From Candidatus Magasanikiibacteriota bacterium (GTDB taxonomy: Bacteria > Patescibacteriota > Patescibacteriia > Magasanikbacterales > UBA922), in contig DOMK01000018.1 of assembly GCA_003510435.1 (NCBI GenBank), forward strand, positions 14,121 to 78,120: a DNA stretch of 64,000 nt, in the 5' to 3' direction. Below the pieces are notes generated by a model. That model made no database searches and was not told the DNA's origin. It was given only the letters and a program-made list of their open reading frames with translations. Position 1 is the stretch's first letter. Every line of letters begins with the position of its first letter. Positions 1 to 64,000 of the stretch are shown piece by piece. The translations under genes and the position numbers were made by a program.

Positions 1-1
1 T

Positions 2-694
2 AATCTTGATTGGGTACTAATTTTATCAGTAATTCCACTCTTGCTCTCAGCTTTTTTTGCTCTTCTTATCAAAGAAACACCCAAAGTACAGTCCACAGAG
101 GAAGTCCATTATCTTGACCACATAAAATCAGCATACAAGGAAGTAAAACAAAACAAAATCCTCTTATACTTTTTTGCCTTTGCTGTTGGCATAGATATTT
201 TTGGTGGTCTGGAAGAGTTTGACCAATTATATTACCAATTGGCTGGTTTACCTTTATTCGCTTTTGGTATTATAGGGTTTGTGTGGTCAATGCTTAATTC
301 TCTCGGTTCATATTTTGCCCATAAGTTAAAAAATGTACATTGGATTTATTATGGTTTACCTTTTTTTGGTTTTATTCTTTTACTTCTCGTCGGATTTTTT
401 CCGAGCATTCCAATGATTAGTTTATTATTACTATCCTACTTCATAACTTCACCTTTGATTGTCTTAATGGATAGTAAAATTCAACACAATATAAAATCAA
501 TAAGTAGAGCGACAGTAACTTCGGTTAGTCGTCTTCTCATAAACCTTTCTGGAGTCATCATGGCTCCACTCTTTGGACTTATAGCCAAGGTGTGGAATTT
601 ACAAGCAATCTATATTGCGACGGCAGTTTTTTTACTTTTATTTACCATATGGACATTGATAAGACGAAGGGTGTTTAATGAAAATAAAATTTAA
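2..694 (+). CDS. MFS-type transporter, C-terminal half (5' partial; reading frame is open to the window edge)
   Basis: About six hydrophobic TM segments. ORF has no stop between position 2 and the listed Met at 41, so the gene continues upstream of the window. Confidence 0.55.
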   Translation, partial: NLDWVLILSVIPLLLSAFFALLIKETPKVQSTEEVHYLDHIKSAYKEVKQNKILLYFFAFAVGIDIFGGLEEFDQLYYQLAGLPLFAFGIIGFVWSMLNSLGSYFAHKLKNVHWIYYGLPFFGFILLLLVGFFPSIPMISLLLLSYFITSPLIVLMDSKIQHNIKSISRATVTSVSRLLINLSGVIMAPLFGLIAKVWNLQAIYIATAVFLLLFTIWTLIRRRVFNENKI

Positions 695-702
695 TAAATA
701 TT

Positions 703-996
703 TTGACTTCAAAAAAATTCGATACAATTCATCTTACCAATATGAACGACATCAAACGCAAATGGGATCTAATACCTAAAGAAAAAAGAGAATCTTGTCT
801 TAAGGAAATCATTACTTTTTTCAAGACTGAAAGAGATGAAGAAATTGGTGTAATTGCCGCCGAAGATATTTTGAATTTCTTTTTAGAAAATATTGGCACT
901 GATATTTATAATAAGGGCGTGGCCGATGCCAAAGAAACTCTTAAAAAACGTTTTGATGATTTAGAATTAGATTTAGAGCTTTTGTTAAATAAATAA
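703..996 (+). CDS. DUF2164-like small conserved protein
   Basis: 97 aa. Pattern EEIGVIAAEDILNFF..IG..IYNKGV.DA resembles the DUF2164 family. Confidence 0.45.
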   Translation: MTSKKFDTIHLTNMNDIKRKWDLIPKEKRESCLKEIITFFKTERDEEIGVIAAEDILNFFLENIGTDIYNKGVADAKETLKKRFDDLELDLELLLNK

Positions 997-1152
997 TTTT
1001 AGAACCAAACTCCGGGAGTTTGTTATCATCAACATTTAGATTTAATTAAATAAAAGATATTGTTAAAGAAAATATTTTCCACAAACAACAACTCCCGGAG
1101 TCTGTCTGGTGTATAATACCCAAACATTTTAATTGAAAAATAATTTTAATTT

Positions 1153-1401
1153 ATGACCAAAGAAAAAATATTTAATAACCTAACCCAGTTTGCCTTGCCC
1201 TCTCTAACTGTGGGCGCGCAAATCGCCACTTCATTAAAATTTCCTGAATGGGGATTAATTCTAAATTTATCAGTCCAACCTTTTTGGCTTTATTCGGCTT
1301 GGAAAGCTTATAAAAATGCCGGACAAATTGGCATTCTAATCACTTCTATAATCATGAGTATAGTAATCAGTTTGGGAATTATAAATTATTGGCTGTTGTA
1401 A
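1153..1401 (+). CDS. Small hypothetical membrane protein (2 TM)
   Basis: 82 aa, two hydrophobic helices. Preceded by a TATAAT-like -10 (tggtgtataatacc). Confidence 0.4.
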   Translation: MTKEKIFNNLTQFALPSLTVGAQIATSLKFPEWGLILNLSVQPFWLYSAWKAYKNAGQIGILITSIIMSIVISLGIINYWLL

Positions 1402-1481
1402 AACAAAACTAAATTATCAAAACAAAAAACTACCTTACCATAAGATAGTTTTTTAATTCTTCCTAGATTATTTAATTAAAA

Positions 1482-2483
1482 TCATTCACTTAATAAGTTA
1501 GTAATAATTTTGATCATCTTATCTTTTTCTTTTGGATCACTAATAGCAATTAAAAGAGACAATGCAGTCAAAGCATTATCATTAATTTTCTTTTCTCCAG
1601 TCTTTCTATAAAGAAAATTATTCCTGTCCAAAAAATATACAAACAAAAATGCGCCAACCCGCTTATTACCATCAACAAAAGGATGGTCTTTAATCACAAA
1701 ATACAAAAGATGGGCTGCTTTTTCTTCCAAAGAAGTATATAGATCTTTTCCGCCAAAAGTTTGATAAATATTACCCAGAATAGCTTCAAATTTATTAGTA
1801 TTTTCCTGTCCAAACAAATCACTAGCTTCCCTTTTATTAATCAACTCTTTCTTTACACCGGCCACAACTTCTCTGGCCTCTTTATAATATAAAATAAATT
1901 TTGCCTTAGACTTTTTGGCCAAACTTAATTTATTATGATCATAATTTTTGAGTAAAGTGAGTGTCTTGGCATAATTATTTAGCAGAGTCAAAATCTCTTG
2001 TTCCTGCCCGGCCATAAGGTCGTGTCTAGCTTTTGTTTGCAAAAATGAAATAGTTTCTTTTAATTCTTTAAATTTATTCTCAGCCTGAAGCAAATATTTT
2101 TTATTTATAGCATAACCATGTATTAAATATTTATTGAGAATCCCACTCGCCCATTGACGAAAATGAATGGCTCTAGAAGAACTAGTTCTGTAACCCACAG
2201 ACAGAATTACATCAAGACTATAAAATGCCACAGGCTTATCGGATTTTGCAATGTGCAAATAATGCACATTGCTTTCTTTACCCACTTCTTTGTCTTTAAA
2301 AATCTTATTGATATGTTTAGATATAACAGAACGTTCTTTTCCAAACAATTTAGCAATTTCATCCTGCTTCAACCAGACTGTTTCCTGTTCAAAATGTACG
2401 TCCAATTTAGGACCATCCTTAGTCCTGTAAATTACAATCTCATCTTTTTTAATTTTTTTCTCTTTTTTCTTTTTCATACCCAA
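1482..2483 (-). CDS. RhuM-family virulence protein with C-terminal Fic/Doc (Fido) domain
   Basis: N-terminus (IVIYRTKDGPKLDVHFEQETVWLKQDEIAKLFGKERSVISKHINKIF) matches the RhuM N-terminal region. C-terminus carries the HPFVDGNKRVGA Fic/Doc active-site motif. Confidence 0.8.
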   Translation of the reverse strand: MGMKKKKEKKIKKDEIVIYRTKDGPKLDVHFEQETVWLKQDEIAKLFGKERSVISKHINKIFKDKEVGKESNVHYLHIAKSDKPVAFYSLDVILSVGYRTSSSRAIHFRQWASGILNKYLIHGYAINKKYLLQAENKFKELKETISFLQTKARHDLMAGQEQEILTLLNNYAKTLTLLKNYDHNKLSLAKKSKAKFILYYKEAREVVAGVKKELINKREASDLFGQENTNKFEAILGNIYQTFGGKDLYTSLEEKAAHLLYFVIKDHPFVDGNKRVGAFLFVYFLDRNNFLYRKTGEKKINDNALTALSLLIAISDPKEKDKMIKIITNLLSE

Positions 2484-2510
2484 ATATTATACCATAAAAA
2501 TCAAAAACAA

Positions 2511-2552
2511 AAATCCCCCTCCGAAGCTTTATGCGAAGGAGGGGGATTTTTT
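2511..2552 (-). terminator. Rho-independent terminator of rpoC (bidirectional hairpin)
   Basis: ccccctcc (2515-2522) pairs with ggaggggg (2538-2545). A-run on one side and T-run (2547-2552) on the other. Confidence 0.75.
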
Positions 2553-2594
2553 ATTCTTATTTATCTGTAGATCCGGATTATCAGTAATCAGTAG

Positions 2595-5500
2595 CTATTC
2601 GTGATACCCCGTACCCGCTGGAATCCGACGACCGATAATAACATTTTCTTTCAAGCCTTCTAAATAATCTACTTTGCCAGTAATGGCCGCATTGATAAGA
2701 ACACGAGCGGTCTCTTGGAATGAAGCAGCCGACAAGAAGCTCTGAGTAGAAAGAGAAACTTTGGAAATACCAAGGAATAATTCTCTACCAGCTGATTCTT
2801 TTTTACTATCTTTCAAGGCATCAGTATTAGCGTTCATAAATTGCGTTCGTTCCACTGTCTCACCTGGCAATAAATCTGTCTCACCTGGATCTTCAATATA
2901 AATACGAGAGAACATTTGCTTGATAATAATTTCTACATGTTTATCATTCAAACGTTGACCTTGAGAAGCATAGATTTCTTGAATCTCTTTCAAAATATAA
3001 TTTTGTACTGCATACCGGCCTTTTAACTCATACAACTCTTGCAAATTAATTGCTCCTTCAGTCAACTGGTCTCCTTTCTTTACTTCATCACCAGTCTTTG
3101 CCCACAATTTATAACCCATTGGAGTAATATATTCTTTGGTGTGTCTGCCTTCATAAGTCAGGACTAATTGCTTATCATCCATATGCACTGTGCCTTCGTA
3201 CTTGGCTCTAAATTCCTCACCAGAACTACCCCGAACAATCAAAATATCATCTTGATTTACTTTTTGACCATCCACGACTTGCACTTCATCTTCAGATTTT
3301 ACTTTTACTTTTATTTCATCCACGCCTTCAAAATGAACTTTGACAATTTTTTGTCCTCTCCGACCTTCAAAAATCTTACGGCCAGTTGGGCTAGTAATTA
3401 CTTTACCATCAGCATCTTCAATTTCTACCGTACCATCGACTTCAGACAAGACGGCTTTTCTTTTTGGATTGCGCGCTTCAAACAATTCTTCTACTCTTGG
3501 TAAACCCTGAGTAATATCTCCACCACCAGCGACCCCACCAAGGTGGAAGGTTCTCATGGTAAGTTGGGTACCAGGTTCACCAATGGATTGAGCAGCGATA
3601 ATACCAACGGCTGTACCTTTTTTGACCAATTCACGATTGGACAAATCATAACCATAACATTTTACGCACACGCCTTTTGGTAATTTGCATTTCAATACTG
3701 AACGGACATGAACTTCTTCGACTTCAGTTTCTTCAATTTGACGTACATGTTCTGGAGAAATTACTTCACCCGCTTTTACCAAAACTTTACCTTTGACATC
3801 TTTTACATCTGATAGAACAAACCGACCAAGCACGCGTTCAGAAATCTTTTCACCCATATCAATTGATTGTTCTTTGGTAAACACTTCACCACTATTATCA
3901 CCACAATCTTCATCGAGAACAACCACATCTTGGGCTACATCTACCAAACGACGAGTGAGATAACCAGCGTTGGCCGTACGAAGAGCCGTATCAGACAAAC
4001 CTTTTCTGGTACCGTGAGAAGAGATAAAAAATTCTAGTACATCAAAGCCTTCTTTAAAGTTGCCTTTGACTGGCAATTCAATAATTTCTCCGGATGGTGA
4101 AGCTACCAAGCCTTTCATACCAATCACCTGACCCAGCTGACCCCAAGAACCGCGGGCGCCAGAATCAATCATGGCAAAGACTGAACCATCTTTATTCAAA
4201 GCTTCTTTGTTGAAAGACACAACTTTGTCTTTTACTTCAGTCCAAATTTCCAAAATTTTAGAATGTCTTTCACTATCAGTGAGTAAACCATCTTTATATT
4301 GATCCCAAACTTCTTCTACCCGGTCATCACCTTCAATCAAAATATTTTTCTTTTCGGCAATATGACCAAAGTTGTCCATGCCGAGTGAATAACCAGACTT
4401 GGTAACATATTTGAAACCTAATTTTTTAATTCTATCCAAAAATTTAGCTGTTTCTTCTTGACCATAAAATTCGAGCAAGAGCTTGATGATTTGGGCTAAG
4501 TGTTTTTTGGTAATAGTTTCATTATAATAAGCTAATTTTTCTGGCATGACTTCATTAAACAAAATTCTTCCTATTGAGGTTTCAATAATTGGCCCATCAC
4601 CTTCTGGAAATTTTGCTAAATCATCAAATCGAACTTTGATTCTTTCTTTCAAAGTAATCCGACGAACTTTGTAAGCAAAACGTGCTTCTTTTTCATTGGA
4701 GAAAAATTTCTTTACTTCTTTGGTATCATCTTCAGCGTATTTGGTTAGATAATAACAACCCAGAGCAATATCCTGTTGTGGAGTAGTCACTGGCGCACCT
4801 GTGGCCGGCTTCAATAAATTCTTTTCTGCGGCCATCAAATTTTCTGCTTCCCAACGAGCTTCATCAGTTAGAGGTAAATGAACAGCCATTTGGTCACCGT
4901 CAAAGTCAGCGTTGAAAGCTGGACAAACTAATGGGTGTAAGCGAATCGCTTTACCTTCTACCAATTGTGGTTTGAAAGCTTGGATACCAAGACGGTGCAA
5001 GGTTGGAGCACGGTTTAATAAGACACGACTCTTCTTGGTCATTTCTTCCAAAATATCCCAAACTTCTGGCGCATTGGTTTCAATAAACCGAGAAGCACTC
5101 CTTACATTATGAGCCAATTCGCGTTTTATAATTTCGGCCATAACAAATGGTTTGAATAATTCCAAAGCCATTCTTTTTGGGATACCACATTCGCTAATGG
5201 CCAAATTTGGTCCAACCACGATTACCGAACGACCAGAATAATCTACCCGTTTACCAAGTAAGTTTTGACGGAAACGACCTTGCTTACCTTTCAAAATATC
5301 AGCCAAAGAACGTAACTGTCTTTTTTGACCTGTCGAAGCGGTCACAGTCTTAGAAGCGCGAGCATTGTTATCAATCAAAGCATCTACCGCTTCTTGCAAC
5401 ATACGCTTTTCATTACGACAAATAACTTCTGGAGCATTCAGTTCAATCAACCTTTTCAAACGATTATTACGATTGATCACTCGGCGATACAAATCATTCA

Positions 5501-6473
5501 AATCTGAAGTGGCAAATCGACCACCATCAAGCGCTACCATTGGCCGTAAATCTGGTGGTACCACTGGAATCGTAGTCATGATCATCCATTCTGGTCTAAT
5601 CGCATTCTTGTCCAAACTCTTCAAAAGTTTTACGCGACGAACCAAACGATCACGTTTGGCTCCTTTAGATTTTTCAGTTTCTGCTTCCAAATTTTTAATA
5701 GTTTGAGGAAGATTTAATTTTTCAAGCAAACTACGAACAGCACCCGCACCAATCTCCGCGTCAAACAAATGACCAAAACGCACTGACAATTCTTGATAAC
5801 GATTTTCTGAAACAATCTTCAACATCTGAATATCTTTTAGATCCAATTCAGCACTTTTGAAATCTTCATCCAAAGATTCATTTTTTCGATCACGTTCTTT
5901 GGCAATTTCTTCTATCACGTCTCGGCCTTGTTTCTTGGCATTAGCATCAGCCACGCTCATTTCAAATTCTTTTTCAATTTGTTTTTTCTTAGACTTATAT
6001 TCTTGTTTCAACAGTTCATGAGTTTGTTTTTTCACTTCTTCATCAATTTTGGTAATAATGAACGAAGCAAAATAAATCACTTTTTCCAAAGCTTGAATAG
6101 ATAAATCCAAAACTAAACCAACTTTTGATGGAATAGAACGTAAAAACCAAATATGAGAAACTGGTGCAGCCAATTCAATATGCCCCATTCGTTCCCGACG
6201 AACGAGAGAGTGAGTCACTTCAACTCCGCACTTGTCACAAACAATTCCTTTGTAACGAATTTTTTTATACTTGCCACAGTAACATTCCCAATCTTTGGTT
6301 GGTCCAAAAATTTCTTCGGCAAACAAACCACCTTTTTCTGGTTTTTGCGTACGATAATTTATGGTTTCTGGTTTTGACACCTCGCCATAAGACCAGCCCT
6401 TAATAACTTCTGGGCTAGCCACCTTTAGTCTCAAGGCATCAAAATCCATAGAGTGAATAGTATCGCGTATCAT
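2595..6473 (-). CDS. rpoC: DNA-directed RNA polymerase subunit beta'
   Basis: 1292 aa. NADFDGDQMAVH catalytic motif, N-terminal Zn-binding Cys cluster, bridge and trigger-loop regions. Confidence 0.98.
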   Translation of the reverse strand: MIRDTIHSMDFDALRLKVASPEVIKGWSYGEVSKPETINYRTQKPEKGGLFAEEIFGPTKDWECYCGKYKKIRYKGIVCDKCGVEVTHSLVRRERMGHIELAAPVSHIWFLRSIPSKVGLVLDLSIQALEKVIYFASFIITKIDEEVKKQTHELLKQEYKSKKKQIEKEFEMSVADANAKKQGRDVIEEIAKERDRKNESLDEDFKSAELDLKDIQMLKIVSENRYQELSVRFGHLFDAEIGAGAVRSLLEKLNLPQTIKNLEAETEKSKGAKRDRLVRRVKLLKSLDKNAIRPEWMIMTTIPVVPPDLRPMVALDGGRFATSDLNDLYRRVINRNNRLKRLIELNAPEVICRNEKRMLQEAVDALIDNNARASKTVTASTGQKRQLRSLADILKGKQGRFRQNLLGKRVDYSGRSVIVVGPNLAISECGIPKRMALELFKPFVMAEIIKRELAHNVRSASRFIETNAPEVWDILEEMTKKSRVLLNRAPTLHRLGIQAFKPQLVEGKAIRLHPLVCPAFNADFDGDQMAVHLPLTDEARWEAENLMAAEKNLLKPATGAPVTTPQQDIALGCYYLTKYAEDDTKEVKKFFSNEKEARFAYKVRRITLKERIKVRFDDLAKFPEGDGPIIETSIGRILFNEVMPEKLAYYNETITKKHLAQIIKLLLEFYGQEETAKFLDRIKKLGFKYVTKSGYSLGMDNFGHIAEKKNILIEGDDRVEEVWDQYKDGLLTDSERHSKILEIWTEVKDKVVSFNKEALNKDGSVFAMIDSGARGSWGQLGQVIGMKGLVASPSGEIIELPVKGNFKEGFDVLEFFISSHGTRKGLSDTALRTANAGYLTRRLVDVAQDVVVLDEDCGDNSGEVFTKEQSIDMGEKISERVLGRFVLSDVKDVKGKVLVKAGEVISPEHVRQIEETEVEEVHVRSVLKCKLPKGVCVKCYGYDLSNRELVKKGTAVGIIAAQSIGEPGTQLTMRTFHLGGVAGGGDITQGLPRVEELFEARNPKRKAVLSEVDGTVEIEDADGKVITSPTGRKIFEGRRGQKIVKVHFEGVDEIKVKVKSEDEVQVVDGQKVNQDDILIVRGSSGEEFRAKYEGTVHMDDKQLVLTYEGRHTKEYITPMGYKLWAKTGDEVKKGDQLTEGAINLQELYELKGRYAVQNYILKEIQEIYASQGQRLNDKHVEIIIKQMFSRIYIEDPGETDLLPGETVERTQFMNANTDALKDSKKESAGRELFLGISKVSLSTQSFLSAASFQETARVLINAAITGKVDYLEGLKENVIIGRRIPAGTGYHE

Positions 6474-6519
6474 ATTTTTTTAATTAGCTTTTATTTAGGT
6501 AAGTAAGTTAGTAATTAAT

Positions 6520-9500
6520 TTAATCTTCAATTTCAGTTTTTACATCATCACTATTTGATTCAGTAAAATTTCCTTCTTGCAATTCACGTTCTTTTCTTCT
6601 TGTTTCCCTTACTTCCTCAGCTGGCAAATAAACTCCACTATCATCTTTGGATAACAATTCTACATCTAGACCTAGGCCTTTCATTTCTCTAACTAATACA
6701 TTGAATGATTCTGGAATATTTACCTTGCTAATCTTTTCACCTTTAATAATGGCTTCATAAGCTTTTGATCTACCTGGTACATCATCAGATTTGATGGTCA
6801 AAATCTCTTGTAGAGTATGGGAAGCACCATAAGCTTCTAAGGCCCAAACTTCCATTTCTCCAAATCTCTGACCACCCGATTGAGCTTTACCACCCAAAGG
6901 CTGTTGTGTAATCAAACTGTATGGACCAATTGATCTCTGATGAATTTTATCTTCCACCATATGATTCAATTTGAGCATGTAGTTGTAACCTACAGTAGTT
7001 TTGTGATCAAATGGTTCACCAGTTCTACCATCGCATAATTGTAATTGACCATCAACTGGAAAACCAGCCCGTTCCAATTCAGTTTTAATTTGTTCTTCTG
7101 TAATACCATTTAGAACTGGAGTGGCAGATTTGTAGCCCAAAGAATTGGCCGCTAAACCTAGGTGGGTTTCTAACAATTGTCCCAGGTTCATACGAGAGAT
7201 AACGCCAAGTGGAGATAAAATAATATCGACTGGCGTACCATCTTCCAAAAATGGCATGTCTTCGACTGGCACTACGCGAGAAATAACACCTTTGTTACCA
7301 TGACGACCAGCCATCTTATCACCCGGTTGCATTTTTCTCATGTCAGCGACTGTCACCTGGACTTGTTTGCTCACGCCTGGCTGTAATTTGTCACCAACTT
7401 CGGCCGAGAAAACTTTGATATCAATTACTTTACCATGTTCACCATGTTCTAGATAAAGAGAAGAATCACGCACATCACGCGCTTTTTCTCCAAAGATGGC
7501 ACGTAATAATCTTTCTTCAGCTGACAATTCAGTTTCACCTTTTGGGGTAATCTTACCAACCAAAATGTCACCAGACTGGACTTCAGCCCCAATTCGAACG
7601 ACACCTTCAGCATCAAGATTTTTTAATTTTTCTTCACTCACGTTTGGAATATCCGCGGTCACAACTTCTGGTCCTAATTTGGTATCACGGACATCGGTGG
7701 CATAATCTTCAATATGAATAGAAGTGAATTTATCTTTTTGGACTAAACGTTCAGAAATAATTACCGCATCTTCATAGTTGAAACCATCCCAAACCATATA
7801 GGCTACCAAAACGTTTTGACCTAGAGCTAATTCACCACCTTGAGTAGATGGACCATCAGCCAACACATCACCTTTTTTCACCTTATCATGTAGATTGGTA
7901 ATTATTCTTTGATTAATTGAACTGGAAGCATTGGATCTAACAAATTTATTCAAATTATATTTAAAGACTTTACCTTTTTTGGTTGTTAATTCAATTCTTC
8001 CGCCATCAACATAAGTAATTTCGCCATCATCATCAGCCAAAATAACATGTCCACTATTTTCTGCCGCGGCTTTTTCTACCCCCGTACCCACCAATGGTGA
8101 ATCTGGAGTAATACAAGGCACAGCTTGTCTTTGCATGTTTGTACCCATGAGAGCCCGAGTCGCGTCATCATGTTCTAGAAAAGGAATCAAGCTGGTCGCA
8201 ATGCTCAAAATCTGATTGGAAGCCACATCAATGTAGTCAATCTTATGAGTCTTGGACATGCCTGGTTCACCTTTAATACGAGCCGGCACTCTTTCGGCTA
8301 ACAAGAAACCATCTTTATCTACTTCCACAGTCGAAGAAGCAGTCACAGTTCTTTCTTCTTCAAAAGAATTGAGATAAACAATTTCATTGGTCACGCGCGG
8401 TTTGACAGCAATAGTTTTCAAATCCTTTTTACCTTCTAATTTTTTTGCAATCTCTTTGGTAATTTTCTCTCCCGCATCTACCGCCCCTTTTATATCTTCG
8501 CGAGCAATTTCACCTTCAGTAAAACGAGCTTCATTTGGTACATCATGGTTCACTTTACGATATGGTGTTTCCAAGAAACCAAAAGTGTTTACTTTTGAAT
8601 GGCTAGCTAAGTGACCAACCAAACCAATGTTTGGACCTTCTGGCGTAGCAATCGGACAGATTCTACCATAGTGAGTAGTGTGAACGTCACGAACTTCAAA
8701 ACCAGCCCGATCACGAGACAAACCTCCCGGTCCAAGAGCGGAGATTCTACGTTTGTGTTCCAATTCAGCCAAAGGATTTACTTGGTCCATGAATTGAGAC
8801 AATTGTGAGCTCATGAAAAATTCATGCACCGCCCCAATTACCGGACGAGCATTAATAAGCTTATTAGGTGATAGACCTTCTAATTCATATGTACTCATTC
8901 TATCTTTCACAATTCTTTCCATACGAGCCATACCAACGCGGAAACGATTCTGGACCAATTCACCCACGGCGCGAATCCGACGATTACCCAAATGATCAAT
9001 ATCATCTGGCTCTTCTTGAGTGACATTTAATCTCACGACTTCTTTTAAAACTAATAATAATTTTTCTGGACTTAAGATCCGATTTTCTTTTTGATCAAAA
9101 TCTTCCCGTTTCAAATTCAATTGAAATTTGATATTGAATTTGTAAATACCAACCTTGCCTAAATCATAACGATCAAAATTAAAAAACATGGCATGAACCA
9201 AACTCTTGGCATTGTCCGATGTAGCCAAATCTCCTGGACGAATTCTTTTATAAACTTCAATCAAACCTTCATCTTCATTGGCCGCCGCATCTTTCTTGAT
9301 CGTATTTTCTACAAAATCAATATTAGGATGATTGTTAACATCAGTAAATAATTTTTTAATATCATCATCAGTAGAATAACCAAAAGCCCGGAGTAATGAA
9401 GTGGCCGCCACTTTACGTTTGCGATCTACTTTTATCCAGACCACATTGTTTTGGTCAGTTTCAATTTCAATCCAAGCCCCACGGTTAGGAATAATCTTGG

Positions 9501-9978
9501 CGCCATAATACTTTCTACCACGAACATTTTCAGCTGTAAAAAAAGCCCCGGCACTTCTAATCAATTGGGAAACCACACATCGTTCAATCCCATTGATAAT
9601 AAAAGTTCCGCGCTTGGTCATAACGGGCACATCACCCAAATATATTTCTTGACTATTTTCTTCTTTGGTTCTCTTGTTTAATAACCGAGCAATCACGCGC
9701 AATGGAGCATCATAAGAAATATTTTTTTCACGACAATTTACTTCATCAAATTTTGGTTCATCAATAAAATAATCTTCTAGATATAATTCCAAATCACGAC
9801 CAGTAAAATCTGTAATCGGTGAAATTTCTTCAAAAAGTTCTTTAATCCCTTCTTTAAAAAACCAATCATAAGAATCCTTTTGCACTTGAATTAAATCTGG
9901 TAGAGGTTGAGCATCTCTCTTGTCAGTAAAAAACTTGCGGTCTTTTACTGTTGTCACCTGTCGTCTACATGTAGGCAT
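6520..9978 (-). CDS. rpoB: DNA-directed RNA polymerase subunit beta
   Basis: 1152 aa, conserved beta-subunit blocks throughout; directly upstream of rpoC. Confidence 0.98.
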   Translation of the reverse strand: MPTCRRQVTTVKDRKFFTDKRDAQPLPDLIQVQKDSYDWFFKEGIKELFEEISPITDFTGRDLELYLEDYFIDEPKFDEVNCREKNISYDAPLRVIARLLNKRTKEENSQEIYLGDVPVMTKRGTFIINGIERCVVSQLIRSAGAFFTAENVRGRKYYGAKIIPNRGAWIEIETDQNNVVWIKVDRKRKVAATSLLRAFGYSTDDDIKKLFTDVNNHPNIDFVENTIKKDAAANEDEGLIEVYKRIRPGDLATSDNAKSLVHAMFFNFDRYDLGKVGIYKFNIKFQLNLKREDFDQKENRILSPEKLLLVLKEVVRLNVTQEEPDDIDHLGNRRIRAVGELVQNRFRVGMARMERIVKDRMSTYELEGLSPNKLINARPVIGAVHEFFMSSQLSQFMDQVNPLAELEHKRRISALGPGGLSRDRAGFEVRDVHTTHYGRICPIATPEGPNIGLVGHLASHSKVNTFGFLETPYRKVNHDVPNEARFTEGEIAREDIKGAVDAGEKITKEIAKKLEGKKDLKTIAVKPRVTNEIVYLNSFEEERTVTASSTVEVDKDGFLLAERVPARIKGEPGMSKTHKIDYIDVASNQILSIATSLIPFLEHDDATRALMGTNMQRQAVPCITPDSPLVGTGVEKAAAENSGHVILADDDGEITYVDGGRIELTTKKGKVFKYNLNKFVRSNASSSINQRIITNLHDKVKKGDVLADGPSTQGGELALGQNVLVAYMVWDGFNYEDAVIISERLVQKDKFTSIHIEDYATDVRDTKLGPEVVTADIPNVSEEKLKNLDAEGVVRIGAEVQSGDILVGKITPKGETELSAEERLLRAIFGEKARDVRDSSLYLEHGEHGKVIDIKVFSAEVGDKLQPGVSKQVQVTVADMRKMQPGDKMAGRHGNKGVISRVVPVEDMPFLEDGTPVDIILSPLGVISRMNLGQLLETHLGLAANSLGYKSATPVLNGITEEQIKTELERAGFPVDGQLQLCDGRTGEPFDHKTTVGYNYMLKLNHMVEDKIHQRSIGPYSLITQQPLGGKAQSGGQRFGEMEVWALEAYGASHTLQEILTIKSDDVPGRSKAYEAIIKGEKISKVNIPESFNVLVREMKGLGLDVELLSKDDSGVYLPAEEVRETRRKERELQEGNFTESNSDDVKTEIED

Positions 9979-10254
9979 AGATTTTATATTAATTTTTATC
10001 TGAATGAAATTTGGATTTTTCTAAGTAAAACCCCATATCTCACTCCGAAAATTATTATACGAACACAAAAGACAGCCCTCGCTGTTAGCTGGTCATAAAA
10101 ATTAACTTATTTTTTGTCGAAGACTATGAAAGTCATGTGGTCTTAGGTACTTTTACCCTCAACAGGATCCTCGTAAGGTATCCAGAGAGTATATGCACCC
10201 CAGGTTTTCTGTTTCAGACACATTGAAGATCTTTGGGGCATCCCCGGAGAAATT
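9979..10254 (-). other. Long (~275 nt) 5' leader of rpoB containing a GC-rich structured segment (10130-10260)
   Basis: Local GC about 50% in an AT-rich intergenic region. Several imperfect hairpins (ggatcc..ggtatcc; gcacccc..ggggcat). Lies between the consensus promoter and the rpoB ATG. Confidence 0.4.
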
Positions 10255-10261
10255 AGGCTCA

Positions 10262-10290
10262 ATTATATAGGAAAGCTGAGATATTGTCAA
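10262..10290 (-). promoter_or_regulatory. Perfect-consensus sigma70 promoter (TTGACA-17-TATAAT) reading toward rpoB
   Basis: Minus strand: TTGACA (rc of 10285-10290), 17-nt spacer, TATAAT (rc of 10262-10267). Confidence 0.55.
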
Positions 10291-10390
10291 ATATGGAGCT
10301 TTTGTCAATAACTTTGTTTTTTGGCTTATTTTAGCTAAAAAATTAAATTAGTGGATTTTTTATCCACAGGTTGTACCGAATTATTCGTTT

Positions 10391-10681
10391 TTAGACGAAT
10401 TTTATTTCCAAAGTCTTGCCCAAAGCTGAAGCCACTTTGACCAACATATCAGTAGAAAAGTTCTGTTTTCCCGCTTCCATTCTCGCCACATTACTTTGAG
10501 TGGTACCAATTTTCTTGGCCAATTGACTTTGTGATACTTTTTTCTTTTTGCGCAATTGCAAAATTTGGTAAGCAATTTCTAACTGTTTACCATACTCATC
10601 AAACATTAGTTTGAATTCAGGATTTTTAAGTTCTCTTTTTAGATCTTCTTCAAAATCATTTGTTTTATTTTTATTCTTCAT
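10391..10681 (-). CDS. XRE-family HTH antitoxin (HigA-like)
   Basis: 96 aa; C-terminal HTH (SQSQLAKKIGTTQSNVARMEAG). Overlaps the upstream toxin gene by 11 nt. Confidence 0.75.
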   Translation of the reverse strand: MKNKNKTNDFEEDLKRELKNPEFKLMFDEYGKQLEIAYQILQLRKKKKVSQSQLAKKIGTTQSNVARMEAGKQNFSTDMLVKVASALGKTLEIKFV

Positions 10682-11036
10682 ATAAATTTGTGTTATTGAT
10701 TATATCAAAATAATATTGTATGGCTTTTTCAATTTCATTTTCCGGAGTCTTGGTGGTTCTCTTAGTAAATCCATTTAATAAAATAATTTTTTTATTAATG
10801 AAAGTAAAATAAAAAATTCTATGATGTTCTTTGGCAAAGTCAACTCTTAACTCTCTTATTTTATTTTTTATATGCCGTGAATATGGTTCGTCCAAATATC
10901 CATTGTTTAACCTTAAATACTCCAGATACTTAAAAACTTTTGCTCTAACTTTTTTGTCTAAACTAAAAATAAATTCCCTGGCCGGTTGTTTTCCATTTGA
11001 ACTATTTTTGTAATAAAATACTTTATATTCTTCCAT
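10671..11036 (-). CDS. RelE/ParE-superfamily toxin (HigB / Gp49-like)
   Basis: 121 aa. Pattern ..IRELRVDFAKEHHRIFYF...KIILLNGFTKRTTKTP typical of HigB/Gp49-like toxins. Toxin-first order as in higBA. Confidence 0.75.
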   Translation of the reverse strand: MEEYKVFYYKNSSNGKQPAREFIFSLDKKVRAKVFKYLEYLRLNNGYLDEPYSRHIKNKIRELRVDFAKEHHRIFYFTFINKKIILLNGFTKRTTKTPENEIEKAIQYYFDIINNTNLYEE

Positions 11037-11052
11037 ATATATTATATATCAT

Positions 11053-11068
11053 ATATCATATATGATAT
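11053..11068. promoter_or_regulatory. 16-bp perfect palindrome atatcatatatgatat; candidate operator of the toxin-antitoxin operon
   Basis: Perfect inverted repeat 17 nt upstream of the toxin ATG. Overlaps the spacer and -10 of a TTGACA(rc 11072-11077)-17-TATGAT promoter on the minus strand. Confidence 0.5.
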
Positions 11069-11103
11069 GTTGTCAATGGCATTACCCACATAAAAAATAT
11101 ATC

Positions 11104-11880
11104 CTAATTTTTATGAGCTTTTACCCCATTCCAAGACAATTCATAAGCCTGACGCATCGCTTCTGCTAAAGGCGCGCTCTCAATAATTATTGACATTTGT
11201 TCAGCATAATTCAAAAATGCTACTTTATTTTTATATATATTAACTTCAATATGTGGATTGAATTTTTCTTTTGGAGCAACCAAAGTTTCTGATAGTTCTT
11301 CCTTGTCTCTGCTTTTGTGAGACATATCCCACTCAGAACCATAGCTAGCAATCCGTCGCGCTTTGATATTTAATTTTACTCGCTTTTTTATATATTCAGG
11401 ATCCACATCAAAAGTATCAAATTTAAAATAATCATCTGTGTTCCATTCCAAAATTTCTTCTGGTTTTTCTAAAAGAGTATCATCATAGACTTTTTGCATG
11501 GCATCTCTGCCTTCATAAAATAATATTTTGGGTTTTTTATCACTCTTATTATAAACCGCTTCTAGTTCTGGTAAAGCTTTTTCCAAATTATTTTTTAAAT
11601 CTTCCACTCCAGAAATTAATTTACTAGGATGATCAGCGACAAATTTCATATTGCCATTTTCCAATGTCTGACCAACAAACCCTCGACCAACTAATTTTTT
11701 CAAAACTGAATAAACTGTAGTGCGTGGCAATCCAGCTTTGACCGCAATATCTTGCGCTGCCGCCTGACCAGATTCCAAAGAGGCAAGATAAACTTTTATT
11801 TCTCGCTTTGACAAACCAAGTTGTGACAATAATCTTTCTATTTGCATATTAATATTAGATGACGAAATATTCGTCGTCAT
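11104..11880 (-). CDS. TrmB-family HTH transcriptional regulator (paralog 1)
   Basis: LGLSKREIKVYLASLESGQAAAQDIAVKAGLPRTTVYSVLKKLVGRGFV is a TrmB-type winged helix. Start is probably Met at 11880 or 11847 rather than the listed ORF start at 11943. Confidence 0.7.
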   Translation of the reverse strand: MTTNISSSNINMQIERLLSQLGLSKREIKVYLASLESGQAAAQDIAVKAGLPRTTVYSVLKKLVGRGFVGQTLENGNMKFVADHPSKLISGVEDLKNNLEKALPELEAVYNKSDKKPKILFYEGRDAMQKVYDDTLLEKPEEILEWNTDDYFKFDTFDVDPEYIKKRVKLNIKARRIASYGSEWDMSHKSRDKEELSETLVAPKEKFNPHIEVNIYKNKVAFLNYAEQMSIIIESAPLAEAMRQAYELSWNGVKAHKN

Positions 11881-11901
11881 TATATAATTAAAAAATGCCT
11901 T

Positions 11902-11942
11902 TGTCAAGAGACATTTTTGATTATGTCTAAAATATTTAGACA
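11902..11942. promoter_or_regulatory. TGTC-N-GACA palindromic operator-like sites upstream of TrmB paralog 1
   Basis: tgtcaagagaca (11902-11913) and tgtctaaaatatttagaca (11924-11942). A similar palindrome sits upstream of paralog 2 at 58723-58739. Confidence 0.45.
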
Positions 11943-12073
11943 ATGACGACGAAAATACTAGATTATTAAACTATTTTCAAATATAATTCATTGTTCAACC
12001 AGAGAAATGGGTCTGTGGTTGAAAACGTTCCTTACTACCCCGCTACCGAGGGCTGATATCGGAGAAAGGGGAA

Positions 12074-12340
12074 ATGATGAGCGGACGAATTTTAATGAAC
12101 GAATACTACTGCACCAACAAAGGATGTATATGGTATTCAGCAGAATTACACAAGGACAAAAAGTATTGCCCAAAATGTGGTTCTCCGGTTGAGTTTGACG
12201 GGGGAGTTCAGTGCCAGTGTGGTGTTAAGTATGCGAGCGGCGAAGAAGGTTTTTGTTCCAAGTGTGGTCGTCCGTTGTCCGAAGCAACGCCCATCACGTC
12301 GCAGAAAGGTTTTTGGTCCCGCATGTTTCATCGTAAGTAA
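12074..12340 (+). CDS. Double zinc-ribbon protein (GC-rich cassette gene 1)
   Basis: 88 aa with four CxxC/Cx4C pairs (CTNKGC, CPKCG, CQCG, CSKCG). GGAGAAAGGGG Shine-Dalgarno. Local GC about 50%. Confidence 0.55.
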   Translation: MMSGRILMNEYYCTNKGCIWYSAELHKDKKYCPKCGSPVEFDGGVQCQCGVKYASGEEGFCSKCGRPLSEATPITSQKGFWSRMFHRK

Positions 12341-12355
12341 TTGGAGAATAAATAC

Positions 12356-12685
12356 ATGAGCAAAGCCTCCAGACACTACAAAGTAGTACGATTACCTAGA
12401 ACGATGACGCCAAAAGAACTGTCTGAATTTGTAGGGGGAATTAAACCGCCACCAAATTCATCTTCTTACCGCGTAGCTGGCCCAACAGCACTAGCTACTT
12501 GGACAATTTTGGGAGGAGGAAAGCACAATAATACTAAGGTAGTTTTTGGCAGTGGCAATCGCTTTGGTAATCTGAGAGATAGGACAGTAATGTCAAGCAC
12601 TCCATGGAGTGTCCTTCCAACCAGACGAAAGACTGTCAACTGGGCAAAAGGAACGTGTGTCCTTCTTATGTCCTTCATCCATTAG
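12356..12685 (+). CDS. Hypothetical protein (GC-rich cassette gene 2)
   Basis: Met at 12356 preceded by a GGAG Shine-Dalgarno. No recognisable domain. Confidence 0.4.
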   Translation: MSKASRHYKVVRLPRTMTPKELSEFVGGIKPPPNSSSYRVAGPTALATWTILGGGKHNNTKVVFGSGNRFGNLRDRTVMSSTPWSVLPTRRKTVNWAKGTCVLLMSFIH

Positions 12686-12760
12686 CGTCGCCTGACCGCG
12701 TTTCAAATAGTCAGGCACTACATCCCTCCGTATAAATATTTTGTACGGAGAGATACAAAA

Positions 12761-12789
12761 AAACATCCCGATTTAATCGGGATGTTTTT
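12761..12789. terminator. Bidirectional rho-independent terminator; member of the tcccgattaaatcggga palindromic repeat family
   Basis: aaacatcccgatttaatcgggatgttttt: 9-bp stem flanked by an A-run and a T-run. Sits between the cassette and the rpsR 3' end. Confidence 0.6.
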
Positions 12790-12792
12790 ATG

Positions 12793-12810
12793 CCTGCCTG
12801 CGCAGGCAGG
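12793..12810. repeat. 18-bp perfect palindrome cctgcctgcgcaggcagg (GC-rich REP-like element)
   Basis: Perfect inverted repeat. A related cctgcct..ggcaggcagg element occurs at 33948-33968 inside a CDS. Confidence 0.4.
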
Positions 12811-12837
12811 TTTAAGTGTTTAAATGTTTCAATGTCT

Positions 12838-13065
12838 TTATTTTGCTACATAACCCATCAAACTAGAAATTCTAGCTTGCTTGATTGCTCGAGCTACTTT
12901 TCTCTGATGCAAGGCACACAAACCACTTCGACGGCGAGGGGCAATCTTTAGATAAGATGACACGAACCGACGTAAAGTTTGGACATCTTTGTAATCAACT
13001 TCAATTTTGTTATCAGCACAAAAATGACATTGTTTTTCTACGACTTTTTTTGTTGGTATTACCAT
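12838..13065 (-). CDS. rpsR: 30S ribosomal protein S18
   Basis: 75 aa; CHFCADNKIEVDYKDVQTLRRFVS...APRRRSGLCALHQRKVARAIKQAR is a canonical S18 sequence. Confidence 0.9.
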   Translation of the reverse strand: MVIPTKKVVEKQCHFCADNKIEVDYKDVQTLRRFVSSYLKIAPRRRSGLCALHQRKVARAIKQARISSLMGYVAK

Positions 13066-13118
13066 AATTAATATATTATCAGACTCTACCAGTGGCTCTT
13101 GCCACTTGAATCAAGCTT

Positions 13119-13544
13119 CTAAAAGGGTATATCTTCTACTTTAATTTCTTCTTCTATAACTTCCTCGACTGGTGGTGGAACATTGTCATTATTAGAATTT
13201 GAATTAGTTGAACCACGTGGTCCATCAAGCATAATCATATTATCAACAATAATCTCAGTGCGATATTTTTTTACGCCATCTTGACCAACCCAATCGCGAG
13301 TTTCCAATCTTCCTTCCAAATAAACACGACGGCCTTTGCTAAGATATTGAGCAGCAATTTCTGCCAATTTACCCCAGATGACACAGTTGTGATATTCCAC
13401 TTTTTCTTGTTTAGCACCACTTTGGTCAGTCCACACTCGATTAGTGGCCACGCCAAGAGAAGTGACATTTTTCCCAGTGGGAGTAGTCCGCATTTCTGGA
13501 TCGCGGGTTAGACGTCCCAAAATGCTTGCACGATTTAGATCCAT
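13119..13544 (-). CDS. ssb: Single-stranded DNA-binding protein
   Basis: OB-fold N-terminal region (ILGRLTRDPEMRTT..G..V....VA) and acidic C-terminal DIPF tail. Confidence 0.9.
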   Translation of the reverse strand: MDLNRASILGRLTRDPEMRTTPTGKNVTSLGVATNRVWTDQSGAKQEKVEYHNCVIWGKLAEIAAQYLSKGRRVYLEGRLETRDWVGQDGVKKYRTEIIVDNMIMLDGPRGSTNSNSNNDNVPPPVEEVIEEEIKVEDIPF

Positions 13545-13576
13545 AGAAGATATAATTAATAATTAATTTTCAATTT

Positions 13577-13617
13577 ATCCCGATTAAATTCGGGATCCCG
13601 TGCTATGTCGGGACAAT
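13577..13617. repeat. Two adjacent palindromic hairpins between rpsF and ssb
   Basis: atcccgattaaattcgggat plus atcccgtgctatgtcgggacaat. The second hairpin recurs at 33443-33465; the first at 12765-12785 and 34802-34820. Confidence 0.5.
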
Positions 13618-13674
13618 TTTCATTTTATAAATATTTTGAAAATTGAAAATTGGTTTTTATAATTTGTTGTATTA

Positions 13675-14250
13675 TTATACCTTATCCAATTCCATATCCA
13701 AAATTTCATCCAATTTTTTATCAATATCATCCAGTTTGACTCTCTTATCTTCTTTTTTGGCTCTCGGTTTTTTTACTTCTTCTACTTCTTTAACTTTTGG
13801 TGCCACATTGGCAGCAATGTCATCAACTACGGTTGTTTCTTCTTTTTTGACTTCTACTCTTTTTGTATAATGTTCAGTTCTGCCTTCTGATCTTGGTTCA
13901 AAAACCCTATCATCAGAATTAGTCGGCATGTGACCAAAACTAATTTTATTTGAAACTGGTTTATTAGCTTCCAATTTGGTCAGTAAAACGCGTAACAATT
14001 CTGACATCAAACGTAATTTCCCATTAATTATCACTATGGCATTATTTTCTGCTTCAAAATGAGCTAGACTAAAATAACCATAACGAATATGTTTGATCGG
14101 GTAAGCCAAACGGCTCTTGCCCATATCACTGATTGTCAATTTTTCCACACCATTCTCTTCAAGAACAGCTTTTACTTTGTTAACCAAAGCAGGCACTTCG
14201 TCTTCTGAGAGAGTACCAGGTAAAATAAACATTAACTCGTAATTTTGCAT
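13675..14250 (-). CDS. rpsF: 30S ribosomal protein S6 with a long K/E-rich C-terminal extension
   Basis: N-terminus MQNYELMFILPGTLSEDEV....LAYPIK is canonical S6; 191 aa total. Forms an rpsF-ssb-rpsR operon. Confidence 0.9.
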   Translation of the reverse strand: MQNYELMFILPGTLSEDEVPALVNKVKAVLEENGVEKLTISDMGKSRLAYPIKHIRYGYFSLAHFEAENNAIVIINGKLRLMSELLRVLLTKLEANKPVSNKISFGHMPTNSDDRVFEPRSEGRTEHYTKRVEVKKEETTVVDDIAANVAPKVKEVEEVKKPRAKKEDKRVKLDDIDKKLDEILDMELDKV

Positions 14251-14435
14251 AATTTTATATCATTAACCTCTGTATCCTTCCTACCCCTTTCGACCTCGGG
14301 GCATACAAAGTAAGCGCTGATATAATGAAAACAATATACCAGAATAGGGTGAGTTTGTCAAATCCTTTGTCTTTGAAAGATTTTTTGATAATTTAAAACC
14401 AAAAAATGTAAAATTTATTCATTATTCTTTATTCC

Positions 14436-14473
14436 TTGACGATATTCCTTACAACACCTATATATGCTATAAT
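14436..14473 (+). promoter_or_regulatory. Candidate promoter for pilB (TTGACG-17-TATATA, with an overlapping extended -10 TGcTATAAT)
   Basis: TTGACG 14436-14441; TATATA 14459-14464; TGcTATAAT 14465-14473. Confidence 0.4.
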
Positions 14474-14519
14474 ATAAATACTTTATACTTTAAAACTTTA
14501 CAAACTTCAACTCAATTCT

Positions 14520-16247
14520 ATGCTTCCAAATGAAATTCTTCGCACAATCCTAAAAGATGATTTTAATATAAAAAACGAGGATTATAAAAAACATGAAATC
14601 CAAGCCAAAAAGCTAAATAAAACATTGGAACAATATTTATTTGATGAAAATATTGTGGATGAAGTGGAACTATATACCAAAGCTTCCAATCGTTATGAAG
14701 TCCCATTTGTCACTCTCAAAGGGGTAGAGATCAAAAAAGAAATTCTAAATCTAGTTCCGCCACCTCTGGCTCAAACTCACAATGTAGTGGCTTTTGACAA
14801 AGACAAACAAGAAGTAAAATTGGCCATGCTAGATCCAATGGATATCCAAACCATTGAATTTTTGCACAGAAAAATTGGTCTTATTCCCAAAGTATTTTTT
14901 ACTACTCCCAGCGATATTAAAGAAGCTCTCCATCGCTATCATGCTGATTTGGAAAGTGATGTTTCGATCAGACAATTATCTGATGGCGAAGTCGCGAGTG
15001 AAAAAGATCTGAAAAAAGCCGCTGAGGAATTACCCATTATTAATATCGTGAATAGTATTTTGGAACACGCGGTTTATGAAGGCGCGAGTGATATTCACAT
15101 TGAACCAGCTGAAAAAGAAATTGTCGTGCGCTATCGGGTAGATGGAATTTTGAAAAATGTGATGAACCTACCAAAGACTGTCCGGAGTGGGATTGTGGCT
15201 CGTATCAAAGTGTTGTCAAATTTAAAAATTGATGAACACATGAAACCCCAAGATGGCCGATTCAAAATTCAAATTCAAGATGAAAAACTATCTTTCCGTG
15301 TTTCTATTATGCCTGTCTATGATGGAGAAAAAATTGTGATGCGTCTTTTGCACGAAGGCCAAAAACCTCTCAACCTGGATCAACTTGGATTTTTACCTGA
15401 AGCCAGAAAATTAGTAGAAGAAGCAATCAAAAAACCTCATGGTATGATCCTAGTGACTGGGCCAACAGGTTCTGGAAAAACTACCACTCTTTATTCTTTA
15501 CTCGGAATTTTGAATCAGCCTGATGTAAATATTTCTACGATTGAAGACCCGATTGAATACCATGTCAAAGGTATAAATCAAAGTCAGACAAATGCGCAAG
15601 TTGGTTTTACTTTTGCGATTGGTCTACGGGCTTTCTTACGTCAAGATCCAGATATTATTATGGTCGGAGAAATTCGTGATAATGAAACTGCCCAAATCGC
15701 TGTCCATGCGGCTATGACTGGGCACTTGGTACTCTCTACACTTCATACCAATGATGCCCCAACGACTTTACCTCGTTTGTTAGACATGGACATTCCTCCA
15801 TTCTTGATTGCCTTTACCGCCAATATTATTGTGGCCCAAAGATTGGTAAGAAAAATTTGTGAACACTGTAAAAAGGAATATTATTTGGACAAGACCGAAA
15901 TTTCTGAACTAGAAAAATCGACTGACATCAAAAAAATAAAAGAACTATTTAATAAACAAAAAATAAAATTGGCTGACAAAGAAAAAAATGTCGAAACTTT
16001 AATTTTTTATCGTGGTGAAGGTTGTCGACGGTGTAATAATACTGGCTACAAAGGCAGAATTGGTATTTATGAAGTCTTGGATATTGATAAGGATATGGCC
16101 AAAAAAATTAATGAACGCGCCACCGCTGATGTGATAAAAGATTATGCCAGACAAAAAGGTATGACCACAATTATGGAAGATGGAATTGTAAAAGCTAAAC
16201 AAGGCATTACCACGATTGAGGAAATTTTGCGAGTGAGTAAGGACTAA
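14520..16247 (+). CDS. pilB: Type IV pilus assembly ATPase PilB (GspE family)
   Basis: 575 aa. Walker A GPTGSGKTTT, Asp/His boxes, C-terminal CxxC..CxxC tetracysteine motif. Confidence 0.92.
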   Translation: MLPNEILRTILKDDFNIKNEDYKKHEIQAKKLNKTLEQYLFDENIVDEVELYTKASNRYEVPFVTLKGVEIKKEILNLVPPPLAQTHNVVAFDKDKQEVKLAMLDPMDIQTIEFLHRKIGLIPKVFFTTPSDIKEALHRYHADLESDVSIRQLSDGEVASEKDLKKAAEELPIINIVNSILEHAVYEGASDIHIEPAEKEIVVRYRVDGILKNVMNLPKTVRSGIVARIKVLSNLKIDEHMKPQDGRFKIQIQDEKLSFRVSIMPVYDGEKIVMRLLHEGQKPLNLDQLGFLPEARKLVEEAIKKPHGMILVTGPTGSGKTTTLYSLLGILNQPDVNISTIEDPIEYHVKGINQSQTNAQVGFTFAIGLRAFLRQDPDIIMVGEIRDNETAQIAVHAAMTGHLVLSTLHTNDAPTTLPRLLDMDIPPFLIAFTANIIVAQRLVRKICEHCKKEYYLDKTEISELEKSTDIKKIKELFNKQKIKLADKEKNVETLIFYRGEGCRRCNNTGYKGRIGIYEVLDIDKDMAKKINERATADVIKDYARQKGMTTIMEDGIVKAKQGITTIEEILRVSKD

Positions 16248-16323
16248 ACAAATTTATATCTATTTATCTCAATGTATAAAAAATCTTGCTAAAAAATAAA
16301 AACTTCCAAGTTATTACAAGTCT

Positions 16324-17436
16324 ATGAAAAAACCTCGTGAACTTTCGTCACTAGAAATAAAACTAAACGCCTGGGTCACTAAATATCTGACTAGAATTCC
16401 TTTTATCCAAAAGATGTTTTTTATTGACCACTTGAAAACCATGATTCACGCGGGCTTGTCTATTACCGAATCTCTAGATACTTTGAGCAAAGAAATTGAA
16501 AACAAAAAACTAAAAGGCATTATTGCCGAAATTAAGATTGGTATAGAAAAAGGCAATCAACTAAGTGAAGTGCTAGCAAAATATCCCCAAGCTTTTCCCC
16601 CAATTTATGTAAAAATGGTTGAATCGGGCGAAGTCTCTGGTAAACTAGAAGAATCTCTAACTCAAATCGTAGAACAAATGCAAAAAACTCAAGAACTAAA
16701 CTCCAGTATCCGTGGGGCTATGATTTATCCAGCAGTAATCTTAGTCGCTATGGGTGGAATTGGTATTATGATGGTGACTGTAGTCTTGCCAAAATTAATG
16801 ACCTTGTTTGAAGAATTTGATACTGAATTGCCTTTGGCTACCAGAATGTTAATGGCCATCACCAACTTCATGAGCAAACCACTAAACCTAATTATAATGG
16901 TCTTGGTTATTACTGCCATAATTACGGCCTTTGTCATGTCTCTAAAAAGAATTCCTGAATTCAAAAAATTTGTTCATAAATTAAATCTTCACCTGCCTAT
17001 CATTGGCATGGTAGTAAAAAAAATAAACTTAGCCCGTTTTTCGCTTACCTTATCTTCACTTTTAAAAAGTACCATTCCAATCGTGGACGCCACAGATATT
17101 ACGGCCGAGACTTGTGGTAATGTATTATACAAAAATGCTCTGCACGAAGCAGCCGAAAGAATAAAGACTGGCACACCTTTATCAGAAATCTTGGCTGATT
17201 ATCCCAAACTTTTTCCACCGATGGTGACAGAAATGATTATGGTTGGCGAACGTTCCGGAGAAATTGATCACTTGCTCGAAGAACTGGCAAAATTTTATAG
17301 TAGTGAAGTAGACAAAACCATGAAAAATTTCACTCAAGTAATAGAACCTATCATCATTCTTCTCTTGGGTGTAGCGGTTGCCATTATGGCGGTCGCTGTG
17401 ATCACACCCATGTATACATTGGTACAGAATTTTTAA
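16324..17436 (+). CDS. pilC: Type IV pilus inner-membrane platform protein PilC (GspF family)
   Basis: 370 aa, two T2SSF repeats, three TM segments, conserved P..V..M...GE.SG blocks. Confidence 0.88.
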   Translation: MKKPRELSSLEIKLNAWVTKYLTRIPFIQKMFFIDHLKTMIHAGLSITESLDTLSKEIENKKLKGIIAEIKIGIEKGNQLSEVLAKYPQAFPPIYVKMVESGEVSGKLEESLTQIVEQMQKTQELNSSIRGAMIYPAVILVAMGGIGIMMVTVVLPKLMTLFEEFDTELPLATRMLMAITNFMSKPLNLIIMVLVITAIITAFVMSLKRIPEFKKFVHKLNLHLPIIGMVVKKINLARFSLTLSSLLKSTIPIVDATDITAETCGNVLYKNALHEAAERIKTGTPLSEILADYPKLFPPMVTEMIMVGERSGEIDHLLEELAKFYSSEVDKTMKNFTQVIEPIIILLLGVAVAIMAVAVITPMYTLVQNF

Positions 17437-17441
17437 AAATT

Positions 17442-17783
17442 ATGAATCCAATTTTTTACTACATACTACAATTTATTCTCGGTGGGGCTTCAGTAATTAT
17501 TATTACATTAATTGCAAAACATATTGATCCAAAATATACTGGTATTGCCTATGCTTTACCTGTCATTTTGATTTTGGCAGTAATTTTTATTTACTTAAAT
17601 CAAGGTTTGGAAATTGCTCAAAAAACCCTCAAATCAACCTTTGTTTATGAATTCACTTTGGTATATTTTGTACTAGCTTTTTATTTATTTTTACAATGGA
17701 TAAATTTTTGGTGGGCATTAGGAATTGCTTTTATTAGCTGGGCCATTATTGCGACATTAATTCAATTAATTTTTAAACTGTAA
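17442..17783 (+). CDS. Small 4-TM membrane protein, unknown function
   Basis: 113 aa, four hydrophobic helices; tightly linked downstream of pilC. Confidence 0.45.
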   Translation: MNPIFYYILQFILGGASVIIITLIAKHIDPKYTGIAYALPVILILAVIFIYLNQGLEIAQKTLKSTFVYEFTLVYFVLAFYLFLQWINFWWALGIAFISWAIIATLIQLIFKL

Positions 17784-17790
17784 TTATTTT

Positions 17791-18903
17791 ATGAATGAAT
17801 TTAGAACAGACAGAGAAGGACTAGGTATTACAGAAACTGATTTTGTTTTTTCAAAACCAGTTGAATTTAAAAAAGAAAATCCCTACAGAATCATGGGGCT
17901 TTTAAAAAGAGTTCGTGATTTATTTAGAAAAAAAATATCAGAAGAAACCGATGATAAGAAAAGAGAAAAAATAGAAACTGAATTTAAAACAGAATTAGCA
18001 AAAATTGAAGAACAAGATACACGTAATGGTGTTAACTTTTCCCGTTGTCAAATGGTTGACGTCATTAATGACTATCAAAAAGGTAAACCAGTTGAATTTG
18101 AAGCGCTTGGTCCATACATAATGGACTATAATTTAAAGACTGGTGAAATCAAGCCAGAAAATTTAACCAAAACTGATATAGTTGGCCTTGAAATTTCAAG
18201 ACTGCTTAGACAAAAATTTCCCAAAGCGAGATTGATATCCCTGTGTGATGAATACAATACTGGCATATTAGACTCAACAAATTTTCGTGGTATACCAACA
18301 GAAAAAATTATTTCTGATCCCTCTATAAAAGGATTTGTACCAAAGAAAAAAGGCTACGAAGATGATGAACCAAAAGTCACTCCACCAAATGCCACTCAAT
18401 TAACTTTACCAGATGAAACTAAAACAAATTTTAGAAAAAATTATGAACAGCTTTTAAAAAACCAAGGAATTATTAGAGACGACGACAAAGATGGCAAAGA
18501 CTATTTATTAGTTTCAGAAAGTGCAAAAACACAAGAAGCAGATGAATTAGTTAGAAGATTAGAAAAATTAGAAAAAATAAACCGAATAGACCAAGCCATA
18601 TATTTCATAAATCCTAAAGCAGAAAACGCTCTTTATCAAAAAATTAAATTAAAAGACGAAAACGGACAATGGACATGCACCGCTTTAGACGCTGCCTCCT
18701 TTCTAGGAAAAGATAATTCTAAAATAACTCACCTCATTATTTTGCCAAATGATTTTATTAAACAACAAGATCAGGTATGGGAAATTTTAAGGGTACTAGA
18801 CATACAACCAGCTAATTATCATAATATTTTTTATGATGAAAATACCCCGCCAGAACAAGTCGTTGAAACCATTCGCGAAGAAATAGAAAAATATTTAAAA
18901 TAA
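17791..18903 (+). CDS. Hypothetical charged soluble protein (370 aa) in the pilB-pilC operon
   Basis: Long intact ORF, same strand, 8 nt after the preceding gene. No recognisable motif. Confidence 0.5.
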   Translation: MNEFRTDREGLGITETDFVFSKPVEFKKENPYRIMGLLKRVRDLFRKKISEETDDKKREKIETEFKTELAKIEEQDTRNGVNFSRCQMVDVINDYQKGKPVEFEALGPYIMDYNLKTGEIKPENLTKTDIVGLEISRLLRQKFPKARLISLCDEYNTGILDSTNFRGIPTEKIISDPSIKGFVPKKKGYEDDEPKVTPPNATQLTLPDETKTNFRKNYEQLLKNQGIIRDDDKDGKDYLLVSESAKTQEADELVRRLEKLEKINRIDQAIYFINPKAENALYQKIKLKDENGQWTCTALDAASFLGKDNSKITHLIILPNDFIKQQDQVWEILRVLDIQPANYHNIFYDENTPPEQVVETIREEIEKYLK

Positions 18904-18922
18904 AAAATCCAAAAAACCATAC

Positions 18923-18954
18923 AGACTCCCCATAAAGGAGTTTTTTATTTTTTG
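18923..18954. terminator. Terminator hairpin actcc-N7-ggagt followed by a T-run (shared motif actcccca[ct]aaaggagttttt)
   Basis: agactccccataaaggagttttttattttttg. The same motif recurs at 22737-22761. Confidence 0.5.
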
Positions 18955-20396
18955 ATTCTTACAAAATTCTGGTCAGCATTCACTTCTACTACGTCACCAG
19001 TTTGAAATAATTTTGTTGCCAAACCAGTACCAACAATACAAGGCACACCAATTTCACGCGATAATATAGCCGCATGGCACATTATTCCACCTTGATCAGT
19101 CACTACTGCCCCAGCCAATCTCAGAGCAGGGACATATTCCGGGCTCGTCATAGTTGTTATCAAAACTTCGCCTTTTTTAATATTTTTAATTTCACTAGCC
19201 TCGCGAATAATCCGCACTTTACCAATATAACAACCAGCCGAAGCCGTCACACCCAAAAGTAAAGATTTTTTATTTATTACTATTTTTTTGTGTTCCATTA
19301 AAATTTTACTTGCTTCTGCACCCAAAAATATTTTTATGCTATTCTGATTAAATACAAATAAACTGTTGATACTTCTATTTTTTAATTCATCATCTTTTAC
19401 AAAAAGATTATTTAATAAAGCTTTTTCTAATTCTTTTGGCAAATAATATTGCATCAATTCGCGTTGGATATTTAATCTCTTGGCAATTTCTTCTAGTAAA
19501 CCCACAATGTAATAATGAACCAGAGTAAATTTTCCTTTTTTATAATCTTGCAAATAAGTAGCCAAACGTAAATTATTAAACAAATCTTTGTGTACTTTAT
19601 CAATTTTATATTTTTTTTCTAATTCTGTTTGCTGTTTTGGTAATTGATTAAAATATCTTTTGCTACTTAGTAGCCGACTTTCCATATCACCTTGTTTTAA
19701 AATGTGATCCAGCACGATAGAAAAATATTTTTCATTCCACAGATCCAATCCATAATCATAGGGTAACCAAGAATATTTTTGGGCATGTATTTTGATTACT
19801 TTCTCCAAATTAATATTTTTTTTGTTTTTAATTTTTAAAGCAATATTTAACAAATCATCTTCTTCCTGTTTGGCAAAAGATTTTTCTCGTGGGGCTGAAA
19901 GAATTGAATAAGTGGTTGTTAATTCTTCTGAATTATTAATTTTTTTACTTAAATATTCTTTTAAATAGCTACCCAATGACTCTTCTAAACCCAAAACTAT
20001 CGGCTCACTCCAAGGATAAGCTTGCTTATACAACTTTAAATACTTATCAAACATCTGCCAAAGTTCCTGATTGGTTTTTTTATTTAAATTAGTTTTATAA
20101 ATACCAGAAGCCAATTTGGCTAACGGCAACATTTTTTGATTATATTTTTTAATAATTTTATTTAAAAAAATTTTATCTTTTTTAACCAAGACCAAAGCTT
20201 GTTTGGCGACTTTTTTTACTCCAGCTTCCGAAGCATACCAGTACATTACCCCATTCAAATATTCCACCAGAGTAATTCCAAAAGATAGACCCAAAGAATC
20301 TTGCATATTTTTACAATAGGATTGGGCAATAATATATGCATTAGGTATTAAATGAATTCTCTCTTTTTGTTGCATGAAAATATAATCTTTATTCAT
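18945..20396 (-). CDS. PEP-utilizing enzyme mobile (swivel) domain protein
   Basis: C-terminus GGIMCHAAILSREIGVPCIVGTG....GDVVEVNADQNFVRI is the phospho-His swivel domain (PF00391-like). N-terminal ~380 aa unassigned. Confidence 0.7.
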   Translation of the reverse strand: MNKDYIFMQQKERIHLIPNAYIIAQSYCKNMQDSLGLSFGITLVEYLNGVMYWYASEAGVKKVAKQALVLVKKDKIFLNKIIKKYNQKMLPLAKLASGIYKTNLNKKTNQELWQMFDKYLKLYKQAYPWSEPIVLGLEESLGSYLKEYLSKKINNSEELTTTYSILSAPREKSFAKQEEDDLLNIALKIKNKKNINLEKVIKIHAQKYSWLPYDYGLDLWNEKYFSIVLDHILKQGDMESRLLSSKRYFNQLPKQQTELEKKYKIDKVHKDLFNNLRLATYLQDYKKGKFTLVHYYIVGLLEEIAKRLNIQRELMQYYLPKELEKALLNNLFVKDDELKNRSINSLFVFNQNSIKIFLGAEASKILMEHKKIVINKKSLLLGVTASAGCYIGKVRIIREASEIKNIKKGEVLITTMTSPEYVPALRLAGAVVTDQGGIMCHAAILSREIGVPCIVGTGLATKLFQTGDVVEVNADQNFVRIKK

Positions 20397-20401
20397 AAAA
20401 T

Positions 20402-21889
20402 TTAATTATTATTTTGTGGAGTAAGAATCCTTACTGTGCCATGATTAGCTCGCACAGCCACAACATCACCAGTCTTAATTTGGGTAGTGGCGGTGTGAGT
20501 ATCTATTATACATGGTTTACCAGCCAAACGAGCATTAATAGCGGCATGACAAAGCATTCCCCCAGCATTAGTAATTATGGCCCCGGCTTTTTTTATAATT
20601 TCTAACATTTTGTCATCAGTCATCTCGGTAATCAAAATTTCTCCAGCCTGAAACTTTTTTATATCCTCGGCTTTTTCTATCACCCGAGCAACACCTTGGG
20701 CATAGCCCTGTGCCCCCACCTTGCCAGCAATGGCTCGACCCAATTCACTTTGCTGTAAAATTTCTTGCAATTCTTCATAAACTTTTTTAACTTCCACCCC
20801 TTCAATAATTTTGTAATCCTTACCCAATACCGAAAGCAAAAAACCCTGACTAAAACGATTTTTTAGAATTTGTTTTTTTATTAAGCCACGCAACAAATTG
20901 TCCAATTCTTCAAAAGTCAAAAAAAATAAATATTTCTCATCAATGCCTGAAATTTTTGCCAGCAGTTTAAATAGCTTAATCCACAACTCTTGAACTTGCA
21001 AATTAACTCCCTGCCGATATTCGCGCCATTGTCCCAACTCTTTAAAAAACTCCAAAGGATTGGTATCCAATTTATATTTTTTCAAAATTATCATGGTCAA
21101 CTGGCGGTGTTTTTTGGCACGCGCAATCTCCTCTTTGGTATTTTTATTTTTGTCTAAAACTTTTTCACTGGTTAAAAGTTCAGCAATTTCCATTTGCGAA
21201 AAATTATAAATCTTGCCAATTCGTGCTACTTCTTTGTTGTCATAGCCCAAATCAAAACTATCAATAAATATTGCTGTAGACCAAAACTTTTCCAAAATGC
21301 TTTGCCATTGTTTCAAAAATTCTAATAATTCATTTGTATCCCATTCTGCTGGTAAACCAGTCGCATATTCCTGGCAAAACGCTTCTACTTTTTTTCCATA
21401 ATCAAAAAAACTTTCTTTTAGTTCAAAATGTCGCCGGCTTAATTCTCCATATTCTTTATAAACACTTTCTGCCATCTCTGCAAATGCCAAGGTAGTGTGC
21501 CAAAAAACCTCACAAGTGCCATTTTTAAAATACACATCACAAGTCCCCAGACCCTCATCAAAAAATTTGGGGTTAGGATGAACAATACCAGTAATTCTGG
21601 GCCAAAAAATGATCGGGCTTAAAGCCAATATTTGCCGATACATTTTGGGAGCACTCTCTTCGCTTTGTTTTGGTTCAAACTCCACAATATCATTAATTTT
21701 CAGACCATATCTTTCGCACAGCTTGTCCAGGGTGGAAAACCAGACTCCTTCAGCTTTGCCATGAAAAAGTGCAGTAATAGTATTGCGATTTATGCCAGTT
21801 TCTTGGCTAATTTCAGACATATTCTTGCCAAGTTTCTTAGCAATGGTATGGATTTTTAGTTTAATCATACTTTTTTTCAGTGGAATCAT
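20402..21889 (-). CDS. XRE-type HTH fused to a PEP-utilizing enzyme mobile domain
   Basis: N-terminal HTH (IAKKLGKNMSEISQETGINRNTITALFHG). C-terminus AGGMLCHAAINARLAGKPCIIDT...GDVVAVRANHGTVRIL is a swivel domain with the catalytic His context. Confidence 0.7.
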   Translation of the reverse strand: MIPLKKSMIKLKIHTIAKKLGKNMSEISQETGINRNTITALFHGKAEGVWFSTLDKLCERYGLKINDIVEFEPKQSEESAPKMYRQILALSPIIFWPRITGIVHPNPKFFDEGLGTCDVYFKNGTCEVFWHTTLAFAEMAESVYKEYGELSRRHFELKESFFDYGKKVEAFCQEYATGLPAEWDTNELLEFLKQWQSILEKFWSTAIFIDSFDLGYDNKEVARIGKIYNFSQMEIAELLTSEKVLDKNKNTKEEIARAKKHRQLTMIILKKYKLDTNPLEFFKELGQWREYRQGVNLQVQELWIKLFKLLAKISGIDEKYLFFLTFEELDNLLRGLIKKQILKNRFSQGFLLSVLGKDYKIIEGVEVKKVYEELQEILQQSELGRAIAGKVGAQGYAQGVARVIEKAEDIKKFQAGEILITEMTDDKMLEIIKKAGAIITNAGGMLCHAAINARLAGKPCIIDTHTATTQIKTGDVVAVRANHGTVRILTPQNNN

Positions 21890-21997
21890 TAATAATCAGT
21901 GTAATCAATGTTACGCATATTATAGTATATTCAGATAACTTTGTCAATATTTCACAGTTTTTGTAATGGTTTTATTACAAAAATGACCATAATATCA

Positions 21998-22026
21998 TTG
22001 ACAATTAGGGGAAAAATGATTATAAT
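21998..22026 (+). promoter_or_regulatory. Perfect-consensus sigma70 promoter TTGACA-17-TATAAT
   Basis: TTGACA 21998-22003, 17-nt spacer, TATAAT 22021-22026. Drives the leader and ORF at 22155. Confidence 0.55.
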
Positions 22027-22033
22027 ATCCTGT

Positions 22034-22154
22034 TTTACCTAGTGGGTAAGACGCTGATCTTTAAAAACTACTGTTTCCTGGAGGGGAATAGTAGAAAAAA
22101 TATTGTTTTACCCAGTTGGTGAAACAAAACGCTCTTTACAACGGAGGACATAAC
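22034..22154 (+). promoter_or_regulatory. ~120-nt 5' UTR with two direct repeats tgttttaccYagtNggtRa...acgct and a GGAGG Shine-Dalgarno
   Basis: Copy 1: ctgttttacctagtgggtaagacgct (22031-22056). Copy 2: ttgttttacccagttggtgaaacaaaacgct (22103-22133). GGAGG lies 8 nt before the ATG. Confidence 0.35.
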
Positions 22155-22580
22155 ATGAGCGACTGGTTTTTGCCGACAATTCCCGAAATTCTTGTCGGGA
22201 AAAAAATCGCATTCGTGTGGCCAGAAGAAAAGGGCCAGAGTGATTGGGAAAAGATAGAAGGATATGGGGCACCGGAACATTTCGTGGCTCGCGACATTCG
22301 CGAGGGGCTGAGCATTCCTCTCGAGAGAATTGATTATATAGTTCTTTACCAGGGAAAATCTGCAATTTGCACGTACAGAATATTGAGATACCTTAAAGCC
22401 TGTGGGTTCCCCGCGAAAAAAGTATTTGTTGCCCTGTGTGGATGTTCAAGGGAAGACCACGAAATCGTCATGAAAGACATGGGTTTCGAAAGTCTCGCAG
22501 GGGTGATTCCAGTACCCTGCCAAGCTTTCCATCATGTGATTTGTCAGTGGGTTCTCGCACACCACGCTTCTCCTTCTTAG
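22155..22580 (+). CDS. Hypothetical protein (GC-rich island, 141 aa)
   Basis: Strong Shine-Dalgarno; local GC about 50% against a ~33% background. No known domain. Confidence 0.5.
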   Translation: MSDWFLPTIPEILVGKKIAFVWPEEKGQSDWEKIEGYGAPEHFVARDIREGLSIPLERIDYIVLYQGKSAICTYRILRYLKACGFPAKKVFVALCGCSREDHEIVMKDMGFESLAGVIPVPCQAFHHVICQWVLAHHASPS

Positions 22581-22736
22581 ATCACTAGGTGCACAACCTG
22601 GATGATCATCGGGTTTTGCTCGATTACCCTTCAAGTCTGCACAGACAAATCGAGCCTTCCATTGTTTTATTCTTCCCTCCTTCGCTCTACCAAGCTACGG
22701 AGGATAATAAAAGGATAAAATTTAGAAAGAAAAAAA

Positions 22737-22761
22737 CAAAACTCCCCACAAAGGAGTTTTT
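22737..22761 (+). terminator. Terminator hairpin aaaactcc-ccacaaa-ggagtttt
   Basis: 8-bp stem followed by a T-run; same motif as 18923-18954. Confidence 0.5.
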
Positions 22762-22784
22762 GTGATATAATATTACCAACACAT

Positions 22785-22809
22785 AACACGAGACACATAT
22801 CACGTAACA
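22785..22809 (-). repeat. Interspersed repeat; 25-nt exact copy (reverse orientation) of 59763-59787
   Basis: rc of aacacgagacacatatcacgtaaca equals tgttacgtgatatgtgtctcgtgtt, identical to 59763-59787. Diverged copies at 27214-27250 and 32891-32920. Confidence 0.6.
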
Positions 22810-22845
22810 ATTGATATGTGATATGTGTTATATGATACGTGAATT

Positions 22846-23940
22846 ATGTTCAACAACCCTTTCCCCAACGCCTTTGGTCTAGATATTGGGGACCTATCAA
22901 TAAAATTAGTTCAACTTAGAAATGTTTCCTTGATCCGTAGGAAGCCAACTTATCAACTAATAAATTTTCGTTCTATAAGTTTACCACCTGGTTTAATTGT
23001 TAATGGTGAATTGCAAAAACCAGAAGAGGTTAGACTGCGTATTCAACGTTTATTAAAAGGTAATAAAAATCAAAAACCAATTACTGACCCATGGGTCATA
23101 TCAGTCTTACCCGAAATGCAAAGCTTTATAAAATTGATTGATACTGAACAAAATATTGAGGATCTGCTAGATGAGGATATAAAAGAACTAGCCAAAAAAC
23201 ATATTCCTTATGATGATGATGGTAGTTATTATGTGGAATGGCAAATTATGCCAAAAGTTGGTGATAAAAATAGAATCCTCATTGGCGCTGTACCAAAAAC
23301 TATTGCTGATAGTTATACTTATTTATTAGAAAGTTTAGGCTTGGGTGTAGTGGCTTTAGAAATTGAGGCCTTGCCCATTGCCCGGTCTATGATTACCGCG
23401 AGTAAAGAATATGAAAACGAAGCCAGAGCCCTTCTAGATCTCGGCGCAGCCAGGTCTAGTTTTATTGTTTATGATCATGACATTGTCCAATTTAGCACGA
23501 GCATTCCTTTTTCTGGAGAAATTATTACCACAGCTCTATCACAACAATTACATGTTAGCCATGAAGAAGCCGAGGCTTTAAAAATAAAACAGGGTTTGGA
23601 ATATAATAAAGGTAATAAAGTGTGGCGAGTAAATACTAAAATAATTGATGACTTGGTCAAAAATATAAAAGATGCCATTGAATTTTATTATTCTCATTTT
23701 TCCAATCCAAATAAAATAACCAGAATTACCATGTGTGGTGGTACGGCTAATATAAAAAAATTAGACAAAATATTATCTACCAAATTAAAAATCACGACTC
23801 GACCCGGGCACCCTTGGAAAAATCTTTCTTCCAACAAATCTATCCCTATGTCCGAAGAAGAGTCTATTAGTTATTCCACTGCTATTGGCCTAGCCCTAAG
23901 GGCGGCTGATAATCCATTTTTTACTTACGACGCTCTATGA
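22846..23940 (+). CDS. pilM: Type IV pilus assembly protein PilM (actin-like ATPase fold)
   Basis: N-terminus FGLDIGDLSIKLVQL; 364 aa; followed by pilN and pilO with overlapping stops and starts. Confidence 0.8.
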   Translation: MFNNPFPNAFGLDIGDLSIKLVQLRNVSLIRRKPTYQLINFRSISLPPGLIVNGELQKPEEVRLRIQRLLKGNKNQKPITDPWVISVLPEMQSFIKLIDTEQNIEDLLDEDIKELAKKHIPYDDDGSYYVEWQIMPKVGDKNRILIGAVPKTIADSYTYLLESLGLGVVALEIEALPIARSMITASKEYENEARALLDLGAARSSFIVYDHDIVQFSTSIPFSGEIITTALSQQLHVSHEEAEALKIKQGLEYNKGNKVWRVNTKIIDDLVKNIKDAIEFYYSHFSNPNKITRITMCGGTANIKKLDKILSTKLKITTRPGHPWKNLSSNKSIPMSEEESISYSTAIGLALRAADNPFFTYDAL

Positions 23941-24464
23941 TCCCCCACCGCTTAAATTTATTATCACCAGACAAAAGAAAACTATTAAAAAGAATGGTCA
24001 ATTTTCAATTTTTAAAAAGTTTATTAGAAATGATTTTATTTTTCTTGAGTATATTTGGGATTGCCCTCCTGGGTGGACAGTGGGTATTACAAGATCATTT
24101 TTATGCTATTACTGGTCATATTAATTCGGTCAACAATAAATACGCTGATAAAAACTTAGAAATAAAAAGTATAAATAAAACTTTAATTCAAACCGAAAAA
24201 ATCCAAAAAGAATACACGGTTTGGACCGTCAAGATAGTTGAACTGACCAATAATATTCCTGATGATATTACTTTGACTGGATTATCATTTGATAAAAATA
24301 GTAAAAAAATAAATATTACTGGTGAGGCTAACAATCGCAATGACCTACTTTTATTTAAACAAAAATTGGAAAACATCCAATGGATAAATTTGGTAGAAGT
24401 CCCCCCTGATCAATTAATCCAAAAAGATAAAATCCAATTTTCTATTACTCCACTCATGAAATAG
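23937..24464 (+). CDS. pilN: PilN-like bitopic membrane protein
   Basis: Short cytoplasmic N-terminus (RLNLLSPDKRK), one TM, periplasmic domain. Overlaps the pilM stop. Confidence 0.6.
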   Translation: MIPHRLNLLSPDKRKLLKRMVNFQFLKSLLEMILFFLSIFGIALLGGQWVLQDHFYAITGHINSVNNKYADKNLEIKSINKTLIQTEKIQKEYTVWTVKIVELTNNIPDDITLTGLSFDKNSKKINITGEANNRNDLLLFKQKLENIQWINLVEVPPDQLIQKDKIQFSITPLMK

Positions 24465-24465
24465 T

Positions 24466-25056
24466 ATGAACATGTCTCTTAAACAAAAACTTTTGATCTA
24501 TATCCTCGCCATTTTTGTCGTGGTGGTGATTGTGGGCGGATTTATCATTACTCCTACGGTTATAAAAATACTATCTTTGCGCAATGATATTAATAATATT
24601 GAGGGTGAAATGGAATCACGTTATAAAAAAATCCAATCCTTAAAGCTATCTGTTCAGAAATTGCCAATCATAAAATCTGAAACAAATAAATTTTCTGAAA
24701 TCACTATCAAACCTGGTGAAGAATTAAATGTTATTACTGAGTTAGAAAAAATTGCTATTGAAAATAATATCGAGCAAAATACTGATTTAGTTTTTGTGGA
24801 TACCAAAAAAGACAAACCTACAAATGCTACCACAAAAAAAGATAACACAGAAAAACCCTTACCCCAATATTACAAATTTTCATTTTTAAATAATGGTTAT
24901 TTTGCTGATCATATAAAATATTTACAAGCTTTGGAAAAGCTACCATATTATATGGTAATAGATAAATTAAGTTTTGAAAAAAAAAATAATGACGAAAAAC
25001 AACCAAATAAAATTACTCTTCGTTTTGATGCAATTATCTATGTGGACAATAAATAA
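24466..25056 (+). CDS. pilO: PilO-like bitopic membrane protein
   Basis: N-terminal TM followed by a coiled-coil segment; same operon. Confidence 0.5.
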   Translation: MNMSLKQKLLIYILAIFVVVVIVGGFIITPTVIKILSLRNDINNIEGEMESRYKKIQSLKLSVQKLPIIKSETNKFSEITIKPGEELNVITELEKIAIENNIEQNTDLVFVDTKKDKPTNATTKKDNTEKPLPQYYKFSFLNNGYFADHIKYLQALEKLPYYMVIDKLSFEKKNNDEKQPNKITLRFDAIIYVDNK

Positions 25057-25381
25057 AACTCAAAAAAAAGATGCTTACCAATCAAAAGAATATGGCCAAT
25101 TTATACAATTGCGCATTGTTAGTCTTATTTTTATTGGCTTATTATTAATTGGTTCTACCGTTAGTATTCTTTTCATTTATAAAAATATTTTTGATACCAT
25201 TACCCAAGCTGAAGCGATTATTATGGCCAAAAATAGCCCTATGGTAGAAATAATTGATTTTAGTAGATATGAAACAACAAAAAAAGCTTGGGAAGAAAAA
25301 AATAATCGTGAAACAATAAATCTTACCAAAGACCCTTTTAACGTCATTCAGGTGGTGGTGGAAAAAATAAAACCAAAATAA
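25040..25381 (+). CDS. Small single-TM protein downstream of pilO (possible PilP-like component)
   Basis: Met at 25040 overlaps the pilO stop by 17 nt; one TM (IVSLIFIGLLLIGSTVSILFIY). Confidence 0.4.
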   Translation: MWTINKTQKKDAYQSKEYGQFIQLRIVSLIFIGLLLIGSTVSILFIYKNIFDTITQAEAIIMAKNSPMVEIIDFSRYETTKKAWEEKNNRETINLTKDPFNVIQVVVEKIKPK

Positions 25382-25385
25382 TTTT

Positions 25386-26477
25386 ATGTTATATCTTTTT
25401 CAACTTGGTCATCAGCCCCACATCTCTACTGCCGAACTTGAGGCAGTTTTTTCACAAAGAAAAATTTCTTACAAAGAAGTATTTAAAAATAATGAATATT
25501 TAATTTTGGAAATTAAAAAAAAGCTTGATACTGATGAACTAATTAACCAACTAGGTGGTATTATAAAAATTGGTGAACAAATTGAATTGGATTTAATTGA
25601 TTATTTAAAAACCAAATATGGAAAGATAATTTTTTCTATTAATGATCAAAAACTTGGCATTAACACTAAAAAAGAATTGAAATCTGCTGGTCTGTCTGCT
25701 CGCTATGTAGAACCAAAAAATACCGCCACTATTCTCCACAATAATCTAGTCAAAAGACAAACTGATTTAACTGTAATTGATAAAAAACTTTTTTACACGT
25801 CAGCGATCCAGCCTTTTGAAGCTATGGGCGAGCGTGATTTTGATCGGCCTGGGAGTGATGACAAATCTGGCATGCTCCCTCCAAAATTAGCCAAAATAAT
25901 GATTAATTTGTCTTTGGTAGATAAAGCAAAAACTATTTTAGATCCATTCTGCGGTTCTGGAACTGTTTTGACCGAAGCCATGGTAATGGGTTATAAATAT
26001 TTGCTTGGTTCGGATATTTCTCCCAAAGCAATCGATGATACAGAAAAAAATATACTGTGGATAAAAGACAACTATCAAATAACCGATCTGAAATACAAAC
26101 TTCATGAATGCGATGCCACCCAACTTCATCAGATTATAATTCCAAACTCAATAAACACCATCGTCACCGAGCCATATTTGGGTAAACCATTGCGTGGTAA
26201 TGAAAATAAAATCACTTTACAAAAACAAGCTAATGAACTCTCAAAATTATATATAGAAAGTTTCAAATCTTTTTACAAAATTCTCAAAGAGAATGGCACA
26301 GCGGTAATAGTAATTCCCCAGTTTAGATATCAAGACGAATGGATAAAAATTGATTGCATAAAAGAAATTTTAAAATCTGGTTTTGAATTAATGCCATTTG
26401 ACAAAGACGACTGTCTGCTCTATCATCGCCCAAAACAACACGTGGGGCGAACAATTTATAGATTTAAAAAAACCTGA
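25386..26477 (+). CDS. Class I SAM-dependent methyltransferase, UPF0020/Trm11/RlmL-like (putative RNA m2G methylase)
   Basis: Motif I DPFCGSGTVLTEA; motif IV-like VTEPYLG. Confidence 0.7.
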   Translation: MLYLFQLGHQPHISTAELEAVFSQRKISYKEVFKNNEYLILEIKKKLDTDELINQLGGIIKIGEQIELDLIDYLKTKYGKIIFSINDQKLGINTKKELKSAGLSARYVEPKNTATILHNNLVKRQTDLTVIDKKLFYTSAIQPFEAMGERDFDRPGSDDKSGMLPPKLAKIMINLSLVDKAKTILDPFCGSGTVLTEAMVMGYKYLLGSDISPKAIDDTEKNILWIKDNYQITDLKYKLHECDATQLHQIIIPNSINTIVTEPYLGKPLRGNENKITLQKQANELSKLYIESFKSFYKILKENGTAVIVIPQFRYQDEWIKIDCIKEILKSGFELMPFDKDDCLLYHRPKQHVGRTIYRFKKT

Positions 26478-26513
26478 TTTTAATCAGGTTTTTTTAAATC
26501 TAATTACTAACTC

Positions 26514-27113
26514 CTATTCTGTTCTCAATTCACTTAAATCACCTCTCTCTAATTGTGCCTTATAATTATGAACGTAATGCCAAAGATTCCAAAAATTTAT
26601 AACCTCATCTCTATTCTTAGTCATATCAGATAATTTAAAACCTAATTTTTCCAATAATAATTTAAATTCTGGCTCACCTATCCAAGGATATTGTTTGATA
26701 TCAATGTTAAACTCCACACTACTAATGCCACCTTGTTCATCTTTGTATAAAAGATCTCCACTAAAACCAGAGTCAGTTTTTGTAATTTCACCTCCTCTAA
26801 AAAAAGCCGTCTTCGGCGCAAAATCTTCAAAACCATTAATGCCCTCTACCACCAAACCAGAAGCATTTCCACCTAAGGCTGAATCGGTCTGTATCTCGGC
26901 ATCGCTTTGTTGTCCAATCATCCCAAGATTGTGTTCACGAAAAGCCCTGACCCTCTCCCCAGCTTGTCTAATTGTTTCTGCATCAGCAAAAGACTTGGTG
27001 TTCGTTGTGAGATGTTCACCTACTTTATCTAGAACTTCTTGGTGTTTTTCCTCATTTGCCCAAAAAGCCCCGTAGTCATGTGCACCCCATCCACTTTTTC
27101 CAAAGTCATTCAT
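26514..27113 (-). CDS. Hypothetical protein (199 aa), moderately GC-rich
   Basis: Intact ORF with about 45% GC; no recognisable domain. Confidence 0.45.
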   Translation of the reverse strand: MNDFGKSGWGAHDYGAFWANEEKHQEVLDKVGEHLTTNTKSFADAETIRQAGERVRAFREHNLGMIGQQSDAEIQTDSALGGNASGLVVEGINGFEDFAPKTAFFRGGEITKTDSGFSGDLLYKDEQGGISSVEFNIDIKQYPWIGEPEFKLLLEKLGFKLSDMTKNRDEVINFWNLWHYVHNYKAQLERGDLSELRTE

Positions 27114-27213
27114 ATTTTTATTTTTAAAAATTAATATATATAAACATTATCATTTCAACCAAAAATAGTCAAATAGCACACTTTATAAAAATTAAACTCC
27201 AAAAACATATAAT

Positions 27214-27250
27214 TTGTGTTATGTGGTTCGTGATATGTGATCGTGTTATT
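27214..27250 (+). repeat. Diverged copy of the gtgttaYgtg..gatatgtg interspersed repeat
   Basis: tttgtgttatgtggttcgtgatatgtgatcgtgtt; about 85% identical to 59758-59790. Confidence 0.5.
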
Positions 27251-29060
27251 CAAACAACTTTTCCACTTTCACCCCTGTATAATAATGCTTTAATAATTCT
27301 ACAAAATCAGCCCCTTCATTTTTCGCTCGCAAATTGGCATCGCGCTGACTCATACCCACACCATGACCTAGTATCTTTTTACCTTTGTCATATTCTGCTG
27401 TCACTGGCACTAACCACGGCTTATTGGCTCCACCCCAAACGCTAGAAAAGCTCTTAGTTTTGCCATTACTATTACCAAAATATGGTGTAGTCACGACTTC
27501 ATCATTATAAGTCACAAACACTCCTCGTGTAGCTTCCTGAGCCTCTACGACCATTGGTAAGACTTCTTCGGCTTCATAGCCAAGATAGAGTTGATCATAA
27601 GTATTGGCCACCACATCAAAAAATGGATATTTATTTCTTGAAACATAAACATAATTACGTGCGGCTACCAAATTCGCTTTGATAAATTCAATTGAATCAG
27701 CTCTGCCAACTTCGGCCATACCCTTTACATAATCCTCTATTAACAAATCATTAACAATATACATTTTTTTATCAACTATTCCCTGACGGTACTCCACTGC
27801 CCCACGATATTTATTAAACAATTTATTTGGATCCACCCACTTAGCTACTCGAGTATTCAAATTTGGAATATGAAAAACTGCATTGGGCTTCGTAGTTGGT
27901 TCCAGACGAATAAAATTTTCACTACTAAAATCTAAATCCCCACCTTTAAAACTATATTCACCATCATTATATTTAATAACAACAAATTTTCTTTCTAATA
28001 AAATTCCTTTTAATTCATTACCACTAAATACATTATAATCATCTTCATAAGATCGAAATTGAATAAAATTTGTTTCCGGTGCAGTTATGCCTACTCTTAC
28101 TCTTGGCTCATTTTCCAAACGAATATTATTTACTACACCATTATCTTCTACTTCAGTTTCCAATTCTGATACTTCATATTCATCTGGTGCATCAGCTGTC
28201 ACTGTAACTGGGATGTTAACTTCATCAATGAATTTTCCTTCATCAATCTCTAATTTAAATTTGGCAACATAATCACCTTTTTTGGCTGGGGTACGGAAAT
28301 AAAATGTTTCCCGTAAAAACTTAGCTGGTAAAATCTCTTCTTCTTTTTCAAATACTTTACCACTACTATTCCAAGTTCTATCTGAATAAATTTTATCTTC
28401 ATTAGTCAATTTATATTTATTCCAAGTGTTCTGACCTTCATTTTGATAACCAAGAATAATTTTAATTTGTTCTCCCCCGATAGCTGTCACCGACTTCTTA
28501 CTCAAAATTAATCTTTTAGCGCTATAACTAGAATCATTGACACTAGGCGCTATTTCATCTTCTACTGGTACTTCCACCACTATCTTTTTTGGTACAACTT
28601 TTATTTTAAAATAAAAATAGCCACTCTTTACCCAAGAATAATTTTCTGCAGCCAAATAAAATTTTTCTATATATTCTCCAGTCTTTTCTGGCGCTTGCAA
28701 ATCAATGGTCAGTTCGGCCACTCCACCTGGTTTTACTTGAGCGGATATTTTCCCAGTTTGTTTGCCATTCGTCCAATTTTTGCCTTTAAAAACAGATACT
28801 CGATCTCTTGGCTCCATAGTATAGGCAGAAATAAAACGACTACCAGAAGAATTCCAAGTAGCTGTCCCGGTATTTTTAAATTTTATTACCACGGTCTTCG
28901 TACTACCAGCCTCAATTTCAATTGGGTCAGATACTGACTGAGAGACATATTTGGCAGAATAGGCCTCGTCTTTTATCACTACCTCTGGTTCAACGGCTTT
29001 AGCTGAATTCATTAAAAATAAACTAAATATTATAGCGAAAAATATGGTTTTTTTATTCAT
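27246..29060 (-). CDS. SpoIID/LytB-domain protein with N-terminal signal peptide
   Basis: Signal peptide MNKKTIFFAIIFSLFLMNSAKA. C-terminus GHGVGMSQ...HYYTGVKVEKL is a SpoIID/LytB signature. Confidence 0.8.
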   Translation of the reverse strand: MNKKTIFFAIIFSLFLMNSAKAVEPEVVIKDEAYSAKYVSQSVSDPIEIEAGSTKTVVIKFKNTGTATWNSSGSRFISAYTMEPRDRVSVFKGKNWTNGKQTGKISAQVKPGGVAELTIDLQAPEKTGEYIEKFYLAAENYSWVKSGYFYFKIKVVPKKIVVEVPVEDEIAPSVNDSSYSAKRLILSKKSVTAIGGEQIKIILGYQNEGQNTWNKYKLTNEDKIYSDRTWNSSGKVFEKEEEILPAKFLRETFYFRTPAKKGDYVAKFKLEIDEGKFIDEVNIPVTVTADAPDEYEVSELETEVEDNGVVNNIRLENEPRVRVGITAPETNFIQFRSYEDDYNVFSGNELKGILLERKFVVIKYNDGEYSFKGGDLDFSSENFIRLEPTTKPNAVFHIPNLNTRVAKWVDPNKLFNKYRGAVEYRQGIVDKKMYIVNDLLIEDYVKGMAEVGRADSIEFIKANLVAARNYVYVSRNKYPFFDVVANTYDQLYLGYEAEEVLPMVVEAQEATRGVFVTYNDEVVTTPYFGNSNGKTKSFSSVWGGANKPWLVPVTAEYDKGKKILGHGVGMSQRDANLRAKNEGADFVELLKHYYTGVKVEKLFE

Positions 29061-29205
29061 AGATGAATATTATAACAAAATTTTAGTGATTTGAAAACAT
29101 GTCACACAATCAATTGATATTTTAGCCAAAAAATGATAAACATACAACAAAAAACCAAATAACTTTGGTCATTTGGTCTTATTAAAATTAAAATATTTAA
29201 AGCTT

Positions 29206-30180
29206 CTATTCTTTATCAATTTCATCACCAACTGCACCAAGAGTAGGTCTATCTTTACTTTCAATTGCAGGAGTACCACCAACAACCTCAAAACTGTATA
29301 CTCGTTTCAAAATCAATGCGATTACTAATTTAGCATTAATAACGCTGGGTCTTTTTTCAAAAAAATTACTTTTTGGCAAAAAATCTTGCACCAAACGTAA
29401 TATTTCAGGATCTTTGGGTTTTTCTTTTAACAGTTTAGGAATAATATCGCATAACAAATCAATGTTTTCAGTACCTAAATGGCCTAGTTTAAGTGCAAAA
29501 TCGGCTGCTTCTTTTAATCTACCCATATCTTTCAGTGCACGAGTAAAATTTTCATCTTTTCCTTTAAATTTTGTACGTTCTTTAAGTGAATGAATTTCTG
29601 CTAAAAAAAATTCCACAAAATCTTCCTCGCCTAACTTTTGAATCCTAGGCATTATAGCACATAAAAAATCAAATAATTCATCTTCACCATTTGCACCGGA
29701 TAATCTTAATTTTGGACCACCAGTCACAGCTTTTTTCAACCTTTCATAAAAACTTTTAAATTTTTCTAAAGCCTCTATTGTTTTTCCTCCTAATTTTGCA
29801 ATTTCTTCAACTGACATAAATACATCAACAAGACAGACACCCGGTGCCTGCAGATTTAAATTCCCATTTACAAAATTATCTAGAGAAGTCTCAAGAAGCA
29901 TTAAAGCTTGTTCAATTTCTCCAGCATCTTCACAATTACGGGCCATTTGTCGCATGGCTGATGCTTCATTATTAACTCTATATGACCAAGATGTCATATC
30001 TCTAGTATCTAAACCAGCAGTGCCTCCTATTGCTTCACCAAAAATATTTAACGCTTGCTTATCAACAGATAATTTTAAGTCATCACCAGACTCTGGTTTA
30101 ACTAGATCACCAGCTTTATCACCAGATTGTCCAACTACTTCTGCTGGTGGTAATATAAAGGGTTTTCTTTCATCTGTCAT
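29206..30180 (-). CDS. Hypothetical acidic protein (324 aa)
   Basis: Long intact ORF; no known domain. Confidence 0.5.
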   Translation of the reverse strand: MTDERKPFILPPAEVVGQSGDKAGDLVKPESGDDLKLSVDKQALNIFGEAIGGTAGLDTRDMTSWSYRVNNEASAMRQMARNCEDAGEIEQALMLLETSLDNFVNGNLNLQAPGVCLVDVFMSVEEIAKLGGKTIEALEKFKSFYERLKKAVTGGPKLRLSGANGEDELFDFLCAIMPRIQKLGEEDFVEFFLAEIHSLKERTKFKGKDENFTRALKDMGRLKEAADFALKLGHLGTENIDLLCDIIPKLLKEKPKDPEILRLVQDFLPKSNFFEKRPSVINAKLVIALILKRVYSFEVVGGTPAIESKDRPTLGAVGDEIDKE

Positions 30181-30347
30181 ATAAATATTGGTTATAAATT
30201 TATAATTATTACAATAATATTATGGAATATTTTTATATTAACATAATGTATATAAAAAAACAAGATTATTGTAATCTTAGAGAAAAAATGATAAACTGGA
30301 CATACACATACAAAATATAGCGGACAAAATACAACCTGTATGTTGAT

Positions 30348-31799
30348 ATGTGTATTTTGTATATTGTTAATATGACTACAACCAGAACAATCGCCCACAA
30401 TACAATTTACCAAATAATTGGCAAAATATTCTCCACCGCTTTAGGTCTTTTGGCCTTGGGTATGATGACCAGGTACTTGGGCCAAGAAAAATTTGGTTGG
30501 TATATTACGACCATGGCTTTTTTGCAATTTATTGGTATTATGATAGATTTTGGCTTAATTCCAGTCACCTCCCAAATGATGAGTGAACCTGACCATGATA
30601 AAACCAAATTATTCAAAAATTTACTAGGCTTTAGATTTGTAACCGCCATTATTTTCTTAGCATTGGCTCCAGCCATTGCTTTATTTTTCCCCTATAATGC
30701 TGAAATAAAAATCGCGATTGCCATTAGTACTATTACTTTTTTATCAGTCGCCATAAACCAAGTCTTACTGGGTTTTTTTCAAACTAGATTAAAAATGCAT
30801 ATTCAAGCAATTGGCGAAAATATTGGTAGGATCGTTTTGGTGATTGGACTTTGGTTAGTAATCAAACAACAAATGGATTTCATTTCTGTTATGTGGATCG
30901 TAGTTTTAAACAGTGTGGCTTATACCGCTTTTCTATTGTTATCAGCCAAAAAATACACCCCAATATCTTTTGGCTTTGATTGGTCAATTTGGAAAAGTAT
31001 CATGACAAAAATGTGGCCCATTGCCATTTCCATTATTTTCAATGTGATTTATCTCAAGGGCGATACTGTTTTATTATCTATTTTCAAAACTCAAGCTGAA
31101 GTTGGTCTCTATGGTGCGGCTTATCGCGTAATAGATATTTTTTCTCAGACTGCTATGATGATTATGGGTGTTATGCTCCCACTGATGGCATATAATTGGT
31201 CACGCGATATCAAAGACCATTTTAAAAAATATTATCAAATGTCTTTTGACATTCTCATGCTCTTGGCTGTGCCAATTTTGGTAGCTTCTATAATTTTGGC
31301 TGAAAAAATAATTTTATTAGTTGGTGGAATAAAATTTGTAGGTGCCACACCAATTTTACAGATTTTATCTTTAGCTGTTTTTGGTCTTTATCTTGGGGCA
31401 GTCTTTGGTCACACCGCAGTAGCCATTGATAAACAAAAACAAACCATGTGGATTTACATTTCTGATTCTATTATTACTCTTACTGGTTATTTAATATTTA
31501 TTCCCCTCTATGGTATGTACGGCGCGGCCTGGATGACAGTATTTTCCGAACTCTATGCAGGAATTTTATTATGGTTTGTAATAAAAAAACATACAAAAGA
31601 AAAACTAAAATTAAATACTTTTGGAAAGATTATTTTTGCCAGTCTAGTGATGGGAGCCACACTTTTATATTTAAAACAATTAAATATTATTGTGTTAGCC
31701 ATAATTGGTATTGTCGTCTATGGTTTAATATTAATCTTGACCAAGGGAATTTCTAAACAAACGATTTCAGAAATTATTTCTATTAAAAAAGATGTTTAA
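30348..31799 (+). CDS. Polysaccharide biosynthesis protein, MOP/Wzx-type flippase
   Basis: About 12-14 TM segments; the true start is possibly the Met at 30372. Confidence 0.75.
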   Translation: MCILYIVNMTTTRTIAHNTIYQIIGKIFSTALGLLALGMMTRYLGQEKFGWYITTMAFLQFIGIMIDFGLIPVTSQMMSEPDHDKTKLFKNLLGFRFVTAIIFLALAPAIALFFPYNAEIKIAIAISTITFLSVAINQVLLGFFQTRLKMHIQAIGENIGRIVLVIGLWLVIKQQMDFISVMWIVVLNSVAYTAFLLLSAKKYTPISFGFDWSIWKSIMTKMWPIAISIIFNVIYLKGDTVLLSIFKTQAEVGLYGAAYRVIDIFSQTAMMIMGVMLPLMAYNWSRDIKDHFKKYYQMSFDILMLLAVPILVASIILAEKIILLVGGIKFVGATPILQILSLAVFGLYLGAVFGHTAVAIDKQKQTMWIYISDSIITLTGYLIFIPLYGMYGAAWMTVFSELYAGILLWFVIKKHTKEKLKLNTFGKIIFASLVMGATLLYLKQLNIIVLAIIGIVVYGLILILTKGISKQTISEIISIKKDV

Positions 31800-32700
31800 A
31801 TTAAAACCAGAAACAATTGGAACGATTTTTATTTTACTCGGCAACATCTTGTACGGAGCGTTTATTGTAATCGTAAATCAAACCACCAAACAAATTCAGC
31901 CATTATTTTTTGCTTCAATTTCTGTTCTTATCGCCAGTTTGACTACTCTAGTCTATGCTTTTTACAAGGGTAAATTAAAAGAACTCAAAATACGCAAGAG
32001 TTATTATCCAATTTTAATGACCACATTATTTATTGTAATAATTCCTTTCACTTTATTTTTTATTGGGGCTAGCAAAACATCTGGTATCAATTCTTCTTTA
32101 CTCCTCTTATCTGAAATCATTTTTACTGTCATTATCACCCCATTTTTTGGCGAAACAACTTCTCTTTATAAAATTCTTGGCGCGGGTGGAATTTTTTTAG
32201 GAGCAATTTTTATTTTATATAATAATAATTTTAAAATAAATATTGGTGACATTCTTATTATATTAAGCACCTTAACATTCCCCTTAGGAAATTTTTATGC
32301 CAAAAAAGCCCTTAATTTAGTTTCTTCAGAAATAATTCTTTTCATCAGGTTTTTATTAGGTGGTCTAGTTATTGGTACTCTTTCCTTAATGTTTGAACCC
32401 ACAAACTTAATCAAAAATTCAATTGTAAATCATTGGCCAATCATTTTATTAAATGGCATATTACTATTAAGTGTTAGCAAAATGTTTTATTATGAGGCTC
32501 TGAAAAGAATGGACATCTCAAAAACCATTTCACTTGGTATGACCTTTCCCATATATAGTTTGTTAATTCTAACTATATTTTTTAAAGAAGAAATAACTCC
32601 ATACAAATGGATTGGTATAGCTGTAATGCTAATTGGTGTATATTTCACCATAAAAAGAAAATCTGTTGATCCAAAACTAACCAAATATGCTCACAACTAA
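31792..32700 (+). CDS. DMT-superfamily (EamA-like) transporter
   Basis: 10 TM segments, two EamA-like halves. Confidence 0.7.
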   Translation: MFKLKPETIGTIFILLGNILYGAFIVIVNQTTKQIQPLFFASISVLIASLTTLVYAFYKGKLKELKIRKSYYPILMTTLFIVIIPFTLFFIGASKTSGINSSLLLLSEIIFTVIITPFFGETTSLYKILGAGGIFLGAIFILYNNNFKINIGDILIILSTLTFPLGNFYAKKALNLVSSEIILFIRFLLGGLVIGTLSLMFEPTNLIKNSIVNHWPIILLNGILLLSVSKMFYYEALKRMDISKTISLGMTFPIYSLLILTIFFKEEITPYKWIGIAVMLIGVYFTIKRKSVDPKLTKYAHN

Positions 32701-34174
32701 CACAATACTGTTTACTGTTTACTGTTTACTGTTTACTTATCTGGCCTGGAAAAATTTTCCCTGGGGACTTTATCTTTTCTTTTTTCTTTTACCAACCTAT
32801 TTAATTAGATTTAATATTGGCCCATTACCTACTACCTTATTGGAAGTTATGCTGTGGATAATTACCATAATCTGGCTAATAAAATATCATTCACATATCA
32901 TATACCACATAACACATACCACAAAACAAAATAAAATATTATTTATTGGAATCGCCGTATTTCTATTATCCGCGACAGTATCTATCTTTACTTCCACAGA
33001 CGTTCGTTCGGCACTCGGAGAATGGAAAGCCTTTTATATTGAACCAATAATATTATTTTTAATTTTGATAACCACTTTTAACCCTAAAAATTACCCACCG
33101 GAACAGACTCAACTGGATCAAAAGATCAAAAGATCAAAAGATCAATTTTCTGTCCGATCTTCCGATCTTCCGATCTTCCGATCTTCGATTATCAACCACA
33201 TAATCTTCGCTCTAATTCTATCCGGACTAATTACTTCAGTATTAGCAATATATCAACACTTCACCGGCTGGATGGTACCATACGCCTTTTGGCAAAACCA
33301 AAACACATTTCGTGTCACAGCTTGGTATGGTTTTCCCAACGCGGTCGGATTATTTTTGACACCACTTTTTCCGTTAGCAATATATGGTCTGAAAGAAAGC
33401 ATAAAAAATAAATCTTTCAATCTTTTCCCGACAGAGTACGGGATCCCGTATTATATCGGGACAATCTTTCAATCTTTAATAAAAATTATTCTTTATTCCT
33501 TATTCCTTATTTTATCTCCACTAGCAATACTATATTCAAAAGGTACCGGTCCACTCATTGGACTTGTCGCTGGCATTGGCATATTATTACTATTTTACAA
33601 AAAAACTCGCTGGCCAACTGTTATTTTAAGTCTAATTTGCCTTTCAAGCCTTTTTAGCTTTTCCAGCCTTTCAAGCCTGAAGAATGAGGTTCTTCTCCAA
33701 GATCGCTCTGGTCAAATTCGTTTATCTATTTGGAACGAGACTTGGCAATTTCTTAAAGACAACCCTATTACTGGCGCTGGTCTAGCTTCCTATCAAGAAA
33801 AAATCAAACCTTATCACACAACAGTTAATGGTGAAGGCATAGAAATTTTTCATCATCCACACAATATATTTTTGACTATGTGGATTAATCTGGGTCTATT
33901 AGGTTTAGCAAGTTTTATTGGAATTTTAGTTTCCTTATTCCTTATTCCCTGCCTCACCGGCAGGCAGGCTTATTCCTTATTCAAAAAAAATGAAAACATC
34001 CCAATCATACAATACTTTCTAACTGCTTCTTTAACAACGATAATTGTCACTGGCTTAGTCGACAGTCCATATATCAAAAACGATCTCTCAATTTTATTCT
34101 GGCTTTTGCCAGCTTTATTAATCATGAATTCGTCCAAATCACAATCAGTGAAATCTTTAAATAAATCAACGTAA
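32687..34174 (+). CDS. O-antigen ligase / Wzy_C family membrane protein
   Basis: HHPHNIFLTMWINLGLLGL motif (H.HN....E.G..G of O-antigen ligases); many TM segments. Contains several in-frame repeat elements. Confidence 0.7.
   Translation: MLTTNTILFTVYCLLFTYLAWKNFPWGLYLFFFLLPTYLIRFNIGPLPTTLLEVMLWIITIIWLIKYHSHIIYHITHTTKQNKILFIGIAVFLLSATVSIFTSTDVRSALGEWKAFYIEPIILFLILITTFNPKNYPPEQTQLDQKIKRSKDQFSVRSSDLPIFRSSIINHIIFALILSGLITSVLAIYQHFTGWMVPYAFWQNQNTFRVTAWYGFPNAVGLFLTPLFPLAIYGLKESIKNKSFNLFPTEYGIPYYIGTIFQSLIKIILYSLFLILSPLAILYSKGTGPLIGLVAGIGILLLFYKKTRWPTVILSLICLSSLFSFSSLSSLKNEVLLQDRSGQIRLSIWNETWQFLKDNPITGAGLASYQEKIKPYHTTVNGEGIEIFHHPHNIFLTMWINLGLLGLASFIGILVSLFLIPCLTGRQAYSLFKKNENIPIIQYFLTASLTTIIVTGLVDSPYIKNDLSILFWLLPALLIMNSSKSQSVKSLNKST
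32706..32733 (+). repeat. Tandem heptanucleotide repeat (tactgtt) x4 in codons 7-16 of the Wzy ligase gene
   Basis: tactgtttactgtttactgtttactgtt; unit length is not a multiple of 3. Confidence 0.7.
32891..32920 (-). repeat. In-CDS copy of the gtgttatgtgg..gatatgtga interspersed repeat
   Basis: rc is ggtatgtgttatgtggtatatgatatgtga; 22 of 25 positions match 27219-27243. Confidence 0.45.
33116..33186 (+). repeat. Inverted pair of 8-nt tandem repeat arrays, (gatcaaaa)x3.5 then (cgatcttc)x4, inside the Wzy ligase CDS
   Basis: Period-8 arrays that are near reverse complements of each other; eight GATC sites in 71 nt. Confidence 0.7.
33426..33465 (+). repeat. Two REP-like hairpins inserted in frame in the Wzy ligase CDS
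   Basis: tcccgacagagtacggga plus atcccgtattatatcgggacaat; the second is about 88% identical to 13595-13617. Confidence 0.5.
33948..33968 (+). repeat. GC-rich palindrome cctgcctcaccggcaggcagg flanked by direct repeats cttattccttattc
   Basis: Related to the 12793-12810 palindrome; flanks ttccttattccttattc / cttattccttattc. Confidence 0.4.
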
Positions 34175-34235
34175 TCAACGTTAAACCAATAATACAATTC
34201 CGTATAATCCTTTAATTCCTTTTAATCCGTGTCTT

Positions 34236-34520
34236 ATGTCAACCTGGAAAACCCCTCAACTTAAAAGTTTGTCCCAAGCAATAGCCCTACTAGACAATGA
34301 AAAAGATGTTACAAATTTTTTACGTGATCTCTGCACTTTGGAAGAATTAACCGAGATATCACATCGTTGGGAAGCAGTCAAAATGATAAGTAATAAAAAA
34401 ACTTATCGGGACATTGCCACCAAAACTGGTATGAGTACAGCCACTATCACCCGCATTGCTCGCTGGTTAAAACATGGTGAGGGCGGTTATAAAAAAACTT
34501 TAGAAAAACTGGCCAAATAA
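34236..34520 (+). CDS. TrpR-like YerC/YecD family protein
   Basis: KTYRDIATKTGMSTATITRIARWLKHGEGGYKKTLEKL matches the YerC family signature. Confidence 0.75.
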   Translation: MSTWKTPQLKSLSQAIALLDNEKDVTNFLRDLCTLEELTEISHRWEAVKMISNKKTYRDIATKTGMSTATITRIARWLKHGEGGYKKTLEKLAK

Positions 34521-34801
34521 GCCAGTTTTTTAGTATAAATTAATTTAAAGATTAGTGCCGATTCGTGTTAAGATTAGTGTTTATCCACAGACCTACTTGA
34601 CAAATCATTTTATTTGTATTAATATGTTAATACAAAGATATGAATAAAAAAACCCAACAAAATTCAAACCATCACAAAATAGACCTCAGATAAAATTTTG
34701 AAGAAGTTTTATTTTGAGGTCACCTAGAATCGCCAAACAAGCGGTTCTTTTATTTAACCTGAGTGAGTCCGAATGGACGATTTAAAGGGTTTACTCTCCG
34801 C

Positions 34802-34820
34802 CTCCCGATTAAATCGGGAT
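34802..34820. repeat. Palindromic repeat ctcccgattaaatcgggat upstream of hisG
   Basis: Same family as 12765-12785 and 13577-13596. Confidence 0.5.
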
Positions 34821-34859
34821 TGCGGGCAGACTTATTCCTCACTCCTTATTCCTTATACT

Positions 34860-35480
34860 ATGACTAATCTAAAAATAGCAATTCAAAAAAAAGGCCACCT
34901 TAGAGACGAGAGTATATTATTTCTTAATTCTTTAGGTATAAGTTGTCAACAAAAAAACAACCAACTGATTACCAAATGCCCTAATACCAATATAGAAATT
35001 ATATTTCTTCGTGATGATGATATTCCAAATTATGTAAATAAAAATCTAATTGATTTTGGTATTATTGGCGAAGATGTGATTAAAGAAAATAATAATCAGA
35101 CTAAACTAGTAAAAAAACTTGGCTTTAGCAAATGTCAACTAGTCATGGCTAGTCCTAAAGATAGTGACATAAACAGTATAAATGATCTACAAGGTAAAAG
35201 AATTGCCACTTCTTATCCCAATATTCTAAAAAAATTTCTTGATTTAAACAAAATTCAGAGCAGTATAGTACAAGTCTCTGGTTCAGTTGAAGTGGCACCA
35301 TGCTTAAACCTGGCTGACGCAGTCTGTGATCTTACTCAAACTGGTAATACTCTGAGACAATGTGGTTTAGAACAATTTACTACTGTCTTAAAATCAGAAG
35401 CAGTACTAATTGAAAACAAATTAATAAAACCAGAAAAACAGAAACTTTTAGATCTTATAAAACAATATGCAAATAGTTAA
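34860..35480 (+). CDS. hisG: ATP phosphoribosyltransferase (short form)
   Basis: MTNLKIAIQKKGHLRDESILFL...; about 206 aa. Start at 34860 rather than the listed ORF start at 34773. Confidence 0.85.
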   Translation: MTNLKIAIQKKGHLRDESILFLNSLGISCQQKNNQLITKCPNTNIEIIFLRDDDIPNYVNKNLIDFGIIGEDVIKENNNQTKLVKKLGFSKCQLVMASPKDSDINSINDLQGKRIATSYPNILKKFLDLNKIQSSIVQVSGSVEVAPCLNLADAVCDLTQTGNTLRQCGLEQFTTVLKSEAVLIENKLIKPEKQKLLDLIKQYANS

Positions 35481-36765
35481 ATTAGCACAATTTAAAACCA
35501 CAAAACGCTACAAAATTATAATGAAACGTAGTTGTCAAAATTATGATGCACTTTTTCCTATGGTAAAAAAAATTATGAATGATATTGAAAAAAATGGCGA
35601 TACCGCTATAAAAAAATACACCAAAAAATTTGATGGGATAAATATTGATAACCCAAAAGTTAGCACAAATGAAATTAAAACTGCTTACAAAAAAGTTAGT
35701 AAACAATTTCTAACAGCACTAAATCAAGCCATATCAAACATCACTGCCGTACACCAAACACAATTACCAAGTTCTGCCGAAAAAATAGTTAAACCTACAC
35801 CTGGTATAAAAATCTGGAAAAAATGGCAATCAATAGAACGAGTTGGTCTTTATGTCCCCGGTGGAAAAGCCCTTTATCCTTCTTCGGTTCTAATGAATGG
35901 TATACCAGCTAAAATTGCCGGCTGTAAAAATATTTCTATTATTACTCCACCCCGAAAAGATGGCACGATTGCACCGGAAATATTAGTAACAGCTAACATG
36001 ATTGGTATAAAAAATATTTATAAAATTGGCGGGATTCAGGCAATTGGTGCTCTCACTTATGGAACCGAAACCATACCAAAAGTAGATAAAATAGTGGGTC
36101 CTGGCAATGCTTATGTAACTGTAGCCAAAATGATTGGTCTCATGAGTGGTAAAATTGCTATTGACTCTCCAGCTGGACCATCGGAAAATTTAATTATTGC
36201 TGATAATATTGCTAATCCAAAATTTGTCACCGCTGATCTAATGTGTGATATAGAGCATGGTGGTGATTCGGCTGCCATTCTTGCTACCACTTCAAATAAA
36301 TTAGCCGAGGAAGTGAGGCGACTAATTAAAAAAGAAATCAATAAATTTAGTACTAAAAATTATATCAAACAATCAATAAAAAAATACAGTCAAATTATAA
36401 TTGCAAATTCTATCAAAGATTGTATTACTTTTGCCAATGACTACGCCCCAGAGCACATTCAGATTATGACAACCAATTCTAAAGCAATAGCAAAACAAAT
36501 CACTAATGCTGGATCAATCTTTATTGGCAGTTATACTTGTAAATCAGCTGGCGACTATGCTACTGGTGCAAACCATGTACTACCAACAGGTGGCTCAGCC
36601 AAAATGTTTTCTGGATTATCAGTCTTGGACTTTGTCCGTCTGGTAGAATATCAAACTTGTACTAAACAAGGCTTAAAAAATATTAAAAAAACCATTGAAA
36701 CTTTTGCTGAGGTAGAAAATCTACCAGCTCACAAATATTCTTGTTCAATTCGATTCAATCAATAA
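35467..36765 (+). CDS. hisD: Histidinol dehydrogenase
   Basis: 432 aa; GDTAIKKYTKKFD and conserved Zn/NAD motifs (HGGDS, DYA.G.NHVLPT). Confidence 0.9.
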   Translation: MQIVKLAQFKTTKRYKIIMKRSCQNYDALFPMVKKIMNDIEKNGDTAIKKYTKKFDGINIDNPKVSTNEIKTAYKKVSKQFLTALNQAISNITAVHQTQLPSSAEKIVKPTPGIKIWKKWQSIERVGLYVPGGKALYPSSVLMNGIPAKIAGCKNISIITPPRKDGTIAPEILVTANMIGIKNIYKIGGIQAIGALTYGTETIPKVDKIVGPGNAYVTVAKMIGLMSGKIAIDSPAGPSENLIIADNIANPKFVTADLMCDIEHGGDSAAILATTSNKLAEEVRRLIKKEINKFSTKNYIKQSIKKYSQIIIANSIKDCITFANDYAPEHIQIMTTNSKAIAKQITNAGSIFIGSYTCKSAGDYATGANHVLPTGGSAKMFSGLSVLDFVRLVEYQTCTKQGLKNIKKTIETFAEVENLPAHKYSCSIRFNQ

Positions 36766-36790
36766 TTACTTGTAGTGAGTTTATCGAACT

Positions 36791-37855
36791 ATGAAAAACT
36801 TAGTTAACAACAACATACTAAAGATGCAACCCTACAACCCGCCCATCGAAGGCCGGGCGGGTTTGGGTTATCTTTTATTAGATTTTAATGAAAGAACTGA
36901 ACCTTATGACAAATATATTAACCAATATCTAAAAAAATGCTTAAACAATAATACTCTAAATATTTACCCAGCTTATAAAAATATTTATGAAAAAATTGCC
37001 AAATATGCTGGTGTTAAAAAAGACAATATTTTAATCACAAATGGTTCTGGCCAAGCCATTGAAATAATTTTTAAAACTTTTACCCAAAAAAATGATCAAG
37101 TTATTATCCCCTCACCCAGTTTTGCTAGATTTTATCAAAATGCAAACATAAGTAATAATATTATCATCACACCACAATACAATAAAAGTGATCTTTCTTT
37201 TCCATTAAATAAAGTACTTAAAAATATAACTTCTAAAACAAAAATGATTATTATTTGTAATCCCAATAATCCCACTGGCACCAGTCTATCACTAATAGAA
37301 ATTGAGCAAATATTACAAAAAACTAAAAATTCTCTTGTCTATATTGATGAAGCATATTTTGAATTTTCAAATATTACGGCGGTGCCATTATTGAAAAAAT
37401 ATCCAAACTTAGTAATTAGTCGAACATTTTCCAAAGCCTTTGGCTTAGCTTCATTACGGATTGGTTATATTATCGCCAACGAAAAACTAATAAAAGAAAT
37501 GCAAAAAGTTCGTGGGCCTTATGATATTAATACTCTGGGTATCAAAGCAGTTGAATATGTATTAAAAAATATTTCTGGATTAAAAAATTATGTAGATGAA
37601 GTGATGACAAAATCCAAACCAATTTTAGAAAAATATTTAACACAAAAAAATATTAAATATTATAATAGCAATGCTAATTTTGTTTTGATCAAACCCACAA
37701 ATCCTAAAAAAGTTTTTAATCATCTCAAAACTAATAACATTCTAACCCGTCCTCGTATTGACTCAGTTATTGAAGGCACAATTCGGATAACTATTGGTAC
37801 AATCAAACAAACTAAAAAACTAATAGCTATACTAGATAAATTAAATATATGTTAA
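36791..37855 (+). CDS. hisC: Histidinol-phosphate aminotransferase
   Basis: Class II aminotransferase; PLP lysine context SRTFSKAFGLASLRIGY. Confidence 0.85.
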   Translation: MKNLVNNNILKMQPYNPPIEGRAGLGYLLLDFNERTEPYDKYINQYLKKCLNNNTLNIYPAYKNIYEKIAKYAGVKKDNILITNGSGQAIEIIFKTFTQKNDQVIIPSPSFARFYQNANISNNIIITPQYNKSDLSFPLNKVLKNITSKTKMIIICNPNNPTGTSLSLIEIEQILQKTKNSLVYIDEAYFEFSNITAVPLLKKYPNLVISRTFSKAFGLASLRIGYIIANEKLIKEMQKVRGPYDINTLGIKAVEYVLKNISGLKNYVDEVMTKSKPILEKYLTQKNIKYYNSNANFVLIKPTNPKKVFNHLKTNNILTRPRIDSVIEGTIRITIGTIKQTKKLIAILDKLNIC

Positions 37856-38895
37856 ACAAATACGCTTTTATAGACAGGGATGGTGTACTAATCTTTGAAC
37901 CTGAGGATACCAAACAAATTGATTCTCTAAATAAACTAAAGATATTAGACGGCGTTATTCCTGTTTTAAAACAATTAATAGTTGATGATTATAAATTAAT
38001 TATGGTTTCTAACCAAGATGGTTTGGGTACAACCAGTTTTCCCCGAACTAATTTTGATATTGTCCAAGATAAATTATTAGATAATTTGAAAAAAAAAGGG
38101 ATAAAATTTTATAGAATATTTATCTGTCCACATCTGCCAAGTAATAATTGTTCTTGTCGAAAACCAGAGACTGGTTTAATTAAAGAATTTTTATTAGTAA
38201 AACCAATGGATAAAGCCAGATCTTTTATGATTGGTGATAGGGATTCTGATAAACAATTTGCCAAAAATCTTGGTATAAAATTTTATCAAACCAATACTAA
38301 TTCAAGTTTTCCTCGTTTAGCAGAACTAGAACGTAATACAAATGAAACCAAAATTTTTACTCAACTAAATCTAGATGGAATCGGTAATTATAATATTGAT
38401 ACTGGTATAAAATTTTTTGATCACATGCTAGAACAAATTGCTAAAAATTCTTTAATTGATATAGACATAAAATGCACTGGTGATTTGTCTGTAGATGAAC
38501 ACCACACCGTAGAAGACGTAGGTTTAGCTTTGGGAGCTACAATAAACAAAGCTCTAACCAATAAAAAAGGTATAAACCGTTATGGGTTTTTGTTACCCAT
38601 GGATGAAGCCTTGGCAGAAGTGGCCATTGATTTAAGTGGACGACCATTTCTAGTCTGGAATGCAAAATTCAAACGCGAAAAAATTGGGGACATACCAACT
38701 GAATTATTTGAAGATTTTTTTCGTGCTCTTAGCAACAATCTACAAGCTAACATTCACATCAACATCCGTTATGGTCGAAATGAACACCACATGGCTGAAG
38801 CTATTTTCAAGGCTATTGGCAGAACCTTGCGCCAAGCAATTGAAAATGACCCTAGACAAAAAAACTTAATCACTAGTACCAAAGGAATCTTATGA
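37849..38895 (+). CDS. hisB: Bifunctional histidinol-phosphatase / imidazoleglycerol-phosphate dehydratase
   Basis: N-terminal HAD motif FIDRDGVL..MVSNQDGLG..GDRDSD; C-terminal IGPD motifs (DEHHTVEDVG, GRNEHHMAEAIFKA). Confidence 0.9.
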   Translation: MLNKYAFIDRDGVLIFEPEDTKQIDSLNKLKILDGVIPVLKQLIVDDYKLIMVSNQDGLGTTSFPRTNFDIVQDKLLDNLKKKGIKFYRIFICPHLPSNNCSCRKPETGLIKEFLLVKPMDKARSFMIGDRDSDKQFAKNLGIKFYQTNTNSSFPRLAELERNTNETKIFTQLNLDGIGNYNIDTGIKFFDHMLEQIAKNSLIDIDIKCTGDLSVDEHHTVEDVGLALGATINKALTNKKGINRYGFLLPMDEALAEVAIDLSGRPFLVWNAKFKREKIGDIPTELFEDFFRALSNNLQANIHINIRYGRNEHHMAEAIFKAIGRTLRQAIENDPRQKNLITSTKGIL

Positions 38896-39479
38896 TCGCT
38901 ATTATAAATTATCAAGCTGGAAATATTACCTCAGTGGCCAATGCTCTTAATAAATTAGGCGTAGATTATGTTATCACCGCTGACAAAGAAATAATTAGAA
39001 AAGCTGACAAAATAATTTTTCCAGGCCAAGGCAGAGCGGGCCAGGCTATTAAGGAACTTAAAAAAGCGGGACTGATTGATCTGATTAAAAACACTTCAGT
39101 CCCCTTTCTTGGTATTTGTTTGGGATTACAAATCTTAGCCACGTCTTCTGATGAAGACAATACCAGATGCTTAGGTATAATTCCTGGCACAGTAAAAAAA
39201 TTCTCTTCAGAATTGAAAATACCACAAATTGGTTGGAATAAAGTAAACCTAACCAAACGATCGTTCCTAACGCAAGATATACCAGACAGTACTTATTTTT
39301 ATTTTGTCCACTCTTATTATCTCATAACTGAAAACAAATATATTATTGGTAAAACCAACTATGATATTGAATATCCAACCATTATAAATAAAAATAATTT
39401 TTATGCCACTCAATTTCACCCAGAAAAATCTGGTGACGTTGGTTTAAAATTATTAAATAATTTCTGCAAGTTATGTTAG
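38892..39479 (+). CDS. hisH: Imidazole glycerol phosphate synthase, glutaminase subunit
   Basis: Class I glutamine amidotransferase; GICLGLQ catalytic Cys, QFHPEKS. Confidence 0.85.
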   Translation: MIAIINYQAGNITSVANALNKLGVDYVITADKEIIRKADKIIFPGQGRAGQAIKELKKAGLIDLIKNTSVPFLGICLGLQILATSSDEDNTRCLGIIPGTVKKFSSELKIPQIGWNKVNLTKRSFLTQDIPDSTYFYFVHSYYLITENKYIIGKTNYDIEYPTIINKNNFYATQFHPEKSGDVGLKLLNNFCKLC

Positions 39480-40948
39480 TTATTCCCGCAATTGATATTC
39501 TAAATGGTAAATGTGTCCGTTTGACCCAGGGTAATTTTAGTTTGGCTAAAAAATATTCTAATAATCCCGTACAAATGGCTAAAAGGTTTACCCAAGCTGG
39601 TGCCACTCGTATACACATTGTAGACCTAGACGGCGCTAAATCTGGTAAACCAATAAACTTTACTCTTATTAAAAAAACTAGACAATCAACTCCGGCTATT
39701 CTTGAAATTGGTGGCGGAATAAGAAATTTAAAAACTGCCAAAACTTACTTAGATCTTGGTATTGATAAAATTATTATTGGCACCAGTGTAATTAAAAATT
39801 TAAAATTAATAAAAAATCTTATTGATAAATACGGCAGTCAAAGAATAATTATCGGCTTGGACTTAAATAAAGATAAAATTGTCATTAACGGCTGGAAAAA
39901 AACTAGTCAACAAAATTATTTATCACTGGCAAAAAAACTAAAGAAAATTGGCACTAGAGAAATAATTTGCACTGATATTTCCCGTGACGGAATGCTTTCC
40001 AATCCAAATTTAGAACCAATTAAAAAATTACAGGCTCTAGGCTTCTGGGTAATAATCTCTGGTGGTATAGCTAATATAAATACAATAAAAAAACTACAAA
40101 CCCAAAAATTCTATGGTGCAATTTTAGGTAAAGCCTTGTATGAAAATAAAATCAACTTTAAACAAGCAATTAAATTAACCAAAACAACCAATAATTTAAC
40201 CAAACGAATTATTCCTTGTTTAGATGTTAAAAATAATCAAGTGGTAAAAGGTATAAAATTCAAAAAACTTACTTTTGCTGGTGATCCAGCTGAACTTGGC
40301 AAAAAATATGCCGAGGCTGGCGCGGATGAATTGGTTTTTTTAGACATCACGGCCACCTTAGAAAAAAGAAAAACCCTATGCTCTATGGTACAAAAAATCG
40401 CTAACAATATTTTTATTCCTTTTACCGTGGGTGGTGGAATTAAATCAGTCAAAGATATTAGCGCAGTATTAAAAGCCGGAGCTGACAAAATTGCTATAAA
40501 TACGGCTGGAGTTTTAAATCCCAAATTGATTAAACAAGCGAGTAAAAAATTTGGTTCACAATGCATTGTCGTAGCGATTGATACTAAAAAAGTTAATAAT
40601 GATTATTTTGTCTATATTAATAGTGGTAAAACAAAAACCAAACTAAAAGTTCTGGATTGGGTAAGGCAAGTAGAAAAACTGGGGGCAGGAGAAATATTAT
40701 TAACTGCCATTGACCGCGATGGTACCAAATCTGGCTTTGATAACAATCTACTCCGACAAATTTGCTCAACTGTTAATATTCCAATAATTGCTTCTGGTGG
40801 CGCTGGTAAATTGGCTGACTTTAAAAATGCCATAATAAAAGGTGGAGCTGACGCTGTCTTAGCTGCCAGTATTTTTCACTACAATAAAAAAACCATAAAT
40901 ACTCTAAAAAAATATTTAAAGAAAAATAATATTAATGTCAGAATATGA
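39473..40948 (+). CDS. hisAF: HisA::HisF fusion (ProFAR isomerase fused to imidazole glycerol phosphate synthase cyclase subunit)
   Basis: Residues 1-240: HisA ([15 protein letters not shown]...[10 protein letters not shown]). Residues 245-491: HisF ([33 protein letters not shown]...[15 protein letters not shown]). One 491-aa ORF. Confidence 0.9.
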
Positions 40949-41550
40949 AACTAATTCCTACAATTATCCAAGATGAAAGTACTGACGTGGTGCTGATGTT
41001 AGGTTATATGAATGATGAGTCACTCAAAAAAACTAAAAAGACAAAAAAAGTCTGGTTTTATAGTCGCTCAAAAAAACGTCTCTGGCTTAAAGGTGAAACC
41101 AGTAAAAATTATTTATTTGTAAAAAGCATAGACTTTGATTGTGACAAAGATACCATTCTTATTAAAGTAAAACCCGCTGGACCAACCTGCCACACTGGTA
41201 ATTATTCTTGTTTTAAAAAAAAGCCTGAGATAAATCCCTTGGTTGAATTGTTTTCCACAATAGAAGATAGAAAAAAGAATCTACCTAAAAATTCTTACAC
41301 CACCAGTTTATTTAAAGGTGGTATAAATAAAATTATTGGTAAAGTAATGGAAGAAACTACTGAGGTAATTAATGCCTCTATCCGAGAAACAAAAAAACGT
41401 TTAATAGAAGAAACGGTCGATTTACTTTACCACCTTTTTGTTTTATTAAGTAAAAAAAATATTAAATTGGAAGATGTTTTTAAGGAGATTGAAAAACGCA
41501 GAAACAAAAAATCCCGGGCTTCATCTGCGACTACGCCCGGCAAGCCCTAA
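40945..41550 (+). CDS. hisI: Bifunctional phosphoribosyl-AMP cyclohydrolase / phosphoribosyl-ATP pyrophosphatase
   Basis: HisI motif CHTGNYSCF followed by a HisE-like C-terminus. The last ~13 codons are supplied by repeat element R1. Confidence 0.85.
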
Positions 41551-41607
41551 CATCTTTTCTAAAAAAAGACTGACCTGCCCAGCGTAGCTTTAGCGAAGCC
41601 TGGGTTT
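41507..41607 (+). repeat. ~100-nt structured repeat element R1 (second copy R2 at 53926-54035)
   Basis: Conserved blocks gactacgcccggcaagc and tgcccagcgtagctttagcgaRgcYgggtt around a variable loop; outer stem cccgggcttc/gaagcctggg. Overlaps the hisI 3' end. Confidence 0.6.
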
Positions 41608-41705
41608 CTTGCCTTGTGTTTGCGCGCAAGCTTGGGTGCTGGAGTTGGTCCGCGGCTCCAGCACCGCGGGTGACATTCCTATGCCACCATACCCCCTTCT
41701 TGTTG

Positions 41706-42329
41706 TTAGATTGCCAGACACTCTGCGACGATATAGCGATTCATCACCGCCATACCATCGACCATCTCACCCTCCTCAATTCTGTGTGTCTCTACAATCT
41801 TAAAACTACCCCAAAGAACATAATCACGCAAAGAATTCTCTGAAAAGTAGAAATCTTCACGCTTACCCCCGTTACCATTCCCATTTAAGATTTTCACGGG
41901 AAATGGCTCATCACCTTCGGCCACTCTAACAGCCAAAAGCAATGGAGCTCCAAGACACATAACTCTACGCAATTCTCGTACAGATGCCATAATCTCTTGT
42001 ACACTATGCATGTTATGCAATACTCTCCAAGAGAGTACTGCACTAAAATAATCATCTGGAAAAGGAAGCTGAGAAAATCTTTGTACCTCAACAAAATTTT
42101 CCAAACCAATAGTAGCTTGACGAGCCCATGGTCCGTCTACTGCGACAACTTCTCTACCGAGAGATCGCAGAACTGATAGATTTCGCCCTCTCCATGCTCC
42201 CCAGTCCAGAACTGGGTTGCGTTCTGAACTCGTAAGGTGGTGGAGCAGGAATTCTTGACCGGAACCAGCCACGAACCCACTAGGTTCATAGCCGATTTCA
42301 TACTTACTCCCTCCGTGCCACTTATCCAT
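41706..42329 (-). CDS. Class I SAM-dependent methyltransferase-like protein (GC-rich island)
   Basis: Degenerate motif I VLDWGAWRGRN, acidic post-I VAVD, motif II-like region. About 48% GC. Strong Shine-Dalgarno AAGGGAGGAAAAAG. Confidence 0.5.
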   Translation of the reverse strand: MDKWHGGSKYEIGYEPSGFVAGSGQEFLLHHLTSSERNPVLDWGAWRGRNLSVLRSLGREVVAVDGPWARQATIGLENFVEVQRFSQLPFPDDYFSAVLSWRVLHNMHSVQEIMASVRELRRVMCLGAPLLLAVRVAEGDEPFPVKILNGNGNGGKREDFYFSENSLRDYVLWGSFKIVETHRIEEGEMVDGMAVMNRYIVAECLAI

Positions 42330-42414
42330 CTTTTTCCTCCCTTTGTTGGGTTGTAGACTCTACCACAATATCGACTTTACAAATCAATATTATGGTAAAG
42401 TCTATTACATAATT

Positions 42415-44199
42415 CTAACTATATTTTTTTCGCAAAATTTTTCCTGCGCCTACTTCATTTTTTAATTTTAAGTAAGCTTCATCCAACGGCACATTAGCTT
42501 GCGAACCAGGAGCAAAACCACAATCCGGATTTAAAATAATTCTGTTCGGTGCCACATACTGCAAAGCTTTTTCTACTCGTGTCACAATTTCTTCTGGTGT
42601 ATCAATGTGTTCAAATCTGCACTCCACACAACCAAGACCTACTTTAAATTTTTCTGGTAAATTTTTTAAGGCGCTAAAATCACCGGCAACTGGGATGCTA
42701 TATTCCAACACAAATTGATCTACATCAATGGCGCTAATGGCAGAAATAATAGCCTCATAGCCACCTTTACCAATCCAACCTTGTCTACCTTTATTGCGCC
42801 GACATAAATGTAATGCTGTTTCTATTCCGTCAATTCCTTTCACAACTTCATTAACTACTTGACAGGCATAATTTAACTCTTTTTTCGGGTCAGAAAATTG
42901 AGTTCGTAATTCTTTATCAACAAATAGACAAATATGAGGATCATCAATTTGCACAATATTAGCACCAGCCTCCCGTAATAAAATAATTTCATTGCGAAGT
43001 ATAGGAATAAGGGCTTCCACAAAAGCCTCACGAGTTGGATAGGCTTTTATAGATTTTTTTTCATCCCACAATCGTTGACCAAGAAGATAAGGCGACGGCA
43101 GGCACACTTTAATTTTTTTAATAGTATGTAATTTCAAAAATTTTGCTTCACGTGCAAAAAACCCAGGTTTATCATAAACCAATTTTTCTTCCACCGTATG
43201 CCATGAACGGCCATCACTTGAATTAAAATAATGTTTAAAACCAGAAGCTATATTGGCTATTACTCCCACATAAGATTTGCGTCGCCATTCTCCATCAGAA
43301 ATTACATCCAAACCAGCCTGCTCTTGCAGTGCTATGGCATAAGCCACTGCCTTATCCAAAATAGGAGAAAAAGGATCACCCTCATTTAGAATAACATCTT
43401 GAACAAATTGTGGTCGCGGCAAACTACCTACAACACTTGCTGGAAATAGCTGTGAGGCAGGTTTCCAAAATTTTTGAGCATAAGCATAATCTTCCAGAGT
43501 ATCAATTTCAATATAGTCACCATGAGTAGTAACAAAATTAATTTTTACACCTTGCTGAACCAAATAATTTAAATAATGTAAAAGATAAGCACGATTTAGC
43601 GGAATGTTTTTTTCAAACTGAAAATTTTTTGGAAGGTTACAAAAATATTCTTTAAATATTTTAGCACCGGCTCGAGAAAATTTAGCCAAGCCAATAAATT
43701 CTCCTGTTGCCAAATCATCTGGAATTGTGCGGCTAAGAGTAGTAATTAGTTCGCCATCCGCTGTTACTTTTTCTGCATCAATGGAGGGGTGAAGACTACG
43801 ATGTACATACCGAGCACGCCAATCAGTATCTACTGCTATGGTAATATCCGCCGGGCTAGCCAATAGTTTTTTAACAATCTCTGGTTTATACAGAATATCC
43901 GAATATGAGCAGATAAAACCATCGCCCATATCATTTATCGCGTAAAAGAGCGATTTTAAAATATTATTATTTTCCCAATTAGTATTATGTCGAAAAGTAA
44001 AATAAGGATATTGTTTTCTTACAACGTCAATTAAATAACCCCCAATAAAAACAATATCCCGTAGTTCTTTTGCTTGATGCGCTTCCAAAATCCAATCTAA
44101 TATCCTTTTATTGTGAACACGAGTAAAAGTTTTTGGTTCAGTATTAGTTAGATGCTCCAACCGCTTACCACGGCCAGCACCTATAATAATTGTTTTCAT
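42415..44199 (-). CDS. Fusion protein: N-terminal sugar-phosphate nucleotidyltransferase plus C-terminal MetE-like (cobalamin-independent methionine synthase family) Zn-dependent domain
   Basis: N-terminus MKTIIIGAGRGKRLEHLT (G-rich NTP-transferase loop). C-terminus VGSLPRP, VQIDDPHI, LHLCRRN, LEYSIP, NPDCGF align with the MetE C-terminal IGSFPQT, IQIDE, HMCY, ENS, NPDCGL Zn-site motifs. Confidence 0.75.
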   Translation of the reverse strand: MKTIIIGAGRGKRLEHLTNTEPKTFTRVHNKRILDWILEAHQAKELRDIVFIGGYLIDVVRKQYPYFTFRHNTNWENNNILKSLFYAINDMGDGFICSYSDILYKPEIVKKLLASPADITIAVDTDWRARYVHRSLHPSIDAEKVTADGELITTLSRTIPDDLATGEFIGLAKFSRAGAKIFKEYFCNLPKNFQFEKNIPLNRAYLLHYLNYLVQQGVKINFVTTHGDYIEIDTLEDYAYAQKFWKPASQLFPASVVGSLPRPQFVQDVILNEGDPFSPILDKAVAYAIALQEQAGLDVISDGEWRRKSYVGVIANIASGFKHYFNSSDGRSWHTVEEKLVYDKPGFFAREAKFLKLHTIKKIKVCLPSPYLLGQRLWDEKKSIKAYPTREAFVEALIPILRNEIILLREAGANIVQIDDPHICLFVDKELRTQFSDPKKELNYACQVVNEVVKGIDGIETALHLCRRNKGRQGWIGKGGYEAIISAISAIDVDQFVLEYSIPVAGDFSALKNLPEKFKVGLGCVECRFEHIDTPEEIVTRVEKALQYVAPNRIILNPDCGFAPGSQANVPLDEAYLKLKNEVGAGKILRKKYS

Positions 44200-44216
44200 A
44201 GTATAATATTAATAAA

Positions 44217-44311
44217 TAAAAAACCTTCGCTCTGTTAAGCGAAGGTGGATAAAATTAAGAATAAACTTAATCAGGCCTTCGCTTAAAAGACATCATCATC
44301 GCCATCATCAT
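44217..44311 (-). promoter_or_regulatory. Candidate leader-peptide transcription attenuator (antiterminator/terminator alternative)
   Basis: Segment A AAGCGAAGG (44284-44276, inside the leader ORF) and segment C AGCGAAGG (44231-44224) are both perfectly complementary to segment B CCTTCGCTT (44245-44237). B:C is an 8-bp stem with a 6-nt loop followed by 6-7 U, ending about 20 nt before the downstream ATG. Confidence 0.5.
44267..44311 (-). CDS. Candidate leader peptide MMMAMMMSFKRRPD (6 Met in the first 7 codons)
   Basis: ATG ATG ATG GCG ATG ATG ATG TCT TTT AAG CGA AGG CCT GAT TAA on the minus strand. Confidence 0.35.
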   Translation of the reverse strand: MMMAMMMSFKRRPD

Positions 44312-44535
44312 ATTTAGTTTGCAATAAAATTCCATAAAAAAACTTCTAACCATAGGTAGAAGTAGTATATAAAACATCTTCCCCTTATGGGTTGGAATTA
44401 CCACCTTGTCTTAAAGATAGGTTGGTAGAGAGTCATTGGGCCAATTCCCTCGTCTCTTCTTGATATAAATTAATTGTCTGTATTTAGATTATCACCACAT
44501 CATTAAATCGTCAAACAACGACTGTGGATAACTAA

Positions 44536-44958
44536 CTACTTTATTTTTAACATCTCAATCACCTGCCAATGATCAAACGCCATATCATCTGATTTAAGTT
44601 CATCTATATTTTTTATTATTAATTCTTTAGCATCACTATCTGCTTTACAATCTTTGAGCATCTCTTCTGAAGGCAAATTTATTTTATAAACAATAGAAAT
44701 TCTTCTTCCTGGTCTTGGATCACGATTCAACCCATCTAAAATAATTAAAAAAACTAAATCTTTAGGATCGATAATTAATCCAGTTTCTTCTTGCAGTTCC
44801 CGAGCACAAGCATGTCTGATATCAATATCATCTAGATCAACATGTCCACCAGGAAAAGCAAATTTCTCCATGAACGGTTCTTTGGCACGCTTAATTAATA
44901 ATATTTTTTCATTATTGATTGTCACTACCGGATCTACTGTAAGTAATATTTCATTCAT
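44536..44958 (-). CDS. Nudix hydrolase
   Basis: Nudix box GGHVDLDDIDIRHACARELQEETGL. Confidence 0.85.
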   Translation of the reverse strand: MNEILLTVDPVVTINNEKILLIKRAKEPFMEKFAFPGGHVDLDDIDIRHACARELQEETGLIIDPKDLVFLIILDGLNRDPRPGRRISIVYKINLPSEEMLKDCKADSDAKELIIKNIDELKSDDMAFDHWQVIEMLKIK

Positions 44959-45032
44959 ATAAATTTATAAAAAATCAATCAAAATTATTTACTATCAGTG
45001 AAATCATTTTGTAAATCTGTATAATCAGTGTT

Positions 45033-47870
45033 TTACTTTAAAAATTTCTTAAGATAAAATCCAGTCAAACTTTTCTTCACTTTAACAATATCTTTTGGCG
45101 TACCCTGAGCCACTACTTCTCCACCCTTCTTACCACCCTCTGGTCCCAAGTCAATTATCCAATCAGCACATTTAATCACATCAAGATTGTGTTCAATGAT
45201 AAGTACAGAATTACCTTTTTCAACCAATTGATTCAAAACATGTAATAATTTTTTTATATCTTCAAAATGCAAACCAGTCGTTGGTTCGTCCAATATATAC
45301 AATGTTTTACCAGTAGCCCGACGCGCCAATTCGGTGGCCAATTTCACTCGCTGTGCCTCACCACCAGACAAGGTCGTGGCTGGTTGACCTAGGTGAACAT
45401 AACTCAAACCCACATCGCGCAAAATTTGTAGTTTATCCGCAATGGCTGGCGTATCCCGGAAAAATCTATATGATTCTTCTACCGTCATATCTAGTACATC
45501 AGCAATATCTTTTTGACGATAATGAATTTCCAAAGCTTCTTGATTATATCTTTTACCTTTACATTCTGGACACTCTACAAATACATCTGATAAAAATTGC
45601 ATGGGAATCCGAACATAACCTTCACCCGCACAAGCTTCGCATCTGCCCCCACCTTTAACATTAAAACTAAATTTACCCGCATCATAACCGCGCATCTTGG
45701 CTTCTGGTACAGCCGTAAACAAATCTCTAATCGCACTAAACACGCCGGTATAAGTCGCTGGATTGGAACGTGGCGTTCGGCCAATTGGTGTTTGGTCAAT
45801 TACAATGACTTTATCAATATTACTTAGGCCTTTTATTTTTTTGTGCTCAGCTGGTTCTGCTTTGGCGCGGTAAAAATGTTGATTCAAAGCTTTGCCTAAA
45901 ATCTCAGTAATCAAAGTTGATTTGCCCGAGCCAGATACGCCAGTCACACAGAGCAATTGACCTAAAGGAATTTTGACATCAATATTTTTCAAATTAAAAG
46001 CTTTAGCCCCAATAATTTCTATACTCTTACCATTACCTTTATGTAATTTTTTTGGTATGTCAATTTTTTCTTTGCCAGTCAAATATCTACCCGTCAAAGA
46101 TTTTGGGCTCTTTTTTATTTGCGCCGCTGTCCCAGTAGCCATTATTTCTCCACCATATTCACCCGCTCCTGGACCGACATCCACCACAAAATCAGCCGCT
46201 TCCATCATGGCACTATCATGTTCTACCACAATCACAGTATTTCCCTGGTCGCGTAAAGTTTTTAGAGTGGTAATTAATTTATCATTATCTCTGGGGTGCA
46301 AACCAATTGAGGGTTCATCCAAAATATAAATTACCCCAGTCAAACCAGTTGAAAGTTGAGTGGATAGACGAACCCGTTGACCTTCACCACCAGACAGAGT
46401 CGCGACTGATCTGTCTAGAGTTAAATAATACAGCCCAACTCTTAATAAATCTTCCAATCGTTTACTAATTTCCTTGGCAATTGGCAAAGCAATCAACAAA
46501 TCAGTCTTAGAAAATAGACTTTGCATTTTACCTTTAACATTTTGCAATTCTTTAAAAAATTCATTAGCTTCTTCTACACTCATCTCTACCATGTCAGCAA
46601 TAGAATGGTCACCTACTTTTACAAACAAAGATTCATTTTTTAATCTTTTTCCATTACAAGACGGACAAATTTTTTCTTTCATATACTGTTCAATTTCTTT
46701 TCTAATATAATCAGAATCTGTCTCGGCATGACGTTGGGTAAGATTTGGAACTATACCTTCAAAATGAAATTTTTTATTATCAACACTATAGACTGTACCA
46801 TCAGTTCCAAAAAACAAAATATCCATCACCTCTTTTGGCAAATCTTTGACTGGAGTATCAATGGAAAAACCTTGAGTCTTGGCCACTTCTACTAATAATT
46901 TTTGATAAAAAGTTTGATTACCTACAATTCTTGTCCAGGGCTGAATTGCCCCTTCGGCCAAAGTAAGGCGAGGATTAGGAATAACTAATTCTGGATCAAC
47001 ATCTAGAGTTCGACCCAAACCAGTACAACGTGGACAAGCGCCATAGGGACTATTAAAACTAAAACTCCGTGGCTCGACTGGATTAAATTGACGATTACAC
47101 CCCCGACAAACTGGCTGAGTAGAATAATAATATTCATCGCCACTGTCTTCATCCAAAACTACAATCTCACCATTTGATAAATCAATGGCCTTATCAACCA
47201 ATACCACGACATCTTGCTTTTTTATGTCAGTTATTTTTCCAATTAATAATTCTACGGTATAATTTTTTTCTGCATCAAATTTATATTTGGCCAATTCCAA
47301 CATTTTCATGATTATGCCATTTAGACGTACACTCTCATAACCAGTTTGTTCTAAGTGAGATAATAAATCTTTGGCTTTGATGGTTTTACCTTTTACTATT
47401 GGAGCCAAAATAATTAATTCTGAACTCTTGCGTGCCAAACTTCTCACGGCTTCAGAAATTTCTCCAATAGAAAAACTTTTTACTGGCAAATTGCAATCAG
47501 GACAATATTGTACACCCATGCGAGAAAATAAAAGACGCAAGTGGTCATAAATCTCGGTCACGGTTCCCACAGTTGAACGTGGATTTTGGGAAACACTTTT
47601 TTGATCAATCGCAATCGTTGGTGACAAACCCTTTATTTCATCCACATTTGGTCTATCTTGTACGTCCATAAATTGCCGAGCATAAGATGACAAACTCTCA
47701 GCATAACGTCTTTGCCCTTCAGCGTAGATAGTGTCAAAGGCTAAAGAAGACTTTCCTGATCCGGAAAGTCCTGTAATCACTGTTAATTTGTTTTTTGGTA
47801 TTTCTAGTGAAACGCCCTTCAAATTATGAACCTTGGCGTTCTTGATAATTATTTTATTTTGTTCACTCAT
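45033..47870 (-). CDS. uvrA: Excinuclease ABC subunit A
   Basis: 945 aa; two ABC ATPase modules ([20 protein letters not shown]), LSGGE signatures, Zn-finger Cys clusters. Confidence 0.97.
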
Positions 47871-47964
47871 AATAAAATTACTTGCCCCGTACCCCCATTT
47901 GTTGGGATAAAATAAATATATTTTAAAGTTAAAATATAATATTAAAAATAATTAATAACTGATT

Positions 47965-49401
47965 TTAATTATAAAATTTAATTTCACCAACATAAATATC
48001 AAGTTGCTGACTTTCCCCATCCAAAATACTAGGTGACAATAAAAATTCTTTTGGTTTTCCACCTCCGCCACCGTCATAAGAATCTTTTACAAAACTATTA
48101 AAAAATCCCGTAGAAACACTACTATTACCCAAATCAAACGATCTTGTTTTATTTCCCGAATCTACACCAATAAAATGGGCTTCATCCACAGGCCAATAAG
48201 TTTCATCAAGGTCCACATTTAAAACAAAACCTGCAACATTTTCCTTGTTACCACAGTCATTAGCTCCTTCTTCCAAATCTTTTGTCGATGCACTAGTAAT
48301 ATAACTCATATTTGTCCCATCAAAAAAAATACTATCTACAAAATTTGGTATTGGAAAATAACGACCAGAGTCACATACAACATACAAATCAAAATCATTA
48401 ACTAAAGTAGGAGAATCAAAATCCCAACTCCAATCAAAAGCTGCTAAAAGTGGTTTAACTACATGTCCCCAAATTATGGCTTTCTTACAACCATATTTTG
48501 GCTTATCAGAAGAAAAATCTTTCAAACAAGTATAAGTCGAGGTTTTATTAGTATTTTCATTTTCTGTACAATAATCTCCGCGACACACGTCAGCCCCACC
48601 TGAAACATATACTAACTGATTACCACAACTAAAATTAGTTTTTAAGGCTACTTTATCTTTTGTGTCATATATAATTGTATATGATTCTGCTTTTTTTGCT
48701 CCACCCGAAGGATCTTTTAATTTTTCCTTTATTGAATCTTCGGTCAAGACTGTATCTTTATTTCCCACAATCAAAAATTTTTCATTGTCTCGTCCACTCA
48801 AATCTTTACAAAATTCTTGTGGGGCCAAGCGTTTATTAATCAACCAAATCTGGGGCATACGAAGATTAACCAAATTAGGATTTAAAACATTTAAAAGGCT
48901 GTAGGACAACAAAGCAATGATCAAACCAATTATCGAGCCAGAAATTAATTTCTGTGCTTCTTTAATTTTTTCTGCACTACCACCCGATGTCACCCATACC
49001 AGACCAGATCGAATAATCATAAAAACTGCTAAAAGACCAACTACTACTACGCCATATCGATAAATATACTGAATAAAATCACCAAGATGAGCAAAATTAT
49101 TTTTACCACCAAATTTAATTGAGGTATTAGTTTGCCCAACTGGTAAACAAAAACCCATTGTTTTATCTTTACCTGTATTTATTTCTTTTCCACACACTTC
49201 AGCCGCGTCAGCTCCAGAATAAAAACCATTTTCAGCTTCCTTTTGTGGTAAATTTAATTCTTGCCGACGAAATTCCCAACAATCCTTTTCTGTCCAACAG
49301 CGAGCATCTACGGCCTGAACTGATTTAAGAGGTAAAAAAGCCAAAAAACCAATTATTATAATAAAAAAAGACAAGACTTTTTTTTGTTTAATAAAATACA
49401 T
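47965..49401 (-). CDS. Hypothetical secreted/membrane Cys-rich protein with an internal 2-TM hairpin
   Basis: Signal/TM MYFIKQKKVLSFFIIIIGFLAFLPLKSVQA; hydrophobic hairpin GVVVVGLLAVFMIIRSGLVWVTSGG...IIGLIIALLSYSLL; at least 14 Cys in the extracytoplasmic part. Confidence 0.5.
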   Translation of the reverse strand: MYFIKQKKVLSFFIIIIGFLAFLPLKSVQAVDARCWTEKDCWEFRRQELNLPQKEAENGFYSGADAAEVCGKEINTGKDKTMGFCLPVGQTNTSIKFGGKNNFAHLGDFIQYIYRYGVVVVGLLAVFMIIRSGLVWVTSGGSAEKIKEAQKLISGSIIGLIIALLSYSLLNVLNPNLVNLRMPQIWLINKRLAPQEFCKDLSGRDNEKFLIVGNKDTVLTEDSIKEKLKDPSGGAKKAESYTIIYDTKDKVALKTNFSCGNQLVYVSGGADVCRGDYCTENENTNKTSTYTCLKDFSSDKPKYGCKKAIIWGHVVKPLLAAFDWSWDFDSPTLVNDFDLYVVCDSGRYFPIPNFVDSIFFDGTNMSYITSASTKDLEEGANDCGNKENVAGFVLNVDLDETYWPVDEAHFIGVDSGNKTRSFDLGNSSVSTGFFNSFVKDSYDGGGGGKPKEFLLSPSILDGESQQLDIYVGEIKFYN

Positions 49402-49406
49402 AATTT

Positions 49407-50195
49407 TTAATTATTTTTTAAAAAATTTAAAATAACTTTATCCCATTCCTCCAAAGTTAAAACCCCTTCAATCTTAACATTATTTACAAAATATGTTGGT
49501 GAGCCAATCACCCCAAGTTTAACGGCATCAGACAAATCAGTCTCCAGTTCTGTTTGAATTTTTTCGCTAGTTATACAACTTTGAAACTTATCTTTATTCA
49601 AATTTAAATTTTGAGCATAAAGCAACAAAGAATCTTGATCTAATTTTTTTTGAGTAAACAATAAATTATAATAAGACCAAAATTTATTTTGGGCTAAGGC
49701 GCACATAGCCGAAGCATGGGCCGATGTGGCATTAGGATGAATTTCTTGTAAAGGTAAATTTTTAAATACTACTTTTACTATTGGTTCATATTTATTTAAA
49801 AATTTAGAAAAATCACTATAGGCTTGCTGGCTATAAGGACATTCAAAATCCAAAAAAGCTAGAACTGTAATCTTGGCTTCTAGATTACCAAAAACTGGAT
49901 TATAATCCCTGACATAATCAGCCAAATTAGAAATTGATGGATCAGTTGTACTTTTATTTTGGGTCAACTTTGTACCCACAGTAAATTTGCTAGAAGTAAA
50001 ACTCTGGTTTATTTTTTCTACAGTAGCCAAACTGCCATATTTTATTTGCCAAGCATAATAACTAAAAAGAGCCATAAAACCAACGGCTCCTAAAATTATT
50101 AGACTAATAAAAAATAAAAATATTATTCCTCCAGCCGTATGATGCCATGGTTTTTTATTTTCTGGTAAAAAATTTTCCGAAAGATTATCAGACAT
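49407..50195 (-). CDS. DsbA-like thioredoxin-fold protein with N-terminal TM anchor (CPYS motif)
   Basis: N-terminal TM plus thioredoxin fold with FECPYSQ (CxxS variant). Confidence 0.65.
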   Translation of the reverse strand: MSDNLSENFLPENKKPWHHTAGGIIFLFFISLIILGAVGFMALFSYYAWQIKYGSLATVEKINQSFTSSKFTVGTKLTQNKSTTDPSISNLADYVRDYNPVFGNLEAKITVLAFLDFECPYSQQAYSDFSKFLNKYEPIVKVVFKNLPLQEIHPNATSAHASAMCALAQNKFWSYYNLLFTQKKLDQDSLLLYAQNLNLNKDKFQSCITSEKIQTELETDLSDAVKLGVIGSPTYFVNNVKIEGVLTLEEWDKVILNFLKNN

Positions 50196-50263
50196 AAATT
50201 GATTTTATCAAGCTGATATATTATACCATATTTTATGATTTGTCAACAGTTTTCTGTAAACAA

Positions 50264-51025
50264 CTAAACAATGGATTCTTTTCTCACAAACCGCCATCTT
50301 CCTACCGGTAATGTCCCAAGTGATAATCTTCCAATTCTCATCCTTTTCAAACTAATAATATGATAACCAAGATTACCAAACATTTTTCTAATTTGGCGAT
50401 TTTTTCCTTCTTCCAAAATTACTGTCACTACCACCCGCCGACCAAGATTTAATTCTTTTATAATTCTAATTCCTTTTACCCACTCGTCCTCGCCAATATC
50501 CATGCCACTGGCCAAAACTTTTTTTGCATCTTTTGAAAGAGTTTTATCAATCATTACTTCATATTCTTTTTCATGTTCAAACTTGGGATGAGTTAGTTGG
50601 TTAGTTAATTCACCATCATTAGTAAGCAGAACTAACCCTTCGGAATCTTTGTCTAAGCGACCAACTGGATAAACCCGTGTTTGAATTTCTTGTTTTTCAT
50701 TTTTCCAAAAATTTGCTGGTGTCAATAAATCCAAAACTGTTTGCCCTTGTTCATTATCAGCACTACAAATATAATCCACTGGTTTGTTTATAGCAATGTA
50801 AACCTTGTCTTGAAAAAATTTTTTGTTCTCTATCTTTTCACCAACCAAAGCATCAACTTCAACCTTATCTTTTTCACCATCTATCTTTATTCCCATTTCT
50901 CTTACTACCTCCCCATTAACTCTTACTTTTCCGTCAGCAATCAAAACTTCAGCTTTGCGTCTAGAACAAATCCCTTGGTCAGCTATATATTTTTGTAAAC
51001 GAATATCTTTCATAGTAAAACCCAT
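50264..51025 (-). CDS. Pseudouridine synthase, RsuA/RluB family
   Basis: S4 domain (LQKYIADQGICSRRKAEVLIADGKVRVNG) and catalytic VGRLDKDSEGLVLLTNDG. Confidence 0.85.
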   Translation of the reverse strand: MGFTMKDIRLQKYIADQGICSRRKAEVLIADGKVRVNGEVVREMGIKIDGEKDKVEVDALVGEKIENKKFFQDKVYIAINKPVDYICSADNEQGQTVLDLLTPANFWKNEKQEIQTRVYPVGRLDKDSEGLVLLTNDGELTNQLTHPKFEHEKEYEVMIDKTLSKDAKKVLASGMDIGEDEWVKGIRIIKELNLGRRVVVTVILEEGKNRQIRKMFGNLGYHIISLKRMRIGRLSLGTLPVGRWRFVRKESIV

Positions 51026-51126
51026 TATAGCAAAAATAATTTATATTTTCAAGATTAGAAATAAAAAAACACCCAGTCTATAAAGAGGGGGTGTTTTGTA
51101 ATTTTGTATATTCTGTATTTTGTATA

Positions 51127-51774
51127 TTATGCTAATTGTTCAGCGACTTCAGCCGCAAAATCAGACACTTTCTTTTCAATGCCTTCTCCCAATTCATAAC
51201 GAGTAAACCGACGTAAAGTAGTTTTTTCTCCCATTTCACCAGTCTTTTGGGTTAACAATTGTTCAATAGTCTTGTCTTCATCTTTAATAAAAGGCTGTTC
51301 CAATACACATACTTCACTATAATAACGACCCATCTTACCTTCAAGAATTTTTTCAATCATTTCAACTGGTTTACCTTCATTTTTCAATTGCTCGCGATAA
51401 ATATTTTTCTCTTTTTCCATGTCTTCTGCCTTGACTTCTTCCCGAGATAAATATTTTGGATTGGCTGCGGCAATATGCATAGCAATATCATGAGCCAAAG
51501 CTTTGAAGCCATCGGTCTTAGCCACAAAATCAGTCTCACAATTTAATTCCAAAAGTACACCAATTTTACCTTCACCGTGAATATATGAATAAACTAAACC
51601 TTCGGCCGCAATCTTACCAGCGCGCTTAGCTGCTTTGGCAATTCCTTTGGTTCGTAAAATTTCTCCCGCTTTTTCTGCATCACCATCAGCCTCAACTAAA
51701 GCATTTTTACAATCAAGCATCCCTGCTCCTGTTTGGGCTCGGAGCTCAGCAATCATTTTAGCATTTATTTCCAT
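51127..51774 (-). CDS. tsf: Elongation factor Ts (short form)
   Basis: MEINAKMIAELRAQTGAGMLDCKNAL UBA-like N-terminus; 215 aa; downstream of rpsB. Confidence 0.9.
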   Translation of the reverse strand: MEINAKMIAELRAQTGAGMLDCKNALVEADGDAEKAGEILRTKGIAKAAKRAGKIAAEGLVYSYIHGEGKIGVLLELNCETDFVAKTDGFKALAHDIAMHIAAANPKYLSREEVKAEDMEKEKNIYREQLKNEGKPVEMIEKILEGKMGRYYSEVCVLEQPFIKDEDKTIEQLLTQKTGEMGEKTTLRRFTRYELGEGIEKKVSDFAAEVAEQLA

Positions 51775-51805
51775 ATTTTTGTTTTAAAAAATTTATTATT
51801 AACTA

Positions 51806-52522
51806 CTATTTTGTAGCTTCTTGTCCAGCAACTTTAGCCTTTTCTGCCAAACCTTCTTTAATTGCTTCGGCTACTAAGTTGGTAATCATATTTATAGAAT
51901 TTACTGCATCATCATTGGCTGGAATAATATAATCAGCATTGTCTGGATTCGCATTAGTATCACAAACACCAATTATTTCAATTCCCATTCTCTTGGCTTC
52001 GAGCATGGCAGTTTTTTCTTTTTGTAAAGCAGGAATAAACAAAACATCTGGTTTCTTTTCCAATTTGGCCAAACCACCTAAAGATTTATCCATTTTTTCT
52101 AGTTCTCTGGCAATATCCAATTGTTCTTTTTTGGTATATTTTTCCAATTCTCCGCTAGCTTGTTCTTCTTTAAGACGATTATATTTTTTGATCAAACGTT
52201 TGATCTCTGTAAAATTCGTTAACAAACCACCAATCCAACGATCTAATAAAAATGGCATGTCACAACTTAGAGCGGCTGCTTTAACTATTTCTCTGGCTTG
52301 TGGCTTAGTTGTCACAAACAAAATAACCTTGCCGTCTTTAGCAAGATTTTTTACTGACTCCAAAGTGGTCTTCAATATTTCTTGGGTTTTTTCCAAATCA
52401 ATGACATGAATGCCATTTCTTTGACCAAAAATGTATTGCTTCATCTTTGGGTGCCAGCGGGAAATCTGATGGCCAAAGTGAACACCGGCCTTCAACATTT
52501 CCATAATACTAGGAATTTTCAT
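51806..52522 (-). CDS. rpsB: 30S ribosomal protein S2
   Basis: GVHFGHQ..WNPKM-like N-terminus (AGVHFGHQISRWHPKM); 238 aa. Confidence 0.95.
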   Translation of the reverse strand: MKIPSIMEMLKAGVHFGHQISRWHPKMKQYIFGQRNGIHVIDLEKTQEILKTTLESVKNLAKDGKVILFVTTKPQAREIVKAAALSCDMPFLLDRWIGGLLTNFTEIKRLIKKYNRLKEEQASGELEKYTKKEQLDIARELEKMDKSLGGLAKLEKKPDVLFIPALQKEKTAMLEAKRMGIEIIGVCDTNANPDNADYIIPANDDAVNSINMITNLVAEAIKEGLAEKAKVAGQEATK

Positions 52523-52816
52523 AATTTTTCCTTTGTCCTCCCAATCGCGGCTCTAACAAGTGGTTGTTAAAGAGGAAAAAATGCGAAAGGTGAGGGATAA
52601 ATTAGTGCCAATATAATACTAAATCTAACCTTATTTGTCAATGGCATATATAATATAAGTGTTAATAACATAATTTTAAAATACAATATACACACAACAA
52701 AATACAAAATTGTATATTGTTCCATGTATTTTGTATGTTATTAATCTACACAAACATGGTATTTACACCCAAACTTTGATATAATATAAACACTTTTATA
52801 ATTAAACATAAATTAT

Positions 52817-53881
52817 ATGCCAAAAATATCAGATAACTTTGCTAGAATAAGAACAATTTTCTTTTTTAGCCTCATTATAATTTTGGGAATTGCCCTCCTC
52901 TATGTTATTAGTCCATTTATTTATCCAATTTTTTGGGCAGCGGTAATAGCGGTTTTAGCTCACCCAACTTACAAAAAACTATTAAAATTCTTTAGATCAG
53001 CCACTCTAAGTTCAATAATTACCATTGTCCTAGTCGTTGCTATAATATTTTTACCTTTAGCTGGTTTGTCTACTTTACTTGTCAATGAATCTATTAGTTT
53101 ATACCAAAAAGTCACAAACACAGGCATAACAAACACTGTCGATAATGTCAGTAATTGGTTAAGCCATAATCAACTACTGGCTCCTTATATAAAGACTATC
53201 CAAAATAGCTGGGCACAATATGCGTCCAACTTTACAAAAACAATTAGTATATTTTTATTTGACAATATAAAAAGTGTCACCCAAAATTCACTCTGGTTTT
53301 TGTTAAGATTCTTCTTAATGCTCTATGCCTTATTTTTCTTTTTAAAAGATGGGCCAAGAATGTTAAAATGTTTAATGCATTTATCTCCTCTGGGGGACAA
53401 ATATGAAACCATGTTGTACGAAAAATTTTCTTCTACCACCAGAGCAACTTTAAAAAGTACTTTATTAGTCGGTGGTATCCAAGGTACCTTGGGTGGAATA
53501 TTGTTTTGGGTCACTGGAGTCGAAGGCGCTCTTGTCTGGTGTGTCATCATGATTGCCTTATCTGTTATACCAGCTGTTGGTTCTTCCATAGTCTGGTTTC
53601 CAGCTGGTATTATAATGCTCGCTACTGGCAACATCTGGCAAGGTATCTTGATTCTATTTTTTGGTCTAACAGTTATCAGTTTAATTGATAATTTCCTTCG
53701 TCCAATTTTTGTTGGCCGAGACACCCAAATGCATCCCATGCTGGCTCTATTTTCTACTTTAGGTGGAATTATAATTTTTGGCATTTCTGGTTTTATTATT
53801 GGACCAGTCTTAGCTTCACTGTTCTTGGCAATCATGAGTATATATGAACACCATTATAATAGTGAGTTGAGTGAAAATTAA
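52817..53881 (+). CDS. AI-2E family transporter (PerM/YhhT-like, UPF0118)
   Basis: 8 TM segments; conserved NFLRPIFVGRD block. Confidence 0.85.
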   Translation: MPKISDNFARIRTIFFFSLIIILGIALLYVISPFIYPIFWAAVIAVLAHPTYKKLLKFFRSATLSSIITIVLVVAIIFLPLAGLSTLLVNESISLYQKVTNTGITNTVDNVSNWLSHNQLLAPYIKTIQNSWAQYASNFTKTISIFLFDNIKSVTQNSLWFLLRFFLMLYALFFFLKDGPRMLKCLMHLSPLGDKYETMLYEKFSSTTRATLKSTLLVGGIQGTLGGILFWVTGVEGALVWCVIMIALSVIPAVGSSIVWFPAGIIMLATGNIWQGILILFFGLTVISLIDNFLRPIFVGRDTQMHPMLALFSTLGGIIIFGISGFIIGPVLASLFLAIMSIYEHHYNSELSEN

Positions 53882-53925
53882 CATTGATTACACTGATTGT
53901 GAGTTGAGATTACACAGATTAAAAC

Positions 53926-54035
53926 AAAAAACCCCGGTCTTTGTCTATGACTACGCCCGGCAAGCTAGATAATCTTTATATCAAAGAATTCAGCTTGCCC
54001 AGCGTAGCTTTAGCGAGGCTGGGGTTTTATTTTTG
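53926..54035 (+). repeat. ~100-nt structured repeat element R2 (copy of R1); also a terminator with T-run
   Basis: accccggtctttgtctatgactacgcccggcaagc...ttgcccagcgtagctttagcgaggctggggttttatttttg. Stem positions maintained relative to R1 by compensatory and wobble changes. Confidence 0.6.
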
Positions 54036-54084
54036 TTAAATATTTGTAAAATTTCTATTAAATTTATTTTAATTTTTTGTTCAA

Positions 54085-54621
54085 TTACCCTTTCACACTA
54101 TCAATCAACTGCTGTACCATTTCTTCTGCCTTTTTCTGTAATTGCGCGCTCGTCATACCCACCCCAATACCATTCTTAAGTTCCTCCATCTGTTCACGAA
54201 CCAACTCACCACGCATTTTTTCTAGTTCTTCTAAATAACCACCAATTTTCTTTTTTAATTCCTCAACTTTTTTCTTATCTTGTTTTAAAGACGAAACATC
54301 ATCATCAGTCTGAGCTAGTTGCAGTTGAGCCCGAAGTTGTCTAATCGCTGTCTGCACCTCTTGCATATGGCGGACAATATTTTGCATTTGTTTCTGGCTA
54401 TTTTTTACTTCACGAATCATAACATCCGCTCGCTCCATGGCCACGGCTGCTTGTAATTCTTTATTCGCTTCACCTTCTTTATTTTCTCTTTGCTCAGCCG
54501 AACTTTCTCTACCTTCCCTAGATCGACGAAGATTATTTTGTTCTGATTCAAATGACATAAAATTACTGTTGCTTATCGACATTATTTTTTTGATCAATTT
54601 CCCAAATCTCTTTTTGCGCAT
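54085..54621 (-). CDS. Hypothetical coiled-coil protein
   Basis: Charged, heptad-rich sequence. Start uncertain: overlaps the upstream gene unless Met 54582 or 54555 is used. Confidence 0.45.
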   Translation of the reverse strand: MRKKRFGKLIKKIMSISNSNFMSFESEQNNLRRSREGRESSAEQRENKEGEANKELQAAVAMERADVMIREVKNSQKQMQNIVRHMQEVQTAIRQLRAQLQLAQTDDDVSSLKQDKKKVEELKKKIGGYLEELEKMRGELVREQMEELKNGIGVGMTSAQLQKKAEEMVQQLIDSVKG

Positions 54622-55234
54622 TATAAACCACCCAACACAGACCTAAGAAAGAAAATACTAAAACATAAGGTAAAAATTGAACTAAATATGTTTTGTGAAA
54701 AAACACTAATAAAGTATTTATAATAATAAAAAGCAATCTCACTTCTGTCGGACCAATACCTAGATATGATATTTTAAATTTATTGGTCGCAGAAAAATAC
54801 AAATAAGAATTCACAATATAAGCACCAAAGATAGCTAGGATAAAAAATAAGGAATTGAATTTATCATTAAACAAAAAAGAATAACCAATTAAAATGGAAC
54901 ACAAAAACATGTAATCTAAAAAATGATCCATATAATGCCCCCAGCGCAAAAGCCCAGCCTGACGGTATCGGCCTAAAGCACCATCCAGTGAATCTGTTAT
55001 ATACTGTGCTATGATTGATAATGATACTAGCCAAATCCAATGGATATTATATTGGGCCAAATAACTAAAGACTATAATCAACACACACCAAATAATTGTC
55101 GTTAGTGTCAGATGGTTACCACCTAACCAAGCAGGTAAGCGTGGCACTGCCCAATTAATCCATTTTTTTTCTAAACTGGCAAAAAACCATTTACCAACTT
55201 TTTTATCCGCGGCTAACTTTTCTGTTTCTGACAT
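54563..55234 (-). CDS. CDP-alcohol phosphatidyltransferase family protein
   Basis: DSLDGALGRYRQAG....DHFLDY matches D(x)2DG(x)2AR...G(x)3D(x)3D; multi-TM. Confidence 0.8.
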   Translation of the reverse strand: MSETEKLAADKKVGKWFFASLEKKWINWAVPRLPAWLGGNHLTLTTIIWCVLIIVFSYLAQYNIHWIWLVSLSIIAQYITDSLDGALGRYRQAGLLRWGHYMDHFLDYMFLCSILIGYSFLFNDKFNSLFFILAIFGAYIVNSYLYFSATNKFKISYLGIGPTEVRLLFIIINTLLVFFHKTYLVQFLPYVLVFSFLGLCWVVYNAQKEIWEIDQKNNVDKQQ

Positions 55235-55328
55235 AAAATATTTATTAATATTATGGAAGTATCATAACAAATTAAATAAAAAAACTCAATCTTATACAGA
55301 CTGAGCCTTAAAATAAAAAGTAGAGAAA

Positions 55329-56348
55329 TTATGGATTATTTTTTAATGCTCTAACTGCAAACTCATCGGCATATTGTTCTTTTGGTAAAGACCGATAAGC
55401 AATATTTTGATCATCCACCAATCTAGCCACATCCACCACACCATCTACTACATATTTTTCCCGTAATACGTCACTGTCTTTAACTGCTTGCTCAATTAAG
55501 CCATTCTCAATCATATTATTCAGTGTTGCTGGATTCACATTTGGTAAAGGCAGACTGGCCATTTCCACTCGATTTTTTTGTTTCCAAGCTTCACTTGGAG
55601 ATAATTCAAGATCATTATTATTTTTAAAATTTATTATATAATCATGAGCATGACCAAGTTCGTGTGCAAAAATAAAAGATTGTAATATTTCGGCCGTGAC
55701 CTCTTCTGCTTTCAAACCCAATAATCCAGCTACAATTTCTACTGATTTTTTTCTAGAAACTAATAACTTTCTATAATGTTCTTCATTACCGGGTACAACA
55801 TAAATAGTCGGAGCAGAATCAAACCCTGAAGGATCAGCAAAATAACCACCAGTATGTGACAAAGTTTCTCCAGACTTGGGTTTACCTAATCTTACTTCCA
55901 CTTGACGTAATTCTGGATTGGCTTGTAATATTGTAGCCCACATATTTCCCAAATGTTCTCCTCCTTCTTCAACAATTTTCCTATCAGAAATATCTTTGAT
56001 TTCTTGTTTTCGTTTTTCAATATTTAATAATAAATTTGAAAAATTAATATCATCACCACATAATGTTGAAAATTCCGACATTTGTATATCCAAAACACGA
56101 ATAATATCCTTTACTTTTTCAATTGCAAAACTATCCATTGAATCAACGTGAGTAAACAAATCATCTAATTTTTGTGAAACTAAAATAAACTTGCGTTCTC
56201 GGGTAAGCGCATTGACAATTTCTTTCCTAAACAAATCCAAATCAGTCTCTCTTTTTTTGAGGTCGCCTCCAGTACTACTAGCATCTAAAATTTTTCCATC
56301 TCCTACTGTTAATGACATATAATTTAATAGACATAACATCAATATCAT
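55329..56348 (-). CDS. Hypothetical protein with HExxH zinc-metallopeptidase-like motif
   Basis: FIFAHELGHAHDYI; no further family assignment. Confidence 0.5.
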   Translation of the reverse strand: MILMLCLLNYMSLTVGDGKILDASSTGGDLKKRETDLDLFRKEIVNALTRERKFILVSQKLDDLFTHVDSMDSFAIEKVKDIIRVLDIQMSEFSTLCGDDINFSNLLLNIEKRKQEIKDISDRKIVEEGGEHLGNMWATILQANPELRQVEVRLGKPKSGETLSHTGGYFADPSGFDSAPTIYVVPGNEEHYRKLLVSRKKSVEIVAGLLGLKAEEVTAEILQSFIFAHELGHAHDYIINFKNNNDLELSPSEAWKQKNRVEMASLPLPNVNPATLNNMIENGLIEQAVKDSDVLREKYVVDGVVDVARLVDDQNIAYRSLPKEQYADEFAVRALKNNP

Positions 56349-56394
56349 AACAAATTAAATAAAAAAACTCAATCTGATATAAATTGAGCTTCTG

Positions 56395-56478
56395 TGCCCG
56401 AGGCGGGAATCGAACCCGCACTCTATTGCTAGAACAGGATTTTAAGTCCTGCGCGTCTACCAATTTCGCCACCCGGGC
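56395..56478 (-). tRNA. tRNA-Leu (anticodon UAA), 84 nt, long variable arm, no encoded CCA
   Basis: rc is GCCCGGGTGGCGAAATTGGTAGACGCGCAGGACTTAAAATCCTGTTCTAGCAATAGAGTGCGGGTTCGATTCCCGCCTCGGGCA. 7-bp acceptor stem, GGTTCGATTCC T-arm, anticodon loop CUUAAAA. Confidence 0.9.
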
Positions 56479-56637
56479 TTATTTGTTTGAACATTATAGC
56501 ACAAACAAAAAATATTTCAAGAGCCAAGCTAAATCCATTTTCGCCATTACAGTACTTAATTATTTTATATCCTAACAATAAAAAACGACTCAATTTCAAT
56601 CACTAATTTTTAAATCTTTCAATCTTAAATTTTTAAA

Positions 56638-57282
56638 TTATTTTCTCCACTTCACTTCCTTTACTCCACTTTTCAAATTTAACCATCGACCCAAAACAAA
56701 TAACAAATCACTCAAACGATTTAGATATTTCATTATATTCTGGTCAACCCCAGAAGTAGAACTTCGTTCACTACGGGGCAAGCTCTTGTATTTCAAACTC
56801 AAATCAATTACCCGTCTTTCTGCTCGCCGACAAATCGCCCGCACATAAAAACTCTTGGCTGATTCTTCACTTCCACCTGGTAAAATAAAATTAGTCAGCT
56901 TGGGTAAATCTTTTTCCATTTTATCAATCCACTTCTCAAGTTTTTTAACTTCTGCACTTTTTAATTTTGGTATAGTTTTTATTTTAGCTTGGACAGACGC
57001 TAGGTTTGCACCGATAACAAATAGACAATGTTGAATATTAATCAATTTCTTTTTTACTTCCGTGTAATCCTTTCCTTCCGTACCCTCCCGGCCTGCAACG
57101 CTATCGCTTGCATTGCGGGCAGGCGTGTCACCGTCAATCTCTTCAATCAAAATTCCCAAAAAAGCATTGAGTTCATCCACTTCGCCGATTGCTTCCATCT
57201 CCAAACACGACTTGGAAACTCGTTTCCCGCCAAGCATACTGGTTTGTCCTGAGTCGCCGGTTTTTGTATAGATTTTTGGCAT
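56638..57282 (-). CDS. ATP:cob(I)alamin adenosyltransferase, PduO type, with an in-frame GC-rich insertion
   Basis: MPKIYTKTGDSGQTSMLGGKRVSKSCLEMEAIGEVDELNAFLG matches the PduO-type N-terminus. Extra segment EIDGDTPARNASDSVAGREGTEGK is encoded by a GC-rich imperfect palindrome (57086-57125). Confidence 0.85.
   Translation of the reverse strand: MPKIYTKTGDSGQTSMLGGKRVSKSCLEMEAIGEVDELNAFLGILIEEIDGDTPARNASDSVAGREGTEGKDYTEVKKKLINIQHCLFVIGANLASVQAKIKTIPKLKSAEVKKLEKWIDKMEKDLPKLTNFILPGGSEESAKSFYVRAICRRAERRVIDLSLKYKSLPRSERSSTSGVDQNIMKYLNRLSDLLFVLGRWLNLKSGVKEVKWRK
57086..57125. repeat. GC-rich imperfect palindrome inserted in frame in the PduO gene
   Basis: tcccggcctgcaacgctatcgcttgcattgcgggcaggcg; shares attgcgggcag with 34819-34829. 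Confidence 0.4.
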
Positions 57283-57284
57283 AA

Positions 57285-57836
57285 TTAAAATAATGAAGTA
57301 AATTCAAATTTTTTCAAATCACTCACTGTAAGAAGACGTGATCTATTTACATACTTTTGCATACCCAAACTAGGATTGTGAGAAAAACCAATATATTCTA
57401 TTTCTTTATCAAGATGACGAATTTTACTTATAGCTGGAATTAAATCTGTATCAGAAGAAATTAGAATAGCAGTATCATACAAATCATCATAAGCGCCTAC
57501 TAATAAATCTACTGCCAATTTTACATCAACACCTTTTTCATGATAAACACCACCACTTTTCATCATATAACCATTCTTTACAACAAAATTTTGATTTGAA
57601 GATTGCAAGTGCGATAATAATCTTTGTTGATTTTTTCTTAATTCTTGACCTTTTTCATTACCTTCTTCTGCCCTAATAATACCAATATAATAACGACAGG
57701 AAATGATTTCTCTTCCTCCAGCCAACCATTTTGATAAACTACGATAATCAAATTTAACTAAATTGGACAAACCCAATTCTTTTACTTTGTGATAAAAATT
57801 ACTTCCATCTATATAAATTGCAACTCTATTATTCAT
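57285..57836 (-). CDS. NYN-domain (LabA-like) protein
   Basis: VAIYIDGSNFYH and a D-rich core typical of NYN/PIN-like nucleases. Confidence 0.8.
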   Translation of the reverse strand: MNNRVAIYIDGSNFYHKVKELGLSNLVKFDYRSLSKWLAGGREIISCRYYIGIIRAEEGNEKGQELRKNQQRLLSHLQSSNQNFVVKNGYMMKSGGVYHEKGVDVKLAVDLLVGAYDDLYDTAILISSDTDLIPAISKIRHLDKEIEYIGFSHNPSLGMQKYVNRSRLLTVSDLKKFEFTSLF

Positions 57837-57842
57837 AAAATA

Positions 57843-57893
57843 AAAAACCCACCGTGTGTCTTCTCAAGGAAGACTCCAGAGCGGGTGTTTTTA
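57843..57893 (-). terminator. Rho-independent terminator of TrmB paralog 2 (bidirectional)
   Basis: Minus strand reads aaaaacacccgctctggagtcttccttgagaagacacacggtgggttttttatt: nested hairpin followed by a U-run. Confidence 0.55.
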
Positions 57894-57985
57894 GCTAAAG
57901 TAATTATACGATAGTCTGTAGTTTTTGTCAATAGCTATAGTGGACAGACTAAAACCGCTCCTGGATATATTAAACCACAAAATTT

Positions 57986-58714
57986 TTACTCTGGCAATGT
58001 ATCCCAAAGCATTTCAAAAACCGACCGAAAAACATCCACCATAGCTGGCACAGCAATCACTACGGCCAAAGATGATAACTCTGGACTAACCACCAAAATT
58101 TTATCTTTAAAAATATCAATTGAGCTTTTGAATTTATATTTTGCTGGTAGATATTTATAACTGCGCAGTAATTTTATATCAGGAGGATTTATCTTCTTTG
58201 ATTCAGCAGTAATTAAAAGCTTGGTATGAATGCCGGCTTGCGCGCGATCTTTACGATACCGCACAAACCACTCAGCATCTAACTTTTCCCAATTGGGCAC
58301 ACTACCAATAACATAATAAGATTTATTTTTAAAATCATTCAAAACGCCGGTATAAAATTTTTTTAATTCATGCACGGTCTCAATAAAACGCAAACCTCCC
58401 ATTTGTAATTTCTTTTTTTCCATGGATTCAAGCACGGGCACTAAATTATTAAAAGCGTCTAATTTTTTTTCAAAATAATCTGCCACGCGCTGTGGTTTTT
58501 CCGCATAAAAAAATTGTTTGCTTTTGCGGTAATAAGTTGTCACAAAACCTTTTTCTGCCAATGATTTTAAAAGAGCATAAACCGTAGTGCGTTTTATGCC
58601 AACACTTTTGGCAACCGCACTGGCAATTGAGCCACCAATCTTCAGCAAACCTAAGTACACTTCTGCTTCGTGTTCATTTAATCCTAATTCTTTTAAGGCT
58701 GTTTTTTCTTGCAT
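57986..58714 (-). CDS. TrmB-family HTH transcriptional regulator (paralog 2)
   Basis: LGLNEHEAEVYLGLLKIGGSIASAVAKSVGIKRTTVYALLKSLAEKGFV; paralogous to 11104-11880. Confidence 0.7.
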   Translation of the reverse strand: MQEKTALKELGLNEHEAEVYLGLLKIGGSIASAVAKSVGIKRTTVYALLKSLAEKGFVTTYYRKSKQFFYAEKPQRVADYFEKKLDAFNNLVPVLESMEKKKLQMGGLRFIETVHELKKFYTGVLNDFKNKSYYVIGSVPNWEKLDAEWFVRYRKDRAQAGIHTKLLITAESKKINPPDIKLLRSYKYLPAKYKFKSSIDIFKDKILVVSPELSSLAVVIAVPAMVDVFRSVFEMLWDTLPE

Positions 58715-58722
58715 ATTTTGTT

Positions 58723-58739
58723 GTCAAAATTATTAGACA
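58723..58739. promoter_or_regulatory. Palindrome tgtcaaaattattagaca (TGTC-N10-GACA) 9 nt upstream of the TrmB paralog 2 start
   Basis: Same architecture as tgtctaaaatatttagaca upstream of paralog 1. Confidence 0.45.
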
Positions 58740-58886
58740 CTTTTTACTGTTAATAATATTATAGCTTATTTTAGCTATTTTGTCAAATATAGCTGTTTAA
58801 AATGGTTGACGATAAAGCCAAATAACATTAAAATAACTAGTCAAACTATAGTGGTTTGATAACGATCTTTACAAGGAGAAACGAAA

Positions 58887-59237
58887 ATGATCTCAAACGC
58901 GGTTCATACAGATGACCTGAGCGGAGTCGACTGGACGCTTCTTCACCAGGTTCAATTTGGTTTTGACCCCTTTTTCCCCCATGGCGCTTCACTTTTTTTT
59001 GACTACCCAGGAGTACAATGCAACGGGCAATGGACAACCAACATAGTCATTGAAAAATATAGACTAGGTTGGACTGCTGGAATGCTCCAAGGGAAAGAAA
59101 AACCAGATTTCATTCAAGGACTAGAGAAGCTGTCTGGTAAAACTTCTTCAAGCAGAGGAGAACTTAAAAGGCTCAACATAGATCGTGCCTGGCGTGTTTG
59201 GACGTTTCATGTTTTCTACGAACCAGGAAGGGGATAG
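58887..59237 (+). CDS. Hypothetical protein (GC-rich cassette gene 1, 116 aa)
   Basis: AAGGAGA Shine-Dalgarno; about 50% GC; no known domain. Confidence 0.5.
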   Translation: MISNAVHTDDLSGVDWTLLHQVQFGFDPFFPHGASLFFDYPGVQCNGQWTTNIVIEKYRLGWTAGMLQGKEKPDFIQGLEKLSGKTSSSRGELKRLNIDRAWRVWTFHVFYEPGRG

Positions 59238-59238
59238 T

Positions 59239-59625
59239 ATGAAGAAGAACACTGTTCTCGATCCTGAACAGGTCAAAGCCGTCTTTATAGACTGTCTCTT
59301 TCAAGATGGCGAGGATACCACCGACCACATCGGAATCAAAGGCATCACCAAGGACGTCTGGTTTCACTCCAAACGTCTCCAAAGCCACAAGGCCGAGATC
59401 GAAGTGATGCTGGGAGAACTCCCTGACGAATTCAAAAAGTCCGGTGGTGGCTGGTCATTCCTCAAGGCGGACAAAGACAGACACGGCCACCAGTGGACCA
59501 TGCTCCACCAACGTGTAGAACAGCTCTTTATGCTCGGCATGGGAATTGGTAAGGTTCAGTACCAGATGCCGAAAGAAGTATGGCCAGCTCTGCCAGGTGG
59601 CATGCCATACTACATCATCAATTAG
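59239..59625 (+). CDS. Hypothetical protein (GC-rich cassette gene 2, 128 aa)
   Basis: GGAAGGGGA Shine-Dalgarno, start 2 nt after the upstream stop; about 52% GC. Confidence 0.5.
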   Translation: MKKNTVLDPEQVKAVFIDCLFQDGEDTTDHIGIKGITKDVWFHSKRLQSHKAEIEVMLGELPDEFKKSGGGWSFLKADKDRHGHQWTMLHQRVEQLFMLGMGIGKVQYQMPKEVWPALPGGMPYYIIN

Positions 59626-59723
59626 TTTGTCTTTCCATCCTAAACGCTCTTTCATCGTGTGCCGGACACTTCAAACCGGCACTCCCTCAAAGTATTTTAC
59701 TTTATTGAATATTTTGAGAAAAA

Positions 59724-59756
59724 CAAAATCCGCTGATCAGGCAGATTTTATTTTTT
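59724..59756 (+). terminator. Terminator of the GC-rich cassette
   Basis: aaaatccgctgatcaggcagattttattttttg; imperfect palindrome around tgatca plus T-run. An additional 7-bp hairpin gtgccgg/ccggcac lies at 59659-59682. Confidence 0.5.
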
Positions 59757-59760
59757 GTTA

Positions 59761-59790
59761 TGTGTTACGTGATATGTGTCTCGTGTTTTA
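59761..59790 (+). repeat. Interspersed repeat copy (tgttacgtgatatgtgtctcgtgtt)
   Basis: Exact 25-nt reverse-complement match to 22785-22809. Confidence 0.6.
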
Positions 59791-62700
59791 TGAACACCCA
59801 AGCGACTCCCCACAATTCAAACACTTATAACACGCCCCATTCCTCACAGTCACATGCCCACAAGTAGGACAAGCCGGCGCATCCCCCATCATATTTTTCA
59901 AAGCTTCATCAGAGGCATTGAGTGGTTTATTTCCCAAACTTGGTAAAACTTCTTGTTTTTCTGCGAGCATAACTTCTTCACCATCTTCCATTTCTATTTT
60001 GGTCTCAACCTCTACTTTGGTTTCTAGTGTCATGGTTTCTTGGGCTGGACTATGTTCGGCTAGTTTGGCCAAATTTTCAAATTTATTTTTTTGAATTCCT
60101 TTTGGTGGCACTTGGACAAAATCTGTTCTACCCAGATATTCCATACCCAACACACGGAAAACAAAATCAATAATAGAATTGCAAGACTTGATATTGGGAT
60201 GATCAGTAAATCCGGCCGGAGCAAAATTGGTAAACAAGAAATTTTCTACATATTTTTCTAATGGCACACCGTATTGCAAACCCATAGAGACTGATATCGC
60301 AAACATGTTGAGAAGGGATCTAACTGTTGCACCCTCCTTATACATATCAATAAAAATCTCAGCTACTTTTCCATCTGGATATTCTCCAGTACGGAGCCAA
60401 ATTTGTTGATTACCAACTTTGGCCGCTACTGTAATACCACTCCGTTTGGCTGGAAGTCTTCTTTTTTCACCATGCAGATAAACCCGGCGTTCAGCCACCT
60501 GACCATCACGAGTATATGATTCCATTGGCGTATGAATACCAACATGATTAGAAAGAATTTCACTCGCTTGTCTTACCGCATCTTCTACATTATCAGTGTT
60601 AATCATTTTTGAGACTTGCAATACTTCTTCTTCTGTAATGACTGGCTTTCTCTCTTCAGCCATTACTTTCACCTCAATCTCCGTGTCCTCCTTACTTTCC
60701 GTGTCCTCCGTGTTTTTCTTATCACCTTTATTTTTGGAACTGGTTGAAAGTGGTTGACTTAGTTTGGATCCATCACGATATAGAGCCACCGCTTTTAGAC
60801 CAAGACGCCAGGATTCTTCATAAGCAAATTTTACATCTTCCAATGTGGCATCATTGGGCATGTTGATAGTTTTGGAAATTGCCCCTGATAAAAATGGCTG
60901 TACCGCCGACATCATTCTTACATGACCCATATAATGGATATATCGTTTACCTTTCTTGCCATTTTTATTGGCCGTATCAAACACGGGATAATCTTCTATT
61001 TTCAAATGTGGCGCGCCTTCAATTGTCATGGTACCGCACACATATTGGTTAGCCTCTTCAATTTCACTTTCAGAAAAACCAAGGGCAATAAGCATACTAA
61101 AATTTGGATCATTGTATTGACTTGGGGCAAATCCAACTCGCTTCATACAATCTTCACCGAGTGTCCAAACATTAAAAGCAAATTTAATTTCAAATGCACC
61201 TTTGAGAGCTTTGTTAACCGCTTCAATATCTTCATCATTAAAACCTTTGGCCTTTAAACTAGCTTCGTTAACATGGGGAGCATTTTTAATATCAGCTGTT
61301 CCACGCATGTAGTTAATAACATCAATTACTTCTTGTTCATTATATTTTAGATTTTTTAAAGCCAAAGGTACGGCTTCATTGGCAATGCGGAAATATCCCC
61401 CACCAGCCAATTTTTTAAATTTCACCAAAGCAAAATCTGGTTCTACACCAGTTGTGGCACAGTCCATAAGCAAACCAATTGTACCAGTTGGTGCCAGCAA
61501 TGTAGTTTGGGCATTTCTATAACCATATTTTTCTCCCATAGCCAAAGCCTCATTCCAACTTTCCCTGGCTGCAGCGACTAAATAGGCGGGAGCAAATTCT
61601 GGATTAATGCCTTTTGGTTTAATTACCATTTTTTCATATTCACTTTCTTCAGCATTGAAAGCTGCTCGGCGATGATTACGAATTACGCGCAACATTTCAG
61701 ACCGATTAAATTCAAATTTTGGAAATGTTCCCAAGAGTCTAGCCAATTCTGCGCTAGTCTTATAACTCTCGGCTGTCATAAGAGCAGTCACTGAAGCCGT
61801 AAAAGCATAAGCATCTTCTGATTCATAAGGAATGCCACTCATCATTAATACTGAACCAACATTGGCATAACCCAAACCAAGAGTACGAAAATCATAACTA
61901 CCTTGGGCAATTTCTTTGCTTGGGAATTGAGCCATGAGAATACTAATTTCCAAAACTGTTGTCACTACTCTGGTCGCATGTCTAAAATCTTCTACTAAAA
62001 ATTCTTTGGTATCAGTATTAAAAAATTTTACAAGGTTGAATGATGCCAAATTGCAAGCTGTGTTATCAATAAACATGTATTCACTGCAAGGATTGGAAGC
62101 ATTAATACGACCAGACTCTGGACAAGTATGCCAGTCATTGATTGTCCCATCATACTGTACACCTGGATCAGCACACGCCCAAGCCGCAAAAGCAATTTGA
62201 TCCCACAGAGCTTGCGCTTTCAAAATCTTGCAAGTACTACCATCTACGCGCCAAGTCAAATTCCATGAACCATCATTTTTTACGGCTTCCATAAACTTAT
62301 GAGCCACGCGCACGGAATTATTAGAATTTTGTCCAGACACAGTACCATAGGCTTCACCTTCATAATCAGCGGAATAGCCAGCCGCAATCAAAGCGGCGAC
62401 TTTCTTTTCTTCATTCACTTTCCAATTTATAAATTGTTCAATATCTGGGTGATCAATATCCAATGTCACCATCTTGGCTGCGCGCCGAGTCGTACCACCG
62501 GACTTTATTGCCCCAGCGGCTCGGTCGCCAATTCTAAGCCAGCTCATGAGACCAGAAGATTTGCCACCACCAGACAATGGTTCACCGTTTCCCCGCAGTC
62601 CAGAAAAATTAGTCCCTGTCCCAGAACCATATTTAAATAATCTGGCTTCCCGTACCCAGAGATCCATAATACCACCTTCATTTACCAAGTCATCGGAAAC

Positions 62701-63348
62701 TGATTGGATAAAACAAGCATGTGGCTGAGGATGAGTATAAGCATCTTTTGATCTAGTCATCACCCCAGTATCTGGATCAACGTAATAATGACCTTGGGAA
62801 CTACTATTAATACCATAAGCCCAATTCAAACCTGTGTTGAACCATTGGGGTGAGTTTGGTGCCATCATTTGTTTTAGAAGCATGACCACGAGCTCATCAT
62901 AAAAAATCTCTGCATCTTCCTGGCTAGCAAAATAGCCATACTTTTCTCCCCAATAACGCCAAGTACCAGCCAGGCGATGCATGGTTTGTTTGACGCTGGT
63001 TTCGGGCCCAAGCACGGGCGACCCATCAGCGTTCAACTTTGACATACCATTGTTATCATATTGAGGTACGCCAGTTTTACGAAAATATTTTTGCGCAATA
63101 ATATCAGTCGCCACTTGTGACCAACCAGCCGGAATTTCAATATCCTTCATTTCAAACACGACTGTACCATCTGGTTCGCGAATTACTGATTGGCGTTTTT
63201 CATAAACTACACTATCAAACGGACTCTCATTGTCTTTACTAAAAACCCGCTTAAAACGCAAACCAAATTCAGGATTATATTTGAATGCCACATCAAGTTC
63301 TTGCCCAAAGTGGATACCTTGGATCAATTTGGAATCAGTTGGTCCCAT
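59788..63348 (-). CDS. nrdJ: Class II (adenosylcobalamin-dependent) ribonucleotide reductase
   Basis: 1186 aa; conserved RNR barrel blocks (NPCSE, ISKTINMP); C-terminal Zn-ribbon tail CPTCG...CYKCLNCG typical of NrdJ. Confidence 0.9.
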   Translation of the reverse strand: MGPTDSKLIQGIHFGQELDVAFKYNPEFGLRFKRVFSKDNESPFDSVVYEKRQSVIREPDGTVVFEMKDIEIPAGWSQVATDIIAQKYFRKTGVPQYDNNGMSKLNADGSPVLGPETSVKQTMHRLAGTWRYWGEKYGYFASQEDAEIFYDELVVMLLKQMMAPNSPQWFNTGLNWAYGINSSSQGHYYVDPDTGVMTRSKDAYTHPQPHACFIQSVSDDLVNEGGIMDLWVREARLFKYGSGTGTNFSGLRGNGEPLSGGGKSSGLMSWLRIGDRAAGAIKSGGTTRRAAKMVTLDIDHPDIEQFINWKVNEEKKVAALIAAGYSADYEGEAYGTVSGQNSNNSVRVAHKFMEAVKNDGSWNLTWRVDGSTCKILKAQALWDQIAFAAWACADPGVQYDGTINDWHTCPESGRINASNPCSEYMFIDNTACNLASFNLVKFFNTDTKEFLVEDFRHATRVVTTVLEISILMAQFPSKEIAQGSYDFRTLGLGYANVGSVLMMSGIPYESEDAYAFTASVTALMTAESYKTSAELARLLGTFPKFEFNRSEMLRVIRNHRRAAFNAEESEYEKMVIKPKGINPEFAPAYLVAAARESWNEALAMGEKYGYRNAQTTLLAPTGTIGLLMDCATTGVEPDFALVKFKKLAGGGYFRIANEAVPLALKNLKYNEQEVIDVINYMRGTADIKNAPHVNEASLKAKGFNDEDIEAVNKALKGAFEIKFAFNVWTLGEDCMKRVGFAPSQYNDPNFSMLIALGFSESEIEEANQYVCGTMTIEGAPHLKIEDYPVFDTANKNGKKGKRYIHYMGHVRMMSAVQPFLSGAISKTINMPNDATLEDVKFAYEESWRLGLKAVALYRDGSKLSQPLSTSSKNKGDKKNTEDTESKEDTEIEVKVMAEERKPVITEEEVLQVSKMINTDNVEDAVRQASEILSNHVGIHTPMESYTRDGQVAERRVYLHGEKRRLPAKRSGITVAAKVGNQQIWLRTGEYPDGKVAEIFIDMYKEGATVRSLLNMFAISVSMGLQYGVPLEKYVENFLFTNFAPAGFTDHPNIKSCNSIIDFVFRVLGMEYLGRTDFVQVPPKGIQKNKFENLAKLAEHSPAQETMTLETKVEVETKIEMEDGEEVMLAEKQEVLPSLGNKPLNASDEALKNMMGDAPACPTCGHVTVRNGACYKCLNCGESLGCS

Positions 63349-63549
63349 AAATAAAGAGATTAGAAGTTAGTGGCTAGTAAGATAAATTACCAGTTATTAA
63401 TTTCCAATTTTTACAGATTAGCGAGCTACCATTTTATCACTATTTTCTCAAACCTGCAAAGGAATTTTATCCCCTTATAATCAACAGGTGATGGGGATAA
63501 AAAAACGCCCTAATTTACTTCAATGGCGCTTGTACCCCTAGCAATCAAA

Positions 63550-63598
63550 CTACTATATATAGTGTTTCAAATTAGTTTCAAACCACAATAGGTTGTGT
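63550..63598. promoter_or_regulatory. Two candidate NrdR boxes upstream of nrdJ
   Basis: ctactatatatagtgt (63550-63565, 14/16 to acaCwAtATaTwGtgt) and ccacaataggttgtgt (63583-63598, about 12/16); centres about 33 bp apart. Confidence 0.35.
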
Positions 63599-63875
63599 TT
63601 ATGACAAGCATTAACAATTATACCACATTAAAAATACCTCGCCAAATATGACTACAAAATTTAAATTTTGGCTAGACTTAGTTAAGAATTGAAATTGTAC
63701 TGGAGTAGTATGAGTTAGTTATCCACATGTCTCACATAATCACTAAAACACCTAAACACTTAAACACAAAAATATAACAAAAAAAACACCAATTTTAATC
63801 CACCCAAACCTATTGACAAAAGTGTCAAAATATGATAAAGTGCCTTAACTTTAATATTAAACTAATCAATAAGCT

Positions 63876-64000
63876 ATGAAAAACACTAATTTAAAAATCG
63901 TAATCTTATCTGGTCTCTCTGTTTTAATTATTGGCGCTACAGCTGTTAGTGCTGGTGGCTCAATAAAATGGACCAAAAATATTGTCTCCGTGACCAAGTG
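63876..64000 (+). CDS. Start of a secreted/membrane protein (3' partial)
   Basis: MKNTNLKIVILSGLSVLIIGATAVSA signal-like N-terminus; ORF runs off the window. Confidence 0.4.
   Translation, partial: MKNTNLKIVILSGLSVLIIGATAVSAGGSIKWTKNIVSVTK

Follow-up and report, generated by a model that had tools for sequence, protein, structure and literature searches.

The stretch of DNA analysed here, referred to as the window, comprises 64 kb of a Candidatus Magasanikbacteria contig from a groundwater bacterium and has an overall GC content of 34.7%. Within it, the gene of a TrmB-family regulator (trmB1, 11104-11847, minus strand, 247 aa, ATG start) is divergent from two small open reading frames (ORFs) on the plus strand: ZnR (12074-12340), which encodes an 88-aa double zinc-ribbon protein, and p109 (12356-12685), an orphan ORF of uncertain coding status. 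This first cassette is closed by a 3′ module of two hairpins and a terminator. The layout recurs at a second place in the window, where the paralogue trmB2 (57986-58714, minus strand, 242 aa) is divergent from the ORFs p116 (58887-59237, plus strand) and p128 (59239-59625, plus strand). Both units are embedded among housekeeping genes. The divergent arrangement and its recurrence had been proposed in a first-pass annotation made from the letters of the DNA; the elements it described were all recovered at or close to the positions it gave them, the two regulators and four ORFs being real features of the sequence, and the pattern as a whole exceeds chance.

The TrmB regulators and their control regions

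TrmB1 matches the winged-helix family PF01978 at its N-terminus with an E-value of 1.7e-16 and 60.3 bits (gathering cutoff 25.6), and TrmB2 matches the same family with 5e-16 and 58.8 bits (cutoff 25.6), the two proteins being 24% identical over their full length (BLASTP E 2e-16). A longer, TTG-started ORF reaching 11943 was rejected as trmB1; the orthologues and the public gene call begin at MQIERLL. There are 373 homologues of TrmB1 at E<=1e-20, with orthologues 58-90% identical across Magasanikbacteria, Uhrbacteria and Doudnabacteria, and further TrmB paralogues, present in related loci, share only 24-34% identity with TrmB1, TrmB2 and each other. A protein was considered TrmBL2-like if it had about 260 aa, a winged helix, a long coiled-coil helix and a C-terminal alpha/beta domain devoid of a sugar-binding subdomain. 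The modelled order of domains in TrmB1 (winged helix, coiled coil, C-terminal domain) corresponds to this TrmBL2 architecture: the best PDB match of the AF2 model (pLDDT 93) in Foldseek is TrmBL2 5bpd (full length, E 3e-13), and the top matches, TrmBL2 5bpd, 5box and 5bqt, extend over 257-273 columns, with a TM-score of only ~0.4 because the domain orientation differs. The profile of the TrmB1 family also matches TrmB 3qph at 1.9e-9. TrmB proteins of the sugar-sensing type are defined by the C-terminal effector domain PF11495 (PMC4158304), for which a Pfam search at E<=0.1 gave no match, and the NCBIfam TrmB/TrmBL1 equivalogs reach 31-38 bits against cutoffs of 500-650, which places the protein outside that type. 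In PADLOC, the winged helices of TrmB1 and TrmB2 match the Csa3/CasR HTH weakly.

Palindromic operators and autoregulation are typical of the TrmB family. The trmB1 promoter (11879-11907, minus strand) has the form TTGACA-N17-TATAAT with 12/12 consensus positions, and its TTTGTCAA box is kept in the alignment of related loci. Its -10 box and start-site region are overlapped by a candidate operator, O1 (11859-11880), formed by the palindrome ATGACGAAATATTCGTCGTCAT, which occurs once in the 64-kb window and is recognisable in most of the 13 loci with TrmB1 orthologues, with degenerate forms in L069 and L085 and none in L074. Five exact matches to the O1 pattern in viral contigs, none of them beside a TrmB gene, were attributed to chance. 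A second candidate operator, O2 (11936-11956), reads TTAGACAA-TGACGACGAAAAT in the window and TTCGTCA-N4-TGACGAAAAT in relatives, and is located directly upstream of the -35 element of the cargo promoter. The spacing between O1 and O2 is 84-88 bp in nine independently fetched loci, with about 86 bp corresponding to roughly eight helical turns.

The promoter of the first cassette (11959-11996, plus strand) consists of a weak -35 element (TAGATT), a -10 element (TATAAT, 11982-11987) and the start-site box TCATTGTTC (11988-11996). The -10 element and the box, in the form TCAYTGTTC, are common to the window, L072, L083, L073, L071 and L075, while in loci with different cargo the similarity stops after the box and the sequence is divergent downstream. 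O2, the cargo promoter and the start-site box keep a fixed spacing to trmB1 and are conserved along with it, so that the divergent promoter belongs to the conserved unit. The 5′ leader of the ZnR cassette (11994-12073, plus strand) contains a 12-bp hairpin (11994-12023) and a segment CCCC..CCGA..TCGG..GGGG which ends in the Shine-Dalgarno (SD) sequence; it is kept in L072 and L083, and the hairpin shows a C-G to T-A compensatory change. The centre of the candidate operator O2 falls near -50 of the cargo promoter, the -35 element of which is weak in the window. Such an operator position is typical of activators, and regulation by TrmB1 at O2 could have either sign.

The divergent control region of the second unit (58758-58834) comprises the sigma-70 promoter of trmB2 (58758-58786, minus strand, 12/12 consensus), a palindrome ATAGCTTATTTTAGCTAT (58761-58778) spanning the -10 box and spacer of this promoter, a further TATAGCT (58788-58794) and the second cargo promoter (58806-58834, plus strand, TTGACG-N17-TAAAAT). 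Four of the nine TATAGCT sites of the window fall within 57429-58794. The palindromic intergenic region that the units were first thought to share is common to both as far as palindromes and 12/12 trmB promoters go, whereas the operator sequences are unlike, being of the TGACGAA type in copy 1 and probably, judged from one genome, of the TATAGCT type in copy 2.

Cassette genes and 3′ modules

The four cassette genes are compositionally atypical. Compared with 52 background genes of the window (mean GC 0.342, sd 0.043), their GC content is raised to 0.457 (ZnR), 0.448 (p109) and 0.450 and 0.504 (cassette 2), with z = 2.5-3.8; the value of about 50% initially given for cassette 1 was too high, the peak 300-nt window reaching 0.473. 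Their GC3 z-scores run from 1.9 to 6.3, and in codon usage they rank, with the ORF 22116-22580, as the top five outliers among 56 genes (z -2.4 to -5.9), so that the foreign composition proposed for the cargo was upheld by the GC and codon check. SD-like motifs, described early on as atypical for the window, precede 4/4 cassette genes and 5/52 other genes. The ORF 22116-22580 constitutes a third GC-rich island, with a similar layout of promoter and 3′ hairpin and a neighbour other than TrmB. An exact 25-mer is common to 59763-59787 and 22785-22809.

A double zinc-ribbon protein was recognised by two CxxC..CxxC knuckle pairs and the Pfam gathering score. ZnR matches Zn_Ribbon_1 (PF13240) in two stretches with 29.4 bits (cutoff 25) and DZR (PF12773) with 24.4 bits, just below the cutoff of 27.3. 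Its exact sequence is absent from the public protein collection, and the gene is present only in the three closest genomes, with orthologues of 63% (L072) and 39% (L083) identity, both with an intact reading frame. Eight cysteines are found in the window and in L072, L083 being without one CxxC of the first ribbon, and the cysteine ligands of the second ribbon are kept in 3/3 genomes at a pN/pS of 0.43-0.51. ZnR is considered a real gene because the frame and the second-ribbon cysteines are conserved and pN/pS is about 0.45. The second ORF, p109, has an SD sequence 9 nt upstream and a composition of GC2>GC1>GC3; it finds only itself among 5.8 billion proteins and has no match in Pfam, PHROG, NCBIfam, PADLOC or phage searches. 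L072 and L083 lack it, and in both of them the ZnR stop is directly followed by the 3′ module. A direct repeat flanking p109 in the manner of a target site is not significant, its score being reached in 670/2000 shuffles. The four other contigs that bear p109 are 100% identical to the window and show no within-population polymorphism of the cargo, which makes a comparison of strains uninformative.

In the second cassette, p116 has an AGGAG SD sequence and a stop codon 1 nt before the start of p128. Its 90%-identity cluster has one member, searches of Pfam, PHROG, NCBIfam and PADLOC gave no match, no relative was found in phages or viral contigs, and among 63 loci it never lies beside a p128 homologue. 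Both p109 and p116 could be non-functional ORFs. By contrast, p128 (GC 0.50, GC3 0.63) has 281 protein homologues and a confidently predicted fold, and it belongs to the phage family phrog_26039, aligning over residues 11-127 to profile positions 7-127 of 129 (E 1.3e-29), with relatives detected by tblastn in 19 phage records, among them a Variovorax phage at 57%. Its distribution is patchy, with 63 genomic loci that have no conserved neighbours. At most of the ~36 CPR-labelled loci, p128 exceeds its flanks by 5-23 GC points, and at a few by no more than +1 to +5; the difference is within about 3 GC points in most non-CPR hosts. A conserved pairing of p116 or TrmB with p128 was rejected, a TrmB gene within 5 kb occurring once in 63 loci at a distance of 3.7 kb; apparent neighbour clusters of p128 are overlapping frames of p128 itself, and a hammerhead ribozyme downstream of its homologues stayed below threshold (15.7 bits, gathering score 34). 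None of the four cassette proteins matches a PADLOC defence model. With ZnR in three genomes, p109 without a homologue and p128 patchy, the cargo does not consist of core genes, which supports the first-pass reading of it as foreign.

Each cassette ends in a 3′ module on the plus strand. In cassette 1 (12670-12792) it consists of a lead-in, hairpin 1 (12690-12716), a linker GGCACT..CCCTC, hairpin 2 (12722-12754) and a terminator (12756-12792) flanked by A/T runs, and it is followed by an 18-bp palindrome, CCTGCCTGCGCAGGCAGG (12793-12810), of which the window holds one copy; the stacked hairpins and terminator reported for this end of the cassette were thus confirmed. In cassette 2 (59626-59757) the parts are a relic of a ZnR tail, hairpin 1 (59661-59680), the linker GGCACTCCCTC, hairpin 2 and the terminator (59726-59757). 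The motif TTCAAA..GGCACT..CCCTC is found exactly twice in the window, once directly after each cassette, with 0 copies expected by chance, and it is with these two copies that the interspersed repeat of the first-pass annotation is best identified.

The modules were compared by pattern searches, single-sequence folds and shuffled pairwise alignments, MAFFT being unreliable on stems of variable length. Their lead-in is GTTCYTTYGYG and their hairpin stems begin with GCCKG. Without mismatch, GTTCYTTYGYGYSSCC occurs among 77 loci only behind the cargo of L068, L072 and L073 (twice). The cassette 1 module is related to that of L073b (z 5.5) and its terminator is 80% identical to L068 over 45 nt (E 4.6e-5), the cassette 2 terminator shares 82.5% identity with L073a across 40 nt (E 2.5e-7), and the similarity between the two modules of the window is weak (z 2.8). 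Modules with significant pairwise similarity stand behind cargo of different kinds and behind more than one TrmB paralogue; none is recognisable in L069-L071, L075 and L085, which are more distant. The flank of cassette 2 starts with a match to the last codons of a ZnR gene and aligns to the 3′ ends of the ZnR cassettes of L072 (z 10.5) and L083 (z 15.3), a score reached by 0/500 shuffles. This ZnR relic behind p128 points to a replacement inside a pre-existing cassette frame.

Turnover of the cargo and its possible explanations

The comparison set comprises thirteen loci with TrmB1 orthologues, most of them on short contigs. Throughout this set the control region is conserved and ten unrelated cargo types are found next to it, which is what the early suggestion of a modular unit had led one to expect. 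Cargo unrelated to ZnR is present in L068, L069, L070, L071, L073, L074/75, L076/77, L084 and L085/86, and even at a TrmB1 identity of 81-85% three types occur, namely ZnR (L083), an 80-aa ORF (L068) and a 137-aa ORF (L073). All-against-all BLASTP of the cargo at E<1 gives only a generic zinc-ribbon similarity between ZnR and the cargo of L071, and Pfam recognises only zinc ribbon, NUDIX and, weakly, DUF364 among the cargo proteins. Some of the cargo is ordinary (radical SAM, Nudix), and in L071, L076 and L085 it is not GC-rich. Similarity breaks off at the start-site box on one side and the 3′ module on the other.

Across these loci, TrmB1 and its candidate operators are resident, conserved features, and the variable part is only the transcribed stretch between the conserved start-site box and the conserved 3′ module. 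The idea that regulator and cargo move as one unit is not supported as it was worded, given their housekeeping surroundings and the absence of recombinases and transposases from the gene calls and Pfam matches of the annotated window parts (~2.4-22.6 and 25.4-64 kb); no recombinase is called in the related loci examined either. Horizontal transfer is frequent in groundwater Patescibacteria (PMC12455944).

On balance, we lean towards a resident TrmBL2-like local regulator in control of a slot, the contents of which change through horizontal transfer. A dimer or tetramer of TrmB1 would bind O1 over its own -10 box and start site and thereby repress itself. It would also bind O2, ~86 bp away and upstream of the divergent -35 element, and through O2, possibly by looping to O1, would set the expression of the divergent unit until a signal alters binding. 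The slot would extend from the start-site box TCAYTGTTC to the 3′ module of two hairpins and terminator and would hold small, compositionally foreign genes with their own SD sites which differ among related genomes, while TrmB2 would control a second slot with an orphan ORF and a phage-family protein. Most likely the cargo enters by horizontal transfer and is exchanged through recombination in or beside the conserved flanks, which recur behind several TrmB paralogues. The cargo includes several zinc-ribbon or small membrane proteins and one member of a phage family, from which it may be guessed that it consists of accessory small proteins tied to interactions with phages or with the cell envelope. 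Since the module is unrecognisable in distant loci and some cargo is ordinary, the slot may be confined to a subclade.

Ordinary gene turnover beside a conserved regulator may also account for part of the pattern. Taken as a complete explanation, this would make TrmB1 a conserved autoregulator with an unrelated gene upstream of it, and the cargo a series of independent, sporadic acquisitions; the 3′ hairpins would belong to a terminator or REP-like family that is specific to the lineage and unconnected with the cassettes. It is an account to be taken seriously even if it is probably not the right one. Synteny on the other side of trmB1 varies among the loci as well, the cargo of four loci (L071, L075, L076, L085) is ordinary or host-like in GC, the island 22116-22580 has a like promoter and 3′ hairpins beside a non-TrmB gene, and horizontal transfer is common in these organisms (PMC12455944). 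Turnover of this kind does not, however, account for a cargo promoter, O2 and start-site box held at a fixed distance from trmB1, for similarity that breaks at this box and at the 3′ module, for 3′ motifs that occur only behind cassettes (in the window and among 77 loci), or for the ZnR-tail relic, which shows replacement in an existing frame.

The same sharp boundaries would suit a site-specific cassette system, in which the start box (..TGTTC..) and the lead-in GTTCTTTCGCG with its hairpin act as attI/attC-like recombination sites and cassettes lacking a promoter are excised and inserted behind TrmB-controlled promoters by a recombinase encoded elsewhere. Such a system agrees with the hairpin that ends unrelated cargo, which is structured, imperfectly conserved and has covarying stems, with the related modules behind different TrmB paralogues and with the position of p109, exactly between ZnR stop and 3′ module relative to L072 and L083. 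Yet no integrase or recombinase is called in the annotated window parts or the related loci examined, the lead-in GTTCTTT departs from the integron core GTTRRRY, the two genes of one cassette have no separate 3′ module between them and the direct repeat around p109 is not significant, all of which makes it decidedly improbable. In a broader form, the start-site box and 3′ module would be the ends of an exchangeable cassette and each TrmB paralogue would guard a platform for capture and expression, which we regard as unlikely. Such a platform would have an integron-like function with a dedicated repressor for each slot in Magasanikbacteria and relatives, exchange taking place through a recombinase or, once DNA has been taken up, through homologous recombination of the flanks that the slots share. 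Finally, the GC-rich stretches might be structured non-coding RNAs in which the ORFs are incidental, as 11990-12810 folds better than shuffled sequences (z -3.5), p109 combines GC2>GC1>GC3 with a lack of homologues and none was detected for p116. The fold z-score is carried largely by the terminal hairpins, though, and Rfam 15 gives nothing at the gathering score or at E<=5 beyond noise on terminator hairpins. The frame, most cysteine ligands and a pN/pS <1 in ZnR, the 281 homologues and confident fold of p128 and the properly spaced SD motifs of 4/4 ORFs leave this a very remote prospect for the stretches as a whole; it is excluded for ZnR and p128 and would apply, if at all, to p109 and p116.

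CPR bacteria (Patescibacteria) have tiny genomes and few studied regulators, and to our knowledge almost nothing has been reported on how they control acquired genes. The locus is a testable regulatory unit, with one regulator, two candidate operators at fixed spacing and two back-to-back promoters, and it points to a specific site in the genome at which small foreign genes are installed and replaced time and again, with flanks conserved well enough to be searched for across metagenomes. If the slot is real, it would provide a handle on accessory genes of CPR that turn over fast and may take part in phage or host interaction, a way to study horizontal transfer in organisms that cannot be cultured alone, and help in assigning a function to the widespread phage family phrog_26039. 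The platform, if it exists, would be a previously undescribed way for genome-reduced CPR to sample foreign or phage genes under tight control. Should there be no slot, the locus would still be a clean example of a predicted TrmBL2-like autoregulator in bacteria.

Comparison with known systems

Within the TrmB/TrmBL2 family, the likeness lies in the winged helix, coiled coil and C-terminal domain. TrmB1 differs from archaeal TrmB in being bacterial (CPR) and ~247 aa long, in having no PF11495 and in scoring far under the equivalog cutoffs of NCBIfam. TrmBL2 is a chromatin protein of high abundance and low sequence specificity. Unlike it, TrmB1 is accompanied by a conserved layout of two candidate operators, with O1 unique in 64 kb, and this specific pair argues for TrmB1 as a predicted site-specific regulator rather than a protein that coats DNA non-specifically.

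BrxR/CapW-type WYL regulators reportedly adjoin diverse phage-defence systems. They resemble the present case in combining a conserved winged-helix regulator, an inverted-repeat operator at its own promoter and variable, horizontally moving cargo alongside. TrmB1 belongs to a different family, without a WYL domain, and is divergently oriented, and the cargo of the proposed TrmB slots amounts to one or two tiny genes without a match to defence models, followed by a conserved 3′ module which is absent from BrxR systems.

Integron cassettes are inserted at an attI/Pc platform and carry attC at the 3′ end of each cassette. As in integrons, the promoter of the proposed TrmB slot stays in place while the ORFs behind it vary, these having ribosome-binding sites but no promoters of their own, and unrelated cargo is followed by an imperfect 3′ hairpin. 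The slot differs in having one 3′ module per slot instead of one per gene and a dedicated divergent regulator; no IntI is found in the annotated window parts or related loci, and the 3′ modules contain no GTTRRRY/RYYYAAC core pair (no AAC/GTT). Phage morons and single-gene islands, lastly, are comparable in that their genes are small and foreign, bring along their own expression signals and terminator and are atypical in composition, and p128 is a member of a phage family. In contrast to morons, the cargo described here is located outside a prophage, between housekeeping genes, and on a resident, conserved and apparently regulated promoter.

Regulators and control region

Both units consist of a TrmB-family gene on the minus strand that is divergent from two small genes, with trmB1 (11104-11847) facing ZnR (12074-12340) and p109 (12356-12685) and trmB2 (57986-58714) facing p116 (58887-59237) and p128 (59239-59625), as described in the first-pass annotation. 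The window, with an overall GC content of 34.7%, corresponds to a contig from a groundwater metagenome that carries the annotation Candidatus Magasanikbacteria (locus tags DEB09_). Unit 1 has a Gp49/HTH toxin-antitoxin-like pair adjoining rpoB-rpoC on one side and the rpsR-ssb-rpsF operon on the other, while unit 2 is flanked by NYN and cob(I)alamin adenosyltransferase genes on one side and a class II ribonucleotide reductase on the other. Gene calls for the annotated stretches (about 2.4-22.6 and 25.4-64 kb) include no integrase, no transposase and no structural gene of a phage. The Gp49-like toxin and HTH_3 antitoxin pair (10391-11068), directly downstream of trmB1, carries an 11/12 promoter of its own and, at 11034-11068, an AT-rich cluster of palindromes. 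Elsewhere in the window, an intergenic GC-rich repeat roughly 105 nt long is found at 41502-41607 and 53922-54027 (blocks 80-91% identical); the former copy, the most GC-rich spot outside the cassettes (0.52), adjoins a GC-rich methyltransferase gene (41706-42329, GC 0.45). A SAM riboswitch (RF00162, 64.5 bits; 44371-44469, minus strand) lies upstream of a Meth_synt_2 (MetE-like) gene (42415-44199).

TrmB1 and TrmB2 are both well over the Pfam TrmB threshold and share 24% identity over their full length. TrmB1 starts at the ATG at 11847 (247 aa), in agreement with the public gene call and all orthologues, and belongs to a tight orthologue group (58-90% identity) from Magasanikbacteria, Uhrbacteria, Doudnabacteria and unclassified Patescibacteria. 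Its AF2 model (pLDDT 93) matches TrmBL2 over the whole length (E 3e-13), with TrmB next, and the family profile matches TrmB 3qph over the DNA-binding domain and coiled coil. By these models, TrmB1 belongs to the TrmB family on account of its DNA-binding domain, and its architecture is TrmBL2-like. A sugar-sensing TrmB identity is rejected, as the effector domain model PF11495 has no match in TrmB1. Two of the fetched loci, L073 and L085, each encode an additional TrmB paralogue that is divergent from a small-ORF cassette of its own, and the paralogues are mutually 24-34% identical. Full-text searches gave nothing on TrmB in combination with CPR or Patescibacteria.

TrmB1-orthologue loci were gathered by three routes, giving thirteen distinct loci with DNA, the window counted, and nearly all of them have a common control-region layout. 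The trmB1 promoter is a perfect TTGACA-N17-TATAAT, whose -10 box and start site are covered by the candidate operator O1, ATGACGAAnnnTTCGTCGTCAT; O1 is degenerate in L069 and L085 and was not found in L074. The second candidate operator, O2, (TTCGTCA-N4-)TGACGAAAAT, is located immediately 5' of the divergent promoter's -35 box, centred near -50, at a distance of 84-88 bp from O1 in nine loci, and a conserved TCAYTGTTC start-site box follows the -10 box of that promoter. Because O1 overlaps the -10 box and start site of the trmB promoter, its position predicts autorepression by TrmB1. When bound to O2, TrmB1 might repress the cargo by looping to O1, or else activate it. O1 occurs only once in the window, which makes TrmB1 look like a local regulator and disfavours a role as a chromatin protein. 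TrmB2 has a candidate operator of different sequence, as judged from the window genome: the palindrome ATAGCTTATTTTAGCTAT extends across the -10 box and spacer of the perfect trmB2 promoter, and four of the window's nine TATAGCT sites are grouped around it. The TrmB1 control region is both conserved and experimentally tractable.

Composition and turnover of the cargo

The cassette GC content, previously put at about 50%, is well above background with a measured range of 45-50%, against a mean of 34.2% (sd 4.3) in the 52 other window genes (z = 2.5-3.8). By codon-usage log-odds, the five most atypical of 56 genes are the four cassette genes and the ORF at 22116-22580 (z -2.4 to -5.9). The Shine-Dalgarno (SD) sequences are atypical for the window as had been noted, with an SD-like motif before 4/4 cassette genes versus 5/52 others. 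As 47 of the 56 window genes have no such motif within 20 nt of the start codon, host translation initiation appears to proceed largely without SD, which is why the SD-bearing cassette genes stand out; their SD sites are supplied by the cargo itself. The stacked hairpins reported to close cassette 1 are likewise present, as two hairpins 3' of p109 with a terminator flanked by A/T runs, and a unique palindrome is also found downstream of p109.

A third GC-rich island (21890-22840) has the layout of the TrmB cassettes next to a regulator of a different type. Its ORF (22116-22580; 154 aa, GC 0.467, codon-usage z -4.3) has no firm family match and is preceded by a TTGACA-N17-TATAAT promoter. An HTH_26/PEP-utilizer gene (20402-21889) runs divergently from it, and the island terminates in a CCCTCC hairpin and terminator.

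Loci with TrmB1 orthologues diverge completely 3' of the start-site box. The double zinc ribbon ZnR is the cargo in the window, L072 and L083, which share a cassette leader whose hairpin shows a compensatory change. At the other loci the cargo is an unrelated 80-aa ORF (L068, TrmB1 81% identical), a 137-aa ORF (L073, 85%), a 103-aa membrane protein (L084), proteins of 144 aa (L070), 231 aa (L069) and 188 aa (L071), a 177-aa and a 117-aa protein (L085/86), a B12-radical SAM enzyme (L074 and L075) or a Nudix-like protein behind a GC-rich leader (L076/77). In an all-against-all comparison, the only similarity among cargo types was of the generic zinc-ribbon kind. In 9 of 14 cargo units, L073 counting as two, GC is at least 9 points above the unit's own locus. 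On L076 (3560-3815, minus strand), a tRNA-like sequence lies directly downstream of the TrmB1-controlled divergent promoter, with acceptor stem and D arm 5', T arm and acceptor strand 3' and a GC-rich insert of about 190 nt between them; it is uncalled by ARAGORN and Rfam and could represent either a tRNA with an intron or the remains of a tRNA.

Among 1.8 billion representatives, searched exhaustively, ZnR has one true homologue, P0122 (63% identity), which on L072 adjoins a TrmB1 orthologue about 90% identical; the remaining matches are generic zinc-ribbon repeats. A third, more diverged copy (39%) is found on L083, where TrmB1 is 85% identical. In all three genes the reading frame is conserved and the second ribbon retains its Cys ligands, the first ribbon of the L083 copy has lost one CxxC, and pN/pS is 0.43-0.51. 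ZnR is thus a real gene, evolving much faster than its regulator. Its exact sequence is absent from the 15-billion-protein public collection, and public contigs have no gene called at 12074-12340, so it is a conserved small gene missed by annotation. The p109 ORF has no homologue among 5.8 billion proteins and is missing from L072 and L083, in which the 3' module directly follows the ZnR stop codon. Its codon-position GC pattern is odd, but an SD is present at 9 nt, and it is regarded as a probable orphan gene, as yet unproven. No relative of p116 was detected in Pfam, PHROG, NCBIfam, PADLOC, phage/viral contigs, the 63 p128 loci or 90%-identity clusters.

The p128 protein has 281 homologues and matches phrog_26039 (E 1.3e-29); its family occurs in 19 phage records, jumbo phages included, the closest being from a Variovorax phage (57% identity). 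Its fold is predicted with confidence, with no informative structural relative found, and it has no conserved neighbour across 63 genomic loci. In most of about 36 CPR-labelled loci (including L005-L036, L039, L042 and L044) the homologue is 5-23 GC points above its flanks, in a few +1 to +5, with GC3 up to 0.88, while in most non-CPR hosts, some exceptions apart, it differs from the host by no more than about 3 points. It looks as if p128 has been repeatedly re-introduced into CPR genomes from a GC-rich pool. A tmRNA or tRNA gene, a classic hotspot for integration, precedes the homologues on L022 (4144-4512) and L026 (5001-5384) by 130-280 nt, and on L035 (1943-2326) a tRNA lies about 1.1 kb upstream. 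A hammerhead-like core, CTGATGAGTCCAAAAGGACGAAA, follows the homologue in L022, L026, L027 and L035 (sub-threshold in Rfam: Hammerhead_1 15.7 bits, gathering score 34).

The 3' module

A shared layout follows the cargo in both window units, L068, L072, L083 and the two units of L073, and more loosely in L084. Its lead-in (GTTCYTTYGYGYSSCC or variants of it) is followed by hairpin 1, in which the stem is of GCCKG type and the remaining pairs covary, then by the linker CACT..CYCTY, hairpin 2 and a terminator with an A-tract and a T-tract. The window has two occurrences of TTCAAA..GGCACT..CCCTC, one precisely at each cassette end, and among 77 loci searched a mismatch-free lead-in motif was found only 3' of the cargo of L068, L072 and L073 (twice). 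In shuffle-controlled local alignments, several pairs of modules with unlike cargo, some even from different TrmB paralogues, reach z = 5.5-15, and BLAST relates the terminators of unit 2 to the first of L073 and of unit 1 to L068. Most telling is the sequence right behind the p128 stop, which aligns with the last ZnR codons and 3' module of L072 (z 10.5) and L083 (z 15.3); the TrmB2 slot thus retains the tail of a ZnR-type cassette, its body replaced by p116-p128 or p116-p128 placed before it. Old co-descent is ruled out as the source of near-identical non-coding 3' sequence, because the unit proteins are only 24% identical; the similarity points either to units having exchanged sequence more recently or to a module under strong constraint.

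Other repeats lie near these sites. An exact 25-nt repeat, TGTTACGTGATATGTGTCTCGTGTT, occurs in inverted orientation at 22785-22809 (minus) and 59763-59787 (plus), each copy just past a GC-rich island's terminator (chance expectation 0), with related GATATGTG repeats at 22816 and 27228. On L068, a 29-nt palindromic repeat, GTAGAGACGAGGCAnTGCCTCGTCTCTAC, at 4530-4560 (trmB 5' region) and 4965-4995 (just past the cargo ORF), forms an interspersed hairpin repeat on both sides of the cassette.

Proposed exchange of cargo and known systems

The evidence fits a resident regulated slot whose contents are replaceable and horizontally acquired. In substance, then, the earlier proposal of a modular regulator plus foreign cargo holds, except that the regulator is the fixed part and there is no sign of the whole unit moving. 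The simplest idea is that cargo would be exchanged by homologous recombination between shared flanks after DNA uptake. A site-specific system could possibly do the same, but no recombinase was called in the annotated parts of the window or in the related loci, the units have no integron-like core, and a suspected repeat flanking p109 is not significant. For the distant loci, in which the 3' module is unseen and the cargo ordinary, plain gene turnover is a viable explanation. For groundwater Patescibacteria, horizontal transfer has been documented in a general way (PMC12455944), and the cassette-like turnover pattern could be surveyed at scale.

As the cargo includes a zinc-ribbon protein, small membrane proteins and a phage family, an accessory role at the phage or envelope interface is suggested; PADLOC defence-system models match none of ZnR, p109, p116 and p128. 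Although the defining features of neither are present here, the closest analogues of this arrangement are integron platforms and the WYL regulators (BrxR/CapW) that lie beside variable defence cargo.

What the first reader, a model, noticed from the sequence alone, without database searches (positions are those of the whole stretch)
18945..21889. Tandem paralogous PEP-utilizing 'swivel domain' proteins, one fused to an XRE HTH
Both ORFs end in a phosphohistidine mobile domain (..GGxxCHAAI..). Neither has a recognisable PEP/pyruvate-binding domain or a clear ATP-grasp. The downstream one starts with a DNA-binding HTH. An HTH plus a phospho-His carrier domain suggests a transcription factor regulated by phosphoryl transfer, PTS-like, in a lineage that usually lacks a PTS.
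Basis: partly seen in the sequence, partly recalled or inferred. Interest (0 to 1): 0.55.

Follow-up and report, generated by a model that had tools for sequence, protein, structure and literature searches.

The report
DNA-binding dikinase subunit and paralog
Two adjacent genes in a tiny groundwater bacterium encode the substrate-binding, phosphate-carrying half of a split ATP-dependent kinase related to rifampin phosphotransferase; one copy carries a real DNA-binding domain and probably controls its own operon, and the pair is the smallest version of large, apparently undescribed gene arrays found across ultra-small bacteria and archaea.

Summary
Two co-directional ORFs, A (18945-20396) and B (20402-21889, true start probably 21868), each end in a PEP-utilizers swivel domain with the catalytic His (GGIMCHAAI, GGMLCHAAI). 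B starts with a confident Cro/C1-type HTH. Neither protein has an ATP-grasp or a PEP/pyruvate barrel.

The PTS-like reading is only partly right. The central ~300-370 residues of both proteins are homologous to the rifampin-binding domain of rifampin phosphotransferase (RPH). A and B are therefore "H components" of split RPH-type dikinases, like HpeH, PpsA and CreH. In those enzymes a separate ~320-aa ATP-grasp protein phosphorylates the swivel His.

Relatives encode that ATP-grasp gene in the same cluster. This 64-kb window does not.

B-family genes sit behind a strong promoter flanked by a conserved palindrome, here at 21958-21983, which suggests autoregulation. One fifth of HTH-fused relatives have lost the His, so phosphotransfer is not always needed for their regulatory role.

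The wider family forms arrays of up to 15 modules, and fusion proteins with up to 10 modules, in CPR bacteria and DPANN archaea. Substrates are unknown. I rate this a new variant of a known kind, of moderate to high interest.

The parts
20402..21868 (-). Gene B: HTH + truncated RPH-type substrate-binding domain + phosphohistidine swivel domain. The ORF extends to 21889; the likely start is Met8 at 21868, giving 488 aa.
   Evidence: ORF. Domains. All homologues start at MIKLK. AlphaFold model pLDDT 84. dN/dS 0.07-0.11.
21668..21847 (-). Cro/C1 (XRE)-type helix-turn-helix domain of B, residues 15-74. T31, N34, R35 and N36 are invariant in the family.
   Evidence: Pfam HTH_26 E 2.9e-11. Invariant columns. 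Helices 13-20, 24-31, 35-42 and 51-61 in the model. Foldseek matches to CylR2, SinR and Stl at rmsd 1.3-1.8 A. Translation.
20747..21649 (-). Central helical domain of B, residues ~81-381. It is homologous to the RPH rifampin-binding domain but lacks a ~70-90-aa segment that other family members and A have.
   Evidence: Local cenB HMM hits. Gap in alignment A1, columns 269-357. hhalign shows the gap corresponds to A 179-246. Top Foldseek hits are RPH, E 1e-10.
20420..20737 (-). Swivel (PEP-utilizers mobile) domain of B, residues 385-490. The catalytic His448 codon is at 20546-20548.
18945..20396 (-). Gene A: RPH-type substrate-binding domain + swivel domain, 483 aa. It starts 5 nt after B's stop codon.
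   Evidence: ORF. Model pLDDT 90.7. Foldseek to RPH 5fbt/5hv1/5fbu, E ~2e-13, TM 0.55 over 475-530 columns. Aligns to the part of 806-aa PPDK_N-containing proteins that follows the ATP-grasp. dN/dS 0.12.
19266..20357 (-). Central helical (substrate-binding-like) domain of A, residues 14-377.
   Evidence: Local cenA HMM, 458 bits. phmmer: A 247-481 matches RPH 637-865. Foldseek.
18951..19256 (-). Swivel domain of A, residues 381-482. The catalytic His441 codon is at 19074-19076.
21919..21947 (-). Consensus sigma-70-type promoter of the B-A operon: TTGACA, 17 nt, TATAAT (12 of 12 matches).
   Evidence: Nearly identical in the relatives L001/L003 and L009.
21958..21983 (.). Perfect inverted repeat TTTTTGTAAT-N6-ATTACAAAAA, 10 nt upstream of the -35 hexamer and between two divergent promoters. 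Candidate operator of B.
   Evidence: It is the only zero-mismatch site in the window. It is conserved in L001 and L009, and an analogous palindrome (TGNCTAGT..ACTAGNCA) lies beside the -35 in most distant family members (7 of 11 by the later regex count).
21998..22026 (+). Divergent consensus promoter (12 of 12 matches). It faces a GC-rich 141-aa ORF (22155-22580) and shares the operator region.
   Evidence: The ORF has a GGAGG Shine-Dalgarno sequence. GC is 47% against 35% for the window, and the ORF is not conserved in relatives.
18923..18943 (.). Hairpin flanked by an A-run and a T-run, between the convergent stop codons of A and the 370-aa ORF. It is terminator-like in both directions.

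Best explanation
A and B are paralogous 'H components' of a split, RPH-type ATP-dependent dikinase. Each has a helical substrate-binding domain homologous to the rifampin-binding domain of rifampin phosphotransferase, followed by a swivel domain whose His carries the phosphoryl group.

In the characterised relatives (RPH, HpeHI, PpsAB, CreHI), an ATP-grasp domain or subunit pyrophosphorylates the His from ATP and the gamma-phosphate is lost. The swivel domain then delivers the beta-phosphate to a hydroxyl of the bound small molecule.

A is inferred to be such an enzyme module. Its substrate is unknown, and it depends on a stand-alone ATP-grasp protein that is not encoded in this window.

B is the same module with an N-terminal XRE-type HTH. 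It is inferred to bind, probably as a dimer, the palindrome at 21958-21983 next to its own promoter and to autoregulate the B-A operon. In that role it acts like a one-component regulator or 'trigger enzyme', with the dikinase module as the sensor. In this lineage B has lost a conserved piece of the substrate-binding domain but kept the His. It is therefore more likely a regulator that reports ligand, partner or phosphorylation state than an efficient kinase.

Shown here: the domain architecture, the homology, conservation of the pair, purifying selection, the promoter and palindrome, and linkage to ATP-grasp genes in relatives.

Inferred: DNA binding at the palindrome, the sign of regulation, the phosphoryl donor, the substrate, and any effect of His~P on DNA binding.
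For: Architecture:
- Pfam and NCBIfam hits.
- phmmer to PDB: A 247-481 matches RPH 637-865.
- AlphaFold models with pLDDT 90.7 (A) and 84.1 (B).
- Top Foldseek hits are all RPH structures: A at E 1.8e-13 and TM 0.55 over 475-530 columns, B at E 1.4e-10.
- A aligns to the post-ATP-grasp part of 806-aa PPDK_N + X + swivel proteins.
- The A and B families are homologous end to end.

Mechanistic precedent: HpeHI, PpsAB and CreHI are two-component RPH homologues with a conserved T/SxxGGxxxH motif (PMC12167813). A has TDQGGIMCH and B has TNAGGMLCH.

Partner:
- In L004-L007 the HTH gene is followed by further swivel proteins and a PPDK_N gene.
- In L006 the HTH protein is the only swivel protein beside the PPDK_N gene.
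- PPDK_N is present in 25 of 48 loci of 15 kb or more.
- The A orthologue P0132 heads a ~33-kb array that ends in PPDK_N.
- Stand-alone PPDK_N is common and 65-90% conserved in Magasanikbacteria.

Regulation:
- Perfect promoter and perfect inverted repeat.
- The promoter region is conserved in close relatives.
- Palindromes abut the -35 in most distant family members (7 of 11 by the later regex count), and L015 and L028 have a second copy downstream of the -10.
- HTH residues T31, N34, R35 and N36 are invariant.
- An independent MerR/excisionase-type HTH fusion exists in the A family (P0145).

Functionality: dN/dS is 0.07-0.12.
Against: - No ATP-grasp gene lies in the 64-kb window, nor within 10 kb of the pair in the two closest relatives. 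The phosphoryl donor in this organism is therefore unidentified.
- B lacks a segment carrying motifs conserved in both families, so its catalytic competence is doubtful.
- 10 of 49 HTH-fused representatives lack the His and about five lack the swivel domain. Phosphotransfer is therefore not a general requirement for whatever these HTH proteins do.
- The operator assignment is comparative only. The motif-enrichment statistic was computed on the same regions the motif was derived from.
- The palindrome is centred near -58, which fits activation as well as repression.
- No substrate can be named.
Confidence: 0.7

Rival explanations
1. One reading: B is a PTS-like, PEP-driven phosphorelay target. 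An EI-like enzyme would pass phosphate from PEP to the swivel His, and that would switch the transcription factor.
For: The swivel domain is the same fold as the EI N-terminal His domain, with weak hits to PtsI (E 4e-6 to 7e-4). The His is intact. The HTH is genuine.
Against: The swivel domains are much closer to PEP synthase and RPH-type proteins than to EI. The rest of the protein is an RPH-type substrate-binding domain. The linked partner in relatives is an ATP-grasp, not an EI barrel. No PF02896 barrel or HPr is found in the window.
Confidence: 0.04
2. B is a ligand-sensing one-component regulator and an enzyme-derived pseudoenzyme. Its central domain binds a small molecule and controls the HTH. 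The swivel His plays no part in regulation, and A is the only catalytic module.
For: 20% of HTH-fused representatives have lost the His, and several consist of HTH plus central domain only. By contrast, none of ~320 non-HTH modules has lost it. B here has a deletion in the substrate-binding domain. Operators are conserved irrespective of His status; L028 is an example.
Against: 80% of the subfamily, including this B, keep a perfectly canonical GGxxCHAAI motif and a swivel domain under purifying selection. In L006 the HTH protein is the only possible phospho-acceptor for the adjacent ATP-grasp. The deletion in B removes part of the presumed ligand site, which also argues against pure ligand sensing here.
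Confidence: 0.22
3. The pair is a decaying remnant of a larger array. Without an ATP-grasp partner it is on its way to loss and has no current function.
For: It is the smallest array seen, with 2 modules against a median of 3 and up to 15 elsewhere. No PPDK_N is nearby. B carries an internal deletion. The neighbourhood is variable, with GC-rich inserts that differ between close relatives.
Against: Both ORFs are intact in three diverged relatives, with dN/dS of 0.07-0.12 at dS of 0.34 to ~1.2 for the pairs used. The catalytic motifs are intact. The promoter is a perfect consensus and is conserved.
Confidence: 0.04

Closest known systems
H components of two-component small-molecule dikinases: HpeH (hydroxyphenylethanone kinase), PpsA (phenylphosphate synthase), CreH (PMC12167813)
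   Same: The same two-domain plan: an RPH-type substrate-binding domain plus a C-terminal swivel domain with T/SxxGGxxxH. They depend on a separate ~320-340-aa ATP-grasp protein, which relatives of A and B encode in the same cluster.
   Different: [quoted passage not shown] A and B are shorter (~480 aa against ~600-650). No ATP-grasp gene is adjacent here. No aromatic-catabolism genes are nearby. B carries an HTH, which was not seen in the one paper on these enzymes read here (PMC12167813).
Rifampin phosphotransferase (RPH; PDB 5fbt, 5hv1) and RPH-like single-chain enzymes (NCBIfam PRK06241 group)
   Same: It is the best structural match for both proteins across the central and swivel domains. 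Sequence matches extend into the rifampin-binding domain. The catalytic His lies near the C terminus.
   Different: RPH has its ATP-grasp fused at the N terminus, and A and B have none. Identity is only 13-17%. Nothing indicates rifamycin as the substrate.
PTS Enzyme I and PTS-controlled transcription factors (PRD regulators)
   Same: A phosphohistidine swivel domain of the same fold, and the idea of transcription control by His phosphorylation.
   Different: A and B have no PEP-binding barrel, HPr, EII or PRD domains. The donor in relatives is predicted to be ATP through an ATP-grasp. Only the swivel domain is shared.
Trigger enzymes: enzyme/DNA-binding fusions such as BirA, PutA and NadR (from general knowledge, not tested here)
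   Same: An enzyme module fused to a DNA-binding domain that regulates its own pathway genes.
   Different: The enzyme class is different. No dikinase-HTH fusion turned up in the literature searched.
PEP synthase / pyruvate phosphate dikinase
   Same: The swivel domain matches best (up to 52-54% identity over ~90 aa), and the ATP-grasp partner in relatives is the same type.
   Different: A and B have no PEP/pyruvate TIM-barrel domain and no fused ATP-grasp. All NCBIfam scores are far below the equivalog cut-offs.

Membership tests
Two-component RPH-type dikinase, H component (HpeH/PpsA/CreH-like) | C-terminal swivel domain with the T/SxxGGxxxH phosphohistidine motif | tested here: met
   A has TDQGGIMCH and B has TNAGGMLCH. 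PF00391 E 2.5e-21 and 2.2e-18. The motif definition comes from PMC12167813.
Two-component RPH-type dikinase, H component (HpeH/PpsA/CreH-like) | N-terminal domain homologous to the RPH rifampin/substrate-binding domain | tested here: met
   Foldseek: A to RPH at E 1.8e-13, TM 0.55, 475-530 columns; B to RPH at E 1.4e-10. phmmer: A 247-481 to RPH 637-865. B carries an internal deletion.
Two-component RPH-type dikinase, H component (HpeH/PpsA/CreH-like) | A separate ATP-grasp (PPDK_N) I component encoded with it | tested here: not met
   None in the 64-kb window or within 10 kb in L001 and L009. It is met in relatives L004-L007, L026 and L086/L087. The rest of this genome could not be searched.
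Two-component RPH-type dikinase, H component (HpeH/PpsA/CreH-like) | ATP-dependent phosphorylation of a small-molecule hydroxyl through His~P | not testable with these tools
   Needs biochemistry. The substrate is unknown.
Rifampin phosphotransferase (RPH) | Single chain: ATP-grasp + rifampin-binding domain + swivel domain | tested here: not met
   No ATP-grasp in A or B. NCBIfam RIF_Ptrans_rph scores 65.9 and 52.5 bits against a cut-off of 999.
PTS (Enzyme I / HPr phosphorelay) | PEP-binding C-terminal barrel (PF02896) in the swivel protein or a partner | tested here: not met
   Absent from A and B. Full-length PEP synthases match the window only through their swivel domains.
PTS (Enzyme I / HPr phosphorelay) | HPr and EII components present | tested here: not met
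No PTS domains appear among the 30 neighbouring proteins scanned. The whole genome was not available.
XRE/Cro-C1 family transcription regulators | Helix-turn-helix domain of the Cro/C1 type | tested here: met
   PF13443 at 43.9 bits against a cut-off of 22. The modelled fold matches CylR2, SinR and Stl.
XRE/Cro-C1 family transcription regulators | Binds a palindromic operator near a promoter | tested here: inconclusive
   A perfect inverted repeat lies next to the -35 and is conserved in relatives, with analogous palindromes family-wide. Binding itself was not tested.
PEP synthase / PPDK | ATP-grasp + swivel + PEP/pyruvate barrel; score at the equivalog level | tested here: not met
   TIGR01418 scores 113 and 89.7 bits against a cut-off of 739.75. 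Only the swivel region aligns.

The most novel reading that the evidence does not exclude
B may represent a previously unrecognised route of transcription control. An ATP-grasp dikinase subunit would phosphorylate the swivel His of an HTH-fused module, and His~P, drained when substrate is present, would set operator occupancy. That would be a third His-phosphorylation signalling logic beside two-component systems and PTS/PRD regulators. It would sit at the head of a CPR/DPANN-wide 'one ATP-grasp, many substrate modules' dikinase platform whose hypervariable modules trap or modify many different scavenged small molecules.
Probability: 0.2. Interest if true: 0.8.

Novelty: new variant of a known kind. 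Interest (0 to 1): 0.6.

Why it matters
Split RPH-type dikinases were recognised as a subfamily only recently, and only for aromatic catabolism (PMC12167813).

Here the same machinery turns up in ultra-small symbiotic bacteria and archaea that have very little metabolism of their own. It occupies up to ~33 kb of contiguous sequence. The ATP-grasp and swivel parts are highly conserved (~55-58% identity across both domains of life). The substrate-binding domains are extremely diversified (~17% identity). Phosphatase genes are interleaved with the modules.

That pattern predicts a modular system for phosphorylating many different small molecules, whether for salvage, trapping or detoxification. 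It has no assigned role in CPR/DPANN biology in the literature I could search.

The HTH-fused member offers a practical entry point. It has a defined operator and a defined protein, so one can test whether a dikinase module can act as a transcriptional sensor, and whether His phosphorylation or ligand binding is the signal.

Tried and rejected
- ATP-grasp in A or B: rejected by Pfam, the local PPDK_N HMM and the structure models.
- ATP-grasp, EI barrel or HPr elsewhere in the window: none found.
- The 370-aa convergent neighbour (17791-18903) as a hidden partner: it has no Pfam hit, only a weak PADLOC hit, and is not conserved next to the pair in relatives.
- Anti-phage defence system: no meaningful PADLOC hits.
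- Phage origin: no relatives in IMG/VR.
- Structured RNA in the 950-nt region upstream of B: no Rfam hit at gathering threshold.
- Whether a close relative's genome holds PPDK_N elsewhere: the candidate tried (P0239) came from a different assembly, so this stays unanswered.
- The divergent upstream gene as a conserved part of the system: rejected for this lineage, because it differs in the window, L001 and L009. More distant HTH loci do share a divergent histidine-phosphatase-like gene and a downstream HD protein.
- Literature searches for HTH-swivel fusions or CPR/DPANN swivel arrays found nothing relevant beyond the HpeHI paper and one mention of rph-like hits in CPR resistome screening.
Full report
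**1. What is there**

The minus strand carries two co-directional ORFs. B runs 20402-21889 (495 aa) and A runs 18945-20396 (483 aa), with five bases between B's stop codon and A's start.

- Pfam finds a PEP-utilizers mobile ("swivel") domain at the C terminus of each (E 2.5e-21 and 2.2e-18). It also finds a Cro/C1-type HTH (HTH_26, E 2.9e-11, above the gathering score) at B residues 15-74.
- The phosphohistidine motifs are GGIMCHAAI (His441 codon at 19074-19076) and GGMLCHAAI (His448 codon at 20546-20548).
- Every homologue of B begins MIKLK, so B most likely starts at Met8 (21868).
- The window is chromosomal DNA of a Candidatus Magasanikbacteria (CPR/Patescibacteria) organism from a groundwater metagenome. 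It carries rpoB/rpoC, ssb, type IV pilus genes, a his operon, uvrA and a class II ribonucleotide reductase.
- The B-A pair is conserved in related Magasanikbacteria: B at 84-86% identity and A at 56-76%.
- Both genes are under purifying selection. dN/dS is 0.07-0.11 for B and 0.12 for A.

**2. What the non-swivel parts are**

- BLASTP aligns A and B only over their last 224 residues (34% identity). Profile-profile comparison of the two families is unambiguous, though: probability 100%, E 1.3e-77, with A 23-483 matching B 98-494.
- phmmer against PDB sequences extends the match of A beyond the swivel domain into rifampin phosphotransferase (A 247-481 to RPH 637-865).
- AlphaFold models built from family alignments are confident: A has pLDDT 90.7 and pTM 0.86, B has pLDDT 84.1 and pTM 0.71.
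- The top Foldseek hits in the PDB for both are the six RPH entries. A scores E 1.8e-13 with TM 0.55 over 475-530 columns, and B scores E 1.4e-10.
- PEP synthase, PPDK, pyruvate kinase and Enzyme I match only through the ~100-residue swivel domain.
- In B, residues 13-68 form the helices expected of an XRE HTH. They superpose on CylR2, SinR and SaPI2 Stl at 1.3-1.8 A, and a disordered linker (72-79) joins them to the rest.
- A's homologues include 806-aa proteins with a PPDK_N ATP-grasp at the N terminus. A aligns to everything after that ATP-grasp.

So neither protein contains an ATP-grasp or a PEP/pyruvate barrel. Both are "RPH minus the ATP-grasp".

**3. The known kind**

That architecture is the H component of two-component small-molecule dikinases. 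A 2025 JBC paper characterised HpeHI. It showed that HpeH corresponds to the swivel plus rifampin-binding domains of RPH and that HpeI is the ATP-grasp.

The paper groups PpsAB (phenylphosphate synthase) and CreHI with HpeHI, and reports the following:
- The conserved motif is T/SxxGGxxxH.
- Mutating the His abolishes activity.
- HpeH alone can shuttle phosphate between substrates.

All of this comes from PMC12167813. A and B carry the motif (TDQGGIMCH, TNAGGMLCH).

**4. The partner**

The window has no ATP-grasp of this type. tblastn with six PPDK_N-containing proteins, with full-length PEP synthases and with HPr found only the two swivel domains. A local PPDK_N HMM found nothing among all window ORFs of 70 aa or more. 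The two closest relatives also lack one within 10 kb.

More distant members of the HTH-fused family do have one:
- L004, L005 and L007 have the HTH gene, then further swivel proteins, then a PPDK_N gene or fusion.
- L006 has only the HTH protein, a conserved HD-domain protein and a stand-alone PPDK_N. There the HTH protein is the only possible phospho-acceptor.
- The A orthologue P0132 (41% identical) is the first gene of a ~33-kb array of about 12 modules that ends in a PPDK_N gene.
- Stand-alone ~325-aa PPDK_N proteins are abundant and 65-90% identical to one another in Magasanikbacteria.

The most economical reading is that this organism encodes the ATP-grasp elsewhere. I could not verify this.

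**5. Evidence that the HTH works as a regulator**

- B is preceded by a perfect TTGACA-17-TATAAT promoter (21947-21919).
- Ten bases upstream of the -35 lies a perfect 10+10 inverted repeat, TTTTTGTAAT-N6-ATTACAAAAA (21958-21983). It is the only zero-mismatch occurrence in the window.
- The repeat sits between this promoter and a second, divergent perfect promoter (21998-22026).
- The promoter and palindrome are conserved in the 84-86% relatives, while the flanking DNA is not.
- Most distant family members examined also have a palindrome abutting the -35 of the HTH gene (7 of 11 by the later regex count). The recurring form is TGNCTAGT-N-ACTAGNCA. L015 and L028 have a second copy between the -10 and the start codon, which is the usual arrangement for repression.
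- Counted with a loose regex, the motif occurs at 8 per kb in the 160 nt upstream of these genes against 0.17 per kb in the rest of the loci. The motif was derived from those same regions, so that number is descriptive and not a test.
- HTH residues T31, N34, R35 and N36 are invariant in the family.
- A second, independent fusion exists in the A family: a MerR/excisionase-type HTH (P0145).

I infer autoregulation by B. The sign is not determined, because the operator centre near -58 fits either activation or repression.

**6. Is the His needed for regulation?**

An exhaustive HMMER search of 1.84 billion cluster representatives with B's HTH plus central region found about 40 full-length fusion proteins at E of 1e-29 or better. 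The family is small but real.
- Among 49 representatives with HTH, central domain and swivel domain, 39 keep the catalytic His and 10 do not. About five further proteins have the HTH and central domain but no swivel.
- In contrast, 331 of 333 swivel modules in 82 genomic loci keep the His, and the two exceptions are HTH-family proteins.
- Loss of the phospho-acceptor is therefore specific to the HTH subfamily. For part of the family, the regulatory role does not need phosphotransfer.
- This window's B keeps a canonical His. It has, however, lost a ~70-90-residue segment of the central domain that carries motifs conserved in both families (SF..EE and KY.W.P.DY in A).

A ligand- or partner-sensing pseudoenzyme is a serious rival.

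**7. The wider system**

I scanned one genome per species for B relatives and annotated the loci with local HMMs. The X+swivel family is spread over many CPR lineages and DPANN archaea (Woese-, Nano-, Micr- and Pacearchaeota).

- Of 82 loci, 47 have three or more modules and 33 have five or more. L070 has 15 module genes in a row.
- Single polypeptides combine one N-terminal ATP-grasp with up to 10 X+swivel modules: L064 is at least 4711 aa (its ORF runs off the contig end) and L055 is 3762 aa.
- Median pairwise identity is 53-55% for swivel domains, 58% for ATP-grasp domains and 17% for central domains. The figures are essentially the same within and between loci.
- Of 75 non-module genes embedded in arrays, 12 are histidine-phosphatase-superfamily proteins, 7 are HD proteins, 3 are HAD proteins and 1 is LMWPc.

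This looks like one conserved phosphoryl-donor machine serving many diversified substrate-binding modules, accompanied by phosphatases. The window's pair is its minimal form, headed by the HTH member.

I found no description of these arrays or of the HTH fusion in the searchable literature. The one exception is a passing mention of rph-like hits in a CPR resistome screen. The absence holds only for that library.

**8. Verdict**

- Observation: confirmed.
- Interpretation: partly supported. The HTH and the phospho-His carrier are real. The system is not PTS-like but an RPH/HpeH-type split dikinase. Phospho-control of DNA binding is untested.
- Novelty: a new variant of a known kind, namely an HTH-fused H component and a minimal member of a large CPR/DPANN expansion.
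- Main gaps: the phosphoryl donor in this genome, the substrates, and direct evidence for DNA binding.

Noticed in passing
Loci L011, L014, L021, L035, L048, L052, L054, L055, L063, L064, L065, L070, L073, L086/L087 (whole loci): CPR bacteria and DPANN archaea carry long tandem arrays of X+swivel paralogues (up to 15 genes; ~33 kb in one Magasanikbacterium). They also carry giant proteins with one ATP-grasp followed by up to 10 X+swivel modules (3762 aa; at least 4711 aa in L064, whose ORF runs off the contig end). Swivel and ATP-grasp domains are ~55% identical across both domains of life, while central domains are ~17% identical.
   Followed up: partly
Array loci, e.g. L086:12930-13859, L087:7872-8801, L087:7282-7860, L006:9695-10288, L007:5139-5726: Phosphatase-type genes are interleaved in the arrays: His_Phos_1 in 12 of 75 embedded genes, HD in 7, HAD in 3 and LMWPc in 1. 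Distant HTH-fusion loci share a divergent RHG-motif (histidine-phosphatase-like) gene upstream and a 50-60% conserved HD protein downstream.
   Followed up: partly
window 21890-22845: This ~950-nt stretch has higher GC than its surroundings. It holds a 141-aa ORF (22155-22580, 47% GC against 35% for the window) with a GGAGG ribosome-binding site and a perfect divergent promoter (21998-22026). A hairpin (22031-22053) lies in its leader. There is no confident Pfam hit (only DUF364 at E 0.0027, below its gathering score) and no Rfam hit at gathering threshold. The corresponding gene differs in each close relative: a coiled-coil-like protein in L001 and a different ~360-aa ORF, not scanned against Pfam, in L009.
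   Followed up: partly
window 14520-17436 and 22846-25056: The type IV pilus genes pilB and pilC are separated from pilM and the two ORFs downstream of it (probably pilN/pilO; not scanned) by a ~5.4-kb block. The block holds a DUF3147 protein, a 370-aa protein with no family, A, B and the GC-rich ORF. A pilM gene also lies just beyond the array in L005.
   Followed up: no
window 34773-41550: A histidine biosynthesis operon: hisG, hisD, hisC, a fused HAD-phosphatase/IGPD hisB, a 491-aa protein with two His_biosynth domains, and two or three short ORFs that were not scanned. From general knowledge, such operons are unusual in CPR genomes.
   Followed up: no
window 44371-44469 and 42415-44199: A SAM riboswitch (64.5 bits) lies upstream of a 594-aa protein that combines an NTP_transf_3 (MobA-like) N terminus with a cobalamin-independent methionine synthase catalytic domain.
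   Followed up: no
window 1482-2483: A 333-aa protein with RhuM-family and Fic/DOC domains. Fic genes also occur inside swivel arrays (L086:16838-17878).
   Followed up: no
P0056: A 525-aa swivel protein with PF27448 is annotated as coming from the scorpion Centruroides sculpturatus. It may be contamination or horizontal transfer. Several MAG labels also look wrong for their gene content. For example, P0009 is labelled 'Bathyarchaeia' although its locus L006 encodes a penicillin-binding protein and RuvC; some CPR-like loci from the genome scan are labelled 'uncultured Gammaproteobacteria'.
   Followed up: no
A versus B across relatives (window, L001, L009): B is much better conserved than A between the same genomes. 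B is 84-93% identical, while A is 56-76% (the window's A is 76% identical to L009's but only 56% to L001's). The plain module therefore evolves or is exchanged faster than the HTH member.
   Followed up: partly

Follow-up and report, generated by a model that had tools for sequence, protein, structure and literature searches.

Several described systems invite comparison with the locus analysed here. Phage morons, known from the lambdoid-phage literature, are autonomous promoter-gene-terminator units of deviant composition. The PeSLs of T4-type phages, which join a promoter to a stem-loop, are "mobile regulatory cassettes", and 5'-terminal hairpins, such as that of the E. coli ompA leader, are known as transcript stabilisers. 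A further parallel is offered by the antiterminator leaders of rRNA operons. Namely, in the E. coli rrnG P2 leader, which we read directly, the -10 box is followed by the boxB hairpin, the dinucleotide 'ac' and then TGCTCTTTAACAA. The BoxA consensus is GYTCTTTAANA (PMC5725501), and BoxA regulation of protein-coding genes has been described for suhB and for a ParE-like toxin (Baniulyte et al. 2017, PMC5725501). [quoted passage not shown]

The locus lies in a stretch of 64,000 nucleotides from a Magasanikbacteria genome (the window), among pilB/C/M/N, ribosomal protein, rpoB/C and RNR genes, and begins with a divergent control region. On the minus strand, at 20402..21889, this region is bordered by the gene of a 495-aa protein whose N-terminal part is a Cro/C1-type HTH and whose C-terminal part is a PEP-utilizer (phosphohistidine swivel) domain (Pfam: HTH_26, 2.9e-11; PEP-utilizers, 2.2e-18). 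The true start of this HTH-PEP protein is likely the ATG at 21868, and a 488-aa form of it is already on record. The gene leads an operon, the second member of which encodes a 483-aa PEP-utilizer protein (18945-20396), and orthologues of the HTH-PEP protein with 84-86% identity are present in two Magasanikbacteria species. The promoter of the operon (21919..21947, minus strand; TTGACA-17-TATAAT, 12/12) is kept in the related sequences L095 and L096. On the plus strand, the cargo promoter at 21998-22026 has the same form, and the perfect consensus noted there in the preliminary description is confirmed at all 12 positions. The same description considered such a promoter unusual, which does not hold for this window: it contains 6 perfect and 5 (with one mismatch) to 11 near-perfect sites versus 1.2 expected, and the promoter facing the other way, at 21947-21919, is itself one of the perfect ones. 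A palindrome with perfect 10-bp arms (TTTTTGTAAT-N6-ATTACAAAAA) lies between the two -35 boxes, at 21958..21983. This palindrome is kept in both related species, whereas the sequence 3' of the plus-strand promoter is not; in particular, the -35 box of the cargo promoter and the next 4 bases are common to the relatives, and homology fades within the spacer. Judging by sequence, the palindrome is likely the operator of the HTH-PEP protein and would control both promoters.

What lies behind the cargo promoter differs among relatives. L095 and L096 retain the pair of 483-aa and 495-aa genes, the minus-strand promoter, the palindrome and the -35 box, and their slot holds unrelated GC-rich genes of 544 aa (56-63% GC) and 181 aa (53-60% GC), with the flanks beyond the slot differing as well. 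In other words, the two closest species have other leaders after the same promoter, and the ORF found here is present in neither. The original characterisation of the unit as a GC-rich single-gene island was apt, in that it is compositionally foreign and has its own promoter, structured leader and terminator. Native genes mostly do without an SD-like motif at -22..-3 (44 out of 49), while the GC-rich islands carry GGAGG. The anti-SD motif itself is reportedly absent in about half of Parcubacteria (PMC9297842). Another GC-rich island gene, at 59239-59625, has homologues with 41-57% identity in phages of Proteobacteria. Altogether, we consider the locus to be probably an acquired, lineage-specific orphan gene cassette.

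The cargo is an ORF of 141 aa (22155..22580, plus strand), whose 6 Cys and Cys/His-rich C-terminus agree with the Cys-containing frame first described. Its GC content, initially put at about 50%, amounts to 47.2%, compared with 38% in the leader, 41% in the 3' UTR and 34.7% in the window; the neighbouring genes have 30-36%, and GC3 is 0.47 in the ORF versus 0.24-0.32 in those genes. The ORF is probably coding, since an equally long open stretch is rare in shuffled sequences (4 of 2000), its codon positions follow GC1 > GC3 > GC2, and its SD and ATG are well spaced. As stated originally, it has no known domain: Pfam gives only a sub-threshold match to DUF364 (E 0.002), and NCBIfam, PHROGs and PADLOC give no match. 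A search for homologues among about 15 billion proteins returned the ORF itself as the sole match, and the same was true of 5.8 billion clusters and 1.84 billion representatives (word-indexed, exhaustive phmmer), while tblastn against phages yielded no homologue. The self-matches come from clonal groundwater Magasanikbacteria contigs. Since the five other contigs are 100% identical, as are the cluster members, they carry no comparative signal. The predicted structure is an alternating beta-alpha (Rossmann-like) pattern of low confidence (single-sequence AF2 pLDDT 47), for which Foldseek against the PDB found nothing at E <= 0.001 and only generic Rossmann-like folds. A PDB sequence search gave E >= 0.09 at best, including an insignificant match to GspL. 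Perhaps the product is a small Cys/His protein of the alpha/beta type that binds a metal or a cofactor. The gene divergent from HTH-PEP in distant loci has an RH(G/S) motif, and we also considered the ORF as a degenerate RHG phosphatase (His_Phos_1). This was rejected: the RHG motif is absent, and the hhalign probability is 0.3%.

The ORF is followed by a structured 3' UTR (22581..22762, plus strand; z = -4.4), consisting of three hairpins and then a terminator-like hairpin. The latter, already noted at the outset, was located by the terminator scan at 22738-22760 as a bidirectional structure, AAAACTCC-N7-GGAGTTTT. Further on comes the inverted copy of an interspersed repeat, likewise noted before, with 22780-22809 being 93% complementary to 59763-59792. 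More precisely, 22780..22841 contains an inverted pair of four-unit heptad arrays (NTAYGTG) between the -10 box and the ATG of pilM. With five matches in place of the 0.07 expected, these arrays belong to an interspersed family and not to the cassette. Two other ideas about the 3' UTR were discarded. As a decayed copy of the leader it aligns with an ordinary local score of 19 (129 of 1000 shuffles), and ARAGORN finds no tRNA-like fragment in it.

The leader itself, of about 122 nt, had been described as containing two direct repeats. Indeed, the pattern TGTTTTACCYAGTNGGTRA occurs exactly twice on the plus strand (22031 and 22104), with ACGCT after each copy, but as a description this is incomplete: each copy is itself a hairpin of 9-10 bp. 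When up to three mismatches are allowed, TGTTTTACCYAGTNGGTRA has 4 matches in place of the expected 0.25, two of which are the same palindromic sites on the minus strand. The first hairpin, TGTTTTACC-TAGTG-GGTAAGACG (22031..22053; -9.6 kcal/mol, z = -2.9), begins where transcription itself would begin, the predicted start being G22032, the 6th base after the -10 box. Two nucleotides after it lies a boxA-like element, GATCTTTAAAA (22056..22066), with a mean unpaired probability of 0.70. Next comes a central 12-bp hairpin with a GGA triloop (22068..22094; -14.4 kcal/mol, z = -3.8), in which the pyrimidine tract UUUCCU is paired with an SD-like GGAGGGG that may represent the decayed SD of a first leader copy. 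The second repeat hairpin, TTGTTTTACC-CAGTT-GGTGAAACAA (22103..22127; -10.2 kcal/mol, z = -3.7), is followed after 3 nt (AAC) by a second boxA-like element, GCTCTTTACAA (22131..22141), with an unpaired probability of 0.59; the same 11-mer is found in the leader of L109. All of these features are on the plus strand. One nucleotide further, the GGAGG of the preliminary description is indeed present (22143..22147), 7 nt before the ATG at 22155, and is atypical for this genome. The imperfect pairs of the repeat hairpins are all G-U on the sense strand. In addition, repeat 2 can pair with repeat 1 to give a 96-nt rod, with an MFE of -41.8 versus -34.3 for the three local hairpins. A stable predicted structure is borne out, the leader being far more structured than shuffled sequences (z = -4.6).

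This arrangement is not limited to a single leader. Namely, the order of -10, N5, G, hairpin, short linker and GNTCTTTACAA, usually with an SD next, is found in three or four other leaders, and the -10/N5/G/hairpin layout in five. The exact motif ACGNTCYTTAC occurs three times in 64 kb, always in the sense-strand leader of a GC-rich island. A composite of a hairpin of at least 9 bp, 0-4 nt and GNTCYTTA is found 3 times versus 0.11 in shuffled sequences, with 0 of 1000 shuffles reaching 3, where it should be noted that the data had already been inspected when the motif and this composite test were set up. Additional copies of the module are seen in the cargo leader of L096 and in L109 at 3935-3978, and the spacing of 2-3 nt between the hairpin and G1 is common to repeats 1 and 2, island 4, L109 and L096. 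Across these leaders the stems differ and yet remain complementary, 6 of 9 stem positions having changed on both sides, while the loops (YAGKG) and tails are preserved. The stem pairs were tabulated by hand; a MAFFT alignment of the six leader units was out of structural register. The left flank of the contig contains no further copies of the module, and an Rfam scan of L109 3600-5800 gave nothing. Searches of larger collections were no more productive. The hairpin core had 73 matches in a viral scan, none of which reach the second arm and which look like chance, many apparently in coding sequence. The tail with SD had 7 matches in public collections, which again look like chance. The full hairpin pattern had 8 in metagenomes, none of them a homologous leader, and four being iteron-like GGGTAAAAC arrays on unrelated contigs. 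A MITE- or REP-type palindrome was also considered and set aside: no further copy is present in the window, which argues against a MITE, and the metagenome and viral scans gave only chance or iteron-like matches.

How closely do the single-stranded elements resemble boxA? Against GYTCTTTAANA, the elements score 10/11, 10/11 and 9/11, elements 1 and 2 both having 10/11, and in these two (22056 and 22131; GNUCUUUACAA) C4 and U6 are retained. The generic consensus with one mismatch shows no enrichment, with 27 sites in the AT-rich window versus 24 expected. In the 23S rRNA leader of L095 there is GATCATTACAA/GATCATTACAATTTACC, with 1 mismatch (position 5) to the leader motif (chance, 119/5000). 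This 11-mer has the lineage-specific A2 and a lone A ahead of CAA in common with that motif, and it sits within a palindrome, AATGATCATT, which could occlude it. No boxC-like GU-rich element is seen in our leader, the SD and start codon coming directly after the boxA-like element. Neither nusB nor rho is among the Pfam-tabled genes, which cover parts of about 82 kb of the genome and a minority of the window genes, and a literature search gave nothing relevant on NusB-S10 binding or on the presence of nusB or rho. It is also worth noting that there is little apparent reason for a monocistronic transcript of 0.7 kb to require processive antitermination, and that CUUUA-type tracts before an SD could be translation enhancers or standby sites.

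The explanation that we favour, tentatively and with somewhat less than an even chance of being right in full, is that of an acquired orphan cassette with a leader that works at the RNA level, through a 5' cap hairpin and a Nus-type boxA-like site. Its starting points are matters of observation: how the locus is built, that the ORF is an orphan, that the slot varies among relatives, that the module recurs, with the statistics given above, and that its layout is like that of rrnG. The cassette would fill a variable "cargo slot" 3' of the conserved bidirectional HTH and PEP-utilizer control region, and would be transcribed from a strong sigma-70-type promoter, with its -35 box supplied by the conserved module and its activity probably governed by the palindrome at 21958-21983. 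The leader would consist of a module, duplicated in tandem, that serves several foreign-looking genes of this lineage. In this module, the first transcribed base would be a G placed directly at the base of a hairpin of 7-10 bp, a linker of 2-4 nt, often AAC, would come next, and a single-stranded, boxA-resembling G-N-UCUUUACAA would then lead directly to the SD. By capping the 5' end, the start-site hairpin would protect the mRNA from 5'-end-dependent decay. The boxA-like element, for its part, would bring the Nus complex (NusB/S10) to RNA polymerase during elongation, as happens in the leaders of rRNA. Its position right at the SD, which resembles that in E. coli suhB, might let it either guard a poorly adapted gene against premature termination or gate the translation of that gene. 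Where transcription starts, that the leader acts at the RNA level, that Nus factors bind to it, in which direction they would act and what the protein does are proposals.

Could the repeats serve at the level of DNA instead? In the main rival explanation, which we regard as unlikely, they are operators for a dimeric repressor, a primary one at +1 and an auxiliary one 73 bp downstream, such that cooperative binding or looping would clamp a promoter of maximal strength, as with lac O1/O2. Each repeat is a 9-5-9 dyad (22031-22053 and 22104-22126) placed like an operator, the centre of repeat 1 falling about 10 bp after the inferred start and the two centres being 73 bp, or about 7.0 helical turns, apart, and a perfect consensus promoter plausibly requires repression. 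All such leaders adjoin transcription regulators (three times of the TrmB family and twice HTH-PEP), and the hairpins beside the TrmB-family genes have a common loose half-site (TTCAACCA, TTCCAACA, GTCAAAC), which hints at DNA recognition. However, the adjacent HTH is nearly identical in L095 and L096, the leaders of which lack these dyads. As operators of this neighbour, then, repeats 1 and 2 were rejected, the dyads not being kept although the HTH is, and the palindrome at 21958-21983 is the better candidate. Every imperfect position of the dyads is G-T on the sense strand, tolerating RNA pairing, an argument that is weak because the stems were defined with G-U allowed. What is more, an RNA design better fits a single-stranded tail that is conserved and a -10/N5/G/hairpin register that stays fixed while the stems differ. 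A different possibility is that the structure has no dedicated function and is a remnant of a tandem duplication of 73 nt or of an inserted palindrome. Such debris would lie between a native promoter and an acquired gene, and the common CTTTACAA-GGAG would be a ribosome-binding region from a common donor pool. It fits this idea that hairpin, boxA-like element and GGAGG line up between the two units, with the GGAGG of the first one buried in a hairpin, that the generic boxA match is not significant by itself, and that the cassette, being clonal and orphan, gives no sign of purifying selection. On the other hand, the start-site hairpin register, linker and tail recur in at least five independent leaders, and no other copy of the palindrome is present in the window. 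Because the module recurs before unrelated genes, with differing stems and in two species, we find a history as mere debris rather improbable.

The suggestion in the preliminary description that the leader could be a riboswitch has fared less well than its alternative of a protein-binding site, which may still hold in a more specific form, the repeats being two copies of a hairpin and boxA-like module seen again in other leaders. Considered as a new riboswitch or as a ligand- or temperature-sensing RNA, the leader would be either a tandem aptamer or a switch between three hairpins and the 96-nt rod. Its very stable folding (z = -4.6), its two architectures within about 7 kcal/mol, the tandem repetition of the element, and the central hairpin in which the SD-like GGAGG is paired with a pyrimidine tract all agree with this, and so does a Cys/His-rich product with a weak DUF364 "metal chelation" match. 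That said, there is no Rfam family match and no expression platform, and we consider a riboswitch very unlikely. The Rfam 15 scan gave no leader match at the gathering score in the window and none at E <= 10 in 21850-22900 apart from rliG and Yfr17, which touch the leader (E about 5); a SAM riboswitch in another part of the window is recovered as it should be. The leader has no intrinsic (U-tract) terminator, its SD is weakly paired (unpaired probability 0.39, in a 4-bp helix only) and is not strongly sequestered in either state, and its simple hairpins lack conserved junctions and internal loops. Furthermore, the same module precedes unrelated genes, so that any ligand would have to be unrelated to gene function, and the motif was not found outside the lineage in viral and metagenome scans. 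Finally, the whole GC-rich stretch might be the gene of a structured non-coding RNA, with an accidental ORF. GC-rich islands in AT-rich genomes often turn out to be RNA genes, the UTRs on either side are highly structured, and the ORF has no homologue. Still, an open frame of this length in only 4 of 2000 shuffles, the protein-like codon-position GC, the perfect SD and ATG, and a weakly structured ORF interior (z = -2.0), along with the lack of any Rfam match or tRNA-like gene, make this the most remote of the explanations.

Returning to the RNA-level cassette, one may ask how far it could be generalised. It is conceivable, though in our judgement doubtful, that Magasanikbacteria, and perhaps other Parcubacteria, have a dedicated cis-module for expressing or policing GC-rich, SD-bearing, mostly orphan genes beside regulators, by a combination of Nus- or N-like antitermination and translation gating, and that the HTH and phosphohistidine-swivel operon is a landing pad whose partner is swapped. 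The module would here comprise the start-site hairpin with its YAGKG loop, the variant boxA and the Shine-Dalgarno sequence, in front of genes divergent from transcription regulators. In distant relatives, the landing pad would have an RHG phosphatase as its partner, and in the present clade, cargo of unrelated kinds. If the hairpin and boxA-like module is real, it would be the first cis-regulatory RNA motif for foreign-gene expression in CPR bacteria, and BoxA/Nus control of protein-coding genes would extend far past the gamma-proteobacteria; if it is non-functional, the locus is an ordinary orphan islet behind a promoter typical for the genome. The locus poses the question of how acquired, SD-dependent genes are expressed where native genes are SD-less and relatives often have no anti-SD, and, with its variable slot beside the conserved HTH and PEP-utilizer operon, offers a natural experiment in how genes are captured.

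Compared with the systems introduced at the beginning, the cassette resembles phage morons in having a single gene, its own promoter and terminator and a deviant composition, and in being missing at the same site in related genomes. It differs from them in that it is part of no recognisable prophage, its neighbours being pilus, ribosomal and RNA polymerase genes, and in that the -35 box of its promoter belongs to the conserved host module and not to the insert. With PeSLs, it has in common a short promoter and stem-loop module that recurs beside small, novel, rapidly exchanged ORFs. There, however, the stem-loop stands before the promoter, in phage hyperplastic regions, whereas the homology break at the cassette falls in the promoter spacer. 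As in stabilisers of the ompA type, no more than 0-1 nt separates the hairpin from the inferred 5' end, but the conserved tail after it is not explained by the stabiliser concept. With rrn antiterminator leaders, the module has in common a strong promoter, a hairpin only a few bases away from the transcription start, a linker of 2-3 nt and then a single-stranded G-Y/N-UCUUUA(A)CAA, in E. coli rrnG P2 with the same order, hairpin before boxA, and the same 3-nt spacing to G1. Unlike in rrn leaders, the module precedes small protein-coding genes and not rRNA, has C in place of A at position 9, frequently has A at position 2, and is here tandemly duplicated and abuts the Shine-Dalgarno sequence. 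As for BoxA in protein-coding genes, the suhB and ParE-like toxin sites, in contrast to ours, agree at every position with the gamma-proteobacterial consensus and have been confirmed by ChIP and by genetics, their definition includes no upstream hairpin, and the host here is a CPR bacterium whose own genes are mostly without an SD. In both, the BoxA or boxA-like element lies in the 5' UTR near the SD, at 0-2 nt here and at 6 nt in suhB, the targets in both cases include accessory or mobile genes, and the outcome proposed for the cassette is, as in suhB, a control of translation coupled to termination.

The islet that carries the 141-aa frame ORF141 (22155-22580, + strand) lies between the pilB/pilC block and pilM-pilN of an AT-rich genome (34.7% GC in the window), in sequence contained in the JGI groundwater contig Ga0103682_10000047 (113.7 kb). 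It adjoins two (-) strand genes for PEP-utilizer (phosphohistidine swivel) proteins, PEP483 (18945-20396) and, nearer, HTH-PEP495 (20402-21889), which bears an N-terminal Cro/C1-type HTH. The elements named in the preliminary description are all found where it placed them, namely the promoter TTGACA-17-TATAAT (21998-22026, +), two copies of the repeat TGTTTTACCYAGTNGGTRA (22031 and 22104, +, by pattern search of the window), the Shine-Dalgarno (SD) sequence GGAGG (22143-22147, +), the ORF with its ATG at 22155 and six Cys, a terminator-like hairpin (22738-22760, by hairpin/terminator scan) and an interspersed repeat (22780-22809, by repeat search of the window). The ORF is indeed GC-rich, although at 47% rather than about 50%. 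The interspersed family, built of 7-nt units (NTAYGTG, such as GTGATAT and GTGTTAC), occurs at 22780-22841, 27206-27250, 30880-30909 and 59749-59792 (5 matches vs 0.07 expected); the first site holds two four-unit arrays facing one another between the pilM -10 and the pilM ATG, and the last overlaps the 3' end of a ribonucleotide reductase gene. This family may be a protein-binding array.

A perfect consensus promoter, previously considered unusual, is the norm in this genome, and that of ORF141 is ordinary here. Namely, the 64 kb contain 6 perfect and 5 one-mismatch sites against 1.2 expected, an approximately 9-fold over-representation of perfect or near-perfect sigma-70 promoters, and the sites include the neighbouring operon's divergent promoter (21947-21919) and those of native genes such as rpoB. 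The translation signals, in contrast, set the islands apart: of 49 native genes in crude calls across the window, 44 show nothing SD-like in the 22 nt before the start, their upstream regions being A/T-rich, whereas island genes carry GGAGG or GGAG. The anti-SD motif is reported to be missing in about half of Parcubacteria (Tsurumaki et al., PMC9297842).

An open frame as long as ORF141 arose in only 4 of 2000 shuffles of the region. Its codon-position GC (0.55/0.39/0.47) looks protein-like, its ATG is ideally spaced from the SD, and its interior is only mildly structured as RNA (z = -2.0); therefore, we treat the frame as coding. Its product (NCBI HBU07406.1, a hypothetical protein from a Candidatus Magasanikbacteria MAG) is a complete orphan: the homologue test proposed earlier, run as a word-indexed search of 5.8 billion clusters and an exhaustive phmmer search of 1.84 billion representatives, returned only the protein itself. 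Its cluster has 3 members that differ only in the called start, and the whole locus is 100% identical in five more contigs, which come from related groundwater samples. The claim that it has no known domain also holds, with nothing but a sub-threshold DUF364 in Pfam and no significant match in NCBIfam, PHROGs, PADLOC, phage tblastn or PDB sequence searches. A poor single-sequence AlphaFold model (pLDDT 47) suggests alternating strand-helix units, for which Foldseek returned only generic Rossmann-like folds (E > 0.3). From the Cys/His-rich C-terminus one may guess, but no more, at a small metal- or cofactor-binding alpha/beta protein.

Similar GC-rich islets lie at 12000-12800, 41600-42400 and 58800-59650 (islands 1, 3 and 4, that of ORF141 being island 2), with 45-50% GC and strong SD sequences inside an SD-poor genome. 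Two of them, islands 1 and 4, diverge from TrmB-family regulators whose promoters are perfect consensus sites. The products are a zinc-ribbon protein and an orphan in island 1, a methyltransferase in island 3, and in island 4 an orphan and a phrog_26039 protein (59239-59625), whose homologues in Variovorax, Stenotrophomonas, Caulobacter and Klebsiella phages are 41-57% identical. Taken together, the islets, the SD contrast and the phage-homologous gene therefore make acquisition of ORF141, and its placement behind a host promoter, the simplest reading. In other words, ORF141 and its islet are an orphan, moron-like acquisition, an ordinary kind of thing; what is not ordinary is a recurrent start-site leader of hairpin, boxA-like element and SD on genes that are GC-rich, bear an SD and lie next to regulators, in a CPR genome otherwise poor in SDs, and likewise a slot next to the HTH-PEP operon that has been re-filled repeatedly.

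Several other elements were encountered in the window. A canonical SAM-I riboswitch (44371-44469, -, 64.5 bits) precedes a 594-aa gene (42415-44199). A GC-rich element of ~106 nt (AAACAAAAAAYCCCGG...GCCCGGCAAGC...TGCCCAGCGTAGCTTTAGCGA; 41502-41607 and 53922-54027, 80-91% identity), intergenic or 3' in both copies, may be a small structured RNA or a REP-like element, and a palindromic element of 42-46 nt (TTATCCCGA...TCGGGATCCCG...TCGGGACAA) has two copies of ~80% identity (13575-13620, 33423-33468).

The re-filling of the slot is apparent from two related Magasanikbacteria species, L095 (JBAYJP010000002) and L096 (UBA11699), with HTH-PEP orthologues 84-86% identical. Both keep the PEP483 and HTH-PEP495 pair, the (-) strand promoter and a perfect palindrome, TTTTTGTAAT-N6-ATTACAAAAA (21958-21983), and share with the window the -35 box of the (+) promoter and the next four bases; within the spacer of that promoter the alignment fails. 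The control region is thus conserved and the slot variable. Namely, the slot holds a 544-aa protein gene (56-63% GC) in L096 and a 181-aa protein gene (53-60% GC) with a convergent 96-aa ORF in L095; these and ORF141 show no mutual similarity, and the outer flanks differ too. In more distant HTH-PEP loci the divergent gene, where present, usually codes for a small protein bearing the RH(G/S) motif of histidine phosphatases, has a strong SD and is GC-richer than the HTH-PEP gene (e.g. 56% vs 31% in L099). No kinship of ORF141 with these proteins was detectable (hhalign probability 0.3%).

The family that joins a Cro/C1 HTH to a phosphohistidine swivel without a kinase or PEP-binding domain (18945-21889; L095, L096, L099-L107) sits in operons with further PEP-utilizer or PPDK_N proteins. 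A small GC-rich, strong-SD gene is divergent in most loci examined, L104 and L106 excepted; in distant members its product is a phosphatase with the RH(G/S) motif, whereas in Magasanikbacteria the gene is unrelated cargo. The architecture suggests a phosphorelay-controlled transcription factor; we found no literature on the family.

The leader (~122 nt) has the stable predicted structure on which its earlier reading depended (-41.8 kcal/mol, z = -4.6). In the minimum-energy form repeats 1 (22031-22053) and 2 (22103-22127) pair to form a 96-nt rod that encloses a central 12-bp hairpin, while a state of three local hairpins (-34.3 kcal/mol) is the likelier one during transcription. Allowing up to 3 mismatches, TGTTTTACCYAGTNGGTRA has 4 matches vs 0.25 expected, two being the same sites on the opposite strand, since each copy is palindromic. 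The 'two direct repeats' are real as two copies, but each is itself a 9-10 bp hairpin, and together they are two tandem copies of a leader module, the first with an SD-like GGAGGGG buried in the central hairpin. The window has three exact ACGNTCYTTAC motifs (12025, 22129, 58862), always on the sense strand between promoter and start codon of GC-rich island genes, and TCTTTACAA then GGAG precedes the start codon at the ORF141 locus, island 4 and the unrelated L096 cargo. A further copy lies just outside the window, at 3935-3978 of the same-contig flank L109; the leader that contains it belongs to a 129-aa gene, which diverges from a third regulator of the TrmB family. Five leaders share one layout: the -10 hexamer, five bases, a G, a hairpin of 7-10 bp, a linker of 1-4 nt (AAC in three) and G-N-TCTTTACAA, usually with the SD straight after; L109 offers only a weak AAGG at a greater distance downstream, and the island 1 copy (GTTCCTTACTA) is more diverged. 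The composite of a hairpin of at least 9 bp, 0-4 nt and GNTCYTTA, a pattern defined post hoc, has 3 sites in the window vs 0.11 in shuffles, with 0 of 1000 shuffles reaching three.

About 4-5 kb past the window's right end, the same flank also carries a tandem structured element of ~150 nt (L109 4480-4700 and 4950-5170; CCCGCTGG...AAGGAG.TACCAGATGGAGAA.CAAGCGGGACTCCAT-T-run), without an Rfam match; after each copy come the Bacillus-like boxA variant GGAGGTGCTCTTTGAAAAACC and a GC-rich SD region. Pattern scans also matched iteron-like arrays in four unrelated metagenome contigs (L082, L083, L085, L087), with 5-6 direct or inverted GGGTAAAAC units upstream of TATAAT; they resemble arrays at replication origins or operators and probably have nothing to do with the ORF141 locus.

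How might such a leader work? The account we favour, albeit tentatively and at somewhat less than even odds, combines a host promoter, a 5' cap hairpin and boxA-like Nus loading. The promoter would be host-owned, with the HTH-PEP protein probably regulating through the conserved palindrome. With transcription starting, as we propose, from G22032 at its foot, hairpin 1 would cap the 5' end. The boxA-like elements (22056-22066, 22131-22141), exposed in the predicted fold (unpaired probability 0.6-0.7), would load a putative Nus-type complex, which would either guard a poorly adapted gene's transcript against early termination or, given its position directly against the SD, gate ribosome access.

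The repeats could instead be a lac-like pair of DNA operators, centred at +10 and +83 and so 73 bp, or 7.0 turns, apart; we consider this unlikely, as relatives that lack these dyads keep the neighbouring HTH. Stem sequences vary among the module instances with complementarity kept, both sides having changed at 6 of 9 stem positions, and the loops (UAGUG, CAGUU, UAUAGUG, UAGGUG, CAGUG) and tails are similar; that the leader is functionless duplication debris is also doubtful, ranking only slightly behind the operator pair. A novel riboswitch, as once entertained, is improbable: Rfam has no match for the leader, and it contains no U-tract terminator and an SD only weakly engaged (a 4-bp helix with the preceding CUCU), and therefore no recognisable expression platform. 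Least probable of all, with ORF141 treated as coding, is that the islet is a non-coding RNA gene.

The Nus-loading account leans on the apparent resemblance of the leader's tail to boxA, the NusB/S10 binding site. Against the consensus GYTCTTTAANA (Baniulyte et al., PMC5725501), both leader elements match at 10/11 positions, with C4 and U6 intact. What is more, L095 covers the start of a 23S rRNA gene, whose 381-nt leader contains GATCATTACAATTTACC, one mismatch from the cargo-leader motif (119 in 5000 by chance) and sharing its lineage-specific features, an A at position 2 and a single A before CAA. This 23S gene has its own TTGACA-17-TACTAT promoter (region L095 9083-9492) and no 16S ahead, with a tRNA and two small ORFs upstream. 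That said, placing the tail in the boxA class is a partly supported lead rather than a finding, because with one mismatch the generic consensus shows no enrichment in the AT-rich window (27 vs 24), the rRNA-leader match lies within a palindrome, neither nusB nor rho appears in the Pfam gene tables obtained for parts of about 82 kb of this genome and, as a difference from the class, the ORF141 leader has no boxC. Among known systems, suhB has its BoxA 6 nt away from the SD, where it represses translation and so brings about Rho termination; a ParE-like toxin gene is under the same kind of control (PMC5725501). Read directly, the P2 leader of E. coli rrnG runs from a -10 TATTAT through the hairpin GCCGCT...AGCGGC and 'ac' to TGCTCTTTAACAA, with a hairpin before boxA and a three-base gap to G1, as in the ORF141 leader.
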